Source: an uncultured Clostridia bacterium
GTDB taxonomy: Bacteria > Bacillota > Clostridia > TANB77 > CAG-508
NCBI GenBank assembly: GCA_944388665.1
Contig: CALXJQ010000002.1
Span: 1-49,535, forward strand
Length of the DNA: 49,535 nucleotides
Direction of reading: 5' to 3'
Part shown: one piece after another, positions 1 through 49,535 of the stretch
Layout of the letters: every line of letters starts with the position of its first letter
How positions within the stretch are numbered: position 1 is the stretch's first letter
Notes under the pieces: model-generated
Told to the model about the DNA's origin: nothing
What the model saw: only the letters and a program-made list of their open reading frames with translations
The model's database searches: none
Position numbers and translations under genes: made by a program

Positions 1-2
1 TG

Positions 3-461
3 GATACAGAAGATAATTATTTTGATATTGTAGTAGCAAGAAATACTTGTATTGATGCAAGACAAATTTATAAAACACTAAAAAAAGATGGTTTATTACT
101 TGTAAGAGGAGTAGACAAATTAGATTGTTGGCAATTAAAAAGATTATTTAATAGAGGACAAGCATTTAATGATACAAAGCCAATAAGTCAAATAGATTAT
201 GAAAATATATTAGATGCAGGTTTTAAAAATGTTGAATTAATACCAATATATGAAAGAGAATATTATAAAACTAAAGATGATCTATTGGCTTTATTGCTAA
301 AAACTCCAATATTGAATGATTTTTCAGAAGAACATGAAAACAATAATCTTATAGAAAATAATATTGATATGCAAATATTAAATCAATACATAGAAAACAA
401 TACAACTAATAAGGGAATTTTACTTAGAAGAAGGTACTATGGAATAGTAGCTAGTAAATAG
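3..461 (+). CDS. SAM-dependent methyltransferase-like protein, C-terminal fragment (5' end left of window)
   Basis: Frame 3 is open from the window edge to TAG 459-461. The translation ...FDIVVARNTCIDARQIYKTLKKDGLLLVRGVDK... resembles the distal half of a class I Rossmann methyltransferase. It is absent from the ORF track because there is no start codon in the window. Confidence 0.45.
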   Translation, partial: DTEDNYFDIVVARNTCIDARQIYKTLKKDGLLLVRGVDKLDCWQLKRLFNRGQAFNDTKPISQIDYENILDAGFKNVELIPIYEREYYKTKDDLLALLLKTPILNDFSEEHENNNLIENNIDMQILNQYIENNTTNKGILLRRRYYGIVASK

Positions 462-490
462 TTCCAATACAAAGAACTATAAGTATGACA

Positions 491-517
491 AAAAAGAGGG
501 TAACGCCTCTTTTTTTA
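491..517 (+). terminator. rho-independent terminator
   Basis: AAAAAGAGG / CCTCTTTTT stem (491-499 / 506-514) with loop GTAACG, followed by a T-run. Confidence 0.6.
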
Positions 518-696
518 TATTTGATAAAACTATATTTCTTATTTTTTGGACATTTATATAACAAAATGGAATGTATATAATAAAGAAACTTAAAAAATAA
601 TAATGAAAATAGTAAAAATTGCAACATTTAATGAAAAAGTTTGGACTCTTTTTATTAGAAGTACCCATTTGAAATTTTTTAAGTGTTTTTAATAAT

Positions 697-786
697 AGGA
701 GGTGGTTATAAATGATTTTTGAAAAATATAAGTATTAGATTTTAGAAGTAACTTTCAGACAAAAAGAAATTTATATATTTCTTTTT
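697..786 (+). promoter_or_regulatory. candidate leader mini-ORF (MIFEKYKY, 712-738) plus 10-bp hairpin (761-786)
   Basis: AGGAGGTGG lies 6 nt upstream of ATG 712. An 8-codon ORF ends at TAG 736-738. A perfect stem AAAAAGAAAT / ATTTCTTTTT follows at 761-770 / 777-786. Confidence 0.25.
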
Positions 787-828
787 GCATAATATTTAGA
801 AAGAAATATTATGAAGGAGTTAAATAAT

Positions 829-1044
829 ATGCAAATTACTTCTAATGAAATCGCAAATAACAAATATATGCAAATTTATTTAACTGAAGAAGAGTTAAAA
901 ATTCAAGAAATACAAGATAAAATAAAAGAATATAAGAAACAAAAGTGTAAAATAGGAATATTTGTAACAGGAAAAGAGAACTATCCCGAAGTTCTTAATA
1001 AAATTGTTACAAAACAAGTGGAATTATCAGACAATGTATGTTAA
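829..1044 (+). CDS. hypothetical small protein upstream of serine recombinase
   Basis: ORF track 811..1044. AAGGAG precedes the internal ATG 829 (MQITSNE...), while the first ATG has no RBS. No recognisable domain. Confidence 0.4.
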   Translation: MQITSNEIANNKYMQIYLTEEELKIQEIQDKIKEYKKQKCKIGIFVTGKENYPEVLNKIVTKQVELSDNVC

Positions 1045-1081
1045 CATAGACAATAAGCAATATCAGGCAAAAGGAGGCAAA

Positions 1082-2662
1082 ATGACAGTTGTAGGATATT
1101 GTAGATTGTCTAGAGATGAGGATAAGGAAAATTATTCGAGTATAGAAGAACAAAAAAGAATTATTAAAGATTATGCTTCTACTCGTAATTGGATTATCGA
1201 AGATAAGGACTTCTACATAGATGACAATGTTTCGGGATATACCTTTAATAGACCTGAGTTCACAAAGATGTTAGAAAAAGTAAAGGGCGGAAAAATTGAT
1301 GTAGTTGTAGCAAAAGACTTATCAAGAATTGGAAGAAACAATGGAAAAGTTTTGGTACTTATTGATGAATTTAAGAATATGCAAAAAAACTTAATTTTAG
1401 TTTCTGAAATGGGAGGTACTTATGATGTTTTAAATGATAGAGATGATACTATAGGAATTACAACTTGGTTTAATGAAAGATATGTAAAAGACTGTTCAAG
1501 AAAAACAAGAGATCACATGTATTCCAAACAAAAAACTGGTAGATTAGTAATGGGAAATTATTATGGCTATGTAAAAGATAAGGAAGATGTTACAAAACTA
1601 TATGTAGATGAAGAAATTAGACCAGTTATAAAACTAATATATAAATTATATATAGAAGAAGGACTAGGAAGAAAGAAGATTTGTGATATTTTAAATAATA
1701 AATATAATTATCCAACTCCATCAGTATATTATAGGCGAAAACATTTAGAGAGAGGAAGAATATATAAACATCCAGTACAAGAGTTATGGTCGACATATAT
1801 GATAAGTAATATCTTAAACAATGATGTATACACAGGAAATTTAAGAACTCACAAAAAGAAGACAGTTTCTATAAGAGGTAGGGCAATAAAACTTCCTGAA
1901 GAAGAACATTTTGTATTTGAAAATCATCATGAAGCAATTATCTCAAAAGAAACTTTTGAAATGGCACAAAATATACGAAAAAGAAAAGCAAAGTCAAAAT
2001 CTACATCAGGAACAAGAAAAAGAAATTATGCTTTTTCTGGTTTAATTAGATGTGGTGATTGTGGCTTTGGAGTAAGTGGAATTACAATGAATAGAAAACA
2101 AAAGCAGAAAGGATATGAATGTTCACAGTATAGAACTTATGGAAAAGCAAGATGCAAATGTCATGAGATAAAAGAAAGCGATATAATCATTCATTTAAAA
2201 GAATTTCTAAAATTTACTAAAGAAAGATATCAAGATGAGATAAATAAAATAGAGATTGAGGTTAAAACTAATAACGAACAAACCAATAAAGAAAAAATTA
2301 AGTTTGAACTTGAGACACTAAAAGCAGAATATAAAGTATTATTAAATCAAAAAATAAAAGATTTAGCACATAATCATACAAATGAGTATCAAAAACAGAT
2401 GATAGAAGATTCATACAAAGAATTAGAGATAGAAAAGACAAGTAGAATAGAAAAACTACAAGAGATTTTAAATAAAGAAGAACAAGAAATTTCAAAAGAA
2501 AAAATAATAAAATTAAAAACTGCAATGGAATACTTTGATGAAATTATATCAGCAGAAGTGCCTAATAGATATATTTTAGAAAACATAATTGATACTATAT
2601 GGATTTATAGTGATAAAACTGTAAAATTTGATTTAAAAGTAGATATTGAAAAATTAATATAA
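1082..2662 (+). CDS. large serine recombinase (resolvase catalytic domain, recombinase domain, zinc ribbon, coiled-coil tail)
   Basis: AAGGAGG sits before ATG 1082. The N-terminus is MTVVGYCRLSRDEDKENYSSIEEQ (YxRxS catalytic serine motif). DVVVAKDLSRIGRN matches the DRLxR motif. Zinc ribbon CGDCGF...CSQY...CKCH. The C-terminus is K/E-rich coiled coil. Confidence 0.9.
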   Translation: MTVVGYCRLSRDEDKENYSSIEEQKRIIKDYASTRNWIIEDKDFYIDDNVSGYTFNRPEFTKMLEKVKGGKIDVVVAKDLSRIGRNNGKVLVLIDEFKNMQKNLILVSEMGGTYDVLNDRDDTIGITTWFNERYVKDCSRKTRDHMYSKQKTGRLVMGNYYGYVKDKEDVTKLYVDEEIRPVIKLIYKLYIEEGLGRKKICDILNNKYNYPTPSVYYRRKHLERGRIYKHPVQELWSTYMISNILNNDVYTGNLRTHKKKTVSIRGRAIKLPEEEHFVFENHHEAIISKETFEMAQNIRKRKAKSKSTSGTRKRNYAFSGLIRCGDCGFGVSGITMNRKQKQKGYECSQYRTYGKARCKCHEIKESDIIIHLKEFLKFTKERYQDEINKIEIEVKTNNEQTNKEKIKFELETLKAEYKVLLNQKIKDLAHNHTNEYQKQMIEDSYKELEIEKTSRIEKLQEILNKEEQEISKEKIIKLKTAMEYFDEIISAEVPNRYILENIIDTIWIYSDKTVKFDLKVDIEKLI

Positions 2663-2717
2663 ATTGATGTTTTAAAATGATAAAAATTCATAAAAACTTG
2701 TATATGGTCAAGATAAT

Positions 2718-3341
2718 GTGATTAAAACTATAGTTATTGGTCAAGAAAATGTGATTTTTAACTATTTAACTATCCCCAAATTTAAAGATTTTACCCCGGT
2801 TTGCACTACTGAGATGATTGCATTTACAAGAGCACATACATATTTTAAAAAATTGAACACAGAATTATTAGGTTTAAGTGTAGACAGCAATAGCTCACAT
2901 TTAGCGTGGATGTATGATATTTTTTGCAAAACTGGCATTAAAGTTTCATTTCCTATAATTGCAGATAGAAATGGCGAAATTGCTAGAAAATATGGCATGA
3001 TTTCAAGTGATATAAGTAATACAGAAACTGTAAGAAATGTTTTTATAATTGACGACAAGGGAATAATAAGAGCAATATTTGTTTATCCAATGCAAATAGG
3101 AAGAGCTATTCCAGAGATTTTGCGTACAGTGCAAGCATTGCAAGTGGCAGATGAAAATTCTGCAATGACTCCAGCTAATTGGATACCTTGTGAACCTATT
3201 ATAATGCCACCGCCACAAAATTTTCAAGGGTTACAAGATAGGGTAGAGGAGATGAAAACTCAAAGAGATGGTTTGACTTGGTATTTAGGATTTAAAACGC
3301 CACAAAAATGCATCAAACCAGCAAATGAAGAAAATAATTAA
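2718..3341 (+). CDS. peroxiredoxin (Prx6/1-Cys-like), apparently 5'-truncated
   Basis: Contains DFTPVCTTE (peroxidatic Cys), LGLSVDSNSSHLAW, FPIIADRNGEIARKYGM, RNVFIIDDKGIIRA and TPANW. About 40 N-terminal residues normally preceding FSHPxDFTPVCTTE are missing. The GTG start has no RBS. Confidence 0.7.
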   Translation: MIKTIVIGQENVIFNYLTIPKFKDFTPVCTTEMIAFTRAHTYFKKLNTELLGLSVDSNSSHLAWMYDIFCKTGIKVSFPIIADRNGEIARKYGMISSDISNTETVRNVFIIDDKGIIRAIFVYPMQIGRAIPEILRTVQALQVADENSAMTPANWIPCEPIIMPPPQNFQGLQDRVEEMKTQRDGLTWYLGFKTPQKCIKPANEENN

Positions 3342-3401
3342 ATAAAATTAAAAAAAATAGCCATACTAAAAGTAAATAAAATATAAAGGAGGCTATTTTT
3401 T

Positions 3402-3569
3402 ATGGAAAACAAACAACAACAAATTAATTGTACAGTTGAAAGCTGTAAATATCAAAATAGTAAGGAATCAAAATGTACATTGTCTGCAATAAATGTTGCG
3501 CCTACTGAAAATAACAAAACAACAAAGCCAGATGAATCAATGTGTGCAAGCTATAAATATGAACAATAA
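3402..3569 (+). CDS. DUF1540-like small Cys-rich protein (55 aa)
   Basis: AAGGAGG precedes ATG 3402. Translation is MENKQQQINCTVESCKYQNSKESKCTLSAINVAP...ESMCASYKYEQ, a CxxxxC...C...C pattern typical of DUF1540. Too short for the ORF track. Confidence 0.65.
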   Translation: MENKQQQINCTVESCKYQNSKESKCTLSAINVAPTENNKTTKPDESMCASYKYEQ

Positions 3570-3580
3570 AATATTAATAC

Positions 3581-3831
3581 TTGCTTACATTTTACAGCTC
3601 ATTCATAATTAGTAGTTTATATTAATAAATAACAAAAATATTATGATATATAATTTTGAAGTACCGCGTAGCGATCAAACGAGCGAAAGCGAGTGCGATT
3701 GGAGTAACCTCTTTTTATCATCGTTGATTTCTGAGGTTGCGACAACAAGGTACAATAAATTATATATCATAATATTTTGTAAAAGATTAAAATTAGCTTG
3801 CTACTAATTATAAATGAGCTGTAAAATGCAA
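3581..3831. repeat. hairpin/palindromic repeat element, copy 1
   Basis: A ~31-bp outer stem (3581-3615 vs 3801-3831). Inner inverted repeat ATTATGATATATAATT / AATTATATATCATAAT. G/C-richer core GTACCGCGTAGCGATCAAACGAGCGAAAGCGAGTGCGATTGGAGTAACCTC...GAGGTTGCGACAACAAGGTAC. Confidence 0.8.
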
Positions 3832-3853
3832 TATATTTTTTATTTAATTTGCC

Positions 3854-3882
3854 TTGACAGATACATAAATTAGAAATAGAAT
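3854..3882 (+). promoter_or_regulatory. sigma-A type promoter of fba
   Basis: TTGACA (3854-3859), a 17-nt spacer, then TAGAAT (3877-3882). Confidence 0.5.
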
Positions 3883-3921
3883 AAAAGCGATATCTTAAGT
3901 AATTAAAAAGGAGGAAGAAAT

Positions 3922-4851
3922 ATGTTAGTTACAACGAAGGAAATGTTTGAAAAATCTATGAAGGAAGGATTTGCAGTTGGAGCTTTTAATGTAAATGATA
4001 TGGAAATTTTGCAGGGAATTGTAGATGCAGCAGCAGAAAGTAAGTCACCTGTAATTTTACAAGCTTCTTCTAGTGCAATTAAATATGCAAGAATTAATTA
4101 TTTGATGAAAATGGTCCAAGCTGCTGTTGAAGAACATCCAGAGATTCCTATAGCTATACATTTAGACCATGGCCCAGACTTTGAAACAGCAAAAATGTGT
4201 ATTGATAATGGTTTTACATCTGTAATGATTGATGGCTCAAAATATGATTTTGAAGAAAATGTAAGATTAACAAAACAAGTTGTAGACTATGCTCATTCTA
4301 AAGGAGTTGTAGTTGAAGCCGAATTAGGAAAGCTTGCAGGAATTGAAGATGATGTAAATGTAGCATCAAGTGATGCAATGTATACAGACCCAGCACAAGC
4401 ACAAGAATTTGTAGAAAAAACTGGATGCGATTCTTTGGCAATTGCAATTGGAACAAGCCATGGAGCTTATAAATTTAAAGGAGAAGCTAAATTAAGATTT
4501 GATATTTTGGAAAAAGTAAAAGAAAGGATTCCAAATACTCCAATAGTTTTGCATGGAGCTTCTACAGTTATCCCAGAGTTAGTTGAAACATGTAATAAGT
4601 ATGGGGGAGATATGCCTGGGGCTAAAGGTGTACCAGATGAAATGCTACATGAGGCAAGTAAAAAAGGTGTATCAAAAATAAATGTTGATACAGATTTGCG
4701 TTTAGCTATGACGGCAGCAATAAGAAAAGTATTTGCAGAAGAACCTAGCATATTTGACCCAAGAAAATATTTGGGACCAGCAAGAGATTTAATAAAAGAA
4801 ACAGTAAAACATAAAATGGTAGACGTTTTTGGATCTGCAAATAAAATCTAG
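3922..4851 (+). CDS. fba: class II fructose-1,6-bisphosphate aldolase
   Basis: AGGAGG RBS. Motifs FAVGAFNVNDME, PVILQASSSA, IAIHLDHG, MIDGS, ELGKLAGIED, AIAIGTSHGAYKF and LHGAS are classic class II aldolase. Confidence 0.95.
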   Translation: MLVTTKEMFEKSMKEGFAVGAFNVNDMEILQGIVDAAAESKSPVILQASSSAIKYARINYLMKMVQAAVEEHPEIPIAIHLDHGPDFETAKMCIDNGFTSVMIDGSKYDFEENVRLTKQVVDYAHSKGVVVEAELGKLAGIEDDVNVASSDAMYTDPAQAQEFVEKTGCDSLAIAIGTSHGAYKFKGEAKLRFDILEKVKERIPNTPIVLHGASTVIPELVETCNKYGGDMPGAKGVPDEMLHEASKKGVSKINVDTDLRLAMTAAIRKVFAEEPSIFDPRKYLGPARDLIKETVKHKMVDVFGSANKI

Positions 4852-4911
4852 TTAAATAGGATTTTCAGGGAAAAGACTACTAAAACAAAAAAGTCAACAT
4901 ATAAATTAAAT

Positions 4912-5132
4912 ATGTGTTACAATTCACAGCCAATTAGTTTTAATACTTTACAAAATATTATGATATATAATTTATTGTACCTTGTTGTCGCAACCTCAAA
5001 AATCAACGATAATAAAGAGAGGTTGCTCCAATCGCACTCGCTTACGCTCGTTTGGTCGCTACGCGGTACTTCAAAATTATATATCATAATATTTTTGTTA
5101 TTTATTAATATAAGCTGTGAATTGTAACACAT
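4912..5132. repeat. hairpin/palindromic repeat element, copy 2 (inverted relative to copy 1)
   Basis: The reverse complement of 4951-5100 matches the core of copy 1 with a few substitutions. It has its own, different 19-bp outer stem ATGTGTTACAATTCACAGC / GCTGTGAATTGTAACACAT. Confidence 0.8.
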
Positions 5133-5138
5133 TAAAAA

Positions 5139-5588
5139 TTATCTATTTTTTAGAGTTCTTTCAATTTGCCTTTGAGCATCTTTTTTTGCCAAATCTTGGC
5201 GTTTGTCATATAATTTTTTGCCTTTGCCAATTCCAAGTTCTAGCTTAACTAGTTTGCCTTTAAAATAAAGACTAATGGGAATAAGGCTATATCCCTTTTG
5301 CTTAGTTAGGCCTATAAGTCTATTAATTTCGCGCCTATTTAGGAGAAGTTTTCTGTCACGTAAAGGATCTTTATTAAAAATATTTCCATGTTCATAAGGG
5401 CTTATATGCATTCCAGAAATAAAAACTTCTGAATTTTTTATGTATGCATAACTATCTTTAAGATTTACTTTGCCAGCTCTAATTGATTTTATTTCTGTAC
5501 CTGAAAGGACGATGCCTGCTTCTAAAGTATCTTCTATAGTATAATTATGATATGCAGTTGGATTTTTACTAATCAATTTTGCTTCCAT
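5139..5588 (-). CDS. smpB: SsrA-binding protein SmpB
   Basis: [42 protein letters not shown] and [12 protein letters not shown] are the canonical SmpB sequence. Confidence 0.95.
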
Positions 5589-5690
5589 TTGATGATCCCT
5601 CTCTTACAAAAAAACATTAATTTATATCTATTTAAAGTTTTATATATTGTAACAAAAAAATAGATATAAATCAATGTTTTACATCAATAA

Positions 5691-6146
5691 TTAGTCTTTA
5701 CGTACTTGCATTGCATAATACCATACTAAAGCAATTATAGCTATAGCAGCAATACCAATGATAAGCCAAGTCCACATTGTTGCATTCATTCCCATAAAAG
5801 TTGCTGTACCATTTTCAGCAGATGTTGCAGTTCTAGTTGCGTCATAATTTCCAGTTGAACCATCAGCCATATTACCACTCATCATATTTTGCATATCTCC
5901 AGATAAATTTTGTGTTCCATCTTTAATTCCATTTACTACATTGCTAGTAGCATTACCAATAGTATTACCTGCATTTTCTACTGCATTTCGAGCACCGTCC
6001 ATAGTGTTCTCAACCATATTTCTAGCTCCGCTCATAGTGTTTCCCATTGAATCTGTCATATTATTGTCAGTGTTAGCAAAACAGCTAGAAAAAGAAAAAA
6101 CAGCTACAATAAGTATCAAAGCGCCCAATAATAATTTCTTGTACAT
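5691..6146 (-). CDS. hypothetical exported/membrane protein with N/G/M-rich repeats
   Basis: Signal-like N-terminus MYKKLLLGALILIVAVFSFSSC and a C-terminal TM WTWLIIGIAAIAIIALVWYY. Internal repeats read ...ARNMVENTMDGARNAVEN... Confidence 0.55.
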   Translation of the reverse strand: MYKKLLLGALILIVAVFSFSSCFANTDNNMTDSMGNTMSGARNMVENTMDGARNAVENAGNTIGNATSNVVNGIKDGTQNLSGDMQNMMSGNMADGSTGNYDATRTATSAENGTATFMGMNATMWTWLIIGIAAIAIIALVWYYAMQVRKD

Positions 6147-6292
6147 AAATTTATCCTCCTGTTATAAATTAAACATTCAATTTTGTATAATATTAAAATT
6201 GAATATCATACATATTATTTGAAAAAAGTACATAAAATATACATGGACAAATTTGAAAAAAGACTTTTAAGTTGCCTCAAAAGTCCTTGATA

Positions 6293-6763
6293 TCATTTTA
6301 ATCTAATTAAAATTGCAATTGCTAATAAAATAAGTAAAACACCAATAACAATTATTAGAATATTTAAAATATTTGCTATACTTAAAAAATCATCACTAGA
6401 ATCATTTACATTTCTAACTGAAGTATTTCCTCCTGTAGTAGTGGTATCTGTAGTGGTATTAGATAAATAATTGTTATTTAAATTACTTGTAGAATTAGAA
6501 TTAGTGTTATTGTTTAAAAGTGTCGAATTACCAGTAGAGTTAGTAGTATTTGTACCGCTTAATGTATTTGTAGCATTTTCAGTATTTGTGTTTGAGGTAA
6601 TATCATTGGCAGAATTAGTATCTACATCAGTTAAATTACCTGCAGTTAAATCAGATGTATTAGATGATAAGTTTAAGTCTACTCCATAAGAAAAATTTTG
6701 AACAAATACAAGTGCAAAAAAAGCAATAAATACTATTAAAACAAATAAAACAGATTTTTTCAT
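6293..6763 (-). CDS. hypothetical N/T/S-rich membrane-anchored protein
   Basis: GGAGG precedes the internal ATG 6763 (MKKSVLFVLIVFIAFFALVF). The middle is low-complexity Asn/Thr and there is a C-terminal TM. Confidence 0.5.
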   Translation of the reverse strand: MKKSVLFVLIVFIAFFALVFVQNFSYGVDLNLSSNTSDLTAGNLTDVDTNSANDITSNTNTENATNTLSGTNTTNSTGNSTLLNNNTNSNSTSNLNNNYLSNTTTDTTTTGGNTSVRNVNDSSDDFLSIANILNILIIVIGVLLILLAIAILIRLK

Positions 6764-6834
6764 TTTATAATTTACCTCCATAAGAAATTTCTTTTCTTGA
6801 CTTATATAATATATCACAATTAATATAATAATGT

Positions 6835-7188
6835 CTAGCTTATTTCTTTTATTTTTAAATTAAATTTATCTTCAAAAACTTTTTTCTTTGCAATATATTC
6901 TTTAGTTTTATATCCTTTTACGTCAATAACTTCAGTTGTATTATCTTTATTAAATACTATAAAGTCTGCCTTATATTTTAACCCAGGAGCTAAAATAAAT
7001 GTAGGCTGAAGGCAAAAACCATTAATTTCTTTGCACTTCAATCTTAATTTAAGTTCGCAATAATAATCTGCTTCTTTTTGGCTATCAAATGAATGACCAT
7101 CTACAGAAACTTTATTTGCTCTATACTTGCTTTTGATTTTTTTACCATTCGCGTAATTTCTGTAATCTTCAACGCTCCAATGTTCCAT
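6835..7188 (-). CDS. DUF1064-like protein (phage-type putative nuclease fold)
   Basis: KYRANKVSVDGHSFDSQKEADYYCELKL...LQPTFIL...YKADFIVF...EVIDVKG matches the DUF1064 pattern as I remember it. Confidence 0.55.
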   Translation of the reverse strand: MEHWSVEDYRNYANGKKIKSKYRANKVSVDGHSFDSQKEADYYCELKLRLKCKEINGFCLQPTFILAPGLKYKADFIVFNKDNTTEVIDVKGYKTKEYIAKKKVFEDKFNLKIKEIS

Positions 7189-7423
7189 TTTAATATCATC
7201 CCTTCCAATTGTATCTCCTTAAATTTATCATTAGAAATATCTCATTAATTATACAGAAAAAAATAAAAAAATTCAATAATGTATTTAATTATTACAAGTT
7301 TGTGACAAATATTACATTTTGATAAAAAACAAAAAAGATATTGAAATTTTTAACAAAGTAATATAAAATAATGACAAGCTTATATATAAAAATTATTTTT
7401 AAATATTTAAGGAGGAAAATTAA

Positions 7424-7954
7424 ATGGGAGAGAACAAAAGAGTATCAGGAAACAAACAAGGGAAAAAGAAGAACAAAGACTTAGTCATTGTTATTGGAGT
7501 TATCATTGTAGCGGTAATAATTATAGCTATTTTAGCAGCTATAAGGAATAATAAAGCAAATAATGATCAAAACAATGTTAATACAAATCCAGCAACATCT
7601 AATTCACAAACTGGAACAAATGAAGAATTTACACAAACATTATCAGATGGAAGTAAGTTAAATACAAGTACAGCATTATCAGCAACAAAAAGTGTTGATG
7701 GCTTACAAGTATCTAATATTCAATTAAAAACAGAAAATGGAATAACAACTTTATTAGCAGATGTAGAAAATACAACAAGTTCAGATACACCAGAAAAAAT
7801 GATAACAATAACTTTTGTAGACAAAGATGGAAACAAAATAACAGATTTATCAGCTCTTGTTCAAGCATTGAAAGCAGGAGAAAGTACACAACTAAATACT
7901 TCAGTAACATCAGATGTATCTAATGCTTATGATTTTACAGTAAGTACAAAATAA
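7424..7954 (+). CDS. hypothetical membrane-anchored protein
   Basis: AGGAGG RBS. A single N-terminal TM (LVIVIGVIIVAVIIIAILAAI) is followed by an extracellular-looking T/S/N-rich domain. Confidence 0.6.
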   Translation: MGENKRVSGNKQGKKKNKDLVIVIGVIIVAVIIIAILAAIRNNKANNDQNNVNTNPATSNSQTGTNEEFTQTLSDGSKLNTSTALSATKSVDGLQVSNIQLKTENGITTLLADVENTTSSDTPEKMITITFVDKDGNKITDLSALVQALKAGESTQLNTSVTSDVSNAYDFTVSTK

Positions 7955-7973
7955 ATAATTAATGAGGAAAAAT

Positions 7974-8879
7974 ATGGAACAAAATATTAATATGAATTTA
8001 ATTCCAACATTTTTAGCTAAAATGTTGGAATTAAATTATGGAAAAGAAAAGTATAATTTAATATGCAAAGGTTATAATGTAAAAAGGCCAACGACATTAA
8101 GAGTAAACACCTTAAAAACCGATAAAGTAAGTATTGAAAATGCATTAAAAAGTCAAAATATTTCATTTAAAAAAGTAAGGTGGAGCGATGATGCTTATAT
8201 TTTAAAAAATGCGGATGAACAAAAGATTAAAACTTTAAGTATATATGAAAATGGCGAAATCTATTTACAAAGTTTGTCTTCAATGTTGCCACCAATTATT
8301 TTACAACCTAAAGTTGGAGCAGATATTTTAGATATGACTGCAGCGCCGGGAGGCAAAACAACACAAATAGCTGCGTTGACTCAAAATCGTTCTAATATCA
8401 CGGCTTGTGAAATGAATAATATAAGGTTTGAAAGACTAAAATATAATGTAGAAAAACAAGGTGCAAAATGTGTGTATTTGATGAAAGAAGATAGCAGAAG
8501 AATAAGTGATTTTTTTTCATTTGACCAAATTTTATTAGATGCGCCATGTAGTGGAAGTGGTACATCGAACGTAAATATTATTACAGAAGAACTAATAAAA
8601 AAGTCAGTAAAAGCTCAAAAAACTTTAATAAAAAAAGCAATAAAAATTTTAAAACCAGGAGGAAGTTTAGTGTACTCAACATGCTCAATCTTGCCCTGCG
8701 AAAATGAAGAGATGATTGAAGAAGCACTTAAAAATCCAAATATGAAGATAGAACCTATTGAATTTGAAGGAATAGAAGATTTGCCCCTATTAGATTCTAA
8801 AATAAAAGGAACATTATGTGTATGCCCAAATGATTTATATGAAGGCTTTTACATTGCAAAATTAAATAAAATAAGATAA
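7974..8879 (+). CDS. RsmB/RsmF (NOL1/NOP2/Sun) family RNA m5C methyltransferase
   Basis: ILDMTAAPGGKTTQIA (SAM motif), LLDAPCSGSGT and STCS (two catalytic Cys motifs). GAGGAAAAAT precedes ATG 7974. Confidence 0.85.
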   Translation: MEQNINMNLIPTFLAKMLELNYGKEKYNLICKGYNVKRPTTLRVNTLKTDKVSIENALKSQNISFKKVRWSDDAYILKNADEQKIKTLSIYENGEIYLQSLSSMLPPIILQPKVGADILDMTAAPGGKTTQIAALTQNRSNITACEMNNIRFERLKYNVEKQGAKCVYLMKEDSRRISDFFSFDQILLDAPCSGSGTSNVNIITEELIKKSVKAQKTLIKKAIKILKPGGSLVYSTCSILPCENEEMIEEALKNPNMKIEPIEFEGIEDLPLLDSKIKGTLCVCPNDLYEGFYIAKLNKIR

Positions 8880-9006
8880 TATTGATGGCGTATCCTATAT
8901 ATGCCATTTTTTATTATATATTAAAAAAATCTTAAACTTACAATTTTGTAATGTAATTTTTCAATAAATATGTTATAATATGAAATATTTGAGGGGAGTT
9001 GAAATT

Positions 9007-9552
9007 TTGAACGAGAACTTAGCACTTATAAAATATGAAAAATTAACTACAAAAGAAAAATTAATTTTATATTTTATTGTGTATTCATTCTTAGGTTGGT
9101 GTTTAGAAACAATTTATGCCTATTTTGTATTTGGACATTTTGTTAAAAGAGGATTTTTATTTGGACCAATTTGTCCTATATATGGATTTGGAGCAATACT
9201 TTTACTTATAAGTTTAGAAAATATTGAAAAAGGGCACAACTTAAAAAAATTCATTATCGCTATGCTCGTTTTTACAATATTTGAATATTTTGCTTCATTT
9301 ATATTAGAAATTATATTTCATCAAAGATGGTGGGATTACTCAACCGAGTTTATGAATTTGCAAGGTAGGGTTTGCTTAGCTTTTTCGATTGCATGGGGAG
9401 TGATTGGATTAATATTTATTAATTACATACATCCATTTGTAAAAAAGAAACTAGATAGCTTATCTATGCAAATCCCTGTAAAAATAAAAAGAGTTATAAT
9501 TTATTTAGCCTTTCGGAGTATGTTTAATAGACGTTGCTTTTTCTGTTGTTAA
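9007..9552 (+). CDS. multi-pass membrane protein, CmpB/DUF1113-like (putative ABC-transporter type IV family)
   Basis: YSFLGWCLETIY...GFLFGPICPIYGFGA...WWDYS pattern. The extended -10 TGTTATAAT at 8971-8979 places the mRNA start after ATG 8980. GAGGGGAG precedes in-frame TTG 9007. Confidence 0.55.
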   Translation: MNENLALIKYEKLTTKEKLILYFIVYSFLGWCLETIYAYFVFGHFVKRGFLFGPICPIYGFGAILLLISLENIEKGHNLKKFIIAMLVFTIFEYFASFILEIIFHQRWWDYSTEFMNLQGRVCLAFSIAWGVIGLIFINYIHPFVKKKLDSLSMQIPVKIKRVIIYLAFRSMFNRRCFFCC

Positions 9553-9672
9553 ACATATAGGTATATTTTAATAGTTAGTGTTGCCTCTTATAAAAGATGT
9601 ATATATGCAAAATTACTAGAATATAATAAAAGCAGATAAGTAAATTGCGCAATTTTATAGGAGGTTTTTAAT

Positions 9673-10131
9673 TTGAAAAATAAATGGGTGTGGATAAAAA
9701 ATATTTTATTTCCAATTGTATTAGGTGGCATAGTAGGATTGATTATATCAAAATTTATGGATTATAATCAATTGCTAAAGCCACCATTTGCACCACCAGG
9801 GGCTGTATTTGGAATAGTGTGGTCTATTATATATATATTAATGGGAATTTCTTATTCAATTTTACAAACGAATGATTTAACTGATAATAAAGTAAAAAAT
9901 ATTTACTATTTGCAATTAGTAATCAATTTGTTGTGGCCAATTATATTTTTTGTATTTAAATGGAGACTATTTGCATGTTTTTGGATAATAGCATTATTAT
10001 TATTAATTATTTACATGATATCAATATTTTATGAAAAAAACAAACTAGCAGCATATTTACAAATACCATATTTAATATGGACAGTATTTGCTACTTATTT
10101 AACTATAGGAGTATATTGGTTAAATGCATAA
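9673..10131 (+). CDS. tspO: TspO/MBR family tryptophan-rich sensory protein
   Basis: LKPPFAPPGAVFGIVWSIIYILMGIS, five TM segments and W-rich loops. AGGAGG precedes the TTG start. Confidence 0.8.
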   Translation: MKNKWVWIKNILFPIVLGGIVGLIISKFMDYNQLLKPPFAPPGAVFGIVWSIIYILMGISYSILQTNDLTDNKVKNIYYLQLVINLLWPIIFFVFKWRLFACFWIIALLLLIIYMISIFYEKNKLAAYLQIPYLIWTVFATYLTIGVYWLNA

Positions 10132-10209
10132 TTATAAATAAAAACTATTTACAATTTTAAAAAAATATTGTATTATTATTGGAATGACTATTAAAAAGAG
10201 GGGAAAAAA

Positions 10210-11379
10210 ATGACAAAATTTCTAATAAACTTATTTATAAAAGATAAAGAAAATGTAGAAAAACCGGAAGTAAGAAATAAATATGCGACCTTATCAAGCA
10301 TAACTGGCATAGTAGTAAATGTATTGTTATCAATATTTAAACTAATTATTGGACTTATTTCAAATTCAATGTCAATAATATCAGATGCATTAAACAACGT
10401 ATCTGATGCAGGTTCATCTATTGTAACATTAATAGGCTTTAAATTATCGCAAAAGAAAGTAGATGCAAATCATCCTTGGGGACATGGCAGAATGGAGTAT
10501 ATAACAGGATTTTTTGTTGATATATTTATCATATTAGTAGGATTCGAATTATTGCAAAGTTCTGTAGAAAAAATACTTCATCCAGAATTACCTTCAATAA
10601 GCAATATTACTATTATATTGTTAGTTGTTGCAATATTAACAAAATTATGGTTATTTATTTTTTATAGAAAAATTGCAAAAACAATTGATTCTGCAGCAAT
10701 AAAAGGGACTGCTTATGATAGTATATCTGACTCAATATCTACATTAGCAGTCTTAATATCAGCTTTTGTTGCACGTTTTGCAGGAATTTCTATAGATGGA
10801 TATGTCAGCTTGCTAGTATCATTCTTTATATTAATTACTGGAGTGAAAGCAATAAAAGAAATAATAGATATACTTTTAGGAGAAAAACCAGATCCAGAGT
10901 TTGTAAAATCAATTGAAGATTTTGTAAAAGACTATAATCCTGTAATAGATGGAATACATGATATTATGGTGCATGATTATGGACCAGGACGTAAAATAAT
11001 ATCGTTTCATGCAGAGGTTCCGGCGAATGCCGATATTTGTAAGGTCCATGATGTAATAGACCAACTAGAGCAAGATATGTTCGAAAAATTCCATTGCATT
11101 ACAACAATACATACGGATCCTATCGTCGTTGATGATGAAGAAATCAACCAAATGCACAAAACAACTGAAAACATTGTAAAATCTATTAATCCAAAGTTAT
11201 CAATACATGACTTTAGAATGACAGATGGTGGTGAAAGAATAAACCTTATATTTGATTTGACTTTGCCAACAGATGAAAAAATAGATGTAGAAGAAGTTGT
11301 AAAAAAGATTAAAGATGAAATACATAAAAAGAATGACAAATACTATGCTGTAATAAAGGCAGAATACTCGTATATATAA
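10210..11379 (+). CDS. cation diffusion facilitator family transporter
   Basis: SNSMSIISDALNNVSDAGSS (TM2 metal site), HPWGHGRMEY, AYDSISDSIST, and a C-terminal cytoplasmic domain with HDYGPGRKIISFHAEV. Confidence 0.85.
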   Translation: MTKFLINLFIKDKENVEKPEVRNKYATLSSITGIVVNVLLSIFKLIIGLISNSMSIISDALNNVSDAGSSIVTLIGFKLSQKKVDANHPWGHGRMEYITGFFVDIFIILVGFELLQSSVEKILHPELPSISNITIILLVVAILTKLWLFIFYRKIAKTIDSAAIKGTAYDSISDSISTLAVLISAFVARFAGISIDGYVSLLVSFFILITGVKAIKEIIDILLGEKPDPEFVKSIEDFVKDYNPVIDGIHDIMVHDYGPGRKIISFHAEVPANADICKVHDVIDQLEQDMFEKFHCITTIHTDPIVVDDEEINQMHKTTENIVKSINPKLSIHDFRMTDGGERINLIFDLTLPTDEKIDVEEVVKKIKDEIHKKNDKYYAVIKAEYSYI

Positions 11380-11393
11380 ATTTAGATGTTTTT

Positions 11394-11452
11394 GGGGACG
11401 GAGGAAAAAAACACCTTAATTTTTTGCCAAAAAGGTCCGTCCCTCGTGGCAA
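11394..11452. repeat. intergenic hairpin repeat, copy A (inverted relative to 33083-33144)
   Basis: TTGCCAAAAAGGTCCGTCCC (11424-11443) is the exact reverse complement of GGGACGGACCTTTTTGGCAA at 33092-33111. It also carries the TTGCCA-N17-TGGCAA hairpin with internal CGTCCCT. Confidence 0.7.
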
Positions 11453-11459
11453 AAATTTA

Positions 11460-11488
11460 TTGACATAAATACATAAATAATATATAAT
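11460..11488 (+). promoter_or_regulatory. consensus sigma-A promoter
   Basis: TTGACA (11460-11465), a 17-nt spacer, then TATAAT (11483-11488). Confidence 0.6.
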
Positions 11489-11561
11489 ATGTATGTGAAT
11501 TTACATAAATTTACATTGGCTAATTCTAAACCGACGACTTTAAATTAAGGAGGACATTGAA

Positions 11562-11909
11562 ATGAACCAAAAATATGAGAATTTTAGCCTGCAGCAGTGG
11601 CGACAAGTCGAACAAGGCGAGTTGGAGAAATTAACAAATGAACAAATTGAGTTCTATGCAAAGCCTGAATATGATGCTTTGCAGATGGAACAAATTCGGT
11701 TGGCCATTCAAGATGGACTAAGTGAAGAGCAGCTGAATATTGGAGCAAATCCAAAGTTTAGCTGGAGGCAAATGGCTGAAATCTATAGTGGTTTCCGAAA
11801 GGGACTATCTGTAGGGGAGGTAAAGAAATATGCCAAGCCAGAACTTGATCCGCTTAGCATGTTTCAAGTTAAGGTAAAGATTCTTCATAAATGTGGCAAA
11901 TTAAATTAG
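11562..11909 (+). CDS. hypothetical protein with three ~35-aa internal repeats (G/C-richer orphan)
   Basis: AGGAGG RBS. Repeats: YAKPEYDALQMEQIRLAIQDGL / ANPKFSWRQMAEIYSGFRKGL / YAKPELDPLSMFQVKV. It looks visibly richer in G/C than its flanks (not computed). Confidence 0.6.
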   Translation: MNQKYENFSLQQWRQVEQGELEKLTNEQIEFYAKPEYDALQMEQIRLAIQDGLSEEQLNIGANPKFSWRQMAEIYSGFRKGLSVGEVKKYAKPELDPLSMFQVKVKILHKCGKLN

Positions 11910-11978
11910 CCAGCTAGTGAACAAATAACTATTGTTCATTGAGGAGAGGAGCAGAAAAATTAAAATCTGACTAAAAAT

Positions 11979-12011
11979 ACAAGATATAACAACATATCTT
12001 GTATTTTTTTT
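11979..12011 (+). terminator. rho-independent terminator
   Basis: ACAAGATAT / ATATCTTGT stem followed by a T-run. Confidence 0.7.
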
Positions 12012-12139
12012 GAAAAAATGCTAAACTAAACATTGTAAACAATATTAAATTTTATTTGATTTTATGAGAATTATATGGATAAAAAATATAATGATGATGT
12101 TTAAAGTAAAAAAGTATGTTAGAAATAGGGAGGCAAAAT

Positions 12140-14107
12140 ATGTTTAAATTACATTCAGAATATAAACCAACTGGCGACCAGCCACAGGCAATTGAATATT
12201 TAAGTAAAGGTGTTTTAGAAGGAAAGAAATACCAGACATTGCTTGGCGTTACAGGTTCTGGAAAGACTTTTACAATGGCAAATATAATTCAGAAAGTACA
12301 AAAACCTACACTTGTTTTAGCTCATAATAAGACACTAGCTGGGCAATTATATTCAGAGTTCAAAGAGTTTTTCCCTGAAAACAATGTTGAGTATTTTGTT
12401 TCATACTATGATTATTACCAACCAGAAAGCTATATTCCTTCTACAGATACTTATATAGAGAAGGATTCTTCTATTAATGATGAAATAGATAAATTAAGGC
12501 ATTCAGCAACATTGTCATTATTTGAAACTAGGGATGTAATAATTGTAGCTTCTGTTTCTTGTATCTATGGTTTAGGTGACCCAATAGATTATCAAGAAAT
12601 GATGTTATCATTAAGACCGGGCATGCAAAAAGGTAGAGATGAAATATTAAAAAAGCTAATTAATATGCAATATACTAGAAATGAAATTGACTTCAAAAGG
12701 GGCACTTTTAGGGCAAAGGGAGATGTTGTAGAAATATATCCATCAGACCAATCAGAGTCTGCAATTAGAGTGGATTTCTGGGGAGATGAAATTGAAAAGA
12801 TAACTGAAATAAATGCATTAACAGGAAAACCAATTGGTACTAGAAGGCATGTATTAATTTCACCTGCATCACATTATGTTACAACAAAGGATAAAATGGA
12901 TAGAGCAATTGTAACTATTGAAGAAGAGCTAAAAGAACGAGTAAAATATTTTAAAGATCATAATAAATTAATTGAAGCACAAAGAATAGAAGAAAGAACG
13001 AATTTTGATATAGAAATGATGAAAGAAACTGGCTTTTGCTCAGGCATAGAAAATTATTCAAGACATATAAGTGGAAGGCCAGCAGGTAGTCCACCTTATA
13101 CTTTGTTTGATTATTTTCCAAAGGATTTCTTGCTATTGATAGACGAATCACACGCAACAATACCACAAGTAAAAGCTATGTATAATGGAGATAGGGCAAG
13201 GAAGGAATCTCTTGTAAAGTATGGCTTTAGATTACCTTCAGCATTTGATAATAGGCCACTCACATTTAAAGAGTTTGAAGAAAGAATTAATCAAGTAATA
13301 TTTGTAAGTGCAACACCTGCAGAATATGAAAAAGAGCATAGCAAGGATAATGTTGTTGAACAAATTATTAGGCCAACAGGCTTGTTAGATCCAAAAATAG
13401 AAGTAAAACCAGTTACAAATCAAGTAGACGATTTGATAGAGCAAATTAGGATTAGAGTTGCTAAAAATGAAAGGGTTTTGGTTACGACTTTGACTAAAAA
13501 AATGGCAGAAGATTTAACAGAATATTTAAAAGGCTTAGATATAAAAGTAAATTACATGCATTCCGATACTAAAGCCTTAGAGAGAATGGAAATTATAAGA
13601 AATCTTCGTCTGGGAAAATTTGATGTACTAGTGGGAATTAACCTTTTAAGGGAAGGACTAGATATACCAGAAGTTTCTTTGGTGGCAATACTAGATGCTG
13701 ATAAAGAAGGATTTTTACGTTCTGAAAGGTCTCTAATTCAAACAATTGGACGTGCTGCAAGAAATACTGATGGAACAGTTATAATGTATGCTGATGAGCT
13801 AACAGATAGTATGGAAAAAGCTATACATGAAACTAACAGGAGAAGACAAATTCAAGAGAAATATAATGAAGAGCATGGAATTACACCAAAGACTATACAA
13901 AAATCGATAAGAGATAAAATATCAGTGACAAATGTTGAAGATATTGAAGTTGAATATAGACTAGAAAAAGATGAAGATATTGAAGAAACAATTGCAAAAT
14001 TAACAGATGAAATGTTAAAATATGCATCTCAAATGGAATTCGAGAAAGCCGCAGAGTTACGTGATAAAATAAAAGAATTAGAAAAAATTCAACAAAAAAA
14101 TGCATAA
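12140..14107 (+). CDS. uvrB: excinuclease ABC subunit B
   Basis: GGGAGG precedes ATG 12140. [33 protein letters not shown], the helicase motifs and the C-terminal UVR motif FEKAAELRD. Confidence 0.97.
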
Positions 14108-14174
14108 TATATTATAGACATAAAAATAATAATGGTATATAATAATTTTGAAAAATTCAAAAGAGGAGTAAGTT

Positions 14175-16952
14175 ATGAAAAAGAATATAAAAATATTTGT
14201 TTTAGTAATTGTTTTATGGATATTTATGTTATTTATTGGCGCAAATAATAGTTTTGCTATTGATGTAACATTAGAAGATAAATCAGAAGCATATAAGCAA
14301 TGGGAAAGCCGTACAGAAGAAGAAAGAATGAGGTTATATGAACCATTACCATTTAATATGTCTGTAAAAGATTCTATTAAGCGTTCTACCTATAATCAAA
14401 TGTTGAGTTTAGCAGGTGCTAATATAATTCCTTCAGATTCATATAATTTAAAAGATGATCTTCAAAATATCTATGTTAGAGATCAATTAAAAACTTCTAC
14501 TTGCTGGGCATTTTCTTTTGCCGGAACTGTAAATATGAGCATGCAGAAGCAAAGGATGATTTCTCAGCAATATTCGCCAATGCATATAGAGTATAGAGCT
14601 ACTCAAATGTTTGCAAGAAATGTGGGTGATGGAGGAAATCAATATATGGCTTTAGCATATAGTACATCTGGAAATGGTCCCGTATTAGAAGAAGATATGC
14701 CATTTTCAGAATATTATGATGAAAGCAATCCACCATCATATATGGCACCATTAGATGAAATAGATGTACCAACTAAAACACCTGAAGTAGAAATTGATAA
14801 TGCGACAATATTTGATGGAATCTATAAAACATATCAAAATGGACAAGTTACTTCATATCATGATGGCAACAATACAGAAACTTACAGTGACAGCGAGGTA
14901 AAGGCAATAAGAAATTTAATTAAACAACACATTATGGAGTACGGTCCTCTTGCAGGATTATTGTATTCTGATATAGGAATAGATCAAAGTGGAAATTATG
15001 TTAGCCCTAGTTATAATTCTAGCACAGCTGCATATTATACTAATGATGCATCAGAAGTGGCAAATCATGCTACAATAATTGTTGGATGGGATGATAATTA
15101 TTCTGTAGATAACTTTAGAAGTGACAAAAAGCCTAAAAATCCAGGAGCATATATTGTACTAAATTCTTATGGCGAGAATTTTGGAGAAGGCGGATTTTAT
15201 TATATCTCTTATGATGATGCTATTGTAGAAACTTCACTTATTGGTCTTACAAGTGTAAATGATGAAATAAATTATGATAAAATATATCAATACAATGAAT
15301 TAGGAATGAATCAATCAATATCATTGGGTGATGCAGGAACTATTTATGGAGGAAATAAATTTACTAGAGAGCAATTGGATGATAAGGTAGAATATATTAC
15401 ATCTGTTGGTGTGTACTTATCAGAAGCAGAAGGACTAGAAATTTATATAAACTCAGAAGATGATAATATTCCAAACTCAAAACTAGTATGTACTCCAGGA
15501 GCATTAGAAGCAGGGTACCACAACATAGTACTACCATCACCAATAGAACTAACTGGAGACAAATTTGCAATAGCGATAAAATACACAAATCAAGAGGGAG
15601 CCAGCCTTCCGATAGAAGCAAATTTGAAAGAAAGTAATTTTGCACCAGAAGGCAATATGTATGACTCAGCTAAAAGTGGATCAAACCAAAGCTTCTTTTC
15701 ACCAGATGGAGCATATTGGCAAGAATTGAATGATACTAGCGCAGGTGAAGACATTGTATTAAAAAATACAGATACTTGTATTAAAGTCTTTACACGTTTG
15801 GCAGATAAACCTAAAGAAATAAATGTTGAAGGTGTTAGCCTTGATAAGCAAAGCATTACTTTAACTGAAGGTGAAACAGATACACTAACTGCAACAATTA
15901 CTCCAGACAATGCTACAAACAAAAATATTACATGGTCAACATCAAATCCAGATGTGGCTAGTGTACAAAATGGGGTAGTTACTGCAAATAGTGCAGGTAC
16001 AGCTACAATTACTGTTACAACAGAAGATGGTAACAAAACTGCGCAATGTCAAGTAACTGTTATTCAAAAGCCAATTGAAATTATTCATGTACAGGGAGTT
16101 TCTTTGGATAAAACTAATATTACTTTAACTGAAGGCGAAACAGATACATTAACTGCAACAGTTATGCCAGATGATGCTACAAATAAAAACATTACGTGGT
16201 CAACATCAAATCCAGATGTGGTTAGTGTACAAAACGGAGTAGTTACTGCAAATAGTGCAGGTACAGCTACAATTACTGTCACAACAGAGGATGGCAATAA
16301 AACTGCTACGTGTCAAGTAACAGTAGAAGAACAACCTGTTCAAATTATTCACGTAGAAGAAGTATCTCTAAACAAAGAAAAAGATACATTAGAAATTGGA
16401 AATACCACAAACTTAAATGCTTCAATTACGCCATCAGATGCTACTAATCAAAAAATAATATGGACAAGCTCAAACCCTGACGTAGCAACAGTAAATGATT
16501 ATGGTGTTATAAAGGCCTTAAAAGAAGGAACAACTATAATTACGGCAACAAGTGAAGATGGAAATATATCAGATTCTTGTGAAATAACAGTTATCAAAAA
16601 AACAAATACTGATGACGATATATATCAAGATGATGACCAAAATACAGGTGGAAATAATACAAACACTGGAAATAATAGCAATAATAATAGCGCTACTAGC
16701 ACGAATAACACAGGTAATAGTGCAAATAGTGGAAACAATGACAACTCTGAAAATAGAGATGATGGAAATATGAACATAACTGTTGGACAAATAAATCAAG
16801 GAAATAGTCCACAAGTAGACAATACCATCTCTAATATTTCAAGACTACCAAATACAGGAGCTACATGGATTTTAATATTTATTACTCTAATAATTCTTAT
16901 ATTTGGAATTGTAAAATTTATTGAATATAGAAATTTGAAAGATGTAAAATAA
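14175..16952 (+). CDS. cell-wall-anchored papain-like (C1 family) cysteine peptidase with three Big_2 repeats and an LPXTG sorting signal
   Basis: Signal peptide. QLKTSTCWAFSF (catalytic Cys) and NHATIIVGWDD (His). Three ~85-aa repeats V(S/E)LDK..ITLTEGETDTLTATI.P.DATNKNITWSTSNPDVA.V..GVVTA...GTATITVTTEDGNKTA.CQVTV. An Asn/Gly/Thr-rich stalk, then LPNTG, a TM and a basic tail. Confidence 0.85.
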   Translation: MKKNIKIFVLVIVLWIFMLFIGANNSFAIDVTLEDKSEAYKQWESRTEEERMRLYEPLPFNMSVKDSIKRSTYNQMLSLAGANIIPSDSYNLKDDLQNIYVRDQLKTSTCWAFSFAGTVNMSMQKQRMISQQYSPMHIEYRATQMFARNVGDGGNQYMALAYSTSGNGPVLEEDMPFSEYYDESNPPSYMAPLDEIDVPTKTPEVEIDNATIFDGIYKTYQNGQVTSYHDGNNTETYSDSEVKAIRNLIKQHIMEYGPLAGLLYSDIGIDQSGNYVSPSYNSSTAAYYTNDASEVANHATIIVGWDDNYSVDNFRSDKKPKNPGAYIVLNSYGENFGEGGFYYISYDDAIVETSLIGLTSVNDEINYDKIYQYNELGMNQSISLGDAGTIYGGNKFTREQLDDKVEYITSVGVYLSEAEGLEIYINSEDDNIPNSKLVCTPGALEAGYHNIVLPSPIELTGDKFAIAIKYTNQEGASLPIEANLKESNFAPEGNMYDSAKSGSNQSFFSPDGAYWQELNDTSAGEDIVLKNTDTCIKVFTRLADKPKEINVEGVSLDKQSITLTEGETDTLTATITPDNATNKNITWSTSNPDVASVQNGVVTANSAGTATITVTTEDGNKTAQCQVTVIQKPIEIIHVQGVSLDKTNITLTEGETDTLTATVMPDDATNKNITWSTSNPDVVSVQNGVVTANSAGTATITVTTEDGNKTATCQVTVEEQPVQIIHVEEVSLNKEKDTLEIGNTTNLNASITPSDATNQKIIWTSSNPDVATVNDYGVIKALKEGTTIITATSEDGNISDSCEITVIKKTNTDDDIYQDDDQNTGGNNTNTGNNSNNNSATSTNNTGNSANSGNNDNSENRDDGNMNITVGQINQGNSPQVDNTISNISRLPNTGATWILIFITLIILIFGIVKFIEYRNLKDVK

Positions 16953-16993
16953 AAAAAACTGATATTGGATGAGAATTCAATATCAGTTTTTTT
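16953..16993 (+). terminator. rho-independent terminator
   Basis: CTGATATTG / CAATATCAG stem flanked by an A-run and a T-run, so possibly bidirectional. Confidence 0.75.
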
Positions 16994-17003
16994 AAAAATT
17001 TAA

Positions 17004-17111
17004 TTATCTGCAGTTATTATTATTTTGTCTTTCAGAATTATTTTGGTTATTGTTCTTATCAGAATTTCTATTATTATTGTTGTTATTGTTTTTATTATCT
17101 TTCTTTGACAT
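17004..17111 (-). CDS. candidate 35-aa Asn-rich micro-protein
   Basis: GGAGGTGGCATT precedes ATG 17111. Translation is MSKKDNKNNNNNNNRNSDKNNNQNNSERQNNNNCR. Coding is uncertain because the sequence is low complexity. Confidence 0.25.
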   Translation of the reverse strand: MSKKDNKNNNNNNNRNSDKNNNQNNSERQNNNNCR

Positions 17112-17296
17112 AATGCCACCTCCATTTCAAATCTCAAATATATTTTTAACTAAAAAACAAAAAAATATACAAGAATAAATTTGTTTTTTTTAAAATATTG
17201 AGATATAATAGTCACGGTTATTATTGGAAGGTAACAATTAAGGTTGTTATACATAAAATAATAAATAAAGCACAAAATATGAAAGGAGATTTCAAA

Positions 17297-18697
17297 ATGA
17301 ATTTTGAAAATCAAAAATTAAAAGAATTCAATGAATATATAAAATTCAGAAAAGTAGCAATTATAGGATTAGGTGTAAGCAATATACCATTATTAGACTA
17401 TATGAATGAACACAATGGATATGTAACAGTATTTGATGAAAGAGAATCATCCAAAATACCTACTGAGATTTTAAATAAAATAAATAGTTATAGGTTTAGC
17501 AGCTTTTTTGGTAAAAACTGCTTAGAGCATTTGAAAGGATTTGATATAATTTTTCGTTCTCCTAGTTGCCTTCCAACTAAGCCAGAACTTGTTGCAGAAG
17601 AACAAAGGGGAGCAATAATCACAAGTGAAATAGAGATGCTTATGAAAATGTGTCCGGCAACAATAGTTGGAGTTACTGGCAGTGATGGAAAAACTACAAC
17701 TACAAGTTTGATAAATGCTATATTAAAAACTGCAGGTTACAAAACATTTTTAGGTGGAAATATTGGGACGCCTCTTTTTACAAAACTAGAAGAAATGACG
17801 CCAGAAGATGTTGTTGTATTAGAGTTAAGCAGTTTCCAATTGATGGGAATGGACATTAGTCCACATATAGCAGTTATTACTAATATAACTCCAAATCACT
17901 TAAATATACATAAAGATTTTGAAGAGTATATAAATGCGAAAAAGAACATATTTAGATATCAGAATGAAAATGATATATTAGTTTTAAATTATGATAACGA
18001 AATTACTAGGGAATGTGCAAAAGAAGCAAAAGGAAAAGTAATATTCTTTAGTGGAAAAGAAAAACTAGACAATGGATTTATTGTAGATAATAAAATTATA
18101 AAAGAATGTGAAGATAAAGTAAGAAAACATATTTTAGATGGAAATGAACTAATATTAAGAGGAGAGCACAACTATGAAAACGTTGCAACAGCAATTGCAG
18201 CAACAAAGACATTAGTAAAACTTGATGATGCAATAAAAGCAGTAAAAGAATTTAAGCCAGTAGCACATAGATTAGAGATTGTAAGAGAAATAGATGGAGT
18301 AAAATGGTATAATGATTCTGCTAGCACATCTCCTACTAGAACTTTAGCAGGATTAAATGCTTTTGATGAAGATATTATACTAATTGCAGGCGGATATGAT
18401 AAAAATTTGGATTATACGCCTTTAGCAAAGCCAATAGTAGATAAAGTAAAATGTCTTATTTTAATAGGTCAGACATCAGGGAAGATATTTGATTGTGTAA
18501 AAGCTGAACTTGAAAAACAAAACAAAACATTAGATATATATATGTGTGATAATTTAGAAGATACTGTAAAGTTAGCTAAAAGATTTGCAAAAAAGGGCCA
18601 AGTAGTTTTATTTTCACCAGCAAGTGCTAGTTTTGATATGTTTAAAAATGCTTACGATAGAGGAGATCAATTTAAAGAATTAGTAAACCAACTATAG
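17297..18697 (+). CDS. murD: UDP-N-acetylmuramoyl-L-alanine--D-glutamate ligase
   Basis: AAAGGAG precedes ATG 17297. GLGVSN, VGVTGSDGKTTTT (P-loop), ITNITPNHLNIH and a Mur ligase C-terminal domain. Confidence 0.92.
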   Translation: MNFENQKLKEFNEYIKFRKVAIIGLGVSNIPLLDYMNEHNGYVTVFDERESSKIPTEILNKINSYRFSSFFGKNCLEHLKGFDIIFRSPSCLPTKPELVAEEQRGAIITSEIEMLMKMCPATIVGVTGSDGKTTTTSLINAILKTAGYKTFLGGNIGTPLFTKLEEMTPEDVVVLELSSFQLMGMDISPHIAVITNITPNHLNIHKDFEEYINAKKNIFRYQNENDILVLNYDNEITRECAKEAKGKVIFFSGKEKLDNGFIVDNKIIKECEDKVRKHILDGNELILRGEHNYENVATAIAATKTLVKLDDAIKAVKEFKPVAHRLEIVREIDGVKWYNDSASTSPTRTLAGLNAFDEDIILIAGGYDKNLDYTPLAKPIVDKVKCLILIGQTSGKIFDCVKAELEKQNKTLDIYMCDNLEDTVKLAKRFAKKGQVVLFSPASASFDMFKNAYDRGDQFKELVNQL

Positions 18698-18769
18698 TAT
18701 TTGAATTTTCACGTTTACCATAAATGTTTCATATAATGTATAGAAAAATCAAAAAGGAGGTTTTTTTAT

Positions 18770-19327
18770 ATGTATGATAACACTTATGAAGAATACATAA
18801 GAAGCATTCTTGGATATCCGAACTATTCAAATAATACTTACAATGCTTATAACTTCAACAGGCCAACTCAGTCAGTTAATATACCTTCAAATTCTCAACT
18901 AGAGGCTTGTTATCCGGAGATATATAAAATTATATATCCAATGATAAAAAAAGCTTGTATGGAGATTTCAGAGCCAATAACTCCAGAATTAATTGACAAA
19001 ATGACAAATGAAATTTATTCTGCAGTTGAATCAGATAATCAAATTAATGTCAGAATAAATCTTACAAATGAAATATCAAAAACTGAAAGCAGCTCTTCTA
19101 AAAAAGCAAGCGAAATGGGAAACAAAGAAAATAAAGAGGAAAGGGAAGATAGACAATTCAAAAATAGAAGCTTGTCTGATTTAATTAAAATATTGATAAT
19201 ACGAGATTTGCTTGTTAGGCCGGGTAGAAGACCAAATCCGGGCAGGCCGCCAAGACCACAAGTACCACCAATGCCACCAATTAGACCTGGAATGGAAAAT
19301 AGATACTATGACATATATGAATATTAA
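18770..19327 (+). CDS. hypothetical protein with Pro-rich C-terminus (possibly spore-associated)
   Basis: AGGAGG RBS. Contains CYPEIYKIIYPMIKKAC and a C-terminal RPGRRPNPGRPPRPQVPPMPPIRPG. No confident family. Confidence 0.5.
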   Translation: MYDNTYEEYIRSILGYPNYSNNTYNAYNFNRPTQSVNIPSNSQLEACYPEIYKIIYPMIKKACMEISEPITPELIDKMTNEIYSAVESDNQINVRINLTNEISKTESSSSKKASEMGNKENKEEREDRQFKNRSLSDLIKILIIRDLLVRPGRRPNPGRPPRPQVPPMPPIRPGMENRYYDIYEY

Positions 19328-19381
19328 AAAGTACTTTTGCAAATAATATTACTAAGTCTTTTTGAAAGGTGGTAATATTAG

Positions 19382-19837
19382 ATGAAAGTAAAAAATTATA
19401 TGTGTGATGATAATATTTATTGTGTACACCCAAGCACTAAAGTTCAAGAGGTAGCAAAACTTATGAGTCAAAATCATGTTGGTTCAATTCCAGTATGTGA
19501 TAATAATGATTGCTTGTGTGGAATAATTACCGACAGAGACATTATATTAAGATGCATTGCTTGTGATAAGGATTATAAGCAGACTCCAATAAGTGATATC
19601 ATGACTTGCAATGTATGTAGTTGCAATGAAAATGATGATATTTCAACAGCAGAATCAAAAATGTCAAAACATCAAATAAGAAGATTACCTGTATGTGATG
19701 CGAATAATAGGGTAGTTGGAATGCTAACTTTAGGAGACTTAGCACAAAATGGTACAGAAATTGGAAAGCAAGAGGTTTGTACAACTATGCAAAATATATG
19801 CGATTGTAGCAGTCAAAATACTAAAAATGCTGAATAG
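19382..19837 (+). CDS. CBS domain pair protein
   Basis: Two CBS-like units: VGSIPVCDNNDCLCGIITDRDI and IRRLPVCDANNRVVGMLTLGDL. Confidence 0.8.
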   Translation: MKVKNYMCDDNIYCVHPSTKVQEVAKLMSQNHVGSIPVCDNNDCLCGIITDRDIILRCIACDKDYKQTPISDIMTCNVCSCNENDDISTAESKMSKHQIRRLPVCDANNRVVGMLTLGDLAQNGTEIGKQEVCTTMQNICDCSSQNTKNAE

Positions 19838-19844
19838 TGAATAA

Positions 19845-19893
19845 AAAAAGTTTTTATTACATATATTAAATTATGTAATAAAAACTTTTTTTG
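19845..19893 (+). terminator. rho-independent terminator
   Basis: An 18-bp stem AAAAAGTTTTTATTACAT / ATGTAATAAAAACTTTTT plus a T-run. Confidence 0.75.
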
Positions 19894-19922
19894 TTTACAA
19901 AAGCAAAGGAGGCATTGAGTAA

Positions 19923-21020
19923 GTGATAGTTAATGTACCTTATTGGACCAAAGTATTGAAAAACATAGCATATATAGCATTAATTATATTAGGATTGTAT
20001 GTTGCATTAAAACTTTCAATATTTTATATGCCTTTTTTAGTGGCTTTTATAATTTCATTAATAATTGAGCCTGCAATTAAATATATAATGAAAAAGACTA
20101 AATTAACTAGAAGGACAAGCTCAATCATTATATTTGTACTTGTTTCAGTAGTAATAATTGGAAGTTTAGCTTGGATAATAGTTACATTGTTTTCAGAATC
20201 ATCAAGTTTATTGCAAAGCTTAAATGATTATTTTGATAAAGCGTATTCTCAGTTTCAAAGTTTAACATCATCACTAGATTTTAATAAAATACATCTATCA
20301 GATGAAGTGGTGGAAGTACTAAAAAATTCGACAGGAGATTTAATTCAAAATATCTCTAATTGGATAAGAAATGCACTTATGGGATTAGTTTCTATTTTAA
20401 CTAAAATCCCTAATATCGCTATATGTATTGGTATAACTGTAGTAGCATTGTATTTTATATGTGTAGATAAAATATATATTTTAGACCAAATAGAACATCA
20501 TTTACCTGGACAATGGGTAAAAAAAATAAGTGTACATCTAAAGGAATTAATAAAGTCATTAGGAGGATATCTAAAAGCTGAAGTATCATTAATTTTAGTT
20601 TCTTTTATTATTTCTGTAATAGGTTTATACTTATTAAACATTTTTGGCTTTGATATTAAATATCCTCTTTTAATGGCAATTTTTATAGCTTTTGTAGATG
20701 CTTTACCAATACTTGGATCTGGAACGGTAATGATTCCATGGGCAATAATTTGTGCTATTAATGGAAATTGGCAACTAGGAATTGCAATAGTTGTTTTACT
20801 AATAATAATGTCTGTTGTAAGGCAAGTCTTAGAACCAAAGTTAGTAAGCAAAAATATTGGTGTACATCCTATTTTTACTTTAATAGCAATGTATACAGGA
20901 TTTAAAGTAATAGGCATAATAGGCTTGCTTGTTGGGCCAATTGTATTGATAATAATTAAAAATATTTTTTCAAGCCTAATTGACCAAGGTGTATTTAAAA
21001 CAATTTTTGAAAAGAATTAA
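19923..21020 (+). CDS. ytvI: sporulation integral membrane protein YtvI (AI-2E/PerM family)
   Basis: GTG start after AAAGGAGG. Eight-TM profile with MPFLVAFIISLIIEPAIKY, FVDALPILGSGTVMIPW and EPKLVSKNIGVHP. Confidence 0.8.
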   Translation: MIVNVPYWTKVLKNIAYIALIILGLYVALKLSIFYMPFLVAFIISLIIEPAIKYIMKKTKLTRRTSSIIIFVLVSVVIIGSLAWIIVTLFSESSSLLQSLNDYFDKAYSQFQSLTSSLDFNKIHLSDEVVEVLKNSTGDLIQNISNWIRNALMGLVSILTKIPNIAICIGITVVALYFICVDKIYILDQIEHHLPGQWVKKISVHLKELIKSLGGYLKAEVSLILVSFIISVIGLYLLNIFGFDIKYPLLMAIFIAFVDALPILGSGTVMIPWAIICAINGNWQLGIAIVVLLIIMSVVRQVLEPKLVSKNIGVHPIFTLIAMYTGFKVIGIIGLLVGPIVLIIIKNIFSSLIDQGVFKTIFEKN

Positions 21021-21034
21021 ATATTTTAATTCTT

Positions 21035-22570
21035 TTATTCCCACTCAATTGTTGCAGGTGGTTTTGAAGTAATATCATAAACTACTCTATTAACATGATT
21101 TACTTCATTAACAATTCGAGAAGATACTTTTTCTAATACTTCATAAGGAATTTTGTACCATACACCTGTCATAAAATCAGTTGTTTTTACTGCACGTAAA
21201 GCCACAGTATAATCATAAGTTCTTTCATCACCCATAACACCAACAGATTTTAAATTAGTTAAAACGGCAAAATATTGATTAATGTCTCTTGCAAGACCAG
21301 CTTTATCAACTTCTTCTCTAAAAATGCTATCTGCTTCTTTTAAAATATCTAGCTTGTCCTTAGTAACTTCGCCAATAATCCTAATGGCTAATCCTGGGCC
21401 AGGGAATGGTTGCCTAAAGACTAAACTTTCTGGGATATTTAACTCTAAGCCGGTTTTTCTTACTTCATCTTTAAATAAATCTCTTAAAGGTTCAACAATT
21501 TCTTTAAAATCAACATGCTCTGGTAGTCCACCAACATTGTGGTGACTCTTGATTACAGAGCTTTTTCCTAATCCACTTTCAATAACATCTGGATAAATAG
21601 TGCCTTGTACTAGATAATCTATTTTGCCTATTTTTTTAGCTTCTTCTTCAAAAACTCTTATAAATTCTTCGCCAATAATTTTCCTTTTTTTCTCTGGGTC
21701 TACTACTCCAGCAAGCTTAGACAAAAATCTATCTTGAGCATTTACTCTAATTAAATTTATATCAAATTGTTGCCTAAAAATTCTCTCAACTTCATCACCC
21801 TCGTTTTTACGAAGCAAGCCATGGTCAACAAAAATACAAGTTAAATTCTTACCAATTGCCTTAGAAAGTAAAACTGCAGCAACTGATGAATCAACACCTC
21901 CAGAAAGAGCACAAAGTGCTTTACCATTACCAATTTTTTCTCTCAATTTTTCAATGGTATCTTTTGTAAAAGAAGAAATAACCCAGTCACCAGAGCATTT
22001 ACATATATTAAATAAAAAATTTTTTATGACTTGAGTTCCGTTAATAGAACTATTAACTTCAGGATGAAATTGAATTCCATACAATTTTTTATCTTGATTT
22101 TCCATAGCAGCATTTGGACATGACGAAGTACTGCCTATATTTTTAAAGCCTTCAGGTACAGTTTCGACAAAGTCTGTATGGCTCATTAAAAATTGATTTG
22201 TACTTTCAAAACCTTTAAAAAGGGGAGAGGTAGTATCTATATTTACTTCAGTAGCCCCATATTCTCTTGTTTTGGCTTTTTTTACGCTTCCACCTAATAC
22301 ATTAGTCATAAGTTGCATGCCATAGCAAATTCCCAAAATTGGGATACCTAATTCAAAAATCCTTGCATCACATTTAGGTGCATTTTCTGAATACACACTA
22401 GATGGCCCACCAGTAAAAATAATGCCTTTAGGTGATTTTTCTTTAATCTTTTCAATTGAAATATTGTAAGGAACAACCTCTGAATAAACATTACATTCTC
22501 TTACTCTTCTAGCAATTAATTGATTATATTGTCCTCCAAAATCTAAAATTAAAATTAATTCATTTTTCAC
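21035..22570 (-). CDS. guaA: glutamine-hydrolysing GMP synthase
   Basis: [34 protein letters not shown], and the C-terminus PPATIEWE. Confidence 0.97.
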
Positions 22571-22640
22571 TTTTTAACCTCCATAAAAATATTTTATAAA
22601 CAATATTTTATCAGAAAAGAAGTGAAAACACAACAATTAA

Positions 22641-23189
22641 TTACAATATTCCTGCTGTTGGTATATAACTATCATCTGGAGGATACACATATTCTTCAGT
22701 AGGTCTGTCTACTTTTTTTATTTCTGTTATTTTAACTATTGGCATTGGTCCATGGTAGTCACCTTTAGTAATTTCACCAGTCACCTCAACCCAAGTTTCA
22801 TCCGCAAAATCTTTTGCATTATCTGCCTCACACAAAAATCCAACTATTACAGATTGATAGTTAGAAGAAACAATCATATCTCTTGCAAGCACAAATTGAT
22901 TCTCATTAAAATCTAAAACTCTGTAAACATAACCTGTAAAATTAATTTTTACGCCCACATAATCATCTATGTCATCATGTACTGTTTTTAATATATTTGT
23001 ATAATTAGAAGCAGAGATTTTAGAAACATGATCTTGTGGCACATAGTCTACGCTACTTCCACTTTTCTTAGCTCCAAAGAAAATTTTACAACATACTACA
23101 ATTGCAATTAAAATAACAATTAAAGTTATTATAAAAAATAAAGTTTTGAAAACCTTGCTACCATTAATTTTGATATTATATATAAACAT
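22641..23189 (-). CDS. membrane-anchored DUF1980/TIGR03943-like protein
   Basis: N-terminal TM. The C-terminal pattern YVGVKINFTGYVYRV...FVLARDMI...WVEVTGEI resembles the DUF1980 C-domain from memory. Confidence 0.45.
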   Translation of the reverse strand: MFIYNIKINGSKVFKTLFFIITLIVILIAIVVCCKIFFGAKKSGSSVDYVPQDHVSKISASNYTNILKTVHDDIDDYVGVKINFTGYVYRVLDFNENQFVLARDMIVSSNYQSVIVGFLCEADNAKDFADETWVEVTGEITKGDYHGPMPIVKITEIKKVDRPTEEYVYPPDDSYIPTAGIL

Positions 23190-23339
23190 ACTCTTTCCTC
23201 ACTTTTAAAATCACTTTAATACAATATATGAAAGTTATGGTTGAATATTCCTAAAGAGTGTAGTATAATAGCTAAGTAGGATTTAGTTAGAAAATAATGT
23301 AGCCATAATTTTAGCTACAACAAGAAGGAGTTGTGAAAG

Positions 23340-23876
23340 ATGGTTAAAAAAATAAGAAAGAGGGAATATATGTTGCGGAATATGCAAGTAATATTCACTC
23401 TAATTGCAGTATTTATTGCCTTTATATGGGCGATGCTGCAAAAGTTCGATTTTAGACCGCCACAGGAAACAAGAAAAACAGCTGATGTAATACTTGTAAT
23501 AATGTTTATAGCATGTATTGCTACTTTAATAGCGATATACTGTTATAGAAGAACATTACTAAAAGAAGTATTGCTAGAAGGATACCATAGGATTCAAAAT
23601 CTTTCGAGAGTTATTCGGATAAATATATTCGAAGAAAAGCCAAAAGAAATATACTTGCTTTTTGTTAGAAAAGGTGACAAAAGGGGGTATACTGGAAAGG
23701 AAATTGACTCTGAACCATGCGAAACAGTCTATGCGTTGCTCAGACAAAATCGTAGAAGTGATTCAGACGAAATAAGTAGTTTCCGAATGATAGTACGGTT
23801 TTGTGATGATAAAATAGTACAGATAATTTGTGGTTCTAAAATTCAATCTGTGATGAGAATCACAGAAATCCGATAA
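23340..23876 (+). CDS. hypothetical two-TM protein (slightly G/C-richer orphan)
   Basis: GAAGGAG RBS. Upstream promoter TTGAAT, 17-nt spacer, TATAAT. Two TM helices followed by a soluble domain. No family recognised. Confidence 0.55.
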   Translation: MVKKIRKREYMLRNMQVIFTLIAVFIAFIWAMLQKFDFRPPQETRKTADVILVIMFIACIATLIAIYCYRRTLLKEVLLEGYHRIQNLSRVIRINIFEEKPKEIYLLFVRKGDKRGYTGKEIDSEPCETVYALLRQNRRSDSDEISSFRMIVRFCDDKIVQIICGSKIQSVMRITEIR

Positions 23877-23889
23877 CAACCTACTTTAG

Positions 23890-23929
23890 CCCAGCTATAA
23901 CTTTTCATAGCTGGGTATTCTTTTTTTTT
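23890..23929 (+). terminator. rho-independent terminator
   Basis: CCCAGCTAT / ATAGCTGGG stem plus a long T-run. Confidence 0.8.
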
Positions 23930-24018
23930 AGTTTTTATATATAAAACCTTGCTAAAAACTAATTTTCGTGATATAGTATGTAAGTAACAAAATATAAACC
24001 TAGGAGGAATATTTCAAA

Positions 24019-26763
24019 ATGAAATTATTTAAAACATATAGTGAAAAAGAAGTAAAAAGAATTATGCCATTAGTTAAACAAATTAATGATTTAGAAGGTG
24101 AAATGTCACTTTTAACTGATGCAGAACTTAGAGGAAAAACAAATTATTTTAAAAAGCAATTAGCAGATGGCAAAACATTAGATGATATATTACCAGAGGC
24201 TTTTGCAGTTGTCAGAGAGGCCTCTAAAAGAGTCCTTGGAATGAGACATTTTGATGTGCAATTAATAGGTGGTATTATTTTACACCAAGGTAGAATTGCA
24301 GAAATGAAAACAGGAGAAGGAAAAACTTTAGTTGCAACACTTCCAGTATACCTAAATGCATTGGAAGGAAAAGGAGTTCATGTTGTAACAGTTAATGATT
24401 ACCTAGCCAAAAGAGATAGTGAATGGATGGGAAAACTTTATAAATTCCTAGGATTATCTGTAGGATTGGTAATTGCTGGAATGGAACCAAAAGAAAAACA
24501 AATTGCTTATAATGCAGATGTAACTTATGGTACAAATAATGAATTTGGATTTGATTATCTAAGAGATAATATGGTTATATATAAAAATCAGTTAGTACAA
24601 AGAGATTTGCACTATGCAATTGTTGATGAGATAGATAGTATTTTAATTGATGAAGCTCGTACACCACTTATTATATCAGGAAGAGCAAACGAATCATCAG
24701 ATTTATATAGAAAAGCTAATAATTTTGTTAAAACTTTAACTCCTAAAGTTATAGTTGAAGAAGATGTAAAAGATTTAGAACAGGAAGAAGATAATGAAAA
24801 ATACGATTATATTGTAGACTTAAAAGCAAAATCAGCCTCATTAACACAAAAAGGTATTAAAAAAGCAGAAGAATTCTTTGGCCTTGAGAATTTTAATGAC
24901 CTAGAGAATTCAAATATAGTTCATCATGTAAATCAAGCTTTACGTGCACATGGTGTAATGAAGAAGGATGTTGACTACATTGTAAAAGATGGAGAAGTTT
25001 TAATAGTTGATGAATTTACCGGACGTATTATGTATGGAAGAAGATATAATAATGGCTTACATCAAGCAATTGAAGCAAAGGAACACGTAAAAATTGCAGA
25101 TGAATCAAAAACACTTGCAACAATTACTTTCCAAAACTTCTTTAGAATGTATAAAAAGCTATCTGGTATGACAGGTACTGCAATGACTGAAGCAGCAGAA
25201 TTTGAAGAAATTTATAACTTGGATGTTGTATCAATTCCAACAAATAAGCCAATGATTCGTAAAGACGAGCCAGATATAGTATATAAAAATGAAGATGCAA
25301 AATATAGAGCAATCGTACAAAGTGTAAAAGAAAGCCATGCAAAGGGTCAGCCAGTTTTAATTGGTACTGTTTCAATTGAAAAGTCTGAAAAGCTAAGCAA
25401 ATTGCTTACAAAAGAAAGGATTCACCATGAAGTATTAAACGCTAAATATCATGAAAAAGAAGCTGAAATAGTTGCTCAGGCTGGTAAATATGGAGCTGTT
25501 ACTATTGCAACAAACATGGCTGGACGTGGTACTGATATTATGCTTGGTGGAAATAGTGAATTTTTAGCTAAAGAAGAAATGCAAAAAAAGAAAGTGCCTC
25601 ATGAATATATTGAAGAAGCAGATACTTATTATGAGACTGATGACCAAAATATTCTAAGGGCAAGGGAACAATTTAAAGAATTAGTTGAAAAATATGATGC
25701 TCAAATAAAAGAAGAAAAAGAAAAGGTCATCGAAGCAGGTGGACTAAAAATAATTGGTACAGAAAGACACGAATCAAGAAGAATTGATAACCAATTGCGT
25801 GGTCGTTCAGGACGTCAAGGAGACCCAGGTGAATCACAATTCTATATTGGTTTAGATGATAATTTAATGAAAATCTTCGGTGGAGATGCAATTACTAAAG
25901 TTTATAATACACTTGGTGCCGATGAAAATATGCCTATAAAGTCAAAAATGATTTCTAATGCTGTTGAAAATGCTCAAAAGAAAGTTGAAAGTAGAAACTT
26001 TACAATGCGTAAAAATGTATTAAAATATGATGACGTTATGAACGCACAAAGGGAAATTATTTATAAACAAAGAAGAGAAGTTTTGGATGGTGAAAACATT
26101 CATGATAATATAATATCAATGATTGACTTCGTAGCTGACACAGTAGTACACACATTTATAAATCCAGAAAATTCAGAATTAAATATGGAATCATTAAACA
26201 CTGAAATTTTAAATATTTTTGGATTTGATATGTCAGACTTTATAAAAGAAAACGCAAAAGATCCTGATGCAATTTCAGAAGAAATAAAAGCAATTGCAAA
26301 AGAAATATATGCTAAAAAAGAAGAAGAAATTGGTTCAGAACAAATGAGAGAGCTAGAAAGAATTGTAATGCTTAAAGTTGTTGATGAAAAATGGATGAAC
26401 CATATAGACAGTATGGATGAACTAAAGAACGGTATTGGACTTCGTGCTTATGGCCAAAAAGATCCAGTTGTTCAATATAGGCTTGAAGGATTTGATATGT
26501 TCGAAGAAATGGTTAATGACATTAAATATGATGTAACTAAAATCTTAATGCATATTCGTGCAGCAGGAGATGCAAGACGCCAAGAGACTGTTAAGATTAC
26601 AGGCGCAGCACTTGAAGCAATTCATAGTGTTGATGGTGGTTCAAAAATTGGAACTGATGTAGACAGAACAATAAGAAATGAAGGACCAAAGATTGGTCGT
26701 AATGATCCCTGCCCATGTGGAAGTGGCAAAAAGTACAAAAACTGTCATGGAAAAAATCAGTAA
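24019..26763 (+). CDS. secA: preprotein translocase ATPase SecA
   Basis: [43 protein letters not shown], and the C-terminal zinc finger [14 protein letters not shown]. Confidence 0.98.
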
Positions 26764-26898
26764 TATCAAATTAAGGGTTTCGCAAATTGAGTTGGGTAAT
26801 TCCAACTCTTTTTGTTATTTTAATATATTATTGACTTTTATCCGTTAAAACAATATAATAAATTCAACAAAAAACAAATTATAAAGGAGCGTGATTTT

Positions 26899-28003
26899 AT
26901 GGTATTAGAACTTGAAGAAAACAGCAAGTTACTTGAATCGCTGAATAAAAAATTACAAGATTTAGGTGAGTCTCTTTGACATTTCTAAGCTTGAAGAAAA
27001 ATTAAAAGAATTAGAAAATAAAACTTCAGAACCTAATTTTTGGGAAGATACGAAAAACTCTACTAAGGTACTTACGAATATTAAATCATTAAAACACAAA
27101 ACCACTACATATAAGGACTTAAAAGCTGAAGTAGAAAATTTAATTGAGTTATCTGAGCTAGCTACTGAAGATGATGCAGATATTGTTAAAGAGATTTTAA
27201 AGAATACAAAAAAATTAGAAAAAGACGTAGAAAAATTTGAAATTTCAACATTGCTTTCTGGAAAATATGACGCTAATAATGCAATTGTTACAATTCACCC
27301 AGGAGCTGGCGGAACTGAATCTCAAGATTGGGCAGAAATGCTATATAGAATGTATACTAGATGGGCAACTAAAAATGGTTATACAGTTAAAGAGTTAGAC
27401 TACTTAGAAGGTGAAGAAGCTGGTTTAAAAAGCGTTACTTTTGAGATTATAGGTGAAAATGCTTATGGCTATATGAAATCAGAAATGGGAGTTCATAGAT
27501 TAGTTAGAATTTCACCATTTGATGCTGGAGGAAGAAGGCACACTTCATTTGCCTCTGTTGAAGTCCTTCCGGAAATTTCTGATGATGTTGAAATAGAGAT
27601 AAATCCTGATGATTTAAGAATAGATACATATAGGTCATCTGGTGCAGGTGGTCAACATATCAATAAAACATCTTCAGCTGTTAGAATTACTCATATACCA
27701 ACAAATATCGTTGTAGCTTGCCAGTCTGAGCGTTCTCAAATTCAAAATCGAGAGACAGCTATGAAAATGCTAAAATCTAAATTGTTGGATTTAAAAGAAA
27801 AAGAGCACAAGGAAAAAATTGAAGATTTGAAAGGTGAACAAAAAGACATCGCTTGGGGAAGTCAAATACGCTCTTATGTATTCTGCCCTTATACAATGGT
27901 AAAAGACCACAGAACGAACTACGAAGTAGGGAATGTAGAGGCAGTAATGGATGGAGATTTAGATGGCTTTATGGAAAGCTATTTGAAATTAAAATTGAAA
28001 TAA
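26899..28003 (+). CDS. prfB: peptide chain release factor 2 (programmed +1 frameshift at CTT TGA C, 26974-26980)
   Basis: A short frame MVLELEENSKLLESLNKKLQDLGESL ends at in-frame TGA 26977-26979. The +1 frame continues as DISKLEEKLKELE... SPF and GGQ (SGAGGQHINK) motifs are present. Confidence 0.95.
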
Positions 28004-28033
28004 AATTTGAAATATTAAAAGGGGATATTTAAA

Positions 28034-28597
28034 ATGTTATATGATGAATATAAAAATGACGCATTTATCTCAAATATGGTTGATAATGCCAAAAAGAATC
28101 TTAGTAAAACTAATGCGATTATGTCTGCAGCTTTTATAATTGCTGCTGTTGTAAATATTATTGCAAATTTATTTTTCCCAGATGGTGTTAATATGATTAC
28201 AAGAATATATATAATAGTAATGAGTATAGTTATTATGGTAATTTCAATATTAACTATTAAAAATAGCTTAAAAGAACAGAACAACCAATTAGTAAGGCAT
28301 TTGGCTGTAATATCAACACTATTAACTATTTTTAGCATTGTGTTTACGATATGTTTAATGATTTATGAATACAATGATGCCTCAGCACAAGAAAAATTAT
28401 ATATTGATTATGCAGTTTTTGAAAGTTATAATGCAAGGGCATATAGATTTTATTATAATTATGCTTATAGTATATTCCAGATATTTTTTTCCTTTTTATT
28501 TTTTGCACAATTATATTTAAGACATTTTAATGATGAATTTTACCAAAGTAAAAGCGAAATCTTATCAGACAAAACTATAGAGGGAGGAGAAAAATAA
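28034..28597 (+). CDS. hypothetical multi-pass membrane protein
   Basis: GGGG RBS region. Four or five hydrophobic helices. No family recognised. Confidence 0.55.
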   Translation: MLYDEYKNDAFISNMVDNAKKNLSKTNAIMSAAFIIAAVVNIIANLFFPDGVNMITRIYIIVMSIVIMVISILTIKNSLKEQNNQLVRHLAVISTLLTIFSIVFTICLMIYEYNDASAQEKLYIDYAVFESYNARAYRFYYNYAYSIFQIFFSFLFFAQLYLRHFNDEFYQSKSEILSDKTIEGGEK

Positions 28598-28598
28598 T

Positions 28599-29243
28599 AT
28601 GTTTCAATTATGGTGGATGAGCAATGATATGCTCAAAGCAAGGACATATTACTACGAAAAAGTAGCAAGATTAAAATGGGATATATGGTTTTATTATACA
28701 GCAGTAGAAGGGATTATATCTATATCGTTCATGATATGTTTTGCATTGGGAATTATAGCTTTTCTTTTTACAAATCAAAATACTTATGTGGATCCGTTTT
28801 CTGGAATTAAAATAGGGTATTTTATTATTAATGCTATATTTATAGCAACACTTATAGGACTAAACGTATATTTTATCAATAAAGGAGCTGAATATGAAGA
28901 TAGAAACAGCAGACTAACTAAAATCTTAATTTTAGCAATAATAGCAATTATATTATCTATAACGCTATTCTTAGTAGTTAATGGTTCTATACATCAAAAT
29001 ATTAATGAACTATATACTGCAAATCCTAAGATTTACAGTGAAAATATAGTAACAACTTTATTCGGAAAACCAAGTGATTTATCATATTACATACCATTTT
29101 GGATTATGAGTTTTCTAATTACACTTACATTAGCATTTATAATTTACCTTGATTCTACATGGTTATATCGCTTATTTAAAAAGGATTCTGTACTAGAAAA
29201 AACAGAAGTACTATTTGATGAAGAACAAAATGTGAAATATTAA
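28599..29243 (+). CDS. hypothetical multi-pass membrane protein
   Basis: The start abuts the previous stop (GGAGGAG upstream). Several TM helices. No family recognised. Confidence 0.55.
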   Translation: MFQLWWMSNDMLKARTYYYEKVARLKWDIWFYYTAVEGIISISFMICFALGIIAFLFTNQNTYVDPFSGIKIGYFIINAIFIATLIGLNVYFINKGAEYEDRNSRLTKILILAIIAIILSITLFLVVNGSIHQNINELYTANPKIYSENIVTTLFGKPSDLSYYIPFWIMSFLITLTLAFIIYLDSTWLYRLFKKDSVLEKTEVLFDEEQNVKY

Positions 29244-29307
29244 ATATAATATATAGAGCAGATTTAATTAAATTGGCTCTATATATTTTTTTAAGAAGGT
29301 GGCCCAA

Positions 29308-30280
29308 ATGAAACCAATAATGGTATTAAAATTTGGAGGGAGTTCTGTTGCAGATAATAATAAATTAAAAATTGTAGCCGATAAAATTATCGATTTATAT
29401 GACAAAAATAATAACATAGTAGTTATACTCTCTGCACAGGGTAAAACAACAGACAAATTGATTAAAGAAGCTAAAGAATTAAGTAATCAAAACAATAATA
29501 GAGAATTAGATGCACTTATAAGCGCGGGAGAGCAAATTTCTATTGCCAAATTAAGTATACTGCTAAACTATCTTGGCTATAAGGCTATTTCACTAACGGG
29601 CTGGCAAGCGGGAATTTATACGAGTAAAAATAATCAAAATGCAATTATTAAATATATTAATACAAGCAGAATATTACAAGAATTATCAGAAGATAAAATT
29701 GTTATAATTGCTGGGTTCCAAGGATTTAATGAGGATATGGATATTACTACATTAGGCAGACGGAGGCTCTGATACTTCAGCAGTGGCAATAGCTGCAGCA
29801 TTAAATGCCAAACAATGCCACATATTTTCAGATGTGGATGGTGTATATACAGCAGATCCAAACAAAGTTGAAGGTACTCAGAAATTAAAAAATTTATCAT
29901 ACTCAGAAATGCAAACATTATCTAGCGAAGGAGCAAAAGTTTTACAAGAGAGAGCAGTGGAAATCGCAAATAAATTTCAAATTCCTATAATTACAAAATC
30001 TACTTTTAATAATCAACCAGGAACAATTATATCTAATGAAATTGAAAACTATGGAGCTAAAAGTTTAGTAAAAAAAGATTGCTCAAGATTGACTATTGTA
30101 GGAAGTGGAATGATTAAAGACCACAGCATAATTACAAAATTACTTGAATTTATAGAAGAAAATGACTTAGAACTTCTGGAAATTAACATCTCTGAATTAA
30201 AAATAACATTGACATTCAAAAATACAGTAACTGATGAAATAGTAAATAAAATTCATGCTTTTTTATTTTGTAGCAATTAA
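29308..30280 (+). pseudogene. aspartate kinase split by a 1-nt frameshift near 29761
   Basis: The N-terminal part has VLKFGGSSV and LSAQGKTTD. Reading ...TTLGR then CGGAGGCTCTGAT gives RRL-stop. Dropping one base restores TTLGRGGSDTSAVAIAAALNA, the canonical kinase motif, continuing into ORF 29783..30280. Confidence 0.8.
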
Positions 30281-30348
30281 TTAGTTCTAAAAAAGACAAA
30301 CCATGAATATATATATTTTAGTGAATAAAACTAAAGGAGGATATATAT

Positions 30349-30651
30349 ATGACAATAGATGAAAGAAAAACTAGTAATAATGCAACAAGTGTAATCCAAA
30401 ATTTAATTTTGGAAAATCGTGGGAAGCTTAGTGTATCAGGCGTTCTTGATGTGTTAAGTTTTGATGATCAAGTAGTGATAGTAGAAACAGAACTTGGCTT
30501 ATTAACAGTAAAAGGTGAAAATCTTAGAATAAATAAATTAAGTATTGATACTTCAGAAGTAATTATAGAAGGAGATATTTCATCTTTAGCATATAGTGAA
30601 AAAGATATGGAAAAAGGAAAAGGCAGTTTTATGAGTAAAATATTTAAATAG
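30349..30651 (+). CDS. yabP: sporulation protein YabP
   Basis: LILENRGKLSVSGVLDVLSFDDQVVIVETELGLLTVKGENLRINKL is the YabP signature. It is followed by yabQ and divIC, as in Bacillus. Confidence 0.9.
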   Translation: MTIDERKTSNNATSVIQNLILENRGKLSVSGVLDVLSFDDQVVIVETELGLLTVKGENLRINKLSIDTSEVIIEGDISSLAYSEKDMEKGKGSFMSKIFK

Positions 30652-30690
30652 AAATTGCATAAAATAGAGAATAGGAGGGAATCAAATAAA

Positions 30691-31149
30691 ATGATAAGTA
30701 ATCAGGCATATTTATTTGCAATTTTTATAATTGTTGGAGTAATCATTGGCTTAGTATTTGATTTCTTCCGAATTTTAAGAAAAGTTTTCAAAACAGCTGA
30801 TATCATTACATATATAGAAGATATTATTTTTTGGATATTGACAGGTTTTATAGTTTTGTATTCTGTTTTTACATTTAATAATGGTGAAATTAGAATTTTT
30901 ATGTTTTTAGGCATCTTGCTAGGTGTAATTATATATATGATATTTTTTAGCAAATACATTATTAAGATTAATGTAAAAATTCTTAAGTTTATAAAACTGA
31001 TTATAAAAACACCTATAGTTTTTATATATAAACTACTCAAAAAATATTTATTTAATCCTATTCACATAGTAATAATAAATATTAGTAAATTCTCTAGTAA
31101 ACTGATACATACATCCAAAAAGAGCTGCAAAAAATTGAAAAATTTGTAA
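30691..31149 (+). CDS. yabQ: spore cortex biosynthesis protein YabQ
   Basis: GGAGGG precedes ATG 30691. FAIFIIVGVIIGLVFDFFRILRK, multi-TM, conserved position after yabP. Confidence 0.8.
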   Translation: MISNQAYLFAIFIIVGVIIGLVFDFFRILRKVFKTADIITYIEDIIFWILTGFIVLYSVFTFNNGEIRIFMFLGILLGVIIYMIFFSKYIIKINVKILKFIKLIIKTPIVFIYKLLKKYLFNPIHIVIINISKFSSKLIHTSKKSCKKLKNL

Positions 31150-31236
31150 AAATTTTAAAATTCAAGAAGGATTTATCTAAATAATGTAGAAATATATTAT
31201 TATGAGTAAGTTAATTATCGAATTGGAGAGATACTG

Positions 31237-31512
31237 ATGAAAAAAGGTAGAAAAATATATAAAAGATTAATAATATTAGCAATATTAGCTTATGTTGTTT
31301 ACACATTAATTAACCAACAACAAACACTTAATAAATATAATCAAGATATTGCTGATTTAAATACCCAAATAAATGACCAAAAAGAATATAATGAAGAATT
31401 AGCTCAAAAACAGAACAATGTAAATTCGTTAGAATTTATTGAAGAAACTGCTAGACAAAATTTAGATATGTACTATCCAAATGAGAGAGTTTATGTAGAT
31501 AATGGTTCATAG
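31237..31512 (+). CDS. divIC: septum formation initiator (FtsB/DivIC family)
   Basis: One TM plus a coiled coil (LNKYNQDIADLNTQINDQKEYNEEL) and ...ARQNLDMYYPNE. Syntenic after yabPQ. Confidence 0.8.
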   Translation: MKKGRKIYKRLIILAILAYVVYTLINQQQTLNKYNQDIADLNTQINDQKEYNEELAQKQNNVNSLEFIEETARQNLDMYYPNERVYVDNGS

Positions 31513-31665
31513 TTGTTGTAAAGCATAATTAAGACTTTTTTAGATTTTTGGTAAAAAAGTCTTTTTTTTTCTCACTTTTTATGATATAATACAAAATATG
31601 AATTGATTCGTAGAAAATCCCATGTAAAATTTAAAATTAAATAAAACAAGATACAAGGAGGAATT

Positions 31666-33081
31666 ATGTTAAATTTAGAAGATTACACTTTGAGTGAGCT
31701 AAGGTCTATAGCTAAAGAAAATAATATAAAAAACATATCGAAATTGAAAAAAAATGAATTAATAGCAATAATAAAGCAAATTACAAATTCATCAACCAAT
31801 GATACCAATGAAGATGGAAAAATAGATAAAGATAAAAATATAAATAAAAAATCAGAAGTAAATAGCCAAACAGATGAAAAATCAGCTGAAAAAAAGGAAA
31901 CATCCGAAAGACAATATGATGAAAATGGAAATCCTATCATAGATTACAAGCTAACAAATGAAGGCGATGAAATTGTAGAAGGAATATTAGATATCCTGCC
32001 TGACGGATATGGCTTTTTAAGAGGAGATAATTTTTTATCTAGTGATAAAGACGTTTATGTATCAATGGTTCAAATACGTAGATTTAAACTCGACACAGGA
32101 GATGTTATTAAAGGTATTTCAAGATTTAGAGAAGGTGAAAAATTTCCATCTTTAATTTATGTTGGAGAAGTAAATGGTGAACATCCTGAAAAGGCAATGA
32201 AGAGAAAAAGATTTGATGAATTAACTCCAATATATCCTAATGAAAAACTAAAATTAGAAACAATTCCAACCGAATATTCTACAAGAATTATAGATTTGAT
32301 GTGCCCAATAGGAAAAGGCCAAAGAGGTATGATAGTTGCACAGCCTAAAGTAGGAAAAACTACATTATTGAAAAAAATAGCAAATGCAATAAGCATAAAC
32401 AATCCAGAAGTTGAACTTATTGTCTTACTAATAGACGAAAGGCCAGAAGAAGTAACAGATATGAAAAGATCTATTAAAGGACAAGTCATACATTCTACAT
32501 TTGATGAATTACCAGAACATCATGTTAAAGTGGCAGAAATGGTCCTAGAAAGAGCTAAAAGATTAGTAGAGCAAGAAAAAGATGTAGTCATTCTATTAGA
32601 CAGTATTACCCGTCTTACAAGAGCATATAATTTAGTAATTCCATCTTCAGGAAGGACATTATCTGGAGGTATCGATCCTGCCGCATTACATAAACCAAAA
32701 AAATTCTTCGGTGCAGCTAGAAACATAGAATTTGGAGGCAGTCTAACAATCCTTGCAACAGCCTTAATAGATACAGGAAGTAGAATGGATGATGTTATAT
32801 TCGAAGAATTCAAAGGTACTGGTAATATGGAAGTCCACTTAGATAGAAAACTATCAGAAAGACGTATCTTCCCAGCAATAGACATTAACAAATCTGGAAC
32901 TCGTAGAGAAGACTTATTACTAACACCAAAAGAAAAAGAAACAGTATTTGCTTTAAGAAAAGCAATGAATAGCCTTCCAGTAGCAGAAGTTACAGAGCAA
33001 GTAATAAACGAAATGACAAAAACAAAAAACAACGAAGAATTCATAGAAAAAATGGATTACTTTTTACAAAAATTCAAATAA
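31666..33081 (+). CDS. rho: transcription termination factor Rho (with a charged N-terminal insertion)
   Basis: N-terminal [27 protein letters not shown], Walker [28 protein letters not shown]. An extra K/D/E/N/S-rich segment spans residues ~40-95. Confidence 0.96.
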
Positions 33082-33082
33082 A

Positions 33083-33144
33083 TTGCCAAAAGGGACGGAC
33101 CTTTTTGGCAATTTTTTGCCATTAAACTACGTCCCTAGTGGCAA
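33083..33144. repeat. intergenic hairpin repeat, copy B (also the likely rho terminator)
   Basis: TTGCCAAAAGG / CCTTTTTGGCAA hairpin, then a TTGCCA-N17-TGGCAA hairpin containing CGTCCCT. It shares an exact 20-mer with copy A (reverse complement). Confidence 0.7.
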
Positions 33145-33151
33145 ATTTTAA

Positions 33152-33194
33152 TATATACCCCCCTATTTACAAAATACCTGATGGGGTATATAAT
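33152..33194 (+). promoter_or_regulatory. csoR-copA promoter with overlapping CsoR-type operator
   Basis: TTTACA (33166-33171), a 17-nt spacer, then TATAAT (33189-33194). The inverted repeat TATACCCC...GGGGTATA brackets it. Confidence 0.6.
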
Positions 33195-33213
33195 ATGCGC
33201 AGAGGTGAAAACG

Positions 33214-33507
33214 ATGGAAAAAGATTGTTGTAAAAAGCAAACAAAAAGAAGCGAATCGGAAAAGAAGATAGTAAATAATAGACTAAATAGGATAGAAGGG
33301 CAAATAAGAGGAGTAAAGAAGATGATAGAAGAAGATAGATACTGTGATGATGTATTAATTCAGCTATCAGCAATTGATAAATCCATAAAAAGTTTAGCAA
33401 ATCACATCTTAGAAAATCATATGTACAATTGTGTATATAATGATTTAGAAAAAGGAAATTATGAAATAATTGATGAAGTGGTAAATTTATTTAGGAGGTT
33501 TCAATAA
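33214..33507 (+). CDS. csoR: copper-sensing transcriptional repressor CsoR
   Basis: RLNRIEGQIRGVKKMIEEDRYCDDVLIQLSAI...H..NC (CsoR C-H-C ligand pattern). GAGGTG precedes ATG 33214. Confidence 0.88.
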   Translation: MEKDCCKKQTKRSESEKKIVNNRLNRIEGQIRGVKKMIEEDRYCDDVLIQLSAIDKSIKSLANHILENHMYNCVYNDLEKGNYEIIDEVVNLFRRFQ

Positions 33508-35705
33508 TGCAAAAGATTGTATTAAAGATAGGAGGTATGACTTGCAGTGCTTGTTCTAATGGATTAGAGAAATATTTAAACAGACAAGATGGAATAATTT
33601 CTGCAACTGTAAACCTGGTTATGGCAACTGCACAAATAGAATATGATGAAACAAAAATAGATAGAAAAATGTTAGATACATTTGTTAAAAAAGCAGGCTT
33701 TAAAAGTTTAGGTGAATATGATGGCAAAGATGAAAAGAATAATTATAAAAGAGATAAAATATTATTTGTAGTGTTTGGAATACTTGCGGTTATATTATTA
33801 TATATTTCAATGGGGCAAATGTTTGGACTTCCAATATTTGATTTATTAAATATGAGTATTAATCCAATAAATTATGCAGTAACATTATTCTTACTTACAA
33901 TATTATTCCTAATATATGGATTCGATATTATAAAAAATGGATTTAAAAACTTGATACATAGAGACCCAAATATGGATACTTTAGTTGCAATAGGTGTACT
34001 AAGTAGCTTTTTATATAGTACATATAGTATGATTATGATAATAAGAGGAAATAACAGTTATGTGCATGAACTATATTTTGAGTCATCAGCAATAGTAATA
34101 TTCTTTATAAAGCTTGGCAGATATTTAGATGGAATAAGTAAAGATAAAACAAAAGAAGCTATTCAAAAACTTGTACAAATAACACCAAGTAAAGCTATTG
34201 TAAAAATAGATGGTAAAGAAAAAGAAGTTACAATAGATGAAATTAAAAAGGGCGATATTGTAGTTAGCCATGCAGGAGATAGAATATCAGTAGATGGAAA
34301 AATAACAAGTGGAAAAGCACATTTAGACGAATCTTTTTTAACAGGAGAAAGTAAGCCTGTAACCAAAAAAGAAGGGGATAAAGTTATAGCTGGCTCTATA
34401 AATTATGATGGATATTTAGAGTATGAAGCAGAAAAAATAGGAAGAGACTCTACAATATCTCAAATTGTAAAATTAGTAGTAGAAGCAACAAATACAAAAG
34501 CACCAATAGCAAGAATAGCAGATAAAGTAAGTGGATATTTTGTCCCAATAGTAATATTAATAGCAATTATATCATTTATAGCTTATTTATTGTTAGGTTT
34601 TGGTGCCGGAGAAGCTTTAATAACATTTGTGACAATATTAGTAGTGGCATGTCCTTGCGCACTAGGTTTAGCTACGCCACTTGCAATAGTAGTAAGTGAA
34701 GGAAAATGTGCTAAAAATGGAATTTTAGTCAAAAAAAGCGAAATCTTAGAAAATGCTAAAAATATAGATACAATAGTTTTCGATAAAACTGGAACATTAA
34801 CTTACGGAAAGTTAAAAATTTCTGAAGTTTTAAATTATAGTAATAATTTAAATGAAGAAGATTTACTAAGAATAGCAGGAAGTATAGAAGCAAAATCAAC
34901 ACACCCAATAGCAAAAGCATTTTCTGATTACTTAGAAGAACATGAAATTGAAAAATATAATGTAGAAGATTTTAAAAATTTAAGTGGTTTAGGAATAACA
35001 GGAAAAGTAAATGGAAAAGGATATATACTTGGAAATTATAAAATATTAGAACATTTTAAAATAGAAAATAAATATAAAGAGAAAGAAGAAGAGCTAGCTA
35101 CAAAAGGTAATAGTATTGTTTACGTAGTAGAGGAAAATAAAATAATATCAATAGTTGGAGTAAATGATCTAGTAAGAGAAAATGTAAAAGACGTAATAAA
35201 GAAATTAAATAAAAATAATATAGAAACTATAATGCTAACAGGAGATAATAAAGGTACAGCAGAATTAATTGCAAAAGAAATAGGAATAACCAAAATAATT
35301 GCTGATGTAGTGCCAGAGCAGAAAACAAATACAATTAAAGAACTAAAAGGACAAGGAAGAAAGGTTTTAATGTGTGGCGACGGAATAAATGATAGTCCAG
35401 CATTAGCAAGTGCAGATATTGGAGTAAGTGTAAATTCCGGCACAGACATTGCAATGGATTCATCAGATGTTATATTAATGAAAAATGACTTAAGTAAAAT
35501 ATTAGATTTAATATTTATAAGTAAAAAGACAATAAGAAATATAAAACAGAACTTATTCTGGGCATTTTTCTACAATAGTTTAATGATACCAATTGCAATA
35601 GGAGTATTGAAGCCTATAGGGATATCAATAAATCCAATGATAGCGGGATTGGCTATGACATTAAGTAGTTTAACCGTAATACTAAATGCATTACGTTTAA
35701 GATGA
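33507..35705 (+). CDS. copA: copper-translocating P1B-type ATPase
   Basis: N-terminal HMA GMTCSACS, TGES, CPC (VVACPCALGLATP), DKTGT, GDGINDSP. Confidence 0.96.
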   Translation: MQKIVLKIGGMTCSACSNGLEKYLNRQDGIISATVNLVMATAQIEYDETKIDRKMLDTFVKKAGFKSLGEYDGKDEKNNYKRDKILFVVFGILAVILLYISMGQMFGLPIFDLLNMSINPINYAVTLFLLTILFLIYGFDIIKNGFKNLIHRDPNMDTLVAIGVLSSFLYSTYSMIMIIRGNNSYVHELYFESSAIVIFFIKLGRYLDGISKDKTKEAIQKLVQITPSKAIVKIDGKEKEVTIDEIKKGDIVVSHAGDRISVDGKITSGKAHLDESFLTGESKPVTKKEGDKVIAGSINYDGYLEYEAEKIGRDSTISQIVKLVVEATNTKAPIARIADKVSGYFVPIVILIAIISFIAYLLLGFGAGEALITFVTILVVACPCALGLATPLAIVVSEGKCAKNGILVKKSEILENAKNIDTIVFDKTGTLTYGKLKISEVLNYSNNLNEEDLLRIAGSIEAKSTHPIAKAFSDYLEEHEIEKYNVEDFKNLSGLGITGKVNGKGYILGNYKILEHFKIENKYKEKEEELATKGNSIVYVVEENKIISIVGVNDLVRENVKDVIKKLNKNNIETIMLTGDNKGTAELIAKEIGITKIIADVVPEQKTNTIKELKGQGRKVLMCGDGINDSPALASADIGVSVNSGTDIAMDSSDVILMKNDLSKILDLIFISKKTIRNIKQNLFWAFFYNSLMIPIAIGVLKPIGISINPMIAGLAMTLSSLTVILNALRLR

Positions 35706-35751
35706 TATAATATCAAATATATTAAAATTAAAATATAAAGGAGGAATTAAT

Positions 35752-35970
35752 ATGTTTGGAGAAAAGAAAATTGTAAAAACATTAAATATTGAAGGGATGA
35801 CTTGTAATCATTGTGTAAAAATGGTAGAGGAGGCTCTAAAGGAAGTACCAGGTGTAAAATCTGTAAAAGTAAGTTTAGAAAATAAAACAGCAGAAGTTAC
35901 ACTAAAAGAGGATGTAGATACAGAAGTTTTAAAAAAGGCAGTAGAAAATGCTGGATATGAAGTGGCATAA
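35752..35970 (+). CDS. copZ: copper chaperone CopZ (HMA domain)
   Basis: GMTCNHCV metal-binding motif. 72 aa. AGGAGG RBS. Confidence 0.9.
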   Translation: MFGEKKIVKTLNIEGMTCNHCVKMVEEALKEVPGVKSVKVSLENKTAEVTLKEDVDTEVLKKAVENAGYEVA

Positions 35971-35985
35971 TATTTTTTAATTCTT

Positions 35986-36030
35986 ACAAGATATTATGAT
36001 AGATAATTATCATAATATCTTTGTTGCTTA
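35986..36030 (+). terminator. hairpin terminator after copZ
   Basis: ACAAGATATTATGATA / TATCATAATATCTTTGT long stem, followed by TTG. Confidence 0.6.
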
Positions 36031-36145
36031 TTAATAAGAATAACAATAATTTTAATAAAGAACGTATTTAGATGATTTGACTATTTTTTTAAGTTATATT
36101 ATATTATATATAGTAATATAAAAAAATTTAATGGAGATTATAACA

Positions 36146-36520
36146 ATGGATAAAGAAGTAATAAAAAATTTAGAAAAGAATAATTATCTTAAAGAAAAAA
36201 TATCAATAATAGAGGAATTAATAGAAAAGAAAGAGCTTAAAGAAGCATATTTAAAATTTACATATATACTAGATTATATAAATATAAAATATATAAAAGT
36301 AAAGTATAATATTGATATGGCAGAATCTACTATAATGAAAATTTCTAAATTTTATAGAAAAAAGGATCCAAAATTAGAAGACTATATGAAAATTATAAAT
36401 GCAGAATACAATGATGTAAATCTTGATGATTTAGGAATTGAAGATGTAGAGTATGTAGCAAGTATTATTGATTTAATTTATGAATATATGGTAAAAGATA
36501 TAGGAAATTTTATATTATAG
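36146..36520 (+). CDS. hypothetical protein
   Basis: GGAGA lies 8 nt before ATG 36146 (MDKEVIKNLEK...). K/E/I-rich. No family recognised. Confidence 0.45.
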   Translation: MDKEVIKNLEKNNYLKEKISIIEELIEKKELKEAYLKFTYILDYINIKYIKVKYNIDMAESTIMKISKFYRKKDPKLEDYMKIINAEYNDVNLDDLGIEDVEYVASIIDLIYEYMVKDIGNFIL

Positions 36521-37550
36521 ATATAGAATAGGGCATAAATGTATTGACAACTAAAATTACAAATGATATAAATAAAAATGCATATATCATTAAAAAATAT
36601 GTTATTTATTTGCATAGGGAATAGAAGTATATTTGATTGTTTAAAACATTGCGCAAAATCAAAGTTTTGCGCATAAAGAGATAGGAATATTAATATAGCA
36701 GCTATAAGCCTACACTTTATTATGTTCAGGGCTTTTAGCTGCTTATTCTTTCTTATTGGTTTTATTAATACTAGTTTAGTTTTATCTTTATGTTTTTATG
36801 CTTTTTAAAATCAATTTTAAGAAATTTTTTTATCTTACTTATATAATTTCATTTATCATTATATAAATTTATATCTATAATTTTTTATCATCTTATTCTG
36901 AATTTATTAAAAATCTCTAAAATGCCTATTCTTCTAAGTTTGGCTTATTTTACGTTCAACAAACTATATGCTCCGAAAAATAAAACGGCTTAAAATCGAT
37001 TCTCGTGCGTCACTTTTTTGCTCATTTATCTGACTTTTTCTAAAAACTTGATTATTATTAATTTTTTGAAATTTTCTATATAAATAAAGTATAATTTTAT
37101 TATATTTTTATTATATACTACAAACTTTATATTTCAATTATTTAAATGTCTTAAAATCAATTCTCAAAGATATTTTATAATTAACAGATTTAAAAATTAA
37201 ATTTTATAAATATTTATAATTATTAATATTGCATTTTAAATATTGTATTTTTAATATAAAGATTTAAAATTTGAATTGTAATAAATAATTTTGTGATTTG
37301 TAATAATTTTCTTATATAATAACAAATGTTCGTTCTTGAAATTTATATAAAATGATTTTTGCAGTATGCTCAAAAAATGAGCATACTAAATTTTCGGCCA
37401 ATAGTTTTAATACACTTATTAAAATTTAATTTAAAATATCATCATATTAAAAATGGCATCTATTCCCCTACTCCCTGCAGTTCTAAACTTTTTTGTTTGG
37501 ATTCGCTATTCTATTTGCTTCACATATTACTTTATAGAATTTTTCCTTAT

Positions 37551-37885
37551 TTATGCTAGATTTGTTATATCGCTTAGATATTTTTCATAATTTTTATCAT
37601 TAAAAAACATCTTGGTTCTTGAATATCCATTTAATCCAAACTTCTTTATGATGTTAAAAAGTCTACATTCCTCAATTACTTCATCTTTGGTTAATTTCGG
37701 ATAGTGTTTTCTATTATATGCATAACACCTTCTAAGTTTTCATCAATGTGATGGGCTATATCATGGTACACTGCAATGCAATAAACAAGCTCATAATTAA
37801 TATTCTTAACTTCATCTGCAAATTTTAAGCTTCTATTAATTACATATTCAGCATGTTCTATACTATATTCATTGCAACTGAAAGG
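37551..37885 (-). pseudogene. HD-domain phosphohydrolase-like gene remnant (no start codon, frameshifted)
   Basis: The minus-strand translation CNEYSIEHAEYVINRSLKFADEVKNINYELVYCIAVYHDIAHHID... stops. It resumes in another frame as YNRKHYPKLTKDEVIEECRLFNIIKKFGLNGYSR...NLA. AAGGAGG is upstream but no in-frame start follows it. Confidence 0.4.
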
Positions 37886-37917
37886 CCTCCTTAATCTACT
37901 TAATTATTTCAAATAAA

Positions 37918-38194
37918 CTAGGCAATTTTTATTCCTCCTTCTCTAGCCCATTCGTAAAAATATGGTGCGCCTTTTTCTACTATTTTTTTAAACATTTCCT
38001 TTTCAACTTCACTATAATGTCCTTCTTCATATACTACTTTATAAGTTGGAAGTTCAAATCTTATACTGTCAAAACCATATTCCTTTGGCCTTTCAAAATG
38101 AACATAAAGCACTTCTTCACCATTATCGTTTTTCACTATATTTAGAAAAAGTAACTAATGTTTCATCTGCATATTTACAAAATGGATACATCAT
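37918..38194 (-). pseudogene. small conserved-looking gene split by a frameshift in a T5 run
   Basis: AAGGAGAG is followed by ATGATG at 38194, giving MMYPFCKYADETLVTFSKYSEKR-stop. Removing one T of ACTTTTTCT joins it to ...LNIVKNDNGEEVLYVHFERPKEYGF... (ORF 37918..38136). Confidence 0.45.
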
Positions 38195-38352
38195 CAATTA
38201 ACACTCTCCTTTACCTTAATTAATGTATATTATAACATTAATTTAAAAAATTTACCACCTTTTTCATTCTCCTTTTTTTTGAGTTGTCGCAAATTTTGTG
38301 GCAACTCAAATCGTATATATCCTCGTTCTCTTCTTTTACACTTTATTTATTT

Positions 38353-38679
38353 TTAATCAGATTCGTCATTATATTCTTTTACCCTTGTATTAACACCGTC
38401 AATAATTTTATATTCTCTTTTTGAATTCTTATAAACCTTTTTTTGCATCTCGTCTTCTAAGTCTACTCCCAAAATTTCTGATAATCCCAATAAATATATT
38501 GCAACATCAGCCAACTCTTCTCCTAAGTCGTCTTTCTTTTTTCTCCACGCCTCATAAGCTTCAGCCATTTCTCCATAAGTTAAGCAGAATTCTTTGTTAA
38601 TATCTGTTACATTAAATCCCTTATCTACTTTATTTTGATATATTTCTTTTTGCAGTTTCTTTAAATCTATCATATTCAT
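38353..38679 (-). CDS. MazG-like nucleoside triphosphate pyrophosphohydrolase
   Basis: LTYGEMAEAYEAWRKKKDDLGEELADVAIYLLGLSEILGVDLEDEM, the EExxE/D-type MazG helix pair. Confidence 0.8.
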   Translation of the reverse strand: MNMIDLKKLQKEIYQNKVDKGFNVTDINKEFCLTYGEMAEAYEAWRKKKDDLGEELADVAIYLLGLSEILGVDLEDEMQKKVYKNSKREYKIIDGVNTRVKEYNDESD

Positions 38680-38685
38680 TACCTC

Positions 38686-39294
38686 CTAATTTAAAAAATT
38701 CATTACTAAATCTATGATTACATCCTTTTCTTTAGGATTTGACTCGGCTATGAGTAATGTTAATGCAGCTAATGTGTTATTGTCAATTGTTTGTTTTCCA
38801 TTTTTATATAAAATTCCGTAGAAATTTAAGAAATATATAAACAATGTAGCTGCAATTCTTTTATTTCCATCTGCAAATACATGATTCTTAACAATTAGAT
38901 ATAGAAAGTTCGCAGCTTTTTCTTCTATACTCTTATAAATATCGTGTCCGTCAAAGCTTTGATAAATATTTCCTATTATTGACTCTAATCCATTATCTCT
39001 TTCTATTGCAAATAATGAACTTTCTTCATTAAATCTTAATTTATTTATAATTTCTATACAATCTTTATACTCAATTTTTCTTTCATCAATATTTCCTTTT
39101 ACTTTTTTTAGAGTTCCATGGTCATAATCATCTAATAAATCTAAAGCTTTTGAATATTCGCCAATTACTTTTAATATTTCTTTAGCATCAGAGCCTTCTA
39201 GTCTTTCATCGATTCTATTAGCAATATCAATTAATTTTACTGTTTTTTCTAAATATTCTAGTCTTTTTTGATTGACTGCATATCCTTTTAACAT
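38686..39294 (-). CDS. RhuM-family / Fic-DOC domain protein, N-terminally truncated
   Basis: Fic-type motif HVFADGNKRIAATLF. The frame stays open upstream to 39354, encoding AKSKNGVIFRKWATKVLKDYMLKGYAVNQKRL, the RhuM core motif. The usual ~130 N-terminal residues are absent. Confidence 0.7.
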   Translation of the reverse strand: MLKGYAVNQKRLEYLEKTVKLIDIANRIDERLEGSDAKEILKVIGEYSKALDLLDDYDHGTLKKVKGNIDERKIEYKDCIEIINKLRFNEESSLFAIERDNGLESIIGNIYQSFDGHDIYKSIEEKAANFLYLIVKNHVFADGNKRIAATLFIYFLNFYGILYKNGKQTIDNNTLAALTLLIAESNPKEKDVIIDLVMNFLN

Positions 39295-39325
39295 ATAATC
39301 TTTTAAAACTTTAGTTGCCCATTTT

Positions 39326-41117
39326 CTAAAAATTACACCATTCTTTGATTTTGCTCACCCTATCTGATGACAGGTCAGTATTAAAAGAATTTTCAAGGTC
39401 TGATGAAATGGTTGGAATGAAAAACTTTTTTTTGGATTCTCCTATTTGACTATTTAAGAAATATATTTCAATGTTCTCTCCATCACCATAGATTTTTTCT
39501 ATAAATAAGCCTACAATATCTCTTTTAGTTTTTAAATCAAATGTATGGAATATGTCGAAAGAATTATCAATAACTTTTAGCAAATCTTTTGCTGTTTGCA
39601 TTTCAGAATTATTATTAATCTTTGTTTTATTTTTTATATTTGCTATTTGTGTTTCTAAATTTTGTTTTTGTTCTTTTAATTCTCTCAACTTATAATTTAC
39701 CATATCTATTAGATCAATGTCAATATACTGTAGTTTCTCTACTAATTTGTCAATTTCTTCTTTGTTTTTATTATATGCATTTTGTAAGAACTCTAATTCG
39801 CTATTAGAATTATCGTTATTCTTAATTGATGCTATTTTTTGAAGTTCTTTATATATTTCAGAATTAGGAACAAAAGTATTCTTCATTATTTCAAATACCT
39901 TGTTATCAATTTCACTTCCAACATTTAGGGATTGACACTTATGTCCTCGTGATTTTTCTTTTAAGTTACAACAGTATCTATAATAAGCATTTCCATCTTT
40001 ATCTGCTTTTCCCATATTTTTCGCTCTCATAAGTGAATTACATCTTTTACACCTTAATAAACCTGTTACAATAGTATTAGTCTTTTTCAATATGGCTGCT
40101 CTATATTTCTTATCAGCATTTTTTTCAATAAGCATTTGAACAGCAACCCAATCTCTCCCGTCAATAATTCCTTGATGCAGACCAACTGCAATTATCCATT
40201 CTTCTATTGGTTTTTCTTTTCCCCCATACCCACTTGTTTTGTTGTATGTCAAAAAACCGTATTTGCCATTATTATTTTTTCTGTCATCATCTTCACGGTA
40301 AATAAATATTCCTTTTGAATTAAAATACTCCATTGTATCATTGTCGTTTTTAGCATATACTGGATTTGTAAGTATTTTTCTTATAGCACATATTCCAAAA
40401 TATACCCCCTTTCTTGTTCTTATATTATTATTCATTAAATATGTCAGTAATTTTGACATTGATTTTAATTCTAAAAATTTAGCAAATATTAATTTAACCT
40501 TGCTTAATTCTTCATCATTTATAACAAGTTTAGATGCGACTTTACTTTTTTTAGATATACAGTCCTTATCTTCCTCACATACCTCTACTTTTTTATATCT
40601 TTCTGTGCTAAATCCGTAAAGGAGCTTCGCCTCCTAACCATGTACCTGTTTTTGATAATTCAAATAAGTTATCTCTAATTCTTTCTGCAATTACTTCTCT
40701 TTCTAATTGTGCAAATACAGATGCTATATACATCATAGCTCTTCCCATTGGTGTTTTAGTATCAAATTGCTCTTTTATTGAGATAAACGAAGTTTCTAAT
40801 TCATTTAATTCATTCATTAAAGAAGAGAAATCTGCTATATTTCTACTAATTCTATCTAATCTGTAGCAAATGAGAATATCATAAGGATATTTTCTTTCAT
40901 CTTCTAAAAAATCTTTAAATCTTGGTCTATCTAAACTTCCTCCTGAAAAGCCTTCATCTTCATATATTACAATTTCTACATCATATATATCTTCTGGATA
41001 ATTTCTTTTTATATATTCCTTTGCAAGTTCAATTTGGTTTCCTACTGAATCTCCTTTATCTGTATATTTTGATTTTCTTGAGTATATCGCAATTCTTATT
41101 TTTATTTTTTCGTTCAT
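39326..41117 (-). pseudogene. large serine recombinase interrupted by a 1-nt frameshift near 40617-40620
   Basis: AAGGAGG precedes ATG 41117. IAIYSRKSKYTDKGDSVGNQ (catalytic Ser), ICYRLDRISRN, then ...GTWLGGEAPLRI-stop. Deleting one T gives GGEAPYGFSTERY..., continuing into ORF 39326..40459. That part has a recombinase domain, the zinc ribbon CKRCNS...CCNLK...HKC and a coiled coil. Confidence 0.8.
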
Positions 41118-41357
41118 TTTTGCCTCCTTTTTTATGATTTTAAAAAAGGAGGCTTGTCTATTCAAATGTATAAAATTAACTGTTTTTTAATAATTGTAGA
41201 ATTGACTTTAATATATTTTCTTTATCAGTTTTTGTTATTGGTAAACTCTGCACATATTCTTTTATTAAAATCGCTTTTACAAAGGCAAGATTATGTATAT
41301 ATGCATCACTTCCTTGATTATCTATTTTTATATTCATCTTCTATCATCTCACATAAA

Positions 41358-41789
41358 TTATCTTTCTTTTCCTCTATTCTCTTTTCGTTTTGCTTTTACT
41401 TTCTCTTCCATTTCAAAAAAACTTCTCAAAATTCTATAATTAATTTTTCCAGTTTCTCCTAATGTTGTAAATCTATCTCCTATTGAAATTACATCAACAT
41501 CATTTGCTAATGCTTTATCAATAAAAGAGAAATAATCTTTTCTATTATTTCCTAAATGTTTAAATTTAAGTAAAATCACAATATCTACCAACTTATTTTC
41601 AATTAATCTATTTATTTCCTTTATTTGTTCATTATCTTTTTTTATTTTACCAGTATAAAGATAAATATGTTGTAAATTCCATTCTTTGTTATTTGTTTGT
41701 TCTATAAAATTTTTAATATTTTTTATGGCATTTTCCCCTGTATTTATTCCCATATCCGAAAAAAAGCCATAGGCAATTACTCTTTTCAT
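41358..41789 (-). CDS. stand-alone resolvase-like domain protein with degenerate catalytic residues
   Basis: KRVIAYGFFSD corresponds to the resolvase YARVST motif. VDIVILLKFKHLGNN corresponds to DxxxVxxLDRLGR, with both Arg lost. ISIGDRFTT...GKINYRILRSFFEMEE matches the core fold. There is no HTH or recombinase C-domain. Confidence 0.6.
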   Translation of the reverse strand: MKRVIAYGFFSDMGINTGENAIKNIKNFIEQTNNKEWNLQHIYLYTGKIKKDNEQIKEINRLIENKLVDIVILLKFKHLGNNRKDYFSFIDKALANDVDVISIGDRFTTLGETGKINYRILRSFFEMEEKVKAKRKENRGKER

Positions 41790-41791
41790 AT

Positions 41792-42388
41792 TTACCTACC
41801 TTTCTTTATTATATTATCTGCTTGTTTCTCTATTTCTTCTGGTGAATATAATTCCATTAGCGTTAATATATATTCTCCAAACAATTTATTGCTTATCTCT
41901 AAATTTCCAGTGTTTTTCAAATACTCTTTTGCTACAATTCCATAAGATGAAACTTGTTTTCTAGTAATAAACTCTGTTTTTTCTTCTTTTTCTAACGCTA
42001 ATTTTTCAAAATACTTCGCATCTTTAAGTGCTTTATTCAAATCTATACCTAATGCAATGATAATACCTATATCGATTTCTTTCATATCATTATTTCCAAT
42101 GTGTCCAATATAATTTCTTATTCTTGATTTATCTATTACTCTTATCTGTTCTAACAAAATTAACGAATCTTTAGGTAATCCGTTACTTTTTTCATCTATA
42201 AAAATGTGTGTGGGTAATTTTGATTTAACTTTTACTTTACTTGTAATTGGTGCAATTATAACTGTTGGACTGTAAAGATTTCCTACATTATTTTGTAAAA
42301 TAACAACTGGTCTAATTCCTGTTTGCTCGCTTCCTACTACATCTTCATTTAAAACTGCATAAAATATATCTCCTCTATTTATTTCCAT
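41792..42388 (-). CDS. MazF/PemK-family endoribonuclease toxin with ~85-aa C-terminal extension
   Basis: RGDIFYAVL...GSEQTGIRPVVILQNNVGNLYSPTVIIAPITSK...KLPTHIFI...GLPKDSLILLEQIRVIDKSRI is canonical MazF. Residues ~115-198 are an additional K/E-rich helical region. Confidence 0.85.
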   Translation of the reverse strand: MEINRGDIFYAVLNEDVVGSEQTGIRPVVILQNNVGNLYSPTVIIAPITSKVKVKSKLPTHIFIDEKSNGLPKDSLILLEQIRVIDKSRIRNYIGHIGNNDMKEIDIGIIIALGIDLNKALKDAKYFEKLALEKEEKTEFITRKQVSSYGIVAKEYLKNTGNLEISNKLFGEYILTLMELYSPEEIEKQADNIIKKGR

Positions 42389-42539
42389 TTTTTCTTTTTT
42401 CCTCCCATTCTTTTAAATATTTACTTTGTTCTTTGTTTTCATATTCTATTTCTTGTTTTGTTTTGCTTTTGCTACTTCCTAAAATAATAAGATATGTAAA
42501 TATTGCAATAAGTATCATAATAAAAAGTATTATTTTCAT
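42375..42539 (-). CDS. 54-aa protein: N-terminal TM helix plus charged tail, overlapping the mazF-like start
   Basis: AAAGGAG precedes ATG 42539. MKIILFIMILIAIFTYLIILGSSKSKTKQEIEYENKEQSKYLKEWEEKRKNGNK. Its stop lies 14 nt inside the MazF-like ORF, suggesting translational coupling. Confidence 0.45.
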   Translation of the reverse strand: MKIILFIMILIAIFTYLIILGSSKSKTKQEIEYENKEQSKYLKEWEEKRKNGNK

Positions 42540-42898
42540 TTTCTAAACTCCTTTTTTACTTAAGGCTATCTATTAAAAATTAAATAGATAGCCCTTTATT
42601 ATTTCTATCTTTCTCCAAAAAATTCATTAAACGGCATTTAGCAAATGCTCCACAGGACTTTCACCTATCTGCTTTAACAGACTTGCTCTCAATGCGTGGG
42701 ACGGTTTTATCTCGCTCGTGCTATGACTGAACAAGTGTATCATTATACCCACTATTCATTATCGCCTTATGAGCTGCTATACTCATATTTAAGTTAAGTA
42801 GGTTGTAAATCTACTTTTTAACTAGCTCCTAATAGTAGGAATGTATTTAATGAATTTGTATTCAATTTTCAAAGTTCTTATCTTATTTCAACTAAAAC

Positions 42899-42937
42899 GA
42901 AACAAGTGAAAAAGTTTTAACCTCTTTCACTTGTTTC
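42899..42937 (-). terminator. terminator of the sigma-r4 gene
   Basis: A 13-bp stem GAAACAAGTGAAA / TTTCACTTGTTTC, followed on the minus strand by GTTTTAGTT. Confidence 0.6.
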
Positions 42938-42979
42938 CTAACTAATCGTCAATTTTGCAAGGCAAATTTTAAAATTTTT

Positions 42980-43456
42980 TTAATTTTTTAAAAATTTTCG
43001 TATATTAACTATTCCTTTTCGTATAGTTTCACTTACAGCTTGGTGTGATGTTTTCTCTAATTTTGCAATTTCTTCTACAGTTTTATCTTCAAAATAGTAT
43101 AGCTTTATTCTTCTTTTTTGAACTTCTGATAAACAATTAATTGCCTTTTTTAATTGCTTGTTTGTTGTATTAGTTTCTACTATTTCTTCTACATCTACAG
43201 GCTTATGTAATATTCTTTTATTTAAAGTGTTTTCAAATACTTCTGAATGTTCTATATGATTATCGTATTCATTTAATTCTGATAAGTCATCTAATTCAAA
43301 TTGATTCATTGCTTCATATATTTCTTGACCTATCTTTATAATTTGTTTATGTCCTTCCCCATCTTTAAATATTGCATAATATGTATTATTTTCTTCATCA
43401 TGCAATAAAGTATATGGATTATCTTTATATTTCCTTCTTTTTGGTCTTTTCGCCAT
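42980..43456 (-). CDS. sigma-70 region-4 (HTH) domain protein typical of Firmicute mobile elements
   Basis: CLSEVQKRRIKLYYFEDKTVEEIAKLEKTSHQAVSETIRKGIVNIRKFL is a region 4.2 HTH. The N-terminal half is unrelated to sigma region 2. GGAGGT RBS. Confidence 0.7.
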   Translation of the reverse strand: MAKRPKRRKYKDNPYTLLHDEENNTYYAIFKDGEGHKQIIKIGQEIYEAMNQFELDDLSELNEYDNHIEHSEVFENTLNKRILHKPVDVEEIVETNTTNKQLKKAINCLSEVQKRRIKLYYFEDKTVEEIAKLEKTSHQAVSETIRKGIVNIRKFLKN

Positions 43457-43922
43457 TATTATTACCTCCGTTCAATTTGCTTGTTTGTGTGCAAATTGAA
43501 CAGAGGTGGACTACGGCAATGTTTTTCTTTTAGTAAATAAAAAAAATCAAATGCACAGTATAACACTACACATCTGATTTCCTTAAAAGAGCATAAAATG
43601 CCAATATAATGAATATCTGTTAATATTAAATTGTGTTTTTTTACCGTTATTGTTTCATACATTGGCAAAACTCCCTTGTGAATTTTGCTTAAACAAATTC
43701 TCAAAGGAGTTTTTATAAGGGGATCAATTTAATTAATCAAAGTCTAAAAGATTTAGTAAGTCTTTTGTTTCCTTAAAATCTTTTGTAATTCGCCTCCTTA
43801 AAGACTTTGATTAAGTTAGCATGATTATATAAAGATTTTTGCTTTTTTGATGAAAAGGGCGAAAAAAGGCTATAAAACAGCTAAAAAAGGCTACAATCAA
43901 CTGTCTTTTTTTACCAATTCTA

Positions 43923-43951
43923 TTGTGTTTACATAAATTATATGATATAAT
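43923..43951 (+). promoter_or_regulatory. promoter of the Spo0A-like gene
   Basis: TTGTGT, a 17-nt spacer, then TATAAT with an upstream TG (TGATATAAT). Confidence 0.45.
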
Positions 43952-43995
43952 AGTAACGAATTTTATTATAAAAAGAACATTTGTAGGAGGTTACA

Positions 43996-44712
43996 ATGCG
44001 AAAAGTGCTTATTGCTAACCATGATATTGACCAGAATAAGCAACTCTGCCAATATCTTACAAATGATAAAAGATTTGAAATAACCGAAACAACAGATGGA
44101 AAAAGTACATTGAATAAATATCTTGAAATAAAGCCAAATGTTTTAATTTTAGATACAAATTTTAAAGATATGAATTGTATTGAAATTATTAATAGACTTT
44201 CAATGACTATTGAAGAAAAAAGAAACTGTAATACTATACTTGTAGTGGATAAGTCAAACGAAAATATTAAAATTACCAATATGGCAAAAGTATATAAGGT
44301 AATTGAATATTCTGATTTAGACGATTTATTTAATACAATTAATGAGATATGCTCTTACTCGGAATATGAGGAATTAACTGAATTCGACATTGATAAGCTA
44401 TTCTTGAAATTAAAAATTAAACTAAACTCTAATGGTGCTGATTATTTAAGAGAATCAATTACTCAATGCTATTATTATCCGAATTTATTGAAAAAATTAG
44501 ATGATATTTTCTTTATGCTTGCCAGAAAACATAATAAGACAAATGATGCAATTAGGTCTAGTTTTAGGTCAGCATTAGAGCCTTTAAATAACTTTAGAGA
44601 TACGATTGATTATCCAATTATGAAATATTTTGATTATGGTTGTAAAATTACCCCTCAAAGATTTTTAGAAATTGTTGTAATGTATTTACACATAATAAAA
44701 AATAAGAAATAA
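43996..44712 (+). CDS. Spo0A paralogue: degenerate receiver domain plus Spo0A_C-type DNA-binding domain
   Basis: AGGAGG RBS. N-terminus KVLIANHD...KPNVLILDTNF...ILVVDKS has REC layout with the acidic DD pair replaced by NH. C-terminus GADYLRESITQCYYYPNLLKKLDDIFFMLARKHNKTNDAIRSSFRSALE parallels Spo0A GYMYLREAI...[33 protein letters not shown]. Confidence 0.7.
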   Translation: MRKVLIANHDIDQNKQLCQYLTNDKRFEITETTDGKSTLNKYLEIKPNVLILDTNFKDMNCIEIINRLSMTIEEKRNCNTILVVDKSNENIKITNMAKVYKVIEYSDLDDLFNTINEICSYSEYEELTEFDIDKLFLKLKIKLNSNGADYLRESITQCYYYPNLLKKLDDIFFMLARKHNKTNDAIRSSFRSALEPLNNFRDTIDYPIMKYFDYGCKITPQRFLEIVVMYLHIIKNKK

Positions 44713-44751
44713 ATTGATTTTTTGAAAATTCAAACTTATTTCTTATTTTTT
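44697..44751. terminator. bidirectional terminator between the convergent Spo0A-like and radical SAM genes
   Basis: A perfect 16-bp stem AAAAAATAAGAAATAA (44697-44712) / TTATTTCTTATTTTTT (44736-44751). It spans both stop codons. Confidence 0.65.
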
Positions 44752-44754
44752 ATA

Positions 44755-45933
44755 TTAATGGTTCTCTATATATTCTTTATAGCTTTTCATAATATCGTTA
44801 ATTTCAGAAGAATTTACTGGTTCTGTTACAATAGAATTAAATTTTCTACCTATTATATTATATACCTTTTCTATATCATTATCATTGATGGAATTATCTG
44901 TAATCAAATTGAATACAGGAACATCATTTTTTAAGTTTTCTTTTGTTTTTTCTATCATATTAACTCCTGTTTCAACATCATACTTTGCAAACACCATTTC
45001 AGGTTTTAGATTTACTATTTTTTGGTATGTGTCCTCACCATTTATTGCAGTTCCAACAATTTCTACAAAAGGAAGTTGATTTATTGAATCGACTATTTGC
45101 TCTCTAATTTGTTCTTTGTTATGAGCGATTAATGTTCTAATTTTATTAGATGAATTAATTTTGTCAAAATCTATATAATCTTGTTTTAGAGCATTTGCAA
45201 AATAATGATCCTTTCCGTTTTCAGTTCTAATAACATCTGCATTTGGAAGTACAACTATGCTTTTTTCAAACTCATTTTGTTTTTTATATTCTACCTTTTT
45301 TATATTCTCAAATGTTTTTAAACTTTTAATTCCATTTTCTAATTCTTCTTCCGTTATTTCAAATAGTTTCTCGTTTTCTAATGCCCTCTCTCTTATAGGC
45401 ATAAATTTTAAAAATTTCCACTTTTCAATTTTATAATTATTTAAAAACTCCCCTAATTCTTCTAGTTTATTTACATTTTGCTTACTTACTACCGTATTTA
45501 TTCCAATTTTAATTTTCTTATTTTTTGTTTTTTCTAGCAAATTCTTGATAATTTCAAAATGGTTATTTTCTTTTCCTAAAGCTGTATTTATATCATTTTC
45601 GATAGAATCAATTGACAAATTTATCTCATCTAGTATATTTAATATGTCATCTACATATTCAGTATTATTTTTAGATAAGAATATTCCATTAGTTACAAGT
45701 TTGTTGTGTAATCCCATTGTTTTTGATTTTTTCATCAAATCTCTGACATTAGGATAAAGGACAGCCTCTCCTCCAGTCCATGTAATATGATTAATTCCAT
45801 TCTTTACTAAATTATCTAATACCTTTTCATTTTCACTATAAGACAAATCAGGTATATTAGTGAATCCAAAACAATATTTACATCCTTGGTTACATTTTGT
45901 TGTTATCTTCCAACATACTTTCTTCTTAACCAT
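44755..45933 (-). CDS. viperin-like radical SAM enzyme fused to a C-terminal Spo0A-type pseudo-receiver domain
   Basis: AGAGGA precedes ATG 45933. Matches to viperin motifs: [18 protein letters not shown] (CX3CX2C), [55 protein letters not shown] (cf. RWKVFQ). Residues ~275-392 ([12 protein letters not shown]...[26 protein letters not shown]...VFNLITD...) follow a CheY/Spo0A receiver layout with degenerate acidic pocket. Confidence 0.7.
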
Positions 45934-46021
45934 TTTAATCCTCTTTTCATATATAAAATTATACATTAATATTATATATGAGTTTCATAGAAAATACTAT
46001 TCTAAGATTTTTAAGGATTGT

Positions 46022-46063
46022 TAAAAAAAGCATAACAAAAAATATCCTATGTTAAGGATATTT
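46022..46063 (-). terminator. terminator after the LysR gene
   Basis: AAATATCCT / AGGATATTT stem overlapping the stop codon, followed on the minus strand by T-runs. Confidence 0.55.
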
Positions 46064-46938
46064 TAATGTTTTAAATAATTATTAATAAATTCTTTATCTG
46101 CTTTTGTCAGTTCGTCTTTTAAATGAATTAGATTTAATTTAATACTTGGAAGCTCTATTGGTAATTCTACTTCATATAATTCATTATTATCTAATTCTGC
46201 CTTTACTGCTTGTTTTATTACATAGGCTATACCCATATTCTTTTTAACTGCTTGAACTCTTATTTCTGTAGCATCACATATCATATTTGCATTTATGTTT
46301 ACATTGTATTTACTTAATATCTCTTTTAACCTTTTTGTTGTTCTTGTATTTTCTAAATTTAAAATGCAATTCAAATTTTCTAATTCGTTTATATTTGAAA
46401 TAGTTAAAGGAGTTTTAGATACAAATATATTATTAATTGTTGCCAACTCTTCACATACAATATTATTAAGTTCTATGGAAACATCTGTTATTGCGAAATT
46501 TATCTCGTGGTTTCTTAACAACTCAAGAATTTTGTTTGTGTCTACTTCGCATATAATTGTGAACTTGATTTTTGGAAAAACTTTTTTTACTTTTTCTATT
46601 TTCTCCATTAAGAAATAACTTGTTAAATGTGATGGACAAGCAATTTTTATATTTGCACTTGACATACTATTTTTATCTTGTGCCATTTTTTCAGCAAAAT
46701 CAAAACTTGAAATAGATTTATGCACTATTTCATATAATTCTTTACCGTTTTCCGTTAATGTTACACCTTTACTTTCTCTGTTAAATAATATCAAGTTTAA
46801 TTGTTTTTCTAAATTTGATATTTGCGTACTTATATTAGCAACAGATAATCCGTCTAGTTTATCAGATGCTTCATTATAACTTTTTGATTCTGCAACTTTA
46901 CAAAAAATCTTATATAAATTCAAATTCACATTAGACAC
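46063..46938 (-). CDS. LysR-family transcriptional regulator
   Basis: N-terminal wHTH LYKIFCKVAESKSYNEASDKLDGLSVANISTQISNLEKQLNLILFNRESKGVTLTENGKELYE and a C-terminal substrate-binding fold. GTG start. Confidence 0.85.
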   Translation of the reverse strand: MSNVNLNLYKIFCKVAESKSYNEASDKLDGLSVANISTQISNLEKQLNLILFNRESKGVTLTENGKELYEIVHKSISSFDFAEKMAQDKNSMSSANIKIACPSHLTSYFLMEKIEKVKKVFPKIKFTIICEVDTNKILELLRNHEINFAITDVSIELNNIVCEELATINNIFVSKTPLTISNINELENLNCILNLENTRTTKRLKEILSKYNVNINANMICDATEIRVQAVKKNMGIAYVIKQAVKAELDNNELYEVELPIELPSIKLNLIHLKDELTKADKEFINNYLKH

Positions 46939-46961
46939 TATAACATCATCTCCACGATGTT

Positions 46962-46990
46962 ATTATAACATATTATGTTAATTTTGTAAA
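46962..46990 (-). promoter_or_regulatory. promoter of the LysR gene
   Basis: On the minus strand: TTTACA, a 17-nt spacer, then TATAAT. Confidence 0.45.
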
Positions 46991-47026
46991 GATTTAGAGC
47001 TTGTCTATTGCCTTTTATATGAATTT

Positions 47027-48106
47027 TTATGTATTTTGTTGTTTTTTATACCATAATTCTGCTTTTCTTATATCATATTTTGTTCCAGTTTTTAGTTTAA
47101 ATGACTTCACTAATTCAATTAAGTTTTTAATTTCTTTTTCGTCAGGATTTTCTTTTTTAGTTTCTATTTCTAAAAATATTCCTAAATGATCAATAACTTG
47201 TATAAATACAATATAGTTTTCATTTTCGTAACGATAGTTTTTATCTATCATTCTTAAAAATCTAGTAAATCCTAAACTATTAAGCAATTTTTCGGCATTA
47301 TTTATATCATCTATTTTTAATATAGTTTTTTCTGTTCCTATTTCAAATCCTTCAGAATTATACGCTCTCTTTTTAGAAATAATTTGCTTATCGTTATCAT
47401 TGGTATAACGAATAATTAGTGTATCTGTTATACTGCCATTTTGTGGTACATATTGTTTTGTTTTTTGGTTACACATATAAATATCATCTAAAGTAAATTC
47501 TTCAACATAATTGAAATTATTACTTTCTAACTTCTGTTTAATACTATCTAATTCTTCAAATACTTCACAAGTAATTTCAGTATTATTAATATTTACCTCT
47601 TCCCTATCCTCTGCATTTGTATATAATTTTGATTTTTTTTCTAGTAATACAAAGTTGCAAGAAATATTTGTAAAGAATGGGATTTTTAGTTTAACTACAT
47701 TTCTATATATTTTTTTAGCTTTTGAATAGATTATTTCTTTATTGTCATTTATAAAATCACTTTCTGCTTGTAATAAATCTTTATACTTTTTTCCTCTAGC
47801 ATTAAAGTCTAACAATTGTATAGCATTTAAAGGAACAGGTATCATTTCAGCAAATCTTATTATAGATACATTTTCTTTTTTTCTGTTTTCAACTCGTATA
47901 AAACTAGGATTATCTTTATATTTATTATAGCTGGCTTTATATGAATAAAGAGGAGCAAAATATAAATGATTTTCTACTTTTAATACGATTCCAATATAAG
48001 GTCTTTTATTTTCTTTATTCCAACTTACATGATTATCAAATTGGCTTAAATATTCTATATATTCATCAGCTACAATATAAAATTTTAATGTTTCATTTTC
48101 TCCCAT
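47027..48106 (-). CDS. type III TA toxin (ToxN/AbiQ family endoribonuclease) fused to a C-terminal CYTH (CyaB/triphosphate-tunnel)-like domain
   Basis: AAGGAGAAAAAG precedes ATG 48106. The N-terminal ~165 aa read LKFYIVADEYIEYLSQFDNHV...RPYIGIVLKVENHLYFAPLYS...IIRFAEMIPVP...CNFVLLEKK and match AbiQ/ToxN. The C-terminal ~190 aa read LIIRYTNDNDKQIISKK...LGFTRFLRMIDKNYRYENENYIVFIQVIDHLGIFLEIE..., fitting the CYTH pattern ...LGF...K.R..Y......V.LD.V..LG.F.EIE. Confidence 0.75.
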   Translation of the reverse strand: MGENETLKFYIVADEYIEYLSQFDNHVSWNKENKRPYIGIVLKVENHLYFAPLYSYKASYNKYKDNPSFIRVENRKKENVSIIRFAEMIPVPLNAIQLLDFNARGKKYKDLLQAESDFINDNKEIIYSKAKKIYRNVVKLKIPFFTNISCNFVLLEKKSKLYTNAEDREEVNINNTEITCEVFEELDSIKQKLESNNFNYVEEFTLDDIYMCNQKTKQYVPQNGSITDTLIIRYTNDNDKQIISKKRAYNSEGFEIGTEKTILKIDDINNAEKLLNSLGFTRFLRMIDKNYRYENENYIVFIQVIDHLGIFLEIETKKENPDEKEIKNLIELVKSFKLKTGTKYDIRKAELWYKKQQNT

Positions 48107-48126
48107 CTTTTTCTCCTTTATAAACA

Positions 48127-48160
48127 AAACAGGGTATATTTCTACACCCTGTTTGAATTT
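48127..48160 (-). terminator. terminator between the antitoxin repeats and the toxin gene
   Basis: AACAGGGT / ACCCTGTT stem (48127-48152), followed on the minus strand by TTTGTTTAT. This matches the ToxIN-type layout. Confidence 0.6.
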
Positions 48161-48161
48161 T

Positions 48162-48269
48162 AAATCTCCCTACTCAAGGCAAGGGTTTTCCTAATGTAAA
48201 TCTCCCTACTCAAGGCAAGGGTTTTCCTAATGTAAATCTCCCTACTTAAGGCAAGGGTTTTCCGAATAG
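48162..48269 (-). ncRNA. ToxI/AntiQ-like antitoxin RNA: three tandem 36-nt repeats
   Basis: The plus-strand unit AAATCTCCCTACTCAAGGCAAGGGTTTTCCTAATGT occurs at 48162-48197 and 48198-48233 (identical). A third copy at 48234-48269 has 4 substitutions. The units are head-to-tail with no spacers, directly upstream of the toxN-like gene. Confidence 0.8.
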
Positions 48270-48300
48270 CAACCATAAGATTGCTCTTACTAGTATATTC

Positions 48301-48329
48301 ATTATACAACATTTTTATAACAATGTCAA
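48301..48329 (-). promoter_or_regulatory. consensus promoter driving the repeats and toxin
   Basis: On the minus strand: TTGACA (48329-48324), a 17-nt spacer, then TATAAT (48306-48301). Confidence 0.65.
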
Positions 48330-48346
48330 ACTAATTTTTTTAAAAA

Positions 48347-48679
48347 TCAAGAAACTTTATACAAATATTTAGCAAAATATTTGCAACATTTATCATAGAT
48401 TTTATCTACTTTATCCTGTATTTTTTTATATTCATTTTGTGATACACCTGTGCTGTTTAAATCTTTAGTGTATTCTAAATCAAGTTCAGACATAGTATCA
48501 TCTCTATCATAAGCACCCACATTTATCATAAATATTTCAAAATCATATTGAGTATAAGTCTTATCTTGAACTTCTATATCTAACTTTGACAATACTTCAA
48601 TGTCTTTTTCATTTAGTTCATTTTTTAGATTTATTATTTTCTTTTCCATATATTCTTTATGCCATTCCTCATAATTCAT
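48347..48679 (-). CDS. hypothetical protein
   Basis: GGAGGGGAGAGAGG lies upstream of ATG 48679. Acidic 110-aa protein. No family recognised. Confidence 0.5.
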   Translation of the reverse strand: MNYEEWHKEYMEKKIINLKNELNEKDIEVLSKLDIEVQDKTYTQYDFEIFMINVGAYDRDDTMSELDLEYTKDLNSTGVSQNEYKKIQDKVDKIYDKCCKYFAKYLYKVS

Positions 48680-48700
48680 CCTCTCTCCCCTCCTCTCTTT

Positions 48701-49168
48701 TTAGTTTACAGTTATCGCTTTTCCTTTTAAAAAGTCTAAAATTTCATCCTTTTCTCCAATCGTAAAGTTGTCTTTATCTAAAAATAGTCCACACTTTTCT
48801 AAAATAATATAGTAAACATCCTGTTCTGTTATAACTTTTTTGATAACTTCATAATCTACTTTTAAAATAATATCTTTTGTTTTTACTTCAAAGAAATCAT
48901 CATAAAACTCATAAATTAGCTTTCCACTTTTTGAAACTATATTGAATCTTTTATATGTATCTCTTACCCCCCATATTGCAAAGCCTATATAAATTATTGC
49001 ATCATATTCTCCTCTTTTTAATAGTATGAATGAACATATTATAATAGTTAGACACATAATTGTTTTTAAAACATCTGTCAATTTGATTCTATGTACTTTA
49101 GCATATTTATCAGTTTTAGTAATTTTTTCTTTTGAGATTATCGTTTCATTTTTAAATAATATTCTCAT
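48701..49168 (-). CDS. YcxB-like two-TM protein
   Basis: AAAGGAG precedes the internal ATG 49168 (MRILFKNETI...). A central TM hairpin (TIMCLTIIICSFILL / AIIYIGFAIWGV) and C-terminal YYIILEKCGLFLDKDNF resemble the YcxB family. Confidence 0.5.
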   Translation of the reverse strand: MRILFKNETIISKEKITKTDKYAKVHRIKLTDVLKTIMCLTIIICSFILLKRGEYDAIIYIGFAIWGVRDTYKRFNIVSKSGKLIYEFYDDFFEVKTKDIILKVDYEVIKKVITEQDVYYIILEKCGLFLDKDNFTIGEKDEILDFLKGKAITVN

Positions 49169-49302
49169 TTTACTCCTTTCCATTCTGCTATATGGTACGC
49201 ACCAATTTTTAACAAAAAATATAGTATTATATGTATATAATTTATTTTTAAGGAGTAATAATACTAACATGAAAACCAAAACATTTAACGGAAACTATAA
49301 CA

Positions 49303-49527
49303 TTGTTCGGCTCTAATATAAAGAAATATCGAGAATTGAAAGGACTTTCTCAAAGGGACTTATCTGACAAATTAATTTTGCTTGGCGTAAACCTATATCA
49401 CTCTGACATTTCCAGAATAGAGTGTAATACACTATTCATAAGAGATTTTGAGCAAAAAGCAATTTGCAAAGTTCTTAATATTAGTTATGAACAATTATTT
49501 GAAAATACTGATAAATATTTTGATTAA
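49303..49527 (+). CDS. XRE-family helix-turn-helix regulator
   Basis: TTG start. NIKKYRELKGLSQRDLSDKL is an HTH_3 motif. Divergent from the YcxB-like gene. Confidence 0.7.
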   Translation: MFGSNIKKYRELKGLSQRDLSDKLILLGVNLYHSDISRIECNTLFIRDFEQKAICKVLNISYEQLFENTDKYFD

Positions 49528-49535
49528 ACAAATAA

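Follow-up and report, generated by a model that had tools for sequence, protein, structure and literature searches.

A recurring cassette of CYTH, LysR, viperin-like radical SAM and Spo0A-like genes carried by mobile islands in uncultured Clostridia of the gut

The window, a 49,535-nucleotide stretch of clostridial DNA, carries four neighboring genes that raise the question of whether they form one composite system or merely lie side by side: a Spo0A-like regulator, a viperin-like radical SAM enzyme fused to a receiver-like (REC-like) domain, a LysR-type regulator, and a ToxN::CYTH fusion behind a toxI-like array. Profile and fold searches confirmed this cluster, which a preliminary description had proposed, each of the four genes and each of the two fusions being in place, as is a complete toxI locus upstream of ToxN::CYTH:

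48301–48329, minus strand: toxI-toxN promoter, sigma-70 type, TTGACA-17-TATAAT, 12/12 consensus (promoter scan and sequence)
48161–48267, minus strand: toxI-like antitoxin RNA array, 3 × 36 nt, ATTAGGAAAACCCTTGCCTTGAGTAGGGAGATTTAC (97% matches, score 200)
48127–48154, minus strand: hairpin terminator-like element between toxI and toxN, a 12-pair stem then a T-run
47027–48127, minus strand: ToxN+CYTH open reading frame, called mechanically from TTG 48127 (profile and fold matches)
47615–48106, minus strand: ToxN/AbiQ endoribonuclease domain of the fusion (Pfam ToxN_toxin E 3.2e-39; PADLOC AbiQ E 1.4e-43)
47027–47584, minus strand: CYTH/triphosphate-tunnel domain, type B, fused to ToxN (TIGR00318 cyaB E 7.3e-11; below cut-off, see text)
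46962–46990, minus strand: promoter-like site before lysR, TTTACA-17-TATAAT with TG, 11/12 (promoter scan)
46063–46938, minus strand: LysR-type regulator, 291 aa (Pfam HTH_1 E 6.5e-13, LysR_substrate E 1.6e-21)
45967–46062, minus strand: conserved intergenic control region, lysR to radical SAM gene (alignment of eight diverged loci)
44755–45966, minus strand: radical SAM + REC-like open reading frame (Pfam, PADLOC, NCBIfam, fold search)
45172–45933, minus strand: viperin-like radical SAM domain (Pfam Radical_SAM E 1.8e-18)
44758–45147, minus strand: REC-like pseudo-receiver fused to the enzyme (VraR REC in the PDB, fold search, alignment)
44697–44751, no strand: inverted repeat in the gap of the convergent gene pair, 16 nt without mismatch, AAAAAATAAGAAATAA / TTATTTCTTATTTTTT, loop of 23 nt (read directly)
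43996–44712, plus strand: Spo0A-like regulator, 238 aa (Response_reg E 3.4e-6, Spo0A_C E 4e-4, TIGR02875 E 1.6e-10, all below curated cut-offs)
43457–43995, no strand: divergent control region, Spo0A-like gene/sigma-like gene (sequence and alignment)

Neighborhood conservation, the check named in the preliminary description, gave a positive result. CYTH, LysR, and radical SAM/REC-like genes in one direction, converging on the Spo0A-like gene, are arranged and oriented alike in about 45 loci taken from metagenome-assembled genomes of gut Clostridia, and essentially every locus fetched through the radical SAM gene contains the four together. This order is retained down to 25–50% protein identity, although the integrases and the sites of insertion differ and although domains have been split, fused, or swapped. 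In the diverged loci, identities are 25–50% for the radical SAM enzyme, 37–62% for LysR, and 24–57% for the Spo0A-like protein, with the LysR at the equivalent position of all cassettes being 37–100% identical to that of the window; a 68%-identical homologue (P0056) is indexed in 5190 assembly blocks. The four genes form a cassette that recurs on the mobile islands of these uncultured Clostridia, and these observations support a conserved composite rather than a chance defense-island neighborhood. We note that all of the approximately 45 loci belong to one clade of uncultured Clostridia, mostly on related islands, such that shared island ancestry, rather than functional coupling, could be behind part of the synteny. 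No earlier description of the cassette was found in the literature searched, and no PADLOC model matched the LysR, Spo0A-like, or CYTH parts.

The cassette occupies the integrase-proximal end of its island and adjoins a backbone (39326–43456, minus strand; open reading frame list and Pfam) that also contains a resolvase-domain open reading frame. The relevant features are:

42980–43456, minus strand: sigma-70 region-4-like gene
41792–42388, minus strand: PemK/MazF-like gene with a C-terminal extension
39326–40459 and 40608–41165, minus strand: large serine recombinase, split in two open reading frames
38353–38679: MazG-like gene, beyond the recombinase

The recombinase (39326–41165), the housekeeping genes at 3–36 kb of the window, and homologous islands at other chromosomal sites bear out the integrated-element context. 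An identical backbone order is found in L001–L011, L036–L039, L043–L044, and L048–L054; backbones vary in having one or two serine recombinases, with a tyrosine integrase in L053 and L054, and no integrase lies within 7 kb of the cassette in L040–L042. The cargo beside the cassette differs from island to island and includes conflict-type neighbors, namely PemK/MazF-like genes, a Fic gene (PADLOC candidate PDC-S23), and AAA_5 + DUF2201 pairs.

The earlier view that this is a cluster rather than a single operon holds up, with the 11/12 and 12/12 sites representing the separate promoters predicted for lysR and toxI/toxN. The terminator expected after lysR corresponds to a conserved AT-rich hairpin with a T-run, followed in the eight aligned loci by a conserved promoter block and ribosome-binding site. 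The terminator expected between the convergent genes has a candidate in the 16-nt inverted repeat, a putative bidirectional terminator that escaped the G+C-dependent terminator scan. Finally, the divergent control region holds a conserved promoter block (~43920–43952), a 13-nt inverted repeat (43733–43814), and AAAAAGGCTA repeats (43853–43893).

The ToxN::CYTH protein likely starts at ATG 48106, behind AGGAG, giving 359 aa. Its ToxN domain matches ToxN/AbiQ proteins in both PDB sequence (E 1e-16 to 7e-19) and fold searches (TM 0.82–0.86), and is joined to the CYTH domain by a low-confidence linker (residues 172–177). Arrays of approximately three repeats of 33–36 nt lie upstream of every ToxN::CYTH homologue examined; the repeat stem shows compensatory changes, and the repeats had no match in Rfam. 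Two ToxN subtypes are paired with related CYTH domains. Among seven sampled lineages, ToxN::CYTH accompanies the cassette in five, with partner genes only ~50% identical to those of the window, and stands alone amid housekeeping genes in two (L013 and L014), and therefore the radical SAM product is not required. As most cassettes carry a stand-alone CYTH gene and no ToxN, ToxN is not an original member of the composite but a lineage-specific addition, joined to the cassette's own CYTH on the N-terminal side.

The CYTH domain resembles the Saci_0718 triphosphate tunnel enzyme in sequence (E 1.6e-5, PDB search) and the archaeal triphosphate tunnel enzyme 7ns9 in fold (TM 0.84, rmsd 2.6), with a TIGR00318 score of 42 bits (range noted 42–49) that falls below the cut-off of 58. 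Stand-alone type-B cassette CYTH genes (L017, L032–L035) are 46–55% identical to it. Since the β1 motif is EITCE in the window and ExTxK or ExTxE across the family, instead of ExExK, the domain may bind its ligand without catalysis. In variants where CYTH is replaced, its place is taken by a PfkB kinase, a thymidylate kinase, or NTPase_I-T: a PfkB kinase is added in the split variants, and thymidylate kinase plus NTPase_I-T in L040–L042. The nucleotide theme suggested previously is thus plausible, except for its MazG component: the gene exists, but it lies beyond the recombinase, is not a conserved neighbor, and is not part of the cassette.

For the radical SAM protein, ATG 45933 is the likely start, giving 392 aa as in homologue P0001. 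The domain carries the motifs CNQGCKYC (cluster), GGEA, LSIDS, NTVV, and KWK, matches the PADLOC pVip model (E 8.5e-39, 131.6 bits), and finds its top fold matches in viperin and the T. virens viperin-like enzymes (TMt ~0.6), with BlsE and DesII also among the matches. By fold and best profile, the enzyme is viperin-like, as first described. Synthesis of ddhNTP by it is putative, because its 117.9 bits lie below the 180-bit equivalog cut-off of NCBIfam viperin_w_prok (NF038283), and because two annotated pVips have in common an N-x-H motif, a pair of conserved basic residues, and an RGG...W tail at the C-terminus that are all absent from it. In L026–L035, moreover, an unrelated radical SAM/SPASM-type protein, with peptide maturases as best matches, stands in its place, which weakens a strictly nucleotide reading.

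The C-terminal residues 276–392 of the enzyme match the VraR REC domain (E 4.5e-4) and CheY/AraT folds (TMt 0.75–0.82), with H-N at the acidic pair, Lys at the phospho-acceptor position, and a conserved EMVFAKYD motif; this part is fused in most loci and a separate 131–134-aa gene in L037–L042 and L048. In the Spo0A-like protein, the receiver has N-H at the acidic pair, retains Asp53, and is followed by a Spo0A_C-type DNA-binding domain. The family alignment shows the acidic pair always lost, Asp changed to Asn in several members, and a DNA-recognition region that differs from Spo0A; one homologue (L007) clears the Pfam Spo0A_C cut-off at 32 bits, and 50,697 phage records gave no match. Of the proposed pair of degenerate Spo0A-type receivers, the degeneracy stands for both, but no similarity between them was detectable on comparison and that of the enzyme is not specifically Spo0A-type.

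We lean, somewhat beyond an even judgment, towards the cassette being a transcriptionally gated, nucleotide-modifying conflict module carried by an integrative-island family, a function that we infer from its parts. Such a module would make or process a modified nucleotide or nucleoside: the viperin-like enzyme, whose gene has a conserved promoter of its own that LysR and/or the Spo0A-like protein would control, would modify the sugar of a nucleotide-type substrate, and the CYTH tunnel would bind, hydrolyze, or cyclize a triphosphate, a place that PfkB and thymidylate kinases plus an NTPase would fill in related clusters. The enzyme's pseudo-receiver and the Spo0A-like protein, presumably not phosphorylatable in the normal way, would act as protein–protein or ligand-dependent regulators. 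The purpose would most likely be to serve the island in conflict, by anti-phage action or abortive infection; ToxN::CYTH in the window would add an RNase arm, and the ligand bound by CYTH may tune how that arm is freed from ToxI. We count in favor of this module the conserved order, the Rosetta-stone fusions and fissions, the nucleotide chemistry, the conflict context, and the pseudo-receivers; we count against it the missing pVip motifs, the SPASM swap, the CYTH β1 change, the solitary ToxN::CYTH in L013 and L014, the one-clade sample, and the lack of PADLOC matches for LysR, Spo0A-like, and CYTH.

The main rival, although rather unlikely, is that the island uses the cassette for its own regulation: the Spo0A-like factor, with the canonical single-domain REC and AbrB-like genes immediately upstream, would tie island expression or excision to the host's decision to sporulate, or would manipulate that decision, with the radical SAM enzyme and CYTH making or destroying a small-molecule signal for LysR. 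Developmental control would fit the many regulators and the insertion beside sporulation genes in some genomes equally well: in L043, L015, and L006, spoIVA is broken off after approximately codon 410 by the island's recombinase end, and a 55-aa gpr fragment abuts the island in L009, recalling skin-type elements. The cassette also adjoins the sigma-like/small-ORF/recombinase module through a divergent control region common to both, and L032 and the sibling locus L036 carry a canonical Spo0F-like REC plus an AbrB/SpoVT-like gene. Furthermore, there is precedent for spo0A homologues on mobile DNA in spore-forming gut bacteria (Schwartz et al. 2023, PMC10294663). However, most family islands, that of the window included, are inserted outside sporulation genes, with differing chromosomal flanks that include def, tyrS, and Q-salvage genes; the DNA-recognition region is unlike that of Spo0A, with 41 bits against the 200 required by TIGR02875; and the recruitment of a viperin-like enzyme, kinases, and RNase toxins would be left unexplained.

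We consider improbable the model of the preliminary description, in which a true pVip starts making ddhNTP once the receiver pair relays a signal, and CYTH senses or processes ddhNTP to license ToxN. The viperin-like and triphosphate-tunnel folds and the recurrence of cassette and ToxN::CYTH together in five of seven lineages are consistent with it, but most cassettes have no ToxN, ToxN::CYTH is also found without the enzyme, the pVip motifs are missing and the score is under the cut-off, the two receivers are not paralogous, neither phosphorylation site is intact, and MazG is unlinked.

More improbable again is that the genes form a small cluster making a natural product of nucleoside or peptide type, its pathway regulated by LysR and the Spo0A-like protein, and that ToxIN is an unrelated addiction module inserted alongside. 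This would suit L040–L042, where LysR, radical SAM, PfkB, and REC-like genes are embedded in a larger operon with a glycosyltransferase, a TupA-type ATP-grasp protein, thymidylate kinase, transporters, an NTPase, and an MccF-like S66 peptidase, as well as the likeness of the L032-type enzyme to SPASM peptide maturases and the BlsE and DesII fold matches. Most islands, however, have just the four genes, without precursor peptide, transporter, or tailoring enzymes, and the in-frame ToxN::CYTH, kept at 50% divergence, argues that ToxN is no random neighbor. Least probable is the alternative offered in the preliminary description, of independent defense or regulatory genes in a common cargo hot-spot, which the separate promoters, terminators, and varying adjacent cargo would allow, but which is largely contradicted by the fixed order and orientation in ~45 loci at 25–50% identity, with different integrases, fusions, and fissions.

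Compared with known systems, the toxI-ToxN unit shares with ToxIN and AbiQ-antiQ (type III toxin–antitoxin, abortive infection) the ToxN_toxin fold and conserved FAPLxSxK motif, a strong promoter ahead of roughly three tandem repeats of 36 nt, and, as in canonical ToxIN loci, an internal terminator between toxI and toxN; unlike them, its toxin has a 190-residue C-terminal CYTH domain and the locus occupies the CYTH slot of a larger cassette. That domain retains the eight-stranded tunnel fold of the CYTH/triphosphate tunnel metalloenzymes (CyaB class IV adenylate cyclase, Saci_0718, ThTPase) and their IIR, (T/C)K, EK, DK...YE, LEIE, and RKAE-type charged strands, but differs in its E-I-T-x-K/E first strand and sub-threshold TIGR00318 score, and in being a cassette gene or toxin fusion. 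The skin elements of B. subtilis and C. difficile are sporulation-gene intervening elements with large serine recombinases; the islands resemble them in the recombinase at the island end and in the three spoIVA interruptions, and differ in that most members lie elsewhere. Like the phage spo0A homologues of human-gut spore-formers (PMC10294663), the Spo0A-like gene is carried by a mobile element of gut Firmicutes and encodes a Spo0A_C-type domain that escapes the usual phosphorelay control; phage copies are without the receiver, whereas here a full-length degenerate receiver is retained and a second pseudo-receiver, on the enzyme, always accompanies the gene. With the pVips (NCBIfam NF038283, PADLOC pVip; antiviral ddhNTP synthases), finally, the enzyme shares the CxxxCxxC, GGE, LS(I/V)DS, NTVV, and W-K core, viperin as best profile and structural match, carriage on mobile islands, and, in split variants, adjoining kinase genes, cf. 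the class of "pVips associated with kinases". It differs from them in being ~30 residues shorter at the C-terminus, scoring 118 against 180 bits, having C-W-K/N for N-x-H and no RGG...W tail, and losing the Lys/Arg before GGE and the Lys before INTVV; it is fused to a pseudo-receiver, set among LysR, a Spo0A-like regulator, and CYTH, and exchangeable for a SPASM-type radical SAM enzyme.

All four genes that the preliminary description placed at 43.9–48.3 kb were recovered by ORF listing and profile searches, with the following layout:

43996–44712, plus strand: Spo0A-like gene (238 aa), with weak receiver and weak Spo0A_C matches
44755–45966, minus strand: radical SAM plus receiver ORF (403 aa)
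46063–46938, minus strand: LysR regulator (HTH_1 and LysR_substrate)
47027–48127, minus strand: ToxN/AbiQ ORF with a C-terminal CYTH/CyaB-like region (366 aa; ToxN/AbiQ E ~1e-40, TIGR00318 E 7e-11)

Homologues and ribosome-binding sites place the true start of the enzyme at 45933 (392 aa) and that of ToxN-CYTH at 48106 (359 aa). The first 260 residues of the enzyme match the PADLOC pVip models (E 8.5e-39), with viperin_w_prok as its top NCBIfam match, and the C-terminal 130 residues hit receiver domains, with VraR at E 4.5e-4. The LysR protein exceeds the cut-offs for both its N-terminal HTH_1 (48.9 bits) and LysR_substrate (77.1 bits), and the Spo0A-like protein matches TIGR02875 over residues 5–217 (E 1.6e-10). 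Pfam searches with the isolated C-terminal halves gave nothing useful, and these halves were assigned through NCBIfam, PDB, and fold searches instead. AlphaFold models (pLDDT 83.5 for ToxN-CYTH and 70.8 for the enzyme) lend predicted structural backing to the domain assignments.

Comparison of gene neighborhoods, which the preliminary description had proposed as a check, shows that this gene order recurs across the fetched loci. The radical SAM/REC fusion has >1200 full-length relatives, and a 68%-identical variant (protein P0056) is indexed in 5190 assembly blocks. Loci fetched via the enzyme came from gut metagenomes and metagenome-assembled genomes (uncultured Clostridia, Clostridium sp. 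CAG:354, and UMGS), from samples of human, chicken, and rabbit gut, among others. In each of these loci, the LysR gene precedes the enzyme gene and a convergent Spo0A-like gene of 226–273 aa lies beside it, and in nearly all, a gene of 182–206 aa stands just upstream of lysR. This last gene has no Pfam match, matches TIGR00318 (E ~1e-13), and can be aligned to the CYTH portion of the ToxN fusion in the window; the possibility that this stand-alone 190-aa gene has no relation to the fusion was rejected. The CYTH domains fall into two subtypes, type A being ~25% and type B 46–55% identical to the window's domain, and type B occurs stand-alone in L017 and L032–35 (L-numbers denote fetched homologous loci). 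It follows from these type-B matches that the cassette owns a CYTH gene, and that the window's ToxN has been fused onto it. Thirty loci carry CYTH, LysR, REC-like, and Spo0A-like genes, 8 further loci carry these together with ToxN, 7 lack CYTH, and the remainder are truncated contigs or a lone ToxN-CYTH.

Within this sample, in which all loci belong to one clade of uncultured Clostridia and were ascertained through cassette members, several observations argue for functional coupling beyond shared island ancestry. The order is retained despite divergence of the enzyme to 25–50%, of LysR to 37–62%, and of the Spo0A-like protein to 24–57% identity. The island backbones vary (a single serine recombinase or two of them, with a tyrosine integrase instead in L053/54), as do the chromosomal flanks and upstream cargo; in L040–42, the core is embedded in a larger operon and no integrase gene lies close by. 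L037–42 and L048 encode the radical SAM and REC-like parts as two genes, which a PfkB kinase gene separates in L037–42, and in some loci the enzyme domain is swapped for a ~370-residue radical SAM/SPASM-type domain while the REC-like tail (motif EMVFAKYD) and the LysR, CYTH, and Spo0A-like genes are retained. The ToxN-CYTH homologues of L012, L048, L050, and L053 (52–72% identity) are followed by the cassette, with genes ~50% identical to those of the window; two lineages (L013 and L014) have lone toxIN-type loci among housekeeping genes. We consider it very likely that the cassette genes form a functional unit. We note that in L024 an insertion of ~6.5 kb (3460–10000) separates lysR from the radical SAM/REC gene.

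A single-protein scan of metagenome contigs for ToxN::CYTH returned one near-identical locus only, and further loci were obtained by exact-protein look-ups; ~45 database clusters share the architecture of ToxN with a C-terminal CYTH domain. A nucleotide search with the 4.5-kb region found no match in phage and plasmid collections. The enzyme gave only a weak generic radical SAM match among phage proteins, and among plasmid proteins its N-terminal half alone matched annotated viperins (22–32% identity); the Spo0A-like protein matched nothing in phages. In IMG/VR, the cassette occurs on one small contig, and the ToxN matches there lack CYTH. A phage origin of the cassette was dropped after the phage and IMG/VR searches.

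Housekeeping genes (aldolase, UvrB, GuaA, SecA, RF2, Rho, and a copper ATPase) occupy 3–36 kb of the window. From ~38.4 kb rightwards, on the minus strand, follow a MazG-like gene, Fic, a split large serine recombinase, and a resolvase-domain ORF, beyond which lie a PemK-like toxin, a sigma-70 region-4-like gene, and the four cassette genes; a 110-aa ORF, a YcxB-like ORF, and an HTH gene extend from there to the window's right end. The content beyond that end is visible in a 98%-identical metagenome sibling (L036), where an AbrB-like gene, a canonical single-domain receiver, and further HTH genes follow. Given this gene order and the sibling, the cassette lies at the recombinase-proximal end of an integrated island that extends past the window. 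The relevant flanking features are:

1004–2662, plus strand: second large serine recombinase, intact (552 aa; Resolvase, Recombinase, and Zn_ribbon_recom)
38353–38679, minus strand: MazG-like gene, after Fic/DOC, both just beyond the recombinase
38686–39294, minus strand: Fic/DOC gene, matching the PADLOC candidate defence family PDC-S23 (E 4.5e-72) in an alignment confined to profile positions 118–324 of 327
39326–40459, minus strand: recombinase C-terminal ORF (377 aa)
40608–41165, minus strand: recombinase N-terminal ORF (185 aa), ~150 bp from the C-terminal ORF
41792–42388, minus strand: PemK/MazF-like toxin with a C-terminal extension of ~90–140 residues and no obvious antitoxin gene

The recombinase is split identically in the independent samples L036 and L044, and the split is thus not a sequencing error; the island may be immobilized, or the split gene may be expressed in an unusual way. 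The recombinase at the window's left edge is presumably the end of another integrated element lying mostly outside the window. In L037–39, L050, and L053–54, too, an extended PemK/MazF-like gene separates the integrase from the sigma-like gene. Directly upstream of the cassette in L037–39 and L050–54 lie an AAA_5 ATPase (~740 aa), a DUF2201_N/DUF2201 (VWA-like) gene, and two small ORFs, the AAA_5–DUF2201 pair being preceded in L038 by a reverse-transcriptase fragment.

The cluster had been predicted to comprise separate transcription units, and this picture is reasonable in light of the promoters, hairpins, and inverted repeat found here. Three 36-nt toxI repeats (48161–48267, 97% matches) lie on the same strand directly upstream of toxN, with a perfect promoter (TTGACA-17-TATAAT, 12/12) ahead of them and a hairpin terminator and then the AGGAG-ATG of toxN after them, which is the canonical type III layout. 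Arrays of ~3 × 33–36 nt stand upstream of every ToxN-CYTH homologue examined, and the toxI-type arrays of L012–14 show compensatory stem changes; an Rfam search of the toxI region matched no family. The lysR promoter scores 11/12 with an extended −10, and downstream of lysR come an AT-rich hairpin with a T-run and then the promoter block of the radical SAM gene, both of which are kept in eight diverged loci. A perfect 16-nt inverted repeat separates the convergent enzyme and Spo0A-like genes. A G+C-based terminator scan missed the AT-rich hairpins, which were picked up by alignment and visual inspection. The divergent region ahead of the Spo0A-like gene also contains a 13-nt inverted repeat, AATCAAAGTCT ... 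AGACTTTGATT, with arms ~55 nt apart (43733–43814), and AAAAAGGCTA direct repeats at 43853–43893; the corresponding region of other loci holds analogous inverted repeats of different sequence. These repeats are possible operators or structured RNA.

The enzyme and the Spo0A-like factor had been described as carrying paired degenerate Spo0A-type receivers. The (βα)5 receiver fold is present in both the enzyme C-terminus (TMt 0.75–0.82 to AraT/CheY in a fold search) and the Spo0A-like N-terminus, which has CheY and the Spo0A N-domain as PDB matches and falls below the Pfam receiver cut-off (E 3.4e-6; 27.6 vs 30.2 bits). The canonical phosphorylation site (acidic pair, Asp, Thr/Ser, and Lys) is incomplete in both. 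Across 18 homologues, the acidic pair of the enzyme receiver is replaced by H-N or similar residues, and its phospho-acceptor site is occupied by Lys or some residue other than Asp. The Spo0A-like family has always lost the acidic pair, and the window's protein has N-H for D-D and lacks Lys-Pro; the phospho-acceptor Asp is kept in most members, including that of the window, and is Asn in several. With these residues lost, both are pseudo-receivers. They are thus degenerate and constantly co-occurring, but share no detectable similarity, so that “paired” is valid only in the sense of constant co-occurrence; recent paralogy was rejected, as BLASTP gives no alignment between them.

The C-terminal half of the Spo0A-like proteins appears to follow the Spo0A_C pattern, with the window's protein at 20.8 bits against a cut-off of 25 (1fc3, E 0.095) and the family member in L007 above it at 32.1 bits. 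Since the window's protein scores 40.7 bits on the TIGR02875 Spo0A equivalog model against 200 required, sequence comparison identifies it as a distant paralogue on a mobile island, and not as a second Spo0A. The nearest published parallel we found is that gut phages are reported to carry receiver-less spo0A genes (PMC10294663). Upstream of the cassette in L036 (1239–2686) lie a 194-aa ORF, the canonical single-domain receiver, with D-D, Asp, and Lys-Pro kept, and the AbrB-like gene, and similar single-domain receivers precede CYTH in L022, L023, and L032–35. Together with the Spo0A-like gene, the single-domain receiver and AbrB-like gene resemble a sporulation-initiation-type regulator set.

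Viperin is the best family match of the enzyme by every method, with generic radical SAM enzymes scoring much lower. CNQGCKYC and TGGEA are invariant in 18 homologues (Pfam Radical_SAM, E 1.8e-18), such that the enzyme shares with pVips the radical SAM CxxxCxxC and the SAM-binding GGE motifs. The PADLOC pVip model gives 131.6 bits over model positions 5–228 of 262. However, the window's enzyme (117.9 bits) lies below the pVip cut-off of NF038283 (180 bits), as do nine of the ten nearest 50%-cluster representatives tested (124–170 bits), and we therefore place it in a peripheral, C-terminally shorter viperin-like clade. As an example of the generic enzymes, that of L032 reaches only 55 bits on the pVip models, in its N-terminal half, vs 131–154 bits for cassette enzymes. 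The top PDB fold matches are the T. virens viperin-like enzymes and mouse viperin (TMt ~0.6), making a viperin-type fold the best structural match with moderate confidence, given a model pLDDT of 70.8.

Compared with two NCBI-annotated pVips (Methanomethylovorans and Nostoc), the cassette enzymes keep the cluster motif, GGE, LS(I/V)DS, LG(K/R), NTVV, and W-K, of which only W-K and LG(K/R) are substrate-site motifs. In contrast, the pVip N-x-H before the cluster is C-W-K/N, the Lys/Arg before GGE is H/D, the Lys of K-I-N-T/S-V is G/R/N, and the cassette enzymes end before the C-terminal RGG...W tail. We take the changed or lost positions to be those that contact the nucleotide in mouse viperin–CTP structures, and for this reason the substrate is probably not handled as in viperin. 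A PfkB kinase, a thymidylate kinase, and NTPase_I-T in variant clusters point to probable nucleoside or nucleotide chemistry. In the papers searched, nothing links viperin with CYTH or prokaryotic viperins with receiver domains, and nothing relevant turned up on 9DFU.

In the ToxN fusion, the toxin half scores well above the Pfam cut-off (ToxN_toxin, E 3.2e-39, 135 bits vs a cut-off of 25; TM 0.82–0.86 to ToxN/AbiQ in a fold search). The predicted tunnel fold of the CYTH half is well supported by its match to the Sulfolobus triphosphate tunnel enzyme 7ns9 (TMt 0.84, rmsd 2.6), by those to class IV cyclases (TMt 0.64–0.69), and by a domain pLDDT of ~80–95. Most charged strands are kept in both subtypes, but the N-terminal metal/phosphate motif ExExK of triphosphate tunnel metalloenzymes is not, the first strand reading E-I-T-x-K, or EITV(K/R), in type A and E-I-T-C-E/Q in type B (EITCE when ToxN-fused). 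Because this signature is altered, catalysis by the CYTH domain is uncertain and ligand binding would be the safer inference. On TIGR00318 (class IV adenylate cyclase; cut-off 57.95 bits), the window's domain scores 42.2 bits and stand-alone cassette CYTH proteins 24–49. Closely related CYTH domains are found on two distinct ToxN subtypes, which suggests that recombination may have preserved the combination; a neighbor-joining tree of CYTH domains did not settle a single origin of the fusion. Three proteins on short contigs (P0159, P0162, and P0163) appear to combine a ToxN ~71% identical to that of the window with different C-terminal domains (PAS, ATP-grasp, and CN_hydrolase), and could be further toxin fusions or gene-calling artefacts.

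As to function, we lean towards a gated nucleotide-modifying conflict module, on account of the viperin-like enzyme, its kinase, NTPase, and CYTH company, the ToxIN fusion, and the genes nearby for toxins and candidate defence functions (PemK-like, Fic/PDC-S23, and AAA_5–DUF2201). Within this reading, we judge a role of the cassette in defence somewhat less likely than not. The main rival to a conflict module is developmental or island-excision control, which would account for the heavy regulator load and the Spo0F-like and AbrB-like neighbors. It also draws on L043 (15890–18703), L015, and L006, where the recombinase end of the island cuts spoIVA after ~codon 410 (“...APSIHMIR”, then island-derived residues), the gene being intact, including its C-terminal region, in L025 (6217–7563). 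The L009 island lies directly against a 55-aa fragment of gpr (Peptidase_A25). Some island members may be skin-like intervening elements in sporulation genes.

The initial proposal that the receiver pair switches on ddhNTP synthesis, and that CYTH senses or processes this product to license ToxN, is possible for the ToxN-bearing sublineage only, and depends on a ddhNTP product for which the residue data give no support. A partner switch, which we regard as unlikely, would place one phosphorylation-dead receiver on the viperin-like radical SAM enzyme and the other on a Spo0A-type DNA-binding domain, and would tie transcription to the state of a nucleotide-modifying enzyme of antiviral type. The same chemistry would be read by a dedicated CYTH sensor of triphosphates, which in some lineages would be fused to ToxN so as to gate the RNase directly, in a multi-part island-borne immune or developmental circuit. 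Such a circuit would have no described counterpart, and Clostridia of the human and animal gut would carry it very commonly.

If the cassette works as a unit, viperin-type chemistry in bacteria extends to a regulated multiprotein architecture. Its regulators are then pseudo-receivers together with a Spo0A-type factor and a LysR sensor, and no link of any of these to viperins is known. With one variant indexed in >5000 assembly blocks, mostly from gut metagenomes, a role in phage resistance, mobile-element competition, or sporulation control would bear on the ecology of uncultured gut Clostridia, and the members that interrupt spoIVA would be a new case of intervening elements with developmental relevance. 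None of the PADLOC models covers the LysR, Spo0A-like, or CYTH parts, and automated tools would probably label the locus “viperin” and “AbiQ” and miss the architecture.

Set against known systems, the cassette is not new in kind, since all its domains fall into known superfamilies and a novel mechanism is not demonstrated; what is shown is a widespread, conserved cassette, apparently not described before, that contains two unusual fusions. In the papers searched, nothing links ToxN with CYTH, or CYTH with antiphage activity, and we found no earlier case in which a type III toxin carries a domain for binding nucleotides or triphosphates. If the cassette works as a unit, this fusion suggests a direct small-molecule input into ToxN release. 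The window locus shares with ToxIN/AbiQ the endoribonuclease domain, the repeat array, and its own promoter and terminator, but whereas those toxins are single-domain proteins of ~170 aa, the window's protein has 359 aa and ends in a CYTH domain.

Follow-up and report, generated by a model that had tools for sequence, protein, structure and literature searches.

The DNA of an uncultured Clostridia bacterium analysed here (the window, 49,535 nucleotides) carries on a mobile island a gene whose product, judged by its profile scores, is a distant relative of Spo0A and not Spo0A itself. The protein has probably lost the ability to be phosphorylated, as its receiver residues suggest, and it is most likely the island's own transcriptional switch rather than a regulator of sporulation. 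Spo0A usually counts as the master switch of endospore formation and as a marker present in single copy, and the initial annotation took the Spo0A_C domain to be essentially restricted to that regulator. This generalisation did not hold: the family comprises 196 clusters at E≤1e-10, and with the threshold relaxed to E≤1e-3 there are 1002 cluster representatives. It is a large family of uncharacterised, short (~240 aa) Spo0A-type response regulators, each a receiver plus Spo0A_C, borne on small mobile islands of gut Clostridia. Spo0A_C (PF08769) is enriched on mobile genetic elements of gut Firmicutes (PMC6907783), and the literature already mentions paralogues of spo0A in Clostridiales. The features discussed are listed in Table 1.

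Table 1. Features of the island and of the region around the Spo0A-like gene (window coordinates)
Feature	Position	Strand	Basis or remark
Recombinase-side island end (approximate)	39260..39284		99.4-99.6% identity to L005-L007 and L010 ends here
Large serine recombinase, split	39326..41165	-	Pfam Resolvase, then Recombinase/Zn_ribbon, in two ORFs
PemK/MazF-like toxin	41792..42388	-	Pfam PemK E=6e-32
pemK RNA motif upstream of PemK/MazF-like toxin	42650-42746		Rfam RF02913, 37.8 bits
Small sigma-70 region-4-like protein, divergent from Spo0A-like gene	42980..43456	-	158 aa; Pfam Sigma70_r4; TIGR02937 42.1 bits
Putative divergent promoter of sigma-like operon	43824..43852	-	-10 TATAAT is the reverse complement of 43824-43829
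Four 10-bp-phased direct repeats, candidate operator	43853..43894	+	GGGCGAA-AAA-AGGCTAT-AAA-ACAGCTA-AAA-AAGGCTA
Spo0A-like gene promoter, conserved	43920..43951	+	TATTGTGTTTACATAA...TGATATAAT; extended -10 at 43943-43951
Spo0A-like response-regulator gene	43996..44712	+	ORF with ribosome-binding site; 238 aa
Pseudo-receiver domain, aa 1-121	43996..44358	+	Alignments to Spo0A and CheY receivers; Foldseek receiver matches
Spo0A_C-type six-helix DNA-binding domain, aa 126-238	44371..44709	+	Model pLDDT 93, Foldseek, PDB profile, conservation
Predicted recognition helix, aa 183-203	44542-44604	+	Contains invariant IRSSFR(S/T)AL motif
AT-rich 21-nt inverted repeat between the convergent Spo0A-like and radical SAM genes	44695..44753		95% complementary arms
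Viperin-like radical SAM enzyme with C-terminal pseudo-receiver (aa ~270-403)	44755..45966	-	Convergent with Spo0A-like gene
LysR-family regulator	46063..46938	-	Pfam HTH_1 and LysR_substrate; co-directional with radical SAM gene
ToxN/AbiQ toxin gene, further island cargo	47027..48267	-	Pfam ToxN E=3e-39; PADLOC AbiQ E=1e-43
ToxI-like repeats, 36-nt x3, upstream of ToxN/AbiQ gene	48161-48267		TRF score 200

Profile searches and predicted structures confirm that the C-terminal half has the Spo0A_C fold and is homologous to Spo0A. Pfam Spo0A_C matches it over model positions 2-102 of 104 (E=4e-4), the 20.8 bits lying slightly under the gathering score of 25. The NCBIfam equivalog model for Spo0A, TIGR02875, aligns end to end at E=1.6e-10. 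Homologues carry Spo0A_C matches of their own: 14 of the 19 close ones do, as do 74 of 91 diverse family members at E≤0.01 (best E=6.2e-18). Searched against the PDB, a profile of the C-terminal domain found only two Spo0A_C crystal structures (E=0.004 and 0.008) ahead of the next match at 0.44. Foldseek with the full-length AF2 model (pLDDT 83) returned receiver matches only and so was no test of Spo0A_C, a difficulty solved by modelling the C-terminal domain alone (pLDDT 93). The top seven matches of that model were all Spo0A_C chains (1fc3, 1lq1; TM 0.73-0.83, E=5e-4 to 8e-3), and the next had E=1.4. The initial annotation had proposed just such a structural comparison with Spo0A, and the outcome supports its reading of a Spo0A-type protein.

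The resemblance to Spo0A (1qmp/1dz3 for the receiver, 1fc3/1lq1 for the effector) extends over the full length and the same two-domain architecture. A family HMM built from 117 sequences, the window protein and 116 homologues, matches B. subtilis Spo0A along its whole length with 121 bits. The modelled domain shares the six-helix fold with its helix-turn-helix, superposable on 1fc3/1lq1, and the protein has the YLREAI motif and the C-terminal TP..F helix. It differs from Spo0A in being some 30 aa shorter, owing to a short linker, and in falling far under the equivalog cutoff (40.7 bits against the curated 200). That it is the housekeeping Spo0A of a divergent lineage was rejected and has, in our estimate, next to no probability. 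The complete receiver and Spo0A_C architecture would suit such a copy, and there is no second spo0A within the 49.5-kb window, but the equivalog score speaks against it, as do the degenerate phosphorylation site and the location of the gene inside a 15.3-kb island, away from the chromosomal spo0A locus. The family is, moreover, syntenic with recombinases and not with spoIVB/recN. The view of the initial annotation that this is not the housekeeping copy is upheld; a canonical spo0A elsewhere in the genome is suggested only indirectly, by yabP and yabQ in the window.

The N-terminal half keeps a CheY-like alpha/beta fold (Foldseek TM 0.74-0.83 to single-domain receivers), and its Pfam Response_reg (PF00072) score of 27.6 bits is slightly under the gathering score of 30.2. 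Four of the five residues of phospho-signalling are lost. Relative to B. subtilis Spo0A, the acidic pair D10/D11 is N8/H9, T84 is V84 and K106 is Y105; the sole residue retained is D53 (D56 of Spo0A), and G, N or A is also found there among close homologues. The loss of the acidic pair, the Thr and the Lys makes classical Asp phosphorylation very unlikely, as the initial annotation had suspected from the NH pair. Distant family members retain an intact receiver. Response regulators that work independently of phosphorylation, with atypical or pseudo-receivers, include HP1043, NblR, JadR1 and proteins with FrzS-type receivers. The window protein resembles these in retaining the receiver fold with the Mg2+-binding and switch residues replaced, and its activity, like theirs, presumably depends on how strongly it is expressed, on a ligand or on a partner protein. 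It differs from them in its output domain, which is Spo0A_C and not of the OmpR or NarL type, in its setting on a mobile element and in having relatives with intact receivers within the same family.

The initial annotation also proposed that the protein could bind 0A boxes and rewire host sporulation. A host-acting mimic of this kind, occupying host 0A boxes or titrating sporulation kinases or partners, would draw on a fold identical to the Spo0A DNA-binding domain. The host chromosome within the window carries the sporulation genes yabP and yabQ, some related elements adjoin spore-coat genes (L055 lies by cotJB and a short cotJC-like gene), and just outside the window the island has a gene for a further receiver, Spo0A-like, intact and stand-alone (153 aa). 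Against this, the recognition helix reads DAIRSSFRSALE and departs from the otherwise highly conserved Spo0A helix at 7 of 12 aligned positions, including those aligned to E213 and R214, which in the paper on 1LQ1 are said to contact bases. Aligned by HMMER with 1fc3 and 1lq1, the recognition-helix stretch is DAIRSSFRSALEPLN and not the conserved Spo0A sequence. A scan of the element found no enrichment of canonical TGNCGAA boxes, and both of its TGTCGAA copies are intragenic. A receiver lacking the residues that accept phosphate would also be a poor kinase substrate. Binding to host 0A boxes is doubtful, and we give a role as a host-acting mimic little credence.

That the Spo0A-like gene sits on a mobile element, as the initial annotation had it, is confirmed. 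The element is a serine-recombinase-type island of about 15.3 kb, with copies 98-99.6% identical in different genomic contexts and a recombinase at its edge. A segment of 15,257 bp is common to two other contexts, with different flanks on both sides. Identity of 99.4-99.6% ends 45-65 nt beyond the recombinase stop codon; in L008 and L009 (98.6-99.0% identity) similarity continues to about 38690. The opposite end lies roughly 5 kb outside the window. Contigs with the same flanking ATPase yielded no empty integration site. The recombinase is split by a 1-nt insertion near 40610-40625 relative to the intact L002 homologue, so any switch of mobility may be a vestige here, which counts against a switch role for the regulator. 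The pemK RNA motif upstream of the PemK/MazF-like toxin exceeds its Rfam gathering score of 34.8.

A prophage was considered and rejected. The 15.3-kb island has no capsid, terminase or tail genes, and relatives were found neither in INPHARED phage genomes and IMG/VR nor in plasmids.

Gene order is one argument for a switch role. In 7 of 7 gene contexts with enough flank, the regulator is divergent from an operon that runs from a small sigma-like protein to the recombinase, and the downstream cargo varies. The order recombinase, small ORFs and sigma-like gene on one side and the oppositely facing regulator on the other is seen in the window and L001-L010, and again in members only 29-42% identical (L044, L055, L057, L058, L064); distant elements have a positional equivalent of the sigma-like protein. 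Downstream of the regulator, L044 and L055 carry viperin-like and LysR genes, L058 a helicase and a gene with a faint NTPase match, and L064 a sigma factor with Big_14. Modules of the Tn916/Tn5397 type have a small sigma-like Orf7 and a small HTH protein Orf8 upstream of the recombinase, with the regulator Orf9 opposite. The island is similar in layout: it has a small sigma-region-4 protein (and in relatives an HTH_16 protein) leading to the recombinase, an oppositely facing regulator gene and accessory cargo adjoining. It differs in that its regulator is Spo0A-type and not an Xre-type repressor, and in that its 15.3 kb hold no conjugation genes.

Between the two divergent promoters lies the repeat array. 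The promoter of the Spo0A-like gene is near-invariant across divergent loci; the gene's start codon is the ATG at 43996, with the ribosome-binding site AGGAGG at 43985-43990, and the gene is represented in metatranscriptome contigs. The putative promoter of the sigma-like operon has a minus-strand TATAAT conserved in all clades and a -35 region at ~43846-43852 that reads TTGACA in relatives. Tandem repeat analysis (TRF) places the array at 43853-43893, with a period of 10 and 4.0 copies. Its 7-mer direct repeats with 3-bp spacers are laid out like tandem 0A boxes and retain the 0A-box positions G2, C4, G5, A6 and A7. Clades whose proteins are 38-65% identical have an array in the corresponding place, promoter and array being conserved where the remaining spacer is unalignable. 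Each of the loci compared has a single GG[CT][GT]A[AT] array with 9-12 bp spacing, located at this intergenic position and nowhere else. Seven distant loci have analogous phased arrays in the same place, some with TGTCGA(A). Position, phasing and conservation make the array a candidate operator. Counting against this, it is the most degenerate of the arrays seen, and a crude G/C autocorrelation places it no higher than the top 1.6% of the window.

The protein that binds these boxes could instead be host Spo0A or the sigma-like protein. Were host Spo0A~P the ligand, expression of the regulator and recombinase would be tied to the onset of sporulation. The retained positions of TGTCGAA fit this, G2, C4 and G5 being the bases that Spo0A contacts specifically (PMC3485338), as do boxes that match the 0A box fully or almost so within the arrays of L013 (TGGCGAA), L058 (TGTCGAA) and L044 (TGTCGA, twice). 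However, the box sequence diverges between clades (GGCTA, TTGGTA, TGTCA, ACGAAA) and the specificity of host Spo0A is highly conserved, so co-evolution with a diverging cognate protein fits better. We regard binding by host Spo0A~P in place of the island protein as improbable.

The 5' untranslated region of the Spo0A-like gene also contains an inverted repeat. RNAalifold gave no consensus for it, the 3' arm being mis-registered between clades in the alignment; compensatory changes were noted from reading the sequences by eye only. The inverted repeat between the Spo0A-like and radical SAM genes is likely a bidirectional terminator.

The convergent radical SAM neighbour is viperin-like in sequence. 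Its best matches are to prokaryotic viperin (pVip) models (PADLOC, E=8.5e-39), and it shares their radical SAM core; NCBIfam viperin_w_prok (NF038283) scores it at 117.9 bits, under the cutoff of 180. As with pVips, nucleotide kinases or nucleotidases lie near relatives: PfkB in L011, UMPH-1 in L044 and guanylate/thymidylate kinases in L002-L004. It departs from pVips in that low score and in its fusion to a pseudo-receiver, for which no report was found in the literature searched. Relatives are called with Met12 (45933) as their start. Its last ~130 aa resemble a receiver (phmmer against PDB, E=8.5e-5 to the LiaR receiver), in agreement with the initial annotation, and this domain too is degenerate: H-N stands in place of the acidic pair, and K in place of the acceptor Asp.

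The Spo0A-like protein could be a dedicated regulator or sensor of this viperin-like defence cassette, the two pseudo-receivers pairing so that enzyme state or phage infection is coupled to transcription. The trio of Spo0A-like gene, convergent radical SAM-receiver gene and LysR gene occurs in ~40 loci and persists at 38-42% identity. Every close-clade locus has the regulator adjoining the viperin-like-receiver/LysR pair, which counts against the switch role. L011 encodes the receiver apart from the radical SAM protein, in a gene adjoining the regulator, which is a Rosetta-stone pattern; this receiver is weakly similar to that of the regulator (25% over 102 aa). Receiver state follows cargo as well: it is degenerate in 4 of 5 viperin-associated clades (the exception, P0029, retains D-E, D and K) and intact in 4 of 4 members with other or unknown cargo, in a small sample whose members are not phylogenetically independent. 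This coincidence fits a cargo-linked role and again counts against an island switch.

Other observations weigh the opposite way. L058 and L064 have other cargo at the same backbone position, no repeat array lies upstream of the radical SAM or LysR genes, the cassette already has its LysR regulator, and the genes are convergent and not co-transcribed. The window's two receivers have no significant pairwise similarity by BLASTP. We consider dedication to the cassette unlikely, if the most serious of the alternatives. The suggestion in the initial annotation that the protein regulates the radical SAM gene may hold, but the association best conserved across the family is that with the divergent sigma-like/recombinase operon, and the cargo, with a LysR regulator of its own, varies.

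On balance we lean towards the Spo0A-like protein being a phosphorylation-independent switch regulator of the island. It would bind the array as head-to-tail multimers, on the model of Spo0A at tandem 0A boxes, and from there control transcription from its own promoter and of the operon that runs to the recombinase; such control would make it the island's switch regulator. The pseudo-receiver may serve as a dimerisation or partner-binding module, with the pseudo-receiver on the neighbouring viperin-like enzyme as a candidate partner. A broader, speculative reading that we think rather improbable joins these threads. Serine-recombinase islands of gut Clostridia would be switched by Spo0A-derived regulators with diverging 0A-like arrays. 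Ancestral members, their receivers intact, would take phosphate from host sporulation kinases or from the stand-alone receiver of the island, which would link excision or the expression of cargo to sporulation. In the window clade, receiver-receiver signalling from the viperin-like antiviral enzyme would have taken the place of this phospho-input, so that island transcription answers phage infection.

Mobile islands of gut Clostridia have recruited the Spo0A DNA-binding domain on a large scale, with progressive loss of phospho-signalling. The family thus offers a tractable model for how response regulators turn phosphorylation-independent. It also calls for caution in using Spo0A_C matches as sporulation markers in metagenomes, and it brings to light a viperin-receiver fusion and a class of island switches not studied so far.

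The 238-aa Spo0A-like protein of the window is confirmed as a Spo0A-family regulator with a dead receiver, encoded on a mobile island; the interpretation given in the initial annotation is supported in part. Its ORF is intact, with a ribosome-binding site (AGGAGG) 6 nt 5′ of the start. The C-terminal half is a Spo0A_C domain, as the initial annotation had read from its residue pattern. The protein's own match to Pfam Spo0A_C is below the gathering score (residues 133-229, model positions 2-102 of 104, 20.8 bits, E=4e-4; gathering score 25), and the assignment is firm because of several further results. First, Spo0A_C is matched independently by 14 of the 19 close homologues and, among diverse family members, by 74 of 91 (best E 6.2e-18). 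Second, a profile of the C-terminal 113 residues, searched against the PDB, matches only two Spo0A effector-domain crystal structures (E=0.004 and 0.008; next 0.44). Third, in the structural comparison with Spo0A that the initial annotation had proposed, the C-domain modelled by itself with AF2 (pLDDT 93, pTM 0.86) retrieves solely Spo0A_C chains with Foldseek (1fc3 and 1lq1; TM 0.73-0.83, E 5e-4 to 8e-3; next E=1.4). Finally, the family HMM, built from 117 sequences (116 homologues and the window protein), aligns end to end at 121 bits with a B. subtilis Spo0A sequence whose N- and C-terminal parts match the PDB alignments.

The N-terminal half has a CheY-like receiver fold, by predicted structure and Foldseek, and matches Pfam Response_reg slightly below threshold (residues 4-94, 27.6 bits; gathering score 30.2). 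In alignment with Spo0A, four residues of the phospho-signalling quintet are replaced (D10 by N8, D11 by H9, T84 by V84, K106 by Y105), and D56 is retained as D53. The acidic pair is never acidic in close homologues, and D53 is itself substituted in some of them, by G (P0007), N (P0023) or A (P0027). Having lost the Mg2+-binding acidic pair as well as the Thr and Lys of the switch, the domain is a pseudo-receiver for which classical phosphotransfer is very unlikely. The receiver topology, the NH at the acidic pair and the other deviant signature positions had all been read correctly at the outset, and the doubt then cast on classical phosphorelay input was justified.

Judged by its sequence, the protein is not Spo0A itself, since it scores low against the Spo0A equivalog model (NCBIfam TIGR02875, residues 5-217 on model 6-236 of 262, E=1.6e-10; 40.7 bits versus a cutoff of 200) and has a different recognition helix, DAIRSSFRSALE. 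Where Spo0A has E213 and R214 (numbering from the family-HMM alignment), residues that reportedly contact bases in the 1LQ1 structure, the window protein has R and S; R217 is retained. The equivalog score and the altered helix agree with the earlier view that this is not the housekeeping copy.

The gene had been called mobile-element-borne, and this is supported by a near-identical segment of 15,257 bp that has different flanks and a recombinase near its end. About 10.3 kb of it lies inside the window. From about 39260-39284 to the window end, identity to four other contigs (L005-L007 and L010) is 99.4-99.6%, and their left-hand sequence is unrelated; the break falls 45-65 nt beyond the stop codon of the large serine recombinase. 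At the other end, the shared segment stops just past the Y-family polymerase gene, and the flanks again differ. The recombinase is frameshifted (TTA-C-GGATTTAGC in the window versus TTAGGTTTTACA, GGEAPLGF..., in the intact homologue of locus L002), and this frameshift is common to all 98-99.6% identical copies, in different genomic contexts. The recombinase of a distant element, L064, is likewise broken. No conjugation genes were found in the island, and a prophage reading is not supported, the island being without phage structural genes.

Features of the window, of the island beyond it, and of metatranscriptome contigs
Feature	Position	Strand	Remarks
yabP, sporulation gene	30349-30651	+	chromosomal part
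yabQ, sporulation gene	30655-31149	+	chromosomal part; divIC next
Large serine recombinase	39326-41165	-	two ORFs, single extra base near 40610-40625
Truncated resolvase-like ORF, 143 aa	41358-41789	-	partial Resolvase domain; adjoins recombinase
PemK with Rfam pemK RNA motif			between sigma-region-4 protein and truncated resolvase-like ORF
Sigma-region-4 protein			last of four successive genes from far end
Spo0A-like gene	43996-44712	+	third of the four
Viperin-like radical SAM-receiver fusion	44755-45966	-	second of the four
LysR	46063-46938	-	first of the four
ToxN/AbiQ toxin, 366 aa	47027-48127	-	extra ~195-aa C-terminal domain
Three 36-nt tandem repeats, ToxI-like	48161-48267		5′ of ToxN/AbiQ; 97% matches; typical of ToxI-type antitoxin RNA
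194-aa ORF, then stand-alone 153-aa receiver	L006 15953-17013	-	~450 nt past window's right end
Two Xre-type HTH genes			after UmuC-like polymerase
UmuC-like polymerase			far end of island
Metatranscriptome contig X26	43979-44554
Metatranscriptome contig X27	43501-44673

Several island genes deserve comment. The stand-alone receiver has an intact quintet (KVLIADDN...ITD...IISA...RKP), and the receiver that it resembles most is that of Spo0A (30% identity, 56.6 bits). The pemK RNA (RF02913, 42650-42746, minus strand; 37.8 bits, above the gathering score of 34.8) lies 5′ of a 54-aa ORF and the PemK/MazF-like gene, and metatranscriptome depth is high directly upstream of it, at 42800-42917. The truncated resolvase-like ORF is a candidate accessory or directionality factor; ORFs of 140-143 aa, with no recorded Pfam match, have a similar position in the distant elements L044, L055 and L064. 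The island's recombinase end adjoins a Fic- or RhuM-type gene (38686-39294, minus strand), both in the window and in nine of ten other contexts (L001-L010, the exception being L001). For L005-L007 and L010, homology between contexts is lost no more than about 35 nt from the start codon of this gene; for L008 and L009 (98.6-99.0% identical) it continues through the gene to about 38690. The island may target such genes or supply their 5′ ends. A related island in L055 (1-3657, regulator P0033) adjoins cotJB and an apparently short, 136-aa Mn-catalase (CotJC-like) ORF, and may have inserted into a spore-coat gene.

The first 36 kb of the window are ordinary chromosome (fba, smpB, uvrB, a Mur ligase gene, guaA, secA, prfB, rho and a copper ATPase gene), in which yabP and yabQ suggest a sporulation-competent host lineage. 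A second large serine recombinase (1004-2662, plus strand), intact at 552 aa, lies at the left window edge by a peroxiredoxin gene and fba, and may mark the end of another integrated element. A very AT-rich stretch of about 1.8 kb (36521-38352, ~21% GC) separates the chromosomal ATPase region from the MazG-like and Fic genes; it is rich in short tandem repeats and has no ORF that reaches 100 aa.

The Spo0A-like gene, the convergent radical SAM-receiver gene and LysR stand together in every one of the ~40 loci of the close clades (38-100% identity) and around the homologues P0029 and P0033 (42% identity), with a UMPH-1 nucleotidase gene inserted once. At locus L011 the receiver is encoded on its own (133 aa), with a PfkB kinase gene between it and the gene of a 257-aa radical SAM enzyme. 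Members with intact receivers have different downstream genes: a DEAD/ResIII helicase and then a gene with a faint NTPase match for P0079 (L058), and, for P0101 (L064/L065), several that include Big_14 and a full sigma factor. The left side is constant. The regulator is divergent from a 135-158-aa sigma-like or GerE-like gene in the window and its close relatives, and equally in each of the five distant contexts whose flank is long enough (L044, L055, L057, L058, L064). The distant contexts next have a 55-68-aa ORF (HTH_16 match in L058, faint in L055); small ORFs follow, of which one in L044, L055 and L064 has ~140 aa, and one or two serine recombinases come last. Because the left side is constant and the downstream genes vary, the regulator is island backbone; the viperin-like cassette, which has a LysR regulator of its own, is cargo. 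A functional tie between regulator and cassette is a live alternative to this backbone role. In favour of a link to the cargo, receiver degeneration goes together with the viperin-receiver genes: of the five clades associated with them, four have a degenerate quintet (P0029 retains D-E, D and K), and all four members whose cargo is different or unknown have an intact one. These clades are not phylogenetically independent. In one clade (L002-L004, ~10972-16720), pyrophosphatase, guanylate kinase, thymidylate kinase, methyltransferase and B12-binding radical SAM genes come after the LysR/viperin-like pair, apparently as a larger nucleotide-modifying cluster.

The 540-nt spacer between the divergent genes holds two very well conserved promoter regions. 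The promoter 5′ of the regulator gene (TATTGTGTTTACATAA-N-TGATATAAT, extended -10 at 43943-43951) is near-invariant where the proteins are only 38-65% identical, and recurs in distant loci; a minus-strand TATAAT at 43824-43829 is also conserved. Between both promoters, TRF finds a 10-bp, four-copy array (43853-43893, GGGCGAA-AAA-AGGCTAT-AAA-ACAGCTA-AAA-AAGGCTA). It shares the layout of tandem 0A boxes, 7-mer direct repeats with 3-bp spacers, and the boxes retain G2, C4, G5, A6 and A7 of the 0A box (TGTCGAA); Spo0A's specific base contacts are G2, C4 and G5 (PMC3485338). Arrays of a strict pattern (GG[CT][GT]A[AT], 9-12 bp spacing, at least three boxes) occur in 27 of 54 loci, once each, always 100-130 nt upstream of the regulator ATG and nowhere else in any of the 54. 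With one degenerate box and another that ends in C, the window array does not match this pattern. Distant loci have equally phased arrays in the same place with other box sequences: five TTGGTA-type boxes in L057, six TGCTA/TGTCA boxes including a perfect TGTCGAA in L058, two TGTCGA in L044, and ACGAAAA/TCGTAAA boxes in L066. By a crude G/C-only autocorrelation at lag 10-11, the array region scores highest of its whole locus in 5 of 13 loci, and in 11 of the 13 it falls in the top 2.5%; the window's ranks in the top 1.6%.

The simplest reading would have each island's Spo0A-like protein bind its own candidate array and control both promoters. Host Spo0A could bind the array instead, but the divergence of boxes between clades favours a co-evolving cognate protein. 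Island-internal transcriptional control through the 0A-like array would be the likeliest job of the regulator, rather than competition for host 0A boxes. Contigs in chicken-gut metatranscriptome assemblies cover the gene, the spacer, the radical SAM gene and LysR, with neither strand nor DNA carry-over discernible from them. An inverted repeat (43733-43750/43797-43814) in what is presumably the sigma-like gene's 5′ leader differs from clade to clade in both of its arms (TCAAAGTC...GACTTTGA versus AAATAGTC...GACTATTT), which suggests an RNA stem; RNAalifold gave no consensus for this repeat, the clades being misaligned. A second hairpin (43464-43480/43491-43507) spans the ribosome-binding site of the sigma-like gene.

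A profile search of 1.84 billion cluster representatives gave 1002 family matches at E≤1e-3, 196 at E≤1e-10 and 73 at E≤1e-30. Full-length matches are, with few exceptions, 230-250 aa long, which is shorter than Spo0A. The relatives come from uncultured Clostridia MAGs from the guts of chicken, human and others, and none were found in GenBank phages, PLSDB plasmids or IMG/VR. No informative names were found among family members, one of which has the JGI label 'CheY-like chemotaxis protein'. The complete quintet (for example DDDSK or EDDSK) is retained by most distant members, which are 20-32% identical to the window protein, and its loss is stepwise among the members nearest the window protein. 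The window protein is therefore a degenerate tip of a family with probably phosphorylatable ancestors. Spo0A_C had been thought essentially restricted to the master sporulation regulator. This is refuted by the enrichment of PF08769 on Firmicutes gut MGEs, which was not followed up there (Jiang et al. 2019, PMC6907783), and by the two spo0A paralogues of 10 Clostridiales genomes and the three of another (Galperin et al. 2022). The window protein belongs to a large MGE-associated family, the existence of which had previously been glimpsed statistically.

Follow-up and report, generated by a model that had tools for sequence, protein, structure and literature searches.

A viperin-like radical-SAM enzyme fused to a pseudo-receiver domain, in a gene module on a mobile element of uncultured gut Clostridia

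The fusion gene and its neighbours

We have studied a window of 49,535 nucleotides, the whole stretch of DNA that was analysed, from an uncultured gut bacterium of the Clostridia. Its reverse strand carries a gene in which a viperin-like radical-SAM domain is followed by a domain resembling the receiver of a response regulator. The gene is part of a large, undescribed module on a mobile element. The coding sequence and its parts are as follows.

44755..45933, (-) strand: complete gene for the viperin-like radical-SAM/pseudo-receiver fusion protein, 392 aa, stop codon included (ORF list)
45939..45944, (-) strand: Shine-Dalgarno sequence AGAGGA, 5 nt upstream of the ATG at 45933 (sequence read)
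45148..45933, (-) strand: N-terminal viperin-like radical-SAM domain, residues 1-262 (Foldseek, profile search of PDB sequences, residue comparison)
45871..45894, (-) strand: codons for the CxxxCxxC [4Fe-4S] motif, C14-NQG-C18-KY-C21 (translation; invariant alignment columns)
44758..45147, (-) strand: C-terminal pseudo-receiver domain, residues 263-392 (phmmer alignments, AlphaFold2, Foldseek, 54-sequence alignment)

The gene is intact. An upstream in-frame ATG is also present at 45966; we favour the start at 45933 because homologues of the protein begin with MIKKK or MVKKK, and because the Shine-Dalgarno sequence lies just upstream of it. The full-length protein was modelled by AlphaFold2 with a pLDDT of 90.6. 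Searches turned up more than 2,000 full-length homologues (more than 1,200 in one search), in uncultured gut Clostridia (TANB77) and Bacilli (RF39).

The gene belongs to a block of conserved order, comprising a CYTH protein (usually present), a LysR regulator, the fusion gene and then a convergent Spo0A paralogue. In the window these neighbours are as follows.

43996..44712, (+) strand, convergent: Spo0A paralogue with an atypical receiver and a Spo0A-type DNA-binding domain (weak Pfam Response_reg, and Spo0A_C; NCBIfam spore_0_A, E 1.6e-10)
46063..46938, (-) strand: LysR-type regulator, directly upstream of the fusion gene on the same strand (Pfam HTH_1 and LysR_substrate)
47027..48127, (-) strand: AbiQ/ToxN endoribonuclease toxin (residues 14-171) fused to a CYTH-like domain (residues ~180-366, nt 47030-47590) (Pfam ToxN_toxin, E 3e-39; PADLOC AbiQ; NCBIfam)
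48161..48267, (-) strand: three 36-nt tandem repeats (Tandem Repeats Finder: period 36, 3.0 copies, 97% matches)

Wherever the sequence of a related locus reaches far enough upstream, a LysR gene precedes the fusion gene. The CYTH assignment of the AbiQ-CYTH protein comes from an NCBIfam class IV cyclase/CYTH match of 42 bits. Most related loci have a stand-alone CYTH-like gene upstream of LysR in place of this fusion, which recurs at 66% identity in loci L051-L053. The 36-nt repeats are probably a ToxI/antiQ-type antitoxin RNA of the AbiQ-CYTH gene. A promoter and terminator scan placed a perfect TTGACA-17-TATAAT promoter at 48329-48301 and a hairpin at 48154-48127, and an Rfam scan of the element region, these repeats included, matched no family.

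The Spo0A paralogue adjoins the fusion gene in nearly all loci. The profile of its family finds the Spo0A receiver (E 9e-9) and the Spo0A C-domain (E 1e-5) as best matches, and its receiver has lost the acidic pair and has D or N at the acceptor position. The initial annotation had called this neighbour a Spo0A paralogue with the same H/N substitution; both halves match Spo0A best, and the acidic pair is indeed missing. It made no mention of the conserved CYTH and LysR partners, or of the mobile-element setting.

The fusion gene is carried on a serine-recombinase integrative element that also bears toxin genes. Further genes of the element lie beyond the Spo0A paralogue.

42980..43456, (-) strand: small Sigma-70 region-4-like regulator of the element backbone (Pfam Sigma70_r4; position conserved in related loci)
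41792..42539, (-) strand: PemK/MazF-family toxin gene (Pfam PemK_toxin, E 6e-32)
39326..41165, (-) strand: large serine recombinase in two reading frames, with the Resolvase N-domain at 40608-41165 and Recombinase plus Zn-ribbon at 39326-40459 (Pfam, ORF coordinates)

In related loci the recombinase position is occupied by intact proteins of 507-665 aa, and an HTH_16 gene follows the sigma-like gene. The PemK gene appears to be split into ORFs of 54 and 198 aa, the intact 251-aa homologue of L051 matching it in two pieces by tblastn. As defence or toxin genes the element thus carries AbiQ with its antitoxin-like repeats, MazF/PemK and Fic/Doc, a setting that agrees with a defence role. The element continues past the right edge of the window; to its left lies a stretch rich in AT, in which no split gene could be recognised. 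A tRNA scan of the element region found no tRNA that might serve as attachment site.

The layout resembles that of Tn916/Tn5397-type elements with a TndX/TnpX-type serine recombinase, in its series of an antisense regulator, a sigma-like gene, an HTH_16 gene and, at the end, a large serine recombinase that has DUF4368. We take the orf9-orf7-orf8 regulatory region of Tn916 to be the counterpart, the sigma-like gene being comparable to orf7 and the cargo standing at the position of tet(M). The present element differs in that its antisense regulator is a Spo0A paralogue, and no conjugation genes were seen in the stretches of the elements that were read.

The enzyme half

On the evidence of profiles, of the sequences of solved structures and of the predicted fold, in all of which its nearest relatives are viperins, the enzyme half is a divergent viperin. 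The resemblance far exceeds what chance would give. Pfam Radical_SAM matches residues 9-164 (E 1.7e-18), the PADLOC pVip models match with E 8e-39 and 1.5e-38 (~131 bits), and the best NCBIfam match is viperin_w_prok (E 4e-34, 118 bits, compared with 79 bits for MoaA). When PDB sequences were searched with a family profile, nine viperins led with 91-102 bits, followed by SkfB and MoaA at 57-59 bits. The best 17 Foldseek matches of the modelled domain in the PDB are all viperins, with target-normalised TM scores of 0.70-0.80 over 246-286 columns; for mouse viperin (6Q2P) the score is 0.76 over 274 columns. The viperin-like character proposed for this domain in the initial annotation is thus upheld by HMMs, profile search and fold comparison alike. 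MoaA, QueE, PFL-activase and the SPASM maturases were considered for the domain and rejected, as all scored far below viperin.

In an alignment of 54 diverse family members that includes the window protein, C7, C14, C18 and C21 are invariant, as are G54, G55 and E56 of the GGE SAM motif and many residues of the pocket. The motif pairings with human RSAD2 listed in the initial annotation all reappear when the protein is aligned by MAFFT with human RSAD2 and prokaryotic viperins. The accompanying statement that the protein tracks viperin motif by motif holds for those motifs and overstates the overall match. The score of 118 bits falls short of the 180 bits set by NCBI as the curated equivalog cut-off of NF038283, and the viperin_w_prok alignment stops at position 258 of the 281 in the profile. 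Relatives from its short clade, which is marked by the sequence V-C-W-(K/N)-I-T, also lie below the cut-off, at 116-148 bits.

What has been altered? The first part of the viperin C-terminal extension is kept, with its strands and helix at residues 211-260, while the last ~30 residues are gone and the receiver stands in their place. The R347/RGGxYxW tail is therefore missing. At the mouse positions N77, H79, K120, K220, N222, R245, K247, Y302 and R347, all conserved in canonical prokaryotic viperins in the MAFFT alignment, only N222 and K247 are kept. N77 is replaced by Cys, H79 by Lys, K120 by His, K220 by Gly and R245 by Lys, and Tyr302 is lost. According to work by Fenwick and colleagues in 2020, several of these residues reportedly hold the triphosphate in the nucleotide pocket of viperin. 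The tail is disordered in canonical viperins, and removal of 18 residues from that of a fungal viperin abolished more than 80% of the activity. With the canonical pocket residues altered and the tail missing, the substrate may therefore not be an NTP. We infer that the protein is nonetheless a catalytically competent viperin, most likely dehydrating a ribonucleotide to its 3'-deoxy-3',4'-didehydro analogue, in which the C-terminal tail would have been exchanged for a receiver that acts independently of phosphorylation.

The nearest described systems are the prokaryotic viperins (pVips), an account of which is said to have been given by Bernheim and colleagues in 2021. The fusion protein is like them in its radical-SAM core, apparently a partial (beta-alpha)6 barrel, its CxxxCxxC and GGE motifs and the preference of both sequence and fold for viperin models, and also in the nucleotide-kinase genes near its paralogues and its location on a mobile element among defence and toxin genes. 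It is unlike them in lacking the C-terminal tail, in lying under the NCBI cut-off, and in having a pseudo-receiver and obligatory regulator neighbours. In eukaryotes, viperins are fused to a nucleotide kinase, to a CYTH 'triphosphatase or cyclase' or to an E3 ligase (Shomar et al., 2023; 10.1101/2023.09.13.557418). There too viperin is joined or linked to accessory domains and CYTH recurs, fused in some eukaryotes and adjacent here, where it is separate or fused to AbiQ; none of the eukaryotic fusions has a receiver.

The fusion is already present in public sequence data. The census of Shomar et al. (2023; bioRxiv 10.1101/2023.09.13.557418) lists, as entry GCA_000433135_00496 of its Table S2 ('Detected viperin genes'), a sequence identical to homologue P0055, which shares the architecture of the window protein and is 68% identical to it; the HMM cut-off of that census was set by its authors with MoaA control sequences, and it was P0055 rather than the window protein that was looked up there. 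JGI annotates relatives as 'radical SAM enzyme/CheY-like'. Literature searches for a link of viperin to a receiver, to Spo0A or to CYTH gave nothing relevant, neither receiver nor LysR fusions come up in the two surveys of viperin evolution, and we found no description of the architecture. The earlier remark that no viperin-receiver fusion was known thus holds, as far as we found, for published descriptions, and not for public data. Searching phage genomes by tblastn with the family yielded one weak partial radical-SAM match only, and plasmids yielded only ordinary viperins at ~30% identity; the family is not a known phage or plasmid gene.

Paralogues give some indication of what the enzyme works with. 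P0168, of 561 aa, has a viperin-like domain (42% identity) fused to a LysR of the window's kind (34% identity, E 3e-40), and a CYTH gene lies directly upstream of it. Such a 'Rosetta-stone' fusion suggests a link between the product of the enzyme and a transcription factor. Another paralogue is fused to a PfkB kinase and has a divergent LysR gene, and further paralogues adjoin a thymidylate-kinase-like gene and CYTH genes. Nucleotide turnover is argued for by these kinase and CYTH partners.

We put at about even the chance that the fusion protein is a regulated nucleotide-modifying defence enzyme, a divergent viperin under the control of its receiver and of the element. The enzyme half, the LysR regulator and usually the CYTH protein would form a cargo block, in which LysR would set expression of the enzyme, while the triphosphate nucleotide would be supplied or processed by CYTH, a triphosphate-tunnel protein. 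The predicted benefit would be chain-terminating nucleotides directed against phages or rival mobile elements. To our knowledge, defence systems seldom use regulators of the LysR and Spo0A types, which counts against a defence reading. Also counted against it is the metabolic look of the locus of the LysR-fused paralogue, beside an ABC transporter and a PEP-utilising enzyme.

Might the enzyme belong instead to small-molecule metabolism or natural-product synthesis? The short clade would then modify a nucleoside or nucleotide for salvage, as a cofactor or as an antimicrobial, under LysR regulation as in ordinary catabolic or biosynthetic operons, with the receiver serving only as a dimerisation domain. 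The genes beside the LysR-fused paralogue and its CYTH gene (an NMT1-type ABC transporter, a PEP-utilising enzyme and a histidine phosphatase) would suit such a role, as would the PfkB sugar/nucleoside kinase fusion with its divergent LysR gene, a classical arrangement for LysR regulators, and the alteration of residues conserved in canonical viperins. However, the receiver-fused genes are found on a mobile element in the company of toxin and abortive-infection genes, transporters and further biosynthetic enzymes are not conserved near them, and the family was included in the 2023 viperin census with its MoaA-controlled cut-off. We judge this metabolic role improbable.

The receiver half and the mosaic history of the gene

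The C-terminal domain is a pseudo-receiver of generic type, and not specifically of Spo0A type. Modelled alone by AlphaFold2 (pLDDT 94.1) it has five strand-helix units in the (beta-alpha)5 pattern, and its best 50 Foldseek matches are all receiver domains, with TM scores of 0.6-0.8; the receiver fold that had been proposed for this region is therefore well founded. The profile search of PDB sequences also found CheB, CheY and VraR, at E 1e-6 to 1e-8. PF00072 did not match the window protein at E <= 0.01, and some homologues have weak or faint precomputed matches. The initial annotation had compared the domain with the Spo0A receiver in particular, and this comparison could not be sustained. 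VraR is the best phmmer match and Spo0A the third (E 0.002), while Foldseek places Spo0A 10th, after AraT, RcsB, CheY, NarL and CheB; VraR/LiaR and these others match equally well or better.

The residues required for phosphorylation have been replaced. In phmmer alignments to VraR and Spo0A, H271-N272 occupy the position of the acidic DD pair, K317 that of the acceptor Asp and E371 that of the conserved Lys, confirming the substitutions that had been read from the sequence (HN for DD, a non-Asp acceptor, Lys replaced). None of the 54 sequences has Asp in the acceptor column, where K, N, E, R, S, Q, G or T stands instead. Since all of them lack both the acceptor Asp and the acidic pair, phosphotransfer is excluded. 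Like other pseudo-receivers and atypical response regulators, the domain keeps the (beta-alpha)5 fold and has other residues at the phospho-acceptor and metal-binding positions; the neighbouring Spo0A paralogue is atypical too. What sets the domain apart from the described pseudo-receivers is the radical-SAM enzyme to which it is joined, a combination that we have not found described.

The Detocs defence system combines a histidine kinase with a buffer receiver and with an effector that bears a phosphorylatable receiver. The fusion protein is similar in carrying a receiver-type domain on an enzyme that is predicted to act on nucleotides, in a defence-like setting. It differs in that all 54 members lack the acceptor Asp and acidic pair. 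In the window and in related loci alike, no kinase gene was seen among the immediate neighbours of the fusion gene; some loci have a HATPase_c kinase-type gene at a distance of ~9 kb, beside an ABC transporter.

The two halves of the protein have had different histories. Distances between receiver halves correlate with those between Spo0A paralogues with r = 0.95-0.96, and with those between the sigma-like genes, the next backbone gene, with r = 0.88. Enzyme-half distances correlate with those of LysR at r = 0.84-0.85, and with those of the receiver half of the same protein at only r = 0.55-0.70. The switch of co-variation falls at residues ~250-280. The fusion gene is thus a mosaic: its enzyme half has varied in step with LysR, and its receiver half in step with the Spo0A paralogue. 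Much of the latter correlation is physical linkage, because the next backbone gene also reaches 0.88. The suggestion that the two receivers form a matched pair therefore gains indirect support from their co-variation, much of which linkage explains, and none from BLAST, by which the receiver half has no similarity to the receiver of the neighbouring Spo0A paralogue. The idea that the two are recent paralogues was dropped for want of that similarity.

By its evolution, the receiver half is part of the regulatory backbone of the element, together with the Spo0A paralogue and the sigma-like protein. We infer that it serves as an adaptor that puts the enzyme under the regulators of the element, by dimerisation or by gating the active site.

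Within the subfamily, evolution of the receiver half (42-53% identity) is much faster than that of the enzyme half (70-90%). The distant full-length relatives P0143 and P0185 have lost the CxxxCxxC cysteines and kept the receiver, some relatives carry the same receiver on a different 500-aa radical-SAM domain, and decayed or exchanged radical-SAM halves occur. Together these would agree with a protein whose radical-SAM half is mainly a sensor or scaffold, for example an Fe-S domain sensing oxygen, redox state or SAM, that informs the receiver and the Spo0A paralogue, with catalysis secondary. Yet the Fe-S and SAM-binding residues and many of those of the pocket are invariant in the 54 members, the constraint on the N-domain is far stronger than that on the receiver, and the kinase and CYTH partners point to real turnover of nucleotides. 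A mainly sensory role is accordingly the least credible that we have considered. The loss of the cysteines in P0143 and P0185 and the different radical-SAM domain on the same receiver also count against the reading of a regulated defence enzyme.

The block in the mobile element

The order LysR, enzyme-receiver fusion, Spo0A paralogue, sigma-like gene is kept in elements whose fusion proteins are just 42-48% identical to that of the window, and in the smallest example (L060, ~9.4 kb) the block makes up much of the coding capacity. Because the block is conserved across the whole element family, it could belong to the circuitry by which the element controls itself, and not be defence cargo that can be exchanged, a question judged here from a handful of contexts. 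In such a circuit the enzyme and the CYTH protein would make or remove a small molecule derived from a nucleotide, LysR would sense that molecule, and the pseudo-receiver would couple the enzyme to the Spo0A paralogue, so timing excision, transfer or maintenance, possibly with sporulation of the host.

Several observations agree with this. The viperin-LysR fusion hints at a connection between enzyme product and transcription factor, and the Spo0A paralogue occupies the Tn916 orf9 position beside orf7- and orf8-like genes. Related elements abut or truncate sporulation genes, namely spoIVA, gpr (a 55-aa fragment), a Mn-catalase gene (a 79-aa fragment, possibly CotJC-type) and dpaA/B, in the manner of the skin-like intervening elements of spore formers, and one related element has a faint Spo0E-like gene. 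Against these must be set the many insertion sites that lie outside sporulation genes, and a distant Spo0A paralogue that sits in a Tn916-like element with different cargo. Moreover, the separate histories of the enzyme/LysR and receiver/Spo0A blocks are expected for cargo joined to a backbone, the nucleotide-kinase partners of the paralogues are a classic signature of viperin defence, and no ddh-nucleotide is known as a LysR ligand. On balance we think a control module unlikely, while giving it appreciable weight.

A more far-reaching version of the same idea, in which we have little confidence, is that this viperin-type enzyme is not primarily antiviral. The element, at home in spore-forming gut Clostridia, would have used the pseudo-receiver to connect a nucleotide-modifying radical-SAM enzyme with the Spo0A paralogue and sigma-like regulators of its own, and the modified nucleotide, or its removal by CYTH, would be a signal read by LysR that couples excision, maintenance or host transcription to the decision to sporulate.

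Viperins are among the few immune enzymes common to bacteria and humans, and are usually described as stand-alone enzymes with at most a nucleotide kinase as helper. In the fusion family, viperin-type chemistry sits within a regulatory assembly of fused pseudo-receiver, Spo0A paralogue, LysR and CYTH protein, and moves on an integrative element. If ddh-nucleotides are made, as the reading of a regulated defence enzyme predicts, this would be the first regulated, receiver-coupled viperin, and CYTH proteins would look like general partners of viperins, because the link recurs in the eukaryotic fusions. If they are not made, the altered pocket would mark a new reaction within the viperin scaffold. 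Were the far-reaching version of the control reading true, viperin chemistry would have found a new use, and a mobile element would be tapping the Spo0A pathway in a new way. Either way, the family offers a concrete and testable entry into the biology of two groups of uncultured gut bacteria, TANB77 and RF39, and of the mobile elements that they carry. Its members are very common in metagenomes of the human gut, a single variant being indexed in more than 5,000 blocks of a metagenome assembly collection.

The fusion protein and its two domains

The fusion gene is an intact minus-strand open reading frame at 44755-45933, stop codon included, just where the initial annotation had placed it. A further in-frame ATG lies at 45966. 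Homologous proteins begin MIKKK or MVKKK, and an AGAGGA ribosome-binding site is located 5 nt 5′ of the ATG at 45933; the 392-aa reading is therefore correct. The LysR gene that precedes the fusion gene is followed on its 3′ side by a hairpin and then a T-run, and the fusion gene may thus have its own promoter.

Pfam assigned the N-terminal domain (residues 1-262) to generic Radical_SAM only. The two PADLOC pVip models matched the window protein with ~131 bits (E about 1e-38). Its best NCBIfam model was viperin_w_prok at 118 bits, with MoaA at 79, but the former score falls short of the curated 180-bit cut-off, and its alignment ends at profile position 258 of 281. A profile built from 54 family members was searched against PDB sequences; nine viperin entries led with 91-102 bits, followed by SkfB and MoaA at 57-59. 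The AlphaFold2 model (pLDDT 90.6, pTM 0.71) gave viperins as the top 17 Foldseek matches, which align over 246-286 columns at a target-normalised TM between 0.70 and 0.80. Viperins, rather than another radical-SAM family, are thus the best match by both profile and fold, in keeping with the affinity first proposed.

We compared the residues of this domain with those of human RSAD2, four prokaryotic viperins (two archaeal, two clostridial) and graded relatives. On these sequences it is a non-canonical viperin and groups in a short clade that has V-C-W-(K/N)-I-T as its first strand.

Viperin residues (mouse numbering) and their counterparts in the fusion protein
N77: Cys throughout the family
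H79: Lys
K120: His
K220: Gly
N222: retained
R245: Lys
K247: retained
Y302: lost
R347 and the RGGxYxW tail: missing

Several of the residues lost reportedly hold the triphosphate. K78, K176 and R181 are invariant basic residues peculiar to the family, and might compensate for the changed positions. The receiver starts at the place of the viperin C-terminal tail. In a fungal viperin, chain-termination activity requires the C-terminal disordered tail, and truncation by 18 residues removed >80% of the activity (2026 preprint).

The C-terminal domain (residues 263-392) is a pseudo-receiver. Modelled alone it adopts a confident (beta-alpha)5 fold (pLDDT 94.1), for which the best 50 Foldseek matches are all receiver domains, headed by AraT, RcsB, CheY, NarL and CheB, with Spo0A 10th. 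By phmmer VraR came first (E 8e-5), then a designed CheY-like protein, and Spo0A third (E 0.002). These alignments bear out the substitutions proposed earlier, with H271-N272 at the DD pair, K317 at the acceptor Asp and E371 at the conserved Lys. Across 54 family members the acceptor position is occupied by K, N, E, R, S, Q, G or T, and by Asp in none. The observation in the initial annotation stands, and its interpretation in part: the viperin affinity, the pseudo-receiver and the Spo0A neighbour are upheld, whereas the description of a Spo0A-type receiver holds for the fold but not for the specificity, since VraR is better by phmmer and Spo0A only 10th in Foldseek.

The neighbouring Spo0A paralogue is genuine, its family profile matching best the Spo0A receiver (E 9e-9) and also the Spo0A DNA-binding domain (E 1e-5). 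Its acidic pair is missing as well, and across the family the acceptor position is D or N. A BLAST comparison of its receiver with the fused receiver found no similarity. A distant paralogue (29% identity) occurs with other cargo in a tyrosine-integrase Tn916-like element, in line with the view of this protein as a regulator of the element backbone.

The integrative element and its relatives

Features of the element, in block order
48329-48127 (-): promoter, three 36-nt repeats and hairpin
47027-48127 (-): AbiQ/ToxN fused to a CYTH-like domain
46063-46938 (-): LysR
44755-45933 (-): fusion gene
43996-44712, convergent: Spo0A paralogue
after the Spo0A paralogue: sigma-70 region-4-like gene
41792-42539, after the sigma-like gene: PemK/MazF
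between PemK/MazF and the large recombinase: short resolvase-like gene
39326-41165: large serine recombinase, frameshifted (two reading frames)
38353-39294 (-), beyond the recombinase: Fic/Doc-family gene and small MazG-type-like gene

More than 50 related loci share a constant order of LysR, fusion gene, convergent Spo0A paralogue, sigma-like gene, sometimes PemK, and one or two serine recombinases, and this is maintained even where the fusion proteins are 42-48% identical to that of the window. The flanks beside the recombinase vary between copies, and the unit is therefore mobile. Both the pairing of a sigma-like with an HTH_16 gene and the DUF4368-type recombinases are reminiscent of the Tn916/Tn5397 family at its regulatory end.

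Most of the loci, not all, have a CYTH-like gene immediately upstream of LysR, the call resting on matches to PH1819 and a Sulfolobus triphosphate-tunnel enzyme with marginal Pfam/NCBIfam scores. In the window this stand-alone gene is represented by the domain fused to AbiQ/ToxN. The fusion is not a one-off, because it recurs at 66% identity in another element lineage (L051-L053, 4792-5871).

The segment before AbiQ/ToxN, 48127-48329 (-), contains a perfect TTGACA-17-TATAAT promoter, then a 36-nt tandem repeat in three copies (97% matches), then a hairpin resembling a terminator. Together with AbiQ/ToxN it has the canonical layout of a type III toxin-antitoxin system, in which the repeats are probably a ToxI/antiQ-type antitoxin RNA; an Rfam scan of the repeats matched no family. 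The PemK/MazF gene (41792-42539) is split relative to an intact 251-aa homologue in L051. This and the split recombinase reflect either a decaying copy of the element or assembly errors. The small gene near Fic/Doc has a product resembling, by eye, a MazG-type NTP pyrophosphohydrolase. Past this region lie ~1.4 kb (36.5-37.9 kb) of very AT-rich DNA with small open reading frames only, and the element boundary on this side of the window was not located. Another large serine recombinase (1004-2662 (+), 552 aa) is encoded at the extreme left of the window; it shares 26% identity with the element recombinase of L051 and may be part of another element or a developmental recombinase.

Some related elements abut or truncate sporulation genes, recalling skin-like intervening elements, although other copies adjoin unrelated genes. 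The contacts (L007/L008 ~15400-16700, L010 16360-16527, L057 192-431 and L059 68-1451) comprise a 428-aa spoIVA call overlapping the 3′ end of the recombinase, remnants of a GPR germination protease (55 aa) and of a Mn-catalase, possibly CotJC-type (79 aa), and dpaA/dpaB adjoining an integrase. In the element most similar to that of the window (L051-L053), the gene at 4065-4559 (164 aa) gives a faint Spo0E-like match in Pfam, possibly another link to the Spo0A pathway.

Recombination, exchanged domains and possible function

Pairwise distances were compared over 32 non-identical loci. The receiver half correlates with the Spo0A paralogue (r = 0.95-0.96) and the sigma-like gene (r = 0.88), and less with the enzyme half of the same protein (r = 0.55-0.70), while the enzyme half correlates with LysR (r = 0.84-0.85); the pairs are non-independent, and physical linkage by itself can yield such values. 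A sliding window places the switch at residues ~250-280, the domain linker. The receiver half of the window protein is 42-53% identical to all sampled relatives, against 44% to 88% for the enzyme half, and in the close subfamily the enzyme halves are 79-90% identical and the receiver halves mostly 43-53%. Taken together, these data indicate that the fusion gene joins a cargo block (LysR and enzyme) to a backbone block (receiver, Spo0A paralogue and sigma-like gene) by recombination at the linker. They support, without proving, the idea that the receiver and the Spo0A paralogue are functionally paired.

Some elements have a stand-alone receiver gene upstream of the block: L022 (4102-4485), L024 (7765-8148), L032 (7611-8060) and L048 (5430-5897). 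Identity to the fused receiver is 32-36% where compared (L022, L024, L034, L035), and the receiver of L032 keeps the canonical DD pair and an Asp at the expected acceptor place (N-terminal sequence, by eye), which suggests that the fused pseudo-receiver derives from an element-encoded one.

The enzyme half has other partners. In P0168 (561 aa; L037-L039) a viperin-like domain (42% identity) is fused to a LysR 34% identical to that of the window, with a CYTH gene immediately upstream. In P0129 (L041-L044) the fusion partner is a PfkB kinase and a LysR gene lies divergently upstream, and the stand-alone P0137 (L040) neighbours two CYTH genes and a thymidylate-kinase-like gene. CYTH-domain fusions occur in some eukaryotic viperins (Shomar et al. 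2023). Such kinase and CYTH partners suggest chemistry on nucleotides, probably triphosphates, and the LysR fusion suggests direct coupling to transcription.

Other relatives pull the other way. P0143 (34% identity) and P0185 (29%), distant and full-length, retain the receiver, but their CxxxCxxC Fe-S cysteines are gone and they are probable pseudo-enzymes, and some elements carry on the same receiver another radical-SAM domain (~370 aa) that is not preferentially viperin-like. A 503-509-aa protein lies between LysR and the Spo0A paralogue in L027, L030, L032-L035 and L060 (e.g. L030 9932-11461); in L027-L035 its C-terminus is 38-43% identical to the receiver of the window, and its radical-SAM half is larger, only 25% identical to that of the window protein, and shows no preference for viperins.

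The best-supported reading is of a divergent, probably active viperin-type nucleotide-modifying enzyme that would form a cargo together with LysR and, usually, a CYTH protein. In place of the tail it would have a phosphorylation-independent adaptor linking it to the regulators of the element. The benefit would most likely be defence against phages or rival elements. We hold the whole to about an even chance, because the substrate pocket is altered and the block is constant across the element family. That constancy leaves a serious rival, in which the block serves the element's own control, and this control could be linked to sporulation. A metabolic role of the enzyme, or a sensor or scaffold role of its domain, is less likely.

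Prior record and distribution

The exact sequence of the same-architecture homologue P0055, receiver included, appears as GCA_000433135_00496 among the 'Detected viperin genes' (Table S2) of Shomar et al. 2023, and JGI automatic names for relatives read 'radical SAM enzyme/CheY-like'; the family is therefore already public and already counted as viperin. The fusion analysis of Shomar et al. 2023 was limited to eukaryotic viperins, and its text and the portions of its tables consulted mention no receiver. A literature search found no published description of the fusion architecture or its gene context, which thus appear undescribed although the sequences are public. A viperin with a fused pseudo-receiver, in a conserved LysR/Spo0A-paralogue module and usually with CYTH, is abundant in gut metagenomes.

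With E ≤ 0.001, a first word-indexed search yielded 1,207 homologues and a second 847; among the matches listed, the majority are full-length at 390-410 aa. An exhaustive search of cluster representatives gave four full-length fusion clusters, with identity down to 29%, together with many stand-alone ~260-aa proteins of the short clade and other fusions. For P0055 alone, the index of the assembly collection lists 5,190 blocks. The genomes with matches are all uncultured 'Clostridia' or 'Clostridium sp.' assemblies, and taxonomy strings in the published table assign relatives to TANB77 (CAG-465, CAG-245) and RF39.

Follow-up and report, generated by a model that had tools for sequence, protein, structure and literature searches.

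A type III toxin-antitoxin locus encoding a ToxN toxin with a C-terminal CYTH-like domain beside a viperin-like cassette in uncultured gut Clostridia

Organization of the locus and of its antitoxin repeats

The window, i.e. the whole stretch of 49,535 nucleotides analysed here from an uncultured Clostridia bacterium, carries what sequence comparison and structural modelling support as a complete type III locus of the ToxIN/AbiQ type, encoding a toxin with a C-terminal CYTH-like domain (Table 1). Indeed, a promoter, a leader hairpin, an array of repeats, a terminator and a ribosome-binding site precede an ORF of 359 aa on the minus strand (ATG at 48106, stop codon at 47029-47027). A preliminary description of this DNA had already listed most of these elements, and all of them were found within 2 nt of the positions given there: the promoter match is complete, the hairpin terminator starts at 48154 rather than 48152, and a Pfam search recovered the ToxN/AbiQ domain of the 359-aa ORF behind its ribosome-binding site. 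The three 36-nt repeats also stand as an array with two identical units (units 2 and 3, in the register used there), but unit 1 differs from them at five positions and not at four.

Table 1. Features of the ToxN-CYTH locus and of the adjacent cassette (positions in the window).
Feature	Position	Strand	Basis or remark
Sigma-70-type promoter TTGACA-17-TATAAT	48301..48329	-	12/12 consensus match
Leader hairpin AGCAAUC...GGUUGCU, between promoter and first repeat	48268..48285	-	Helix of the centroid RNA fold
ToxI-type antitoxin array	48159..48264	-	Pseudoknot register: 48264-48229, 48228-48193, partial 48192-48159
Intrinsic terminator, between repeats and toxin gene	48127..48154	-	12-bp stem with 4 GC pairs; T tract to ~48121
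Ribosome-binding site AAAGGAGAAAAAG	48107..48119	-	Directly 5' of the ATG at 48106; read from sequence
ToxN/AbiQ endoribonuclease domain, residues 1-166	47609..48106	-	Pfam, PADLOC, PDB and Foldseek matches
Linker, residues 167-176	47579..47608	-	Once 5' UTR and Shine-Dalgarno region of the CYTH gene, now translated
CYTH-like (triphosphate tunnel) domain, residues 177-359	47030..47578	-	Foldseek match to SaTTM; TIGR00318 sub-threshold
LysR-family regulator	46063..46938	-	Pfam HTH_1 and LysR_substrate
Viperin-like radical SAM enzyme with C-terminal receiver-like domain	44755..45966	-	PADLOC pVip 8.5e-39
Divergent response regulator with Spo0A_C-like output domain	43996..44712	+	Response_reg 3.4e-6 and Spo0A_C 4e-4, both sub-threshold

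The signals around the repeats are conserved in homologous loci. The sigma-70-type promoter is likewise kept upstream of the repeats, the leader hairpin has an equivalent of differing sequence (e.g. AGTAATCGTATGATTACT), the ribosome-binding site is identical and the terminator is retained. The latter is one of just two helices in the centroid fold and the sole terminator-like site in 1.9 kb, shuffled sequences giving 0.2 on average. Tandem Repeats Finder places the array at 48161-48267 (period 36, 3.0 copies, 97% matches, score 200). Repeats are also present upstream of the toxin gene in 30/30 further ToxN-bearing loci tested, with 2.3-3.1 copies each; the unit is 36 nt long for the ToxN subtype of the window, two other subtypes have units of 34 or 33 nt, and among homologous loci both period and sequence of the repeats track the ToxN subtype. 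Arrays of the toxIN family adjoin the toxin gene on its 5' side, with repeats of 31-62 nt in 1.9-5.6 copies (Blower 2012, PMC3401426).

Each repeat unit can fold into an H-type pseudoknot made of two interleaved stems, which are paired in 123 of the 126 cells across 18 distinct units from 8 loci, a count obtained by hand with a script and inflated by the relatedness of the loci from which the units come. The script was used because MAFFT set the 37-nt units out of register at their 5' end. Five pair types occur in stem 1 (CCCU:AGGG, CCCC:GGGG, CUCC:GGAG, CCUU:AAGG and CCUC:GAGG) and three in stem 2 (AGG:CCU, CGG:CCG and UGG:CCA). These compensatory changes support one such pseudoknot per unit and, as comparative evidence, speak for a new family of ToxI pseudoknots. 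Across the window Rfam gave no match at gathering score, and relaxing the limit to E<=10 brought up no ToxI family around the repeats, since ToxI sequences are too divergent for the Rfam models.

The two halves of the toxin

The N-terminal half is a ToxN/AbiQ endoribonuclease domain by several criteria: (i) it matches Pfam ToxN_toxin (PF13958) over residues 7-162 (3e-39, 135 bits for a cut-off of 25), (ii) it matches AbiQ in PADLOC (1.3e-43), (iii) ToxN and AbiQ chains of the PDB are found at 6e-19 to 1e-16, and (iv) Foldseek retrieves 4ato, 7d8o, 2xd0 and 4glk, with 27-31% identity to ToxN/AbiQ in the structural alignments. The active site of ToxN comprises K33, T52, S53 and K55 in E. coli/Pectobacterium numbering, and the T52V change inactivates the E. 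coli toxin (PMC8860590). The equivalents R35, S55 and K57 are invariant here, as are G39 and A51-P52-L53; E. coli clusters 4 and 5 likewise have an Arg in place of K33. The residue equivalent to T52 is a Tyr (Y54) in the window toxin and a Phe in the other subtype. This replacement is unrelated to the fusion, because canonical unfused relatives carry the same residue. These relatives form at least 40 clusters of 161-172 aa, with 70-82% identity and an end in ...LLEEKSKLYQ followed by the stop codon; a canonical 163-aa protein within this identity range exemplifies the separate ToxN parent.

In summary, the locus shares with ToxIN (Pectobacterium atrosepticum, Bacillus thuringiensis, E. coli) and with AbiQ-antiQ (Lactococcus) the order of promoter, ~36-nt repeats in ~3 copies, terminator and toxin, as well as the fold, the conserved active-site Ser and Lys, and pseudoknot-capable repeats with covariation. 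It differs from them by the Tyr at the T52 position, by its chromosomal location in uncultured gut Clostridia next to a viperin-like cassette, and by the length of its toxin, which reaches 359 aa instead of the ~170 aa of the single-domain toxIN family because a complete second protein, folded as a domain of its own, is attached.

Residues ~177-359 are predicted to adopt the eight-stranded CYTH/triphosphate-tunnel fold, which is supported by sequence profiles as well as by the model. In the AlphaFold2 model of the fused protein (mean pLDDT 82.5), most of residues 180-350 lie at 85-96, and the top Foldseek matches of this half are the SaTTM structures 7nsd/7nsf (E 1.6e-12, target TM 0.84-0.86). 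SaTTM (7ns8) is also matched by sequence at 1.5e-5 and with a profile at 2.3e-7, and NCBIfam cyaB (TIGR00318) is matched at 7e-11, with 42-45 bits for a cut-off of 57.95. The Pfam CYTH profile gave nothing for the C-terminal half even at E<=10, and is passed by more distant members of the same subfamily (P0189, 28.9 bits; P0199, 27.0 bits). The CYTH-like domain proposed in the preliminary description is thus upheld by structure prediction and Foldseek, Pfam CYTH itself being negative.

The motifs DxY, ExE, xRxR and ExExK are defined for the CYTH/TTM superfamily (PMC8233210). D208-I-Y210 and the strand-8 E313-I-E315 align to DIY and EIE of SaTTM and do not vary among 34 fused and 56 stand-alone sequences, and the pocket residues are conserved in 34/34 fused sequences. 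The ExExK signature is degenerate, as had been suspected: the first strand reads E177-I-T179-C-E181, i.e. ExTxE, and xRxR has an Ile in place of its central Arg. The T179 position is invariant, whereas position 181 is a Glu in 33/34 fused sequences and a Lys in the outgroup that has a Pfam CYTH match; E181 (save in that one fused sequence) and K289 are fixed in the fused forms and variable in the stand-alone ones. A first strand of the ExTx[EQ] type is present throughout the stand-alone subfamily, whose members have ~190 aa and read E-[IV]-T-x-[EQ]-[VI]-F at this place; relatives are found linked to nucleotide hydrolase domains of the Ham1-like and HD types. The data therefore define a CYTH subfamily in which ExTx[E/Q] replaces ExExK.

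Among characterized families, SaTTM (Saci_0718) and the small TTMs of PF01928 share with the window domain the eight-stranded tunnel, DxY, ExE, a basic opposite wall and a size of ~185 aa; the window domain departs from SaTTM by E-I-T-C-E in place of ExExK, by the Ile at the central Arg and by the lack of a Pfam CYTH match. The class IV adenylate cyclases (CyaB, YpAC-IV; TIGR00318) are its best NCBIfam match and also have a hydrophobic residue instead of the central Arg. These cyclases are characterized by HFxxxxExExK and by ExA on strand 8 (PMC8233210). The window domain should not be filed among them, as the preliminary description had allowed, because HFxxxxExExK is absent (the residues V-N-I-N-N-T stand upstream, with no HF), strand 8 has ExE rather than ExA and the score is below the family cut-off.

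Neighbouring cassette, distribution and origin of the fusion

The CYTH-like gene is, judging from gene order, the first gene of a conserved cassette comprising CYTH-like, LysR, viperin-like radical SAM-receiver and a divergent Spo0A-like regulator. The LysR and viperin-like radical SAM genes next to the toxin, and the family context, were absent from the preliminary description. The LysR gene has its own promoter-like site (46990-46962, 11/12 with a TG extension). The radical SAM enzyme covers 224/262 positions of PADLOC pVip and matches NCBIfam viperin_w_prok at 4.6e-34 (118 bits, below the cut-off of 180); its best PDB matches are viperin-like enzymes, and its tail matches the VraR receiver. 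Compared with prokaryotic viperin (pVip) loci, whose models it matches, this enzyme thus falls under the NCBIfam viperin cut-off and carries a C-terminal receiver-like domain, and its companions are LysR, a Spo0A-like regulator and a CYTH-like gene instead of a nucleotide kinase. Whether fused or stand-alone, the CYTH-like gene precedes LysR and the viperin-like radical SAM-receiver gene in 29/36 surveyed species-level loci (window included), a count of loci that are not independent because many come from related MAGs. The Spo0A-like regulator comes next wherever the contig of a cassette locus reaches that far, its position and orientation being kept. An obligatory functional link between CYTH and viperin is weakened by the largest stand-alone CYTH-like clade (P0074, P0084), which lies in housekeeping contexts, and by three fused loci where the cassette is absent. 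The cassette is conserved in gut Clostridia, and the literature searched, which lacked most subscription journals, yielded neither a description of it nor a paper joining viperins with CYTH.

The fusion is found in ~35 protein clusters of 352-372 aa with 47-98% identity, all from uncultured gut Clostridia; none of the ToxN homologues on 209 plasmid and 4 phage records has it. Intact forms dominate and account for the largest clusters, of 88, 128 and 137 member sequences, and dN/dS is 0.04-0.23 in both halves. The preliminary description had named a missed stop or a frameshift as what would undo the long ORF; such an artefact is excluded because ~35 clusters share the full-length fusion under purifying selection. 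A joining of two genes by sequencing or assembly error has a practically negligible probability and is already refuted by the uninterrupted fusion in independent assemblies of many samples (NCBI, ENA, Logan), with 19 distinct DNA sequences from species-level genomes. Truncated or frameshifted variants occur (P0028, P0030, P0031, P0036, P0045, P0046, L015), and the lineage P0038 has lost E313, E315 and K245. In keeping with the preliminary description, the literature searched, largely without subscription journals, gave no account of a ToxN-CYTH two-domain architecture; to our knowledge, ToxN/AbiQ type III toxins are regarded as single-domain RNases under the control of the RNA antitoxin alone.

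The DNA of the junction shows that the fusion arose by read-through, the ToxN frame running past its stop codon into the 5' UTR that preceded the CYTH gene. Indeed, the stand-alone CYTH-like proteins (~185-190 aa) begin M-K-x-I-E-I-T-C-E, and the linker DNA matches their Shine-Dalgarno region and spacer, with the ATG changed to ATT or ATA; in the window the ancestral start codon is now ATT (I174), behind a GAAGAGG that has been kept, and a codon-level comparison sets GAAGAGGTAAATATT of the window against AAGAGGTAAAAATTTATG of the stand-alone locus L061. A same-locus stand-alone CYTH gene as the ancestral state proved only partly right. Three loci (L045, L060, L061) have the ancestral type of start. 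Locus L047 retains promoter, decayed repeats, terminator and ribosome-binding site but has ToxN deleted in frame, clearly the signature of a secondary deletion, and the stand-alone forms of L005, L038 and L040 are probably secondary as well, given their linker-like N-terminal tails.

CN_hydrolase, ATP-grasp and PAS also occur as fusion partners of the same ToxN clade. The junction was read on the CN_hydrolase and ATP-grasp contigs, the PAS contig (P0037, 1,058 bases) lying outside this reading. For both, an assembly chimera is unlikely because the contigs begin within cognate ToxI repeats, followed by terminator and ribosome-binding site, and the junction lies at the natural ToxN end.

The fusion was kept through the exchange of three toxIN subtypes, and it survived moves to other genomic contexts, of which there were at least two and probably three (L014, L017, and L015 with a frameshifted toxN). 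In several lineages dS is much lower in the ToxN half than in the CYTH half, which indicates module exchange. The sequences thus indicate that differing toxIN alleles have been swapped in by recombination with the fusion unbroken. A ToxIN cassette can therefore capture a whole neighbouring protein by read-through, the fusion being held under selection in many species and persisting while toxin and antitoxin alleles swap, and the same ToxN clade has captured nitrilase-like, ATP-grasp and PAS proteins in addition.

Proposed functioning of the fused toxin

The reading preferred here, to which a probability of about 60% is given, is that of a working type III toxin-antitoxin module of abortive infection whose toxin gene is fused to the CYTH-like gene heading the cassette, the CYTH half being autonomous and mainly co-expressed. 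The promoter would drive, in sequence, the leader hairpin, the three 36-nt pseudoknot-capable units, the terminator and the ToxN-CYTH ORF. Judging from its homologues AbiQ and ToxIN (Pectobacterium, Bacillus, E. coli), the RNase half may cut the repeat transcript into units, and the processed units would then bind the RNase and keep it inactive. As in these systems, infection could stop host transcription, whereupon the labile RNA would decay and free the RNase onto cellular and phage RNA. More tentatively, the CYTH half may retain its own ligand tunnel on a flexible linker and share the job of its stand-alone relatives, most probably to bind or hydrolyse a nucleoside-triphosphate-type ligand tied to the viperin-like enzyme. 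The fusion might then mainly couple CYTH synthesis (through the toxI promoter and the attenuating terminator), dosage and location to the ToxIN ribonucleoprotein, and allosteric switching of the RNase by the CYTH half would not be required. The autonomy of the two halves is suggested by the disordered linker (pLDDT <50 for residues 167-173), by the pTM of 0.55 for the whole AlphaFold2 model and by the dS contrast between the halves. The read-through origin and the occurrence of both halves as separate proteins elsewhere make plain co-expression at least as likely as allosteric coupling.

It is also conceivable, although on the unlikely side, that a CYTH-like sensor gates the toxin, a triphosphate ligand (an NTP, a phage-induced nucleotide or the ddhNTP produced by the viperin-like neighbour) altering the affinity of ToxN for ToxI or the RNase activity and so providing a second input, much as the preliminary description had imagined a second input or output for the toxin. 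The conserved viperin-like neighbour favours it, and ExTxE together with the Ile at the central Arg fits binding better than canonical two-metal hydrolysis; moreover, the persistence of the in-frame fusion across allele swaps and relocations and the fixation of E181 and K289 hint that physical linkage itself brings a specific advantage. However, ExTx[EQ] is no adaptation to the fusion, because the stand-alone subfamily has it throughout, the linker appears to be a disordered former UTR with no confident interdomain interface in the AlphaFold model, ToxN of the same clade occurs as a canonical single-domain toxin and fuses to unrelated enzymes too, and L047 indicates that a deletion of ToxN can leave the CYTH gene intact. 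Signalling from the CYTH half to the RNase, if it occurred, would give a type III toxin its first small-molecule input or output and would offer a direct experimental handle on the triggering of such toxins. Bolder, and rather doubtful, is the proposal that ToxN-CYTH and the viperin-like enzyme form one two-layer defence, in which the CYTH tunnel would bind or process the modified nucleoside triphosphate of the viperin-like enzyme or sense a collapse of the NTP pool, the link setting the threshold for RNase release; chain-terminator synthesis and abortive RNA cleavage would in that case be coupled on a single polypeptide.

An improbable reading is that of an RNA 5'-triphosphatase of the Cet1 branch, readying 5'-triphosphate ends for 5'-exonucleolytic decay alongside the endoribonuclease. 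The CYTH/TTM superfamily does include RNA triphosphatases as an established branch (PMC8233210), the domain is fused to an RNase, and its tunnel keeps the acidic ExE and the basic K/R residues, but in structure it stands closest to class IV cyclases and to small TTMs of archaea and bacteria rather than to Cet1-type enzymes, the ExExK required for metal-dependent hydrolysis is not intact, and the stand-alone relatives are joined to nucleotide hydrolases and not to RNA-processing domains. Still less credence can be given to a neutral accident, with the CYTH half as a mere passenger or the locus in decay: read-through fusions of the same ToxN clade to unrelated genes, the truncated and frameshifted variants and the loss of pocket residues in P0038 would be expected from it, whereas the low dN/dS of the CYTH half, its pocket invariant in 34/34 sequences and the dominance of intact forms, including the three large clusters, speak against it.

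Should the two halves be functionally independent, as the co-expression reading largely supposes, the locus would still be a clear worked example of fusion and recombination among defence genes, of modest mechanistic interest. A toxin domain and an extra C-terminal domain on one chain recall, at the level of concept, CapRel(SJ46), reportedly a one-chain toxin whose extra domain acts as both antitoxin and sensor; in the locus of the window, the antitoxin would remain the RNA repeat array.

Structure of the toxIN locus

The architecture of the locus (minus strand, 48329-47027) is established by sequence and comparison: the promoter, repeats, terminator, ribosome-binding site and open reading frame of the preliminary description are all present, the frame encoding an uninterrupted ToxN-CYTH protein of 359 aa. 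Two of the repeats are identical, as had been described, but the first differs in that register by five changes instead of four. The terminator is the sole terminator-like site in 1.9 kb (0.2 in shuffles), and the centroid RNA fold of the leader contains two helices only, this terminator and a short hairpin (48285-48268).

Coordinates of the toxIN signals and of neighbouring accessory genes in the window
Feature	Position	Strand	Remarks
MazG-like gene	38353-38679		
Fic/DOC gene	38686-39294		
Serine recombinase	39326-40459, 40608-41165, 41358-41789		three fragments
PemK/MazF toxin	41792-42388		198 aa
Sigma-like protein	42980-43456		sigma-70 region-4
Cassette	43996-46938	both	LysR, viperin-like radical SAM protein with C-terminal receiver-like domain, divergent Spo0A_C-like response regulator
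Ribosome-binding site	directly before ATG at 48106	minus	AAAGGAGAAAAAG
Terminator	48154-48127	minus	12-bp hairpin, then T run
Tandem array, period 36	48161-48267	minus	Tandem Repeats Finder: 3.0 copies, 97% matches, score 200
Promoter	48329-48301	minus	TTGACA-17-TATAAT, 12/12 match
Small ORF	49303-49527		last in island; XRE-type helix-turn-helix look, by eye

Residues 7-162 match Pfam ToxN_toxin (3e-39), PADLOC AbiQ (1.3e-43) and solved ToxN and AbiQ chains (6e-19 to 1e-16), which bears out the ToxN/AbiQ-type RNase domain proposed earlier. Among the active-site residues taken from a study of the E. coli protein (PMC8860590), R35, S55, K57, G39 and A51-P52-L53 are present and invariant in the family. 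The equivalent of Thr52, which is catalytic in E. coli and Pectobacterium ToxN (PMC8860590), is Tyr54 (~47945-47947) in the window and Phe in a sister subtype, so that active-site chemistry or RNA specificity may differ; the Tyr is shared throughout the clade, also by unfused canonical relatives. At the sequence level, the locus agrees with type III toxin-antitoxin systems in all features compared, except for the single-domain toxin and the T52 position.

All 30 further ToxN-bearing loci tested carry 2.3-3.1 tandem repeats at the same position, and the repeat type tracks the ToxN subtype: the subtype of the window (75-100% identity) has 36-nt units, one at 48% identity has a 34-nt unit and one at 45-47% identity a 33-nt unit. 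Across eight loci, unfused ToxIN loci included, 18 distinct units of 36-38 nt show compensatory changes that back two interleaved stems (123/126 cells paired), with the variants CCCU:AGGG, CCCC:GGGG, CUCC:GGAG, CCUU:AAGG and CCUC:GAGG in stem 1 and AGG:CCU, CGG:CCG and UGG:CCA in stem 2. By this covariation, the repeat unit is a predicted H-type pseudoknot, as described for ToxI (PMC3401426), and that of the window is not recognised by Rfam. As judged across these loci, the repeats behave as structured cognate antitoxins. The leader hairpin (48268-48285, minus strand, 7 bp) lies downstream of the promoter and precedes the first repeat, and homologous loci have a hairpin of different sequence in the same position; it may stabilise the 5' end or mark a processing boundary.

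The CYTH-like half and the fused family

The C-terminal half gave no match to Pfam CYTH even at E<=10. It matches NCBIfam cyaB (class IV adenylate cyclase) at 7e-11 (42 bits; cut-off 58) and 7ns8, an entry for the Sulfolobus triphosphate tunnel metalloenzyme (SaTTM), at 1.5e-5 for the sequence alone and 2.3e-7 for the family profile. An AlphaFold2 model built from 23 homologues (mean pLDDT 82.5) retrieved SaTTM entries on top in a Foldseek search of the PDB (E ~1e-12, target TM 0.84-0.86), followed by other small CYTH proteins and class IV cyclases, while ToxN/AbiQ structures matched the N-terminal half. Residues 167-173 have pLDDT <50 and the pTM is 0.55, as expected if a flexible linker joins two folded domains.

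In the sorting scheme of Vogt et al. (PMC8233210), the ExExK position reads E177-I-T-C-E181, the degenerate signature already reported, and lacks the hallmark. Ile231 takes the place of the central Arg of xRxR, as in cyclases; DxY (D208, Y210) and the strand-8 ExE (E313, E315) are intact, as in phosphatases; and this half has neither the HF motif nor the ExA specific to cyclases. Of the pattern proposed in the preliminary description, the CYTH fold therefore stands, through the NCBIfam, PDB sequence and Foldseek matches and not through Pfam, whereas this motif set indicates neither a canonical triphosphate tunnel metalloenzyme, ruled out by the ExExK position, nor a class IV cyclase, ruled out by the missing HF and ExA. 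Relative to CYTH proteins, the domain shares the fold and two motifs but differs at ExExK and falls below curated score thresholds.

Among the fused sequences, E177, T179, D208, Y210, R233, K245, K260, E313 and E315 are kept in 34/34, and R247 and K317 in 33/34. A wider CYTH-like subfamily (protein clusters P0185-P0330) consists of ~190-aa proteins with a first strand E-[IV]-T-x-[EQ]-[VI]-F in place of ExExK, some of which pass Pfam CYTH. Two members (P0204, P0328) extend into a further domain, Ham1-like in one and HD in the other. Ham1-like and HD proteins are nucleotide hydrolase families, which weakly hints at a nucleoside triphosphate as the CYTH ligand. In P0038, a divergent fused lineage of 21 member sequences (372 aa), the CYTH half is still full length but no longer has E313, E315 and K245; this domain may be retained for a non-catalytic role.

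The survey of the fusion that had been proposed retrieved with the whole protein ~35 clusters from NCBI, ENA and Logan assemblies (352-372 aa, 99-100% query coverage, 47-98% identity), and 32 loci were located in one scan of species-representative genomes, each in an uncultured gut Clostridia MAG from mouse, rabbit, chicken or human. Nei-Gojobori dN/dS among fused genes is 0.04-0.23 in the ToxN and CYTH halves alike, a comparison that shows purifying selection on both. The ~35 clusters, these ratios and the conserved tunnel residues exclude that the long frame results from a missed stop, a frameshift or a chimera. The fused form occurs in 0/209 plasmid and 0/4 phage records bearing ToxN homologues. 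A 2012 census of type III loci gives 70-288 aa for toxIN toxins and does not mention fusions (PMC3401426), and no paper joining ToxN with CYTH was found in the literature searched, in line with the earlier remark that no example was known. The interest of the family lies in how defence modules fuse and recombine, and in a possible link to a viperin-like system.

Origin of the fusion

Both parents exist as separate genes. Canonical ToxN of 161-172 aa (70-82% identity) makes up at least 40 clusters in a search with residues 1-169; these proteins terminate in ...LLEEKSKLYQ* and form solitary ToxIN cassettes at unrelated sites, e.g. before rnpA or within a polysaccharide locus. A profile of the C-terminal half gave ~60 clusters of stand-alone 185-200-aa proteins; among 1.84 billion representatives, 677 proteins matched at E<=1e-3, 199 of them at E<=1e-10, and almost all are of ~190 aa. 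Stand-alone CYTH genes read AAGAGGTAAAAATTT ATG AAA GAT ATT GAA ATT ACT TGT GAA and the window junction GAA GAG GTA AAT ATT AAT AAT ACT GAA ATT ACT TGT GAA, the former ATG having become ATT in the window and, in other clades, ATA. By this codon-level match, the linker is the old Shine-Dalgarno region translated in frame, and the comparison shows a read-through origin of the fusion. Seven nt before ATT (I174), the linker DNA (47585-47600, minus strand; residues 169-174) still has GAAGAGG, which resembles a Shine-Dalgarno sequence, and weak internal initiation at this ATT could conceivably yield free CYTH protein.

Other whole proteins are joined in frame to the same ToxN clade (~71-78% identity), namely CN_hydrolase, ATP-grasp and PAS proteins (L050:78-1349, L051:143-1102 and cluster P0037; L numbers denote homologous loci fetched for comparison). 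The CN_hydrolase and ATP-grasp contigs (L050, L051) start within cognate 36-nt ToxI repeats and have the terminator and ribosome-binding site, and the CN_hydrolase fusion keeps the partner's own Met. ToxIN cassettes of this clade thus seem prone to capture a downstream gene. The reverse event is apparent at L047:4790-5010, where the toxI promoter, two decayed repeats, terminator, ribosome-binding site and ATG lead directly into the linker and CYTH domain; it is a natural in-frame ToxN deletion whose CYTH-like gene would now be expressed from former toxI signals.

Furthermore, the same CYTH family is joined to three ToxN/ToxI subtypes through similar linkers. In fused genes of several lineages (L010, L031-L037; L018, L020, L021), dS is 0.02-0.07 in the ToxN half versus 0.10-0.36 in the CYTH half, so the toxIN half was probably exchanged by recombination later than the rest of the gene, with the frame intact; this points to a recent horizontal exchange restricted to the toxIN module.

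Proposed working and genomic neighbourhood

Following accounts of studied ToxIN/AbiQ systems (PMC8860590; PMC13064643, citing Guegler and Laub 2021), the RNase half would process the repeat transcript and be kept in an inactive ribonucleoprotein; infection would stop transcription, the RNA would decay and the RNase would be released. The CYTH half would keep the function of its free counterparts, probably the binding or hydrolysis of an NTP-type ligand, and through the fusion both its expression and its location would be coupled to those of the ToxIN particle. A probability of about 60% is given to this autonomy of the CYTH half together with the ToxIN mechanism. It is favoured because the linker is disordered and derived from untranslated sequence, because both halves occur, and appear to function, separately in close relatives, because this ToxN clade captures unrelated partners, and because ToxN is cleanly deletable (L047). 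The CYTH half could instead be a sensor whose ligand gates ToxN/ToxI, so that physical linkage brings a specific benefit; this is consistent with the survival of the fusion through allele swaps and relocation and with E181 and K289 being fixed among fused forms, yet is considered rather unlikely.

The window is chromosomal (UvrB, SecA, Rho, GMP synthase, P-type ATPase), with an accessory island from ~38.3 kb to its end; the stretch 38353-43456 itself looks like an accessory or mobile island, and the remainder of the window like housekeeping chromosome. The genes following that stretch are, in plus-strand direction, the Spo0A-like regulator, the radical SAM-receiver protein, LysR, ToxN-CYTH with ToxI and two unassigned ORFs. 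The radical SAM protein matches PADLOC pVip models (8.5e-39) and NCBIfam viperin_w_prok (4.6e-34, 118 bits; cut-off 180); viperin-like enzymes rank first among its PDB matches, and a receiver domain is matched by its tail. The literature searched describes no viperin-receiver fusion and no viperin-CYTH association.

In a tblastn map of 36 species-level loci (the window, L005, L009, L010 and the 32 genome-scan loci), LysR and the viperin-like gene come after the CYTH-like gene in 29 and, where the contig is long enough, are followed by the divergent Spo0A-like regulator in 25 of those. This order is found with fused ToxN (window, L009, L010, L018-L037) and without ToxN (L005, L038, L040, L043, L045, also L047, read separately), LysR being only 42-62% identical across cassette loci. 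The association predates the fusion, since L045 pairs an ancestral-type CYTH start with the cassette. It is not universal: fused loci L014, L015 and L017 and stand-alone locus L001 lie outside the cassette, and the largest stand-alone CYTH clade (P0074, P0084) has housekeeping contexts.

Immediately upstream of the toxI promoter lies a 110-aa ORF (48347-48679, minus strand) without a family match; in some homologous loci (L018:4751-5348, L019, L023), two tandem paralogues (31-35% identity) occupy its position.
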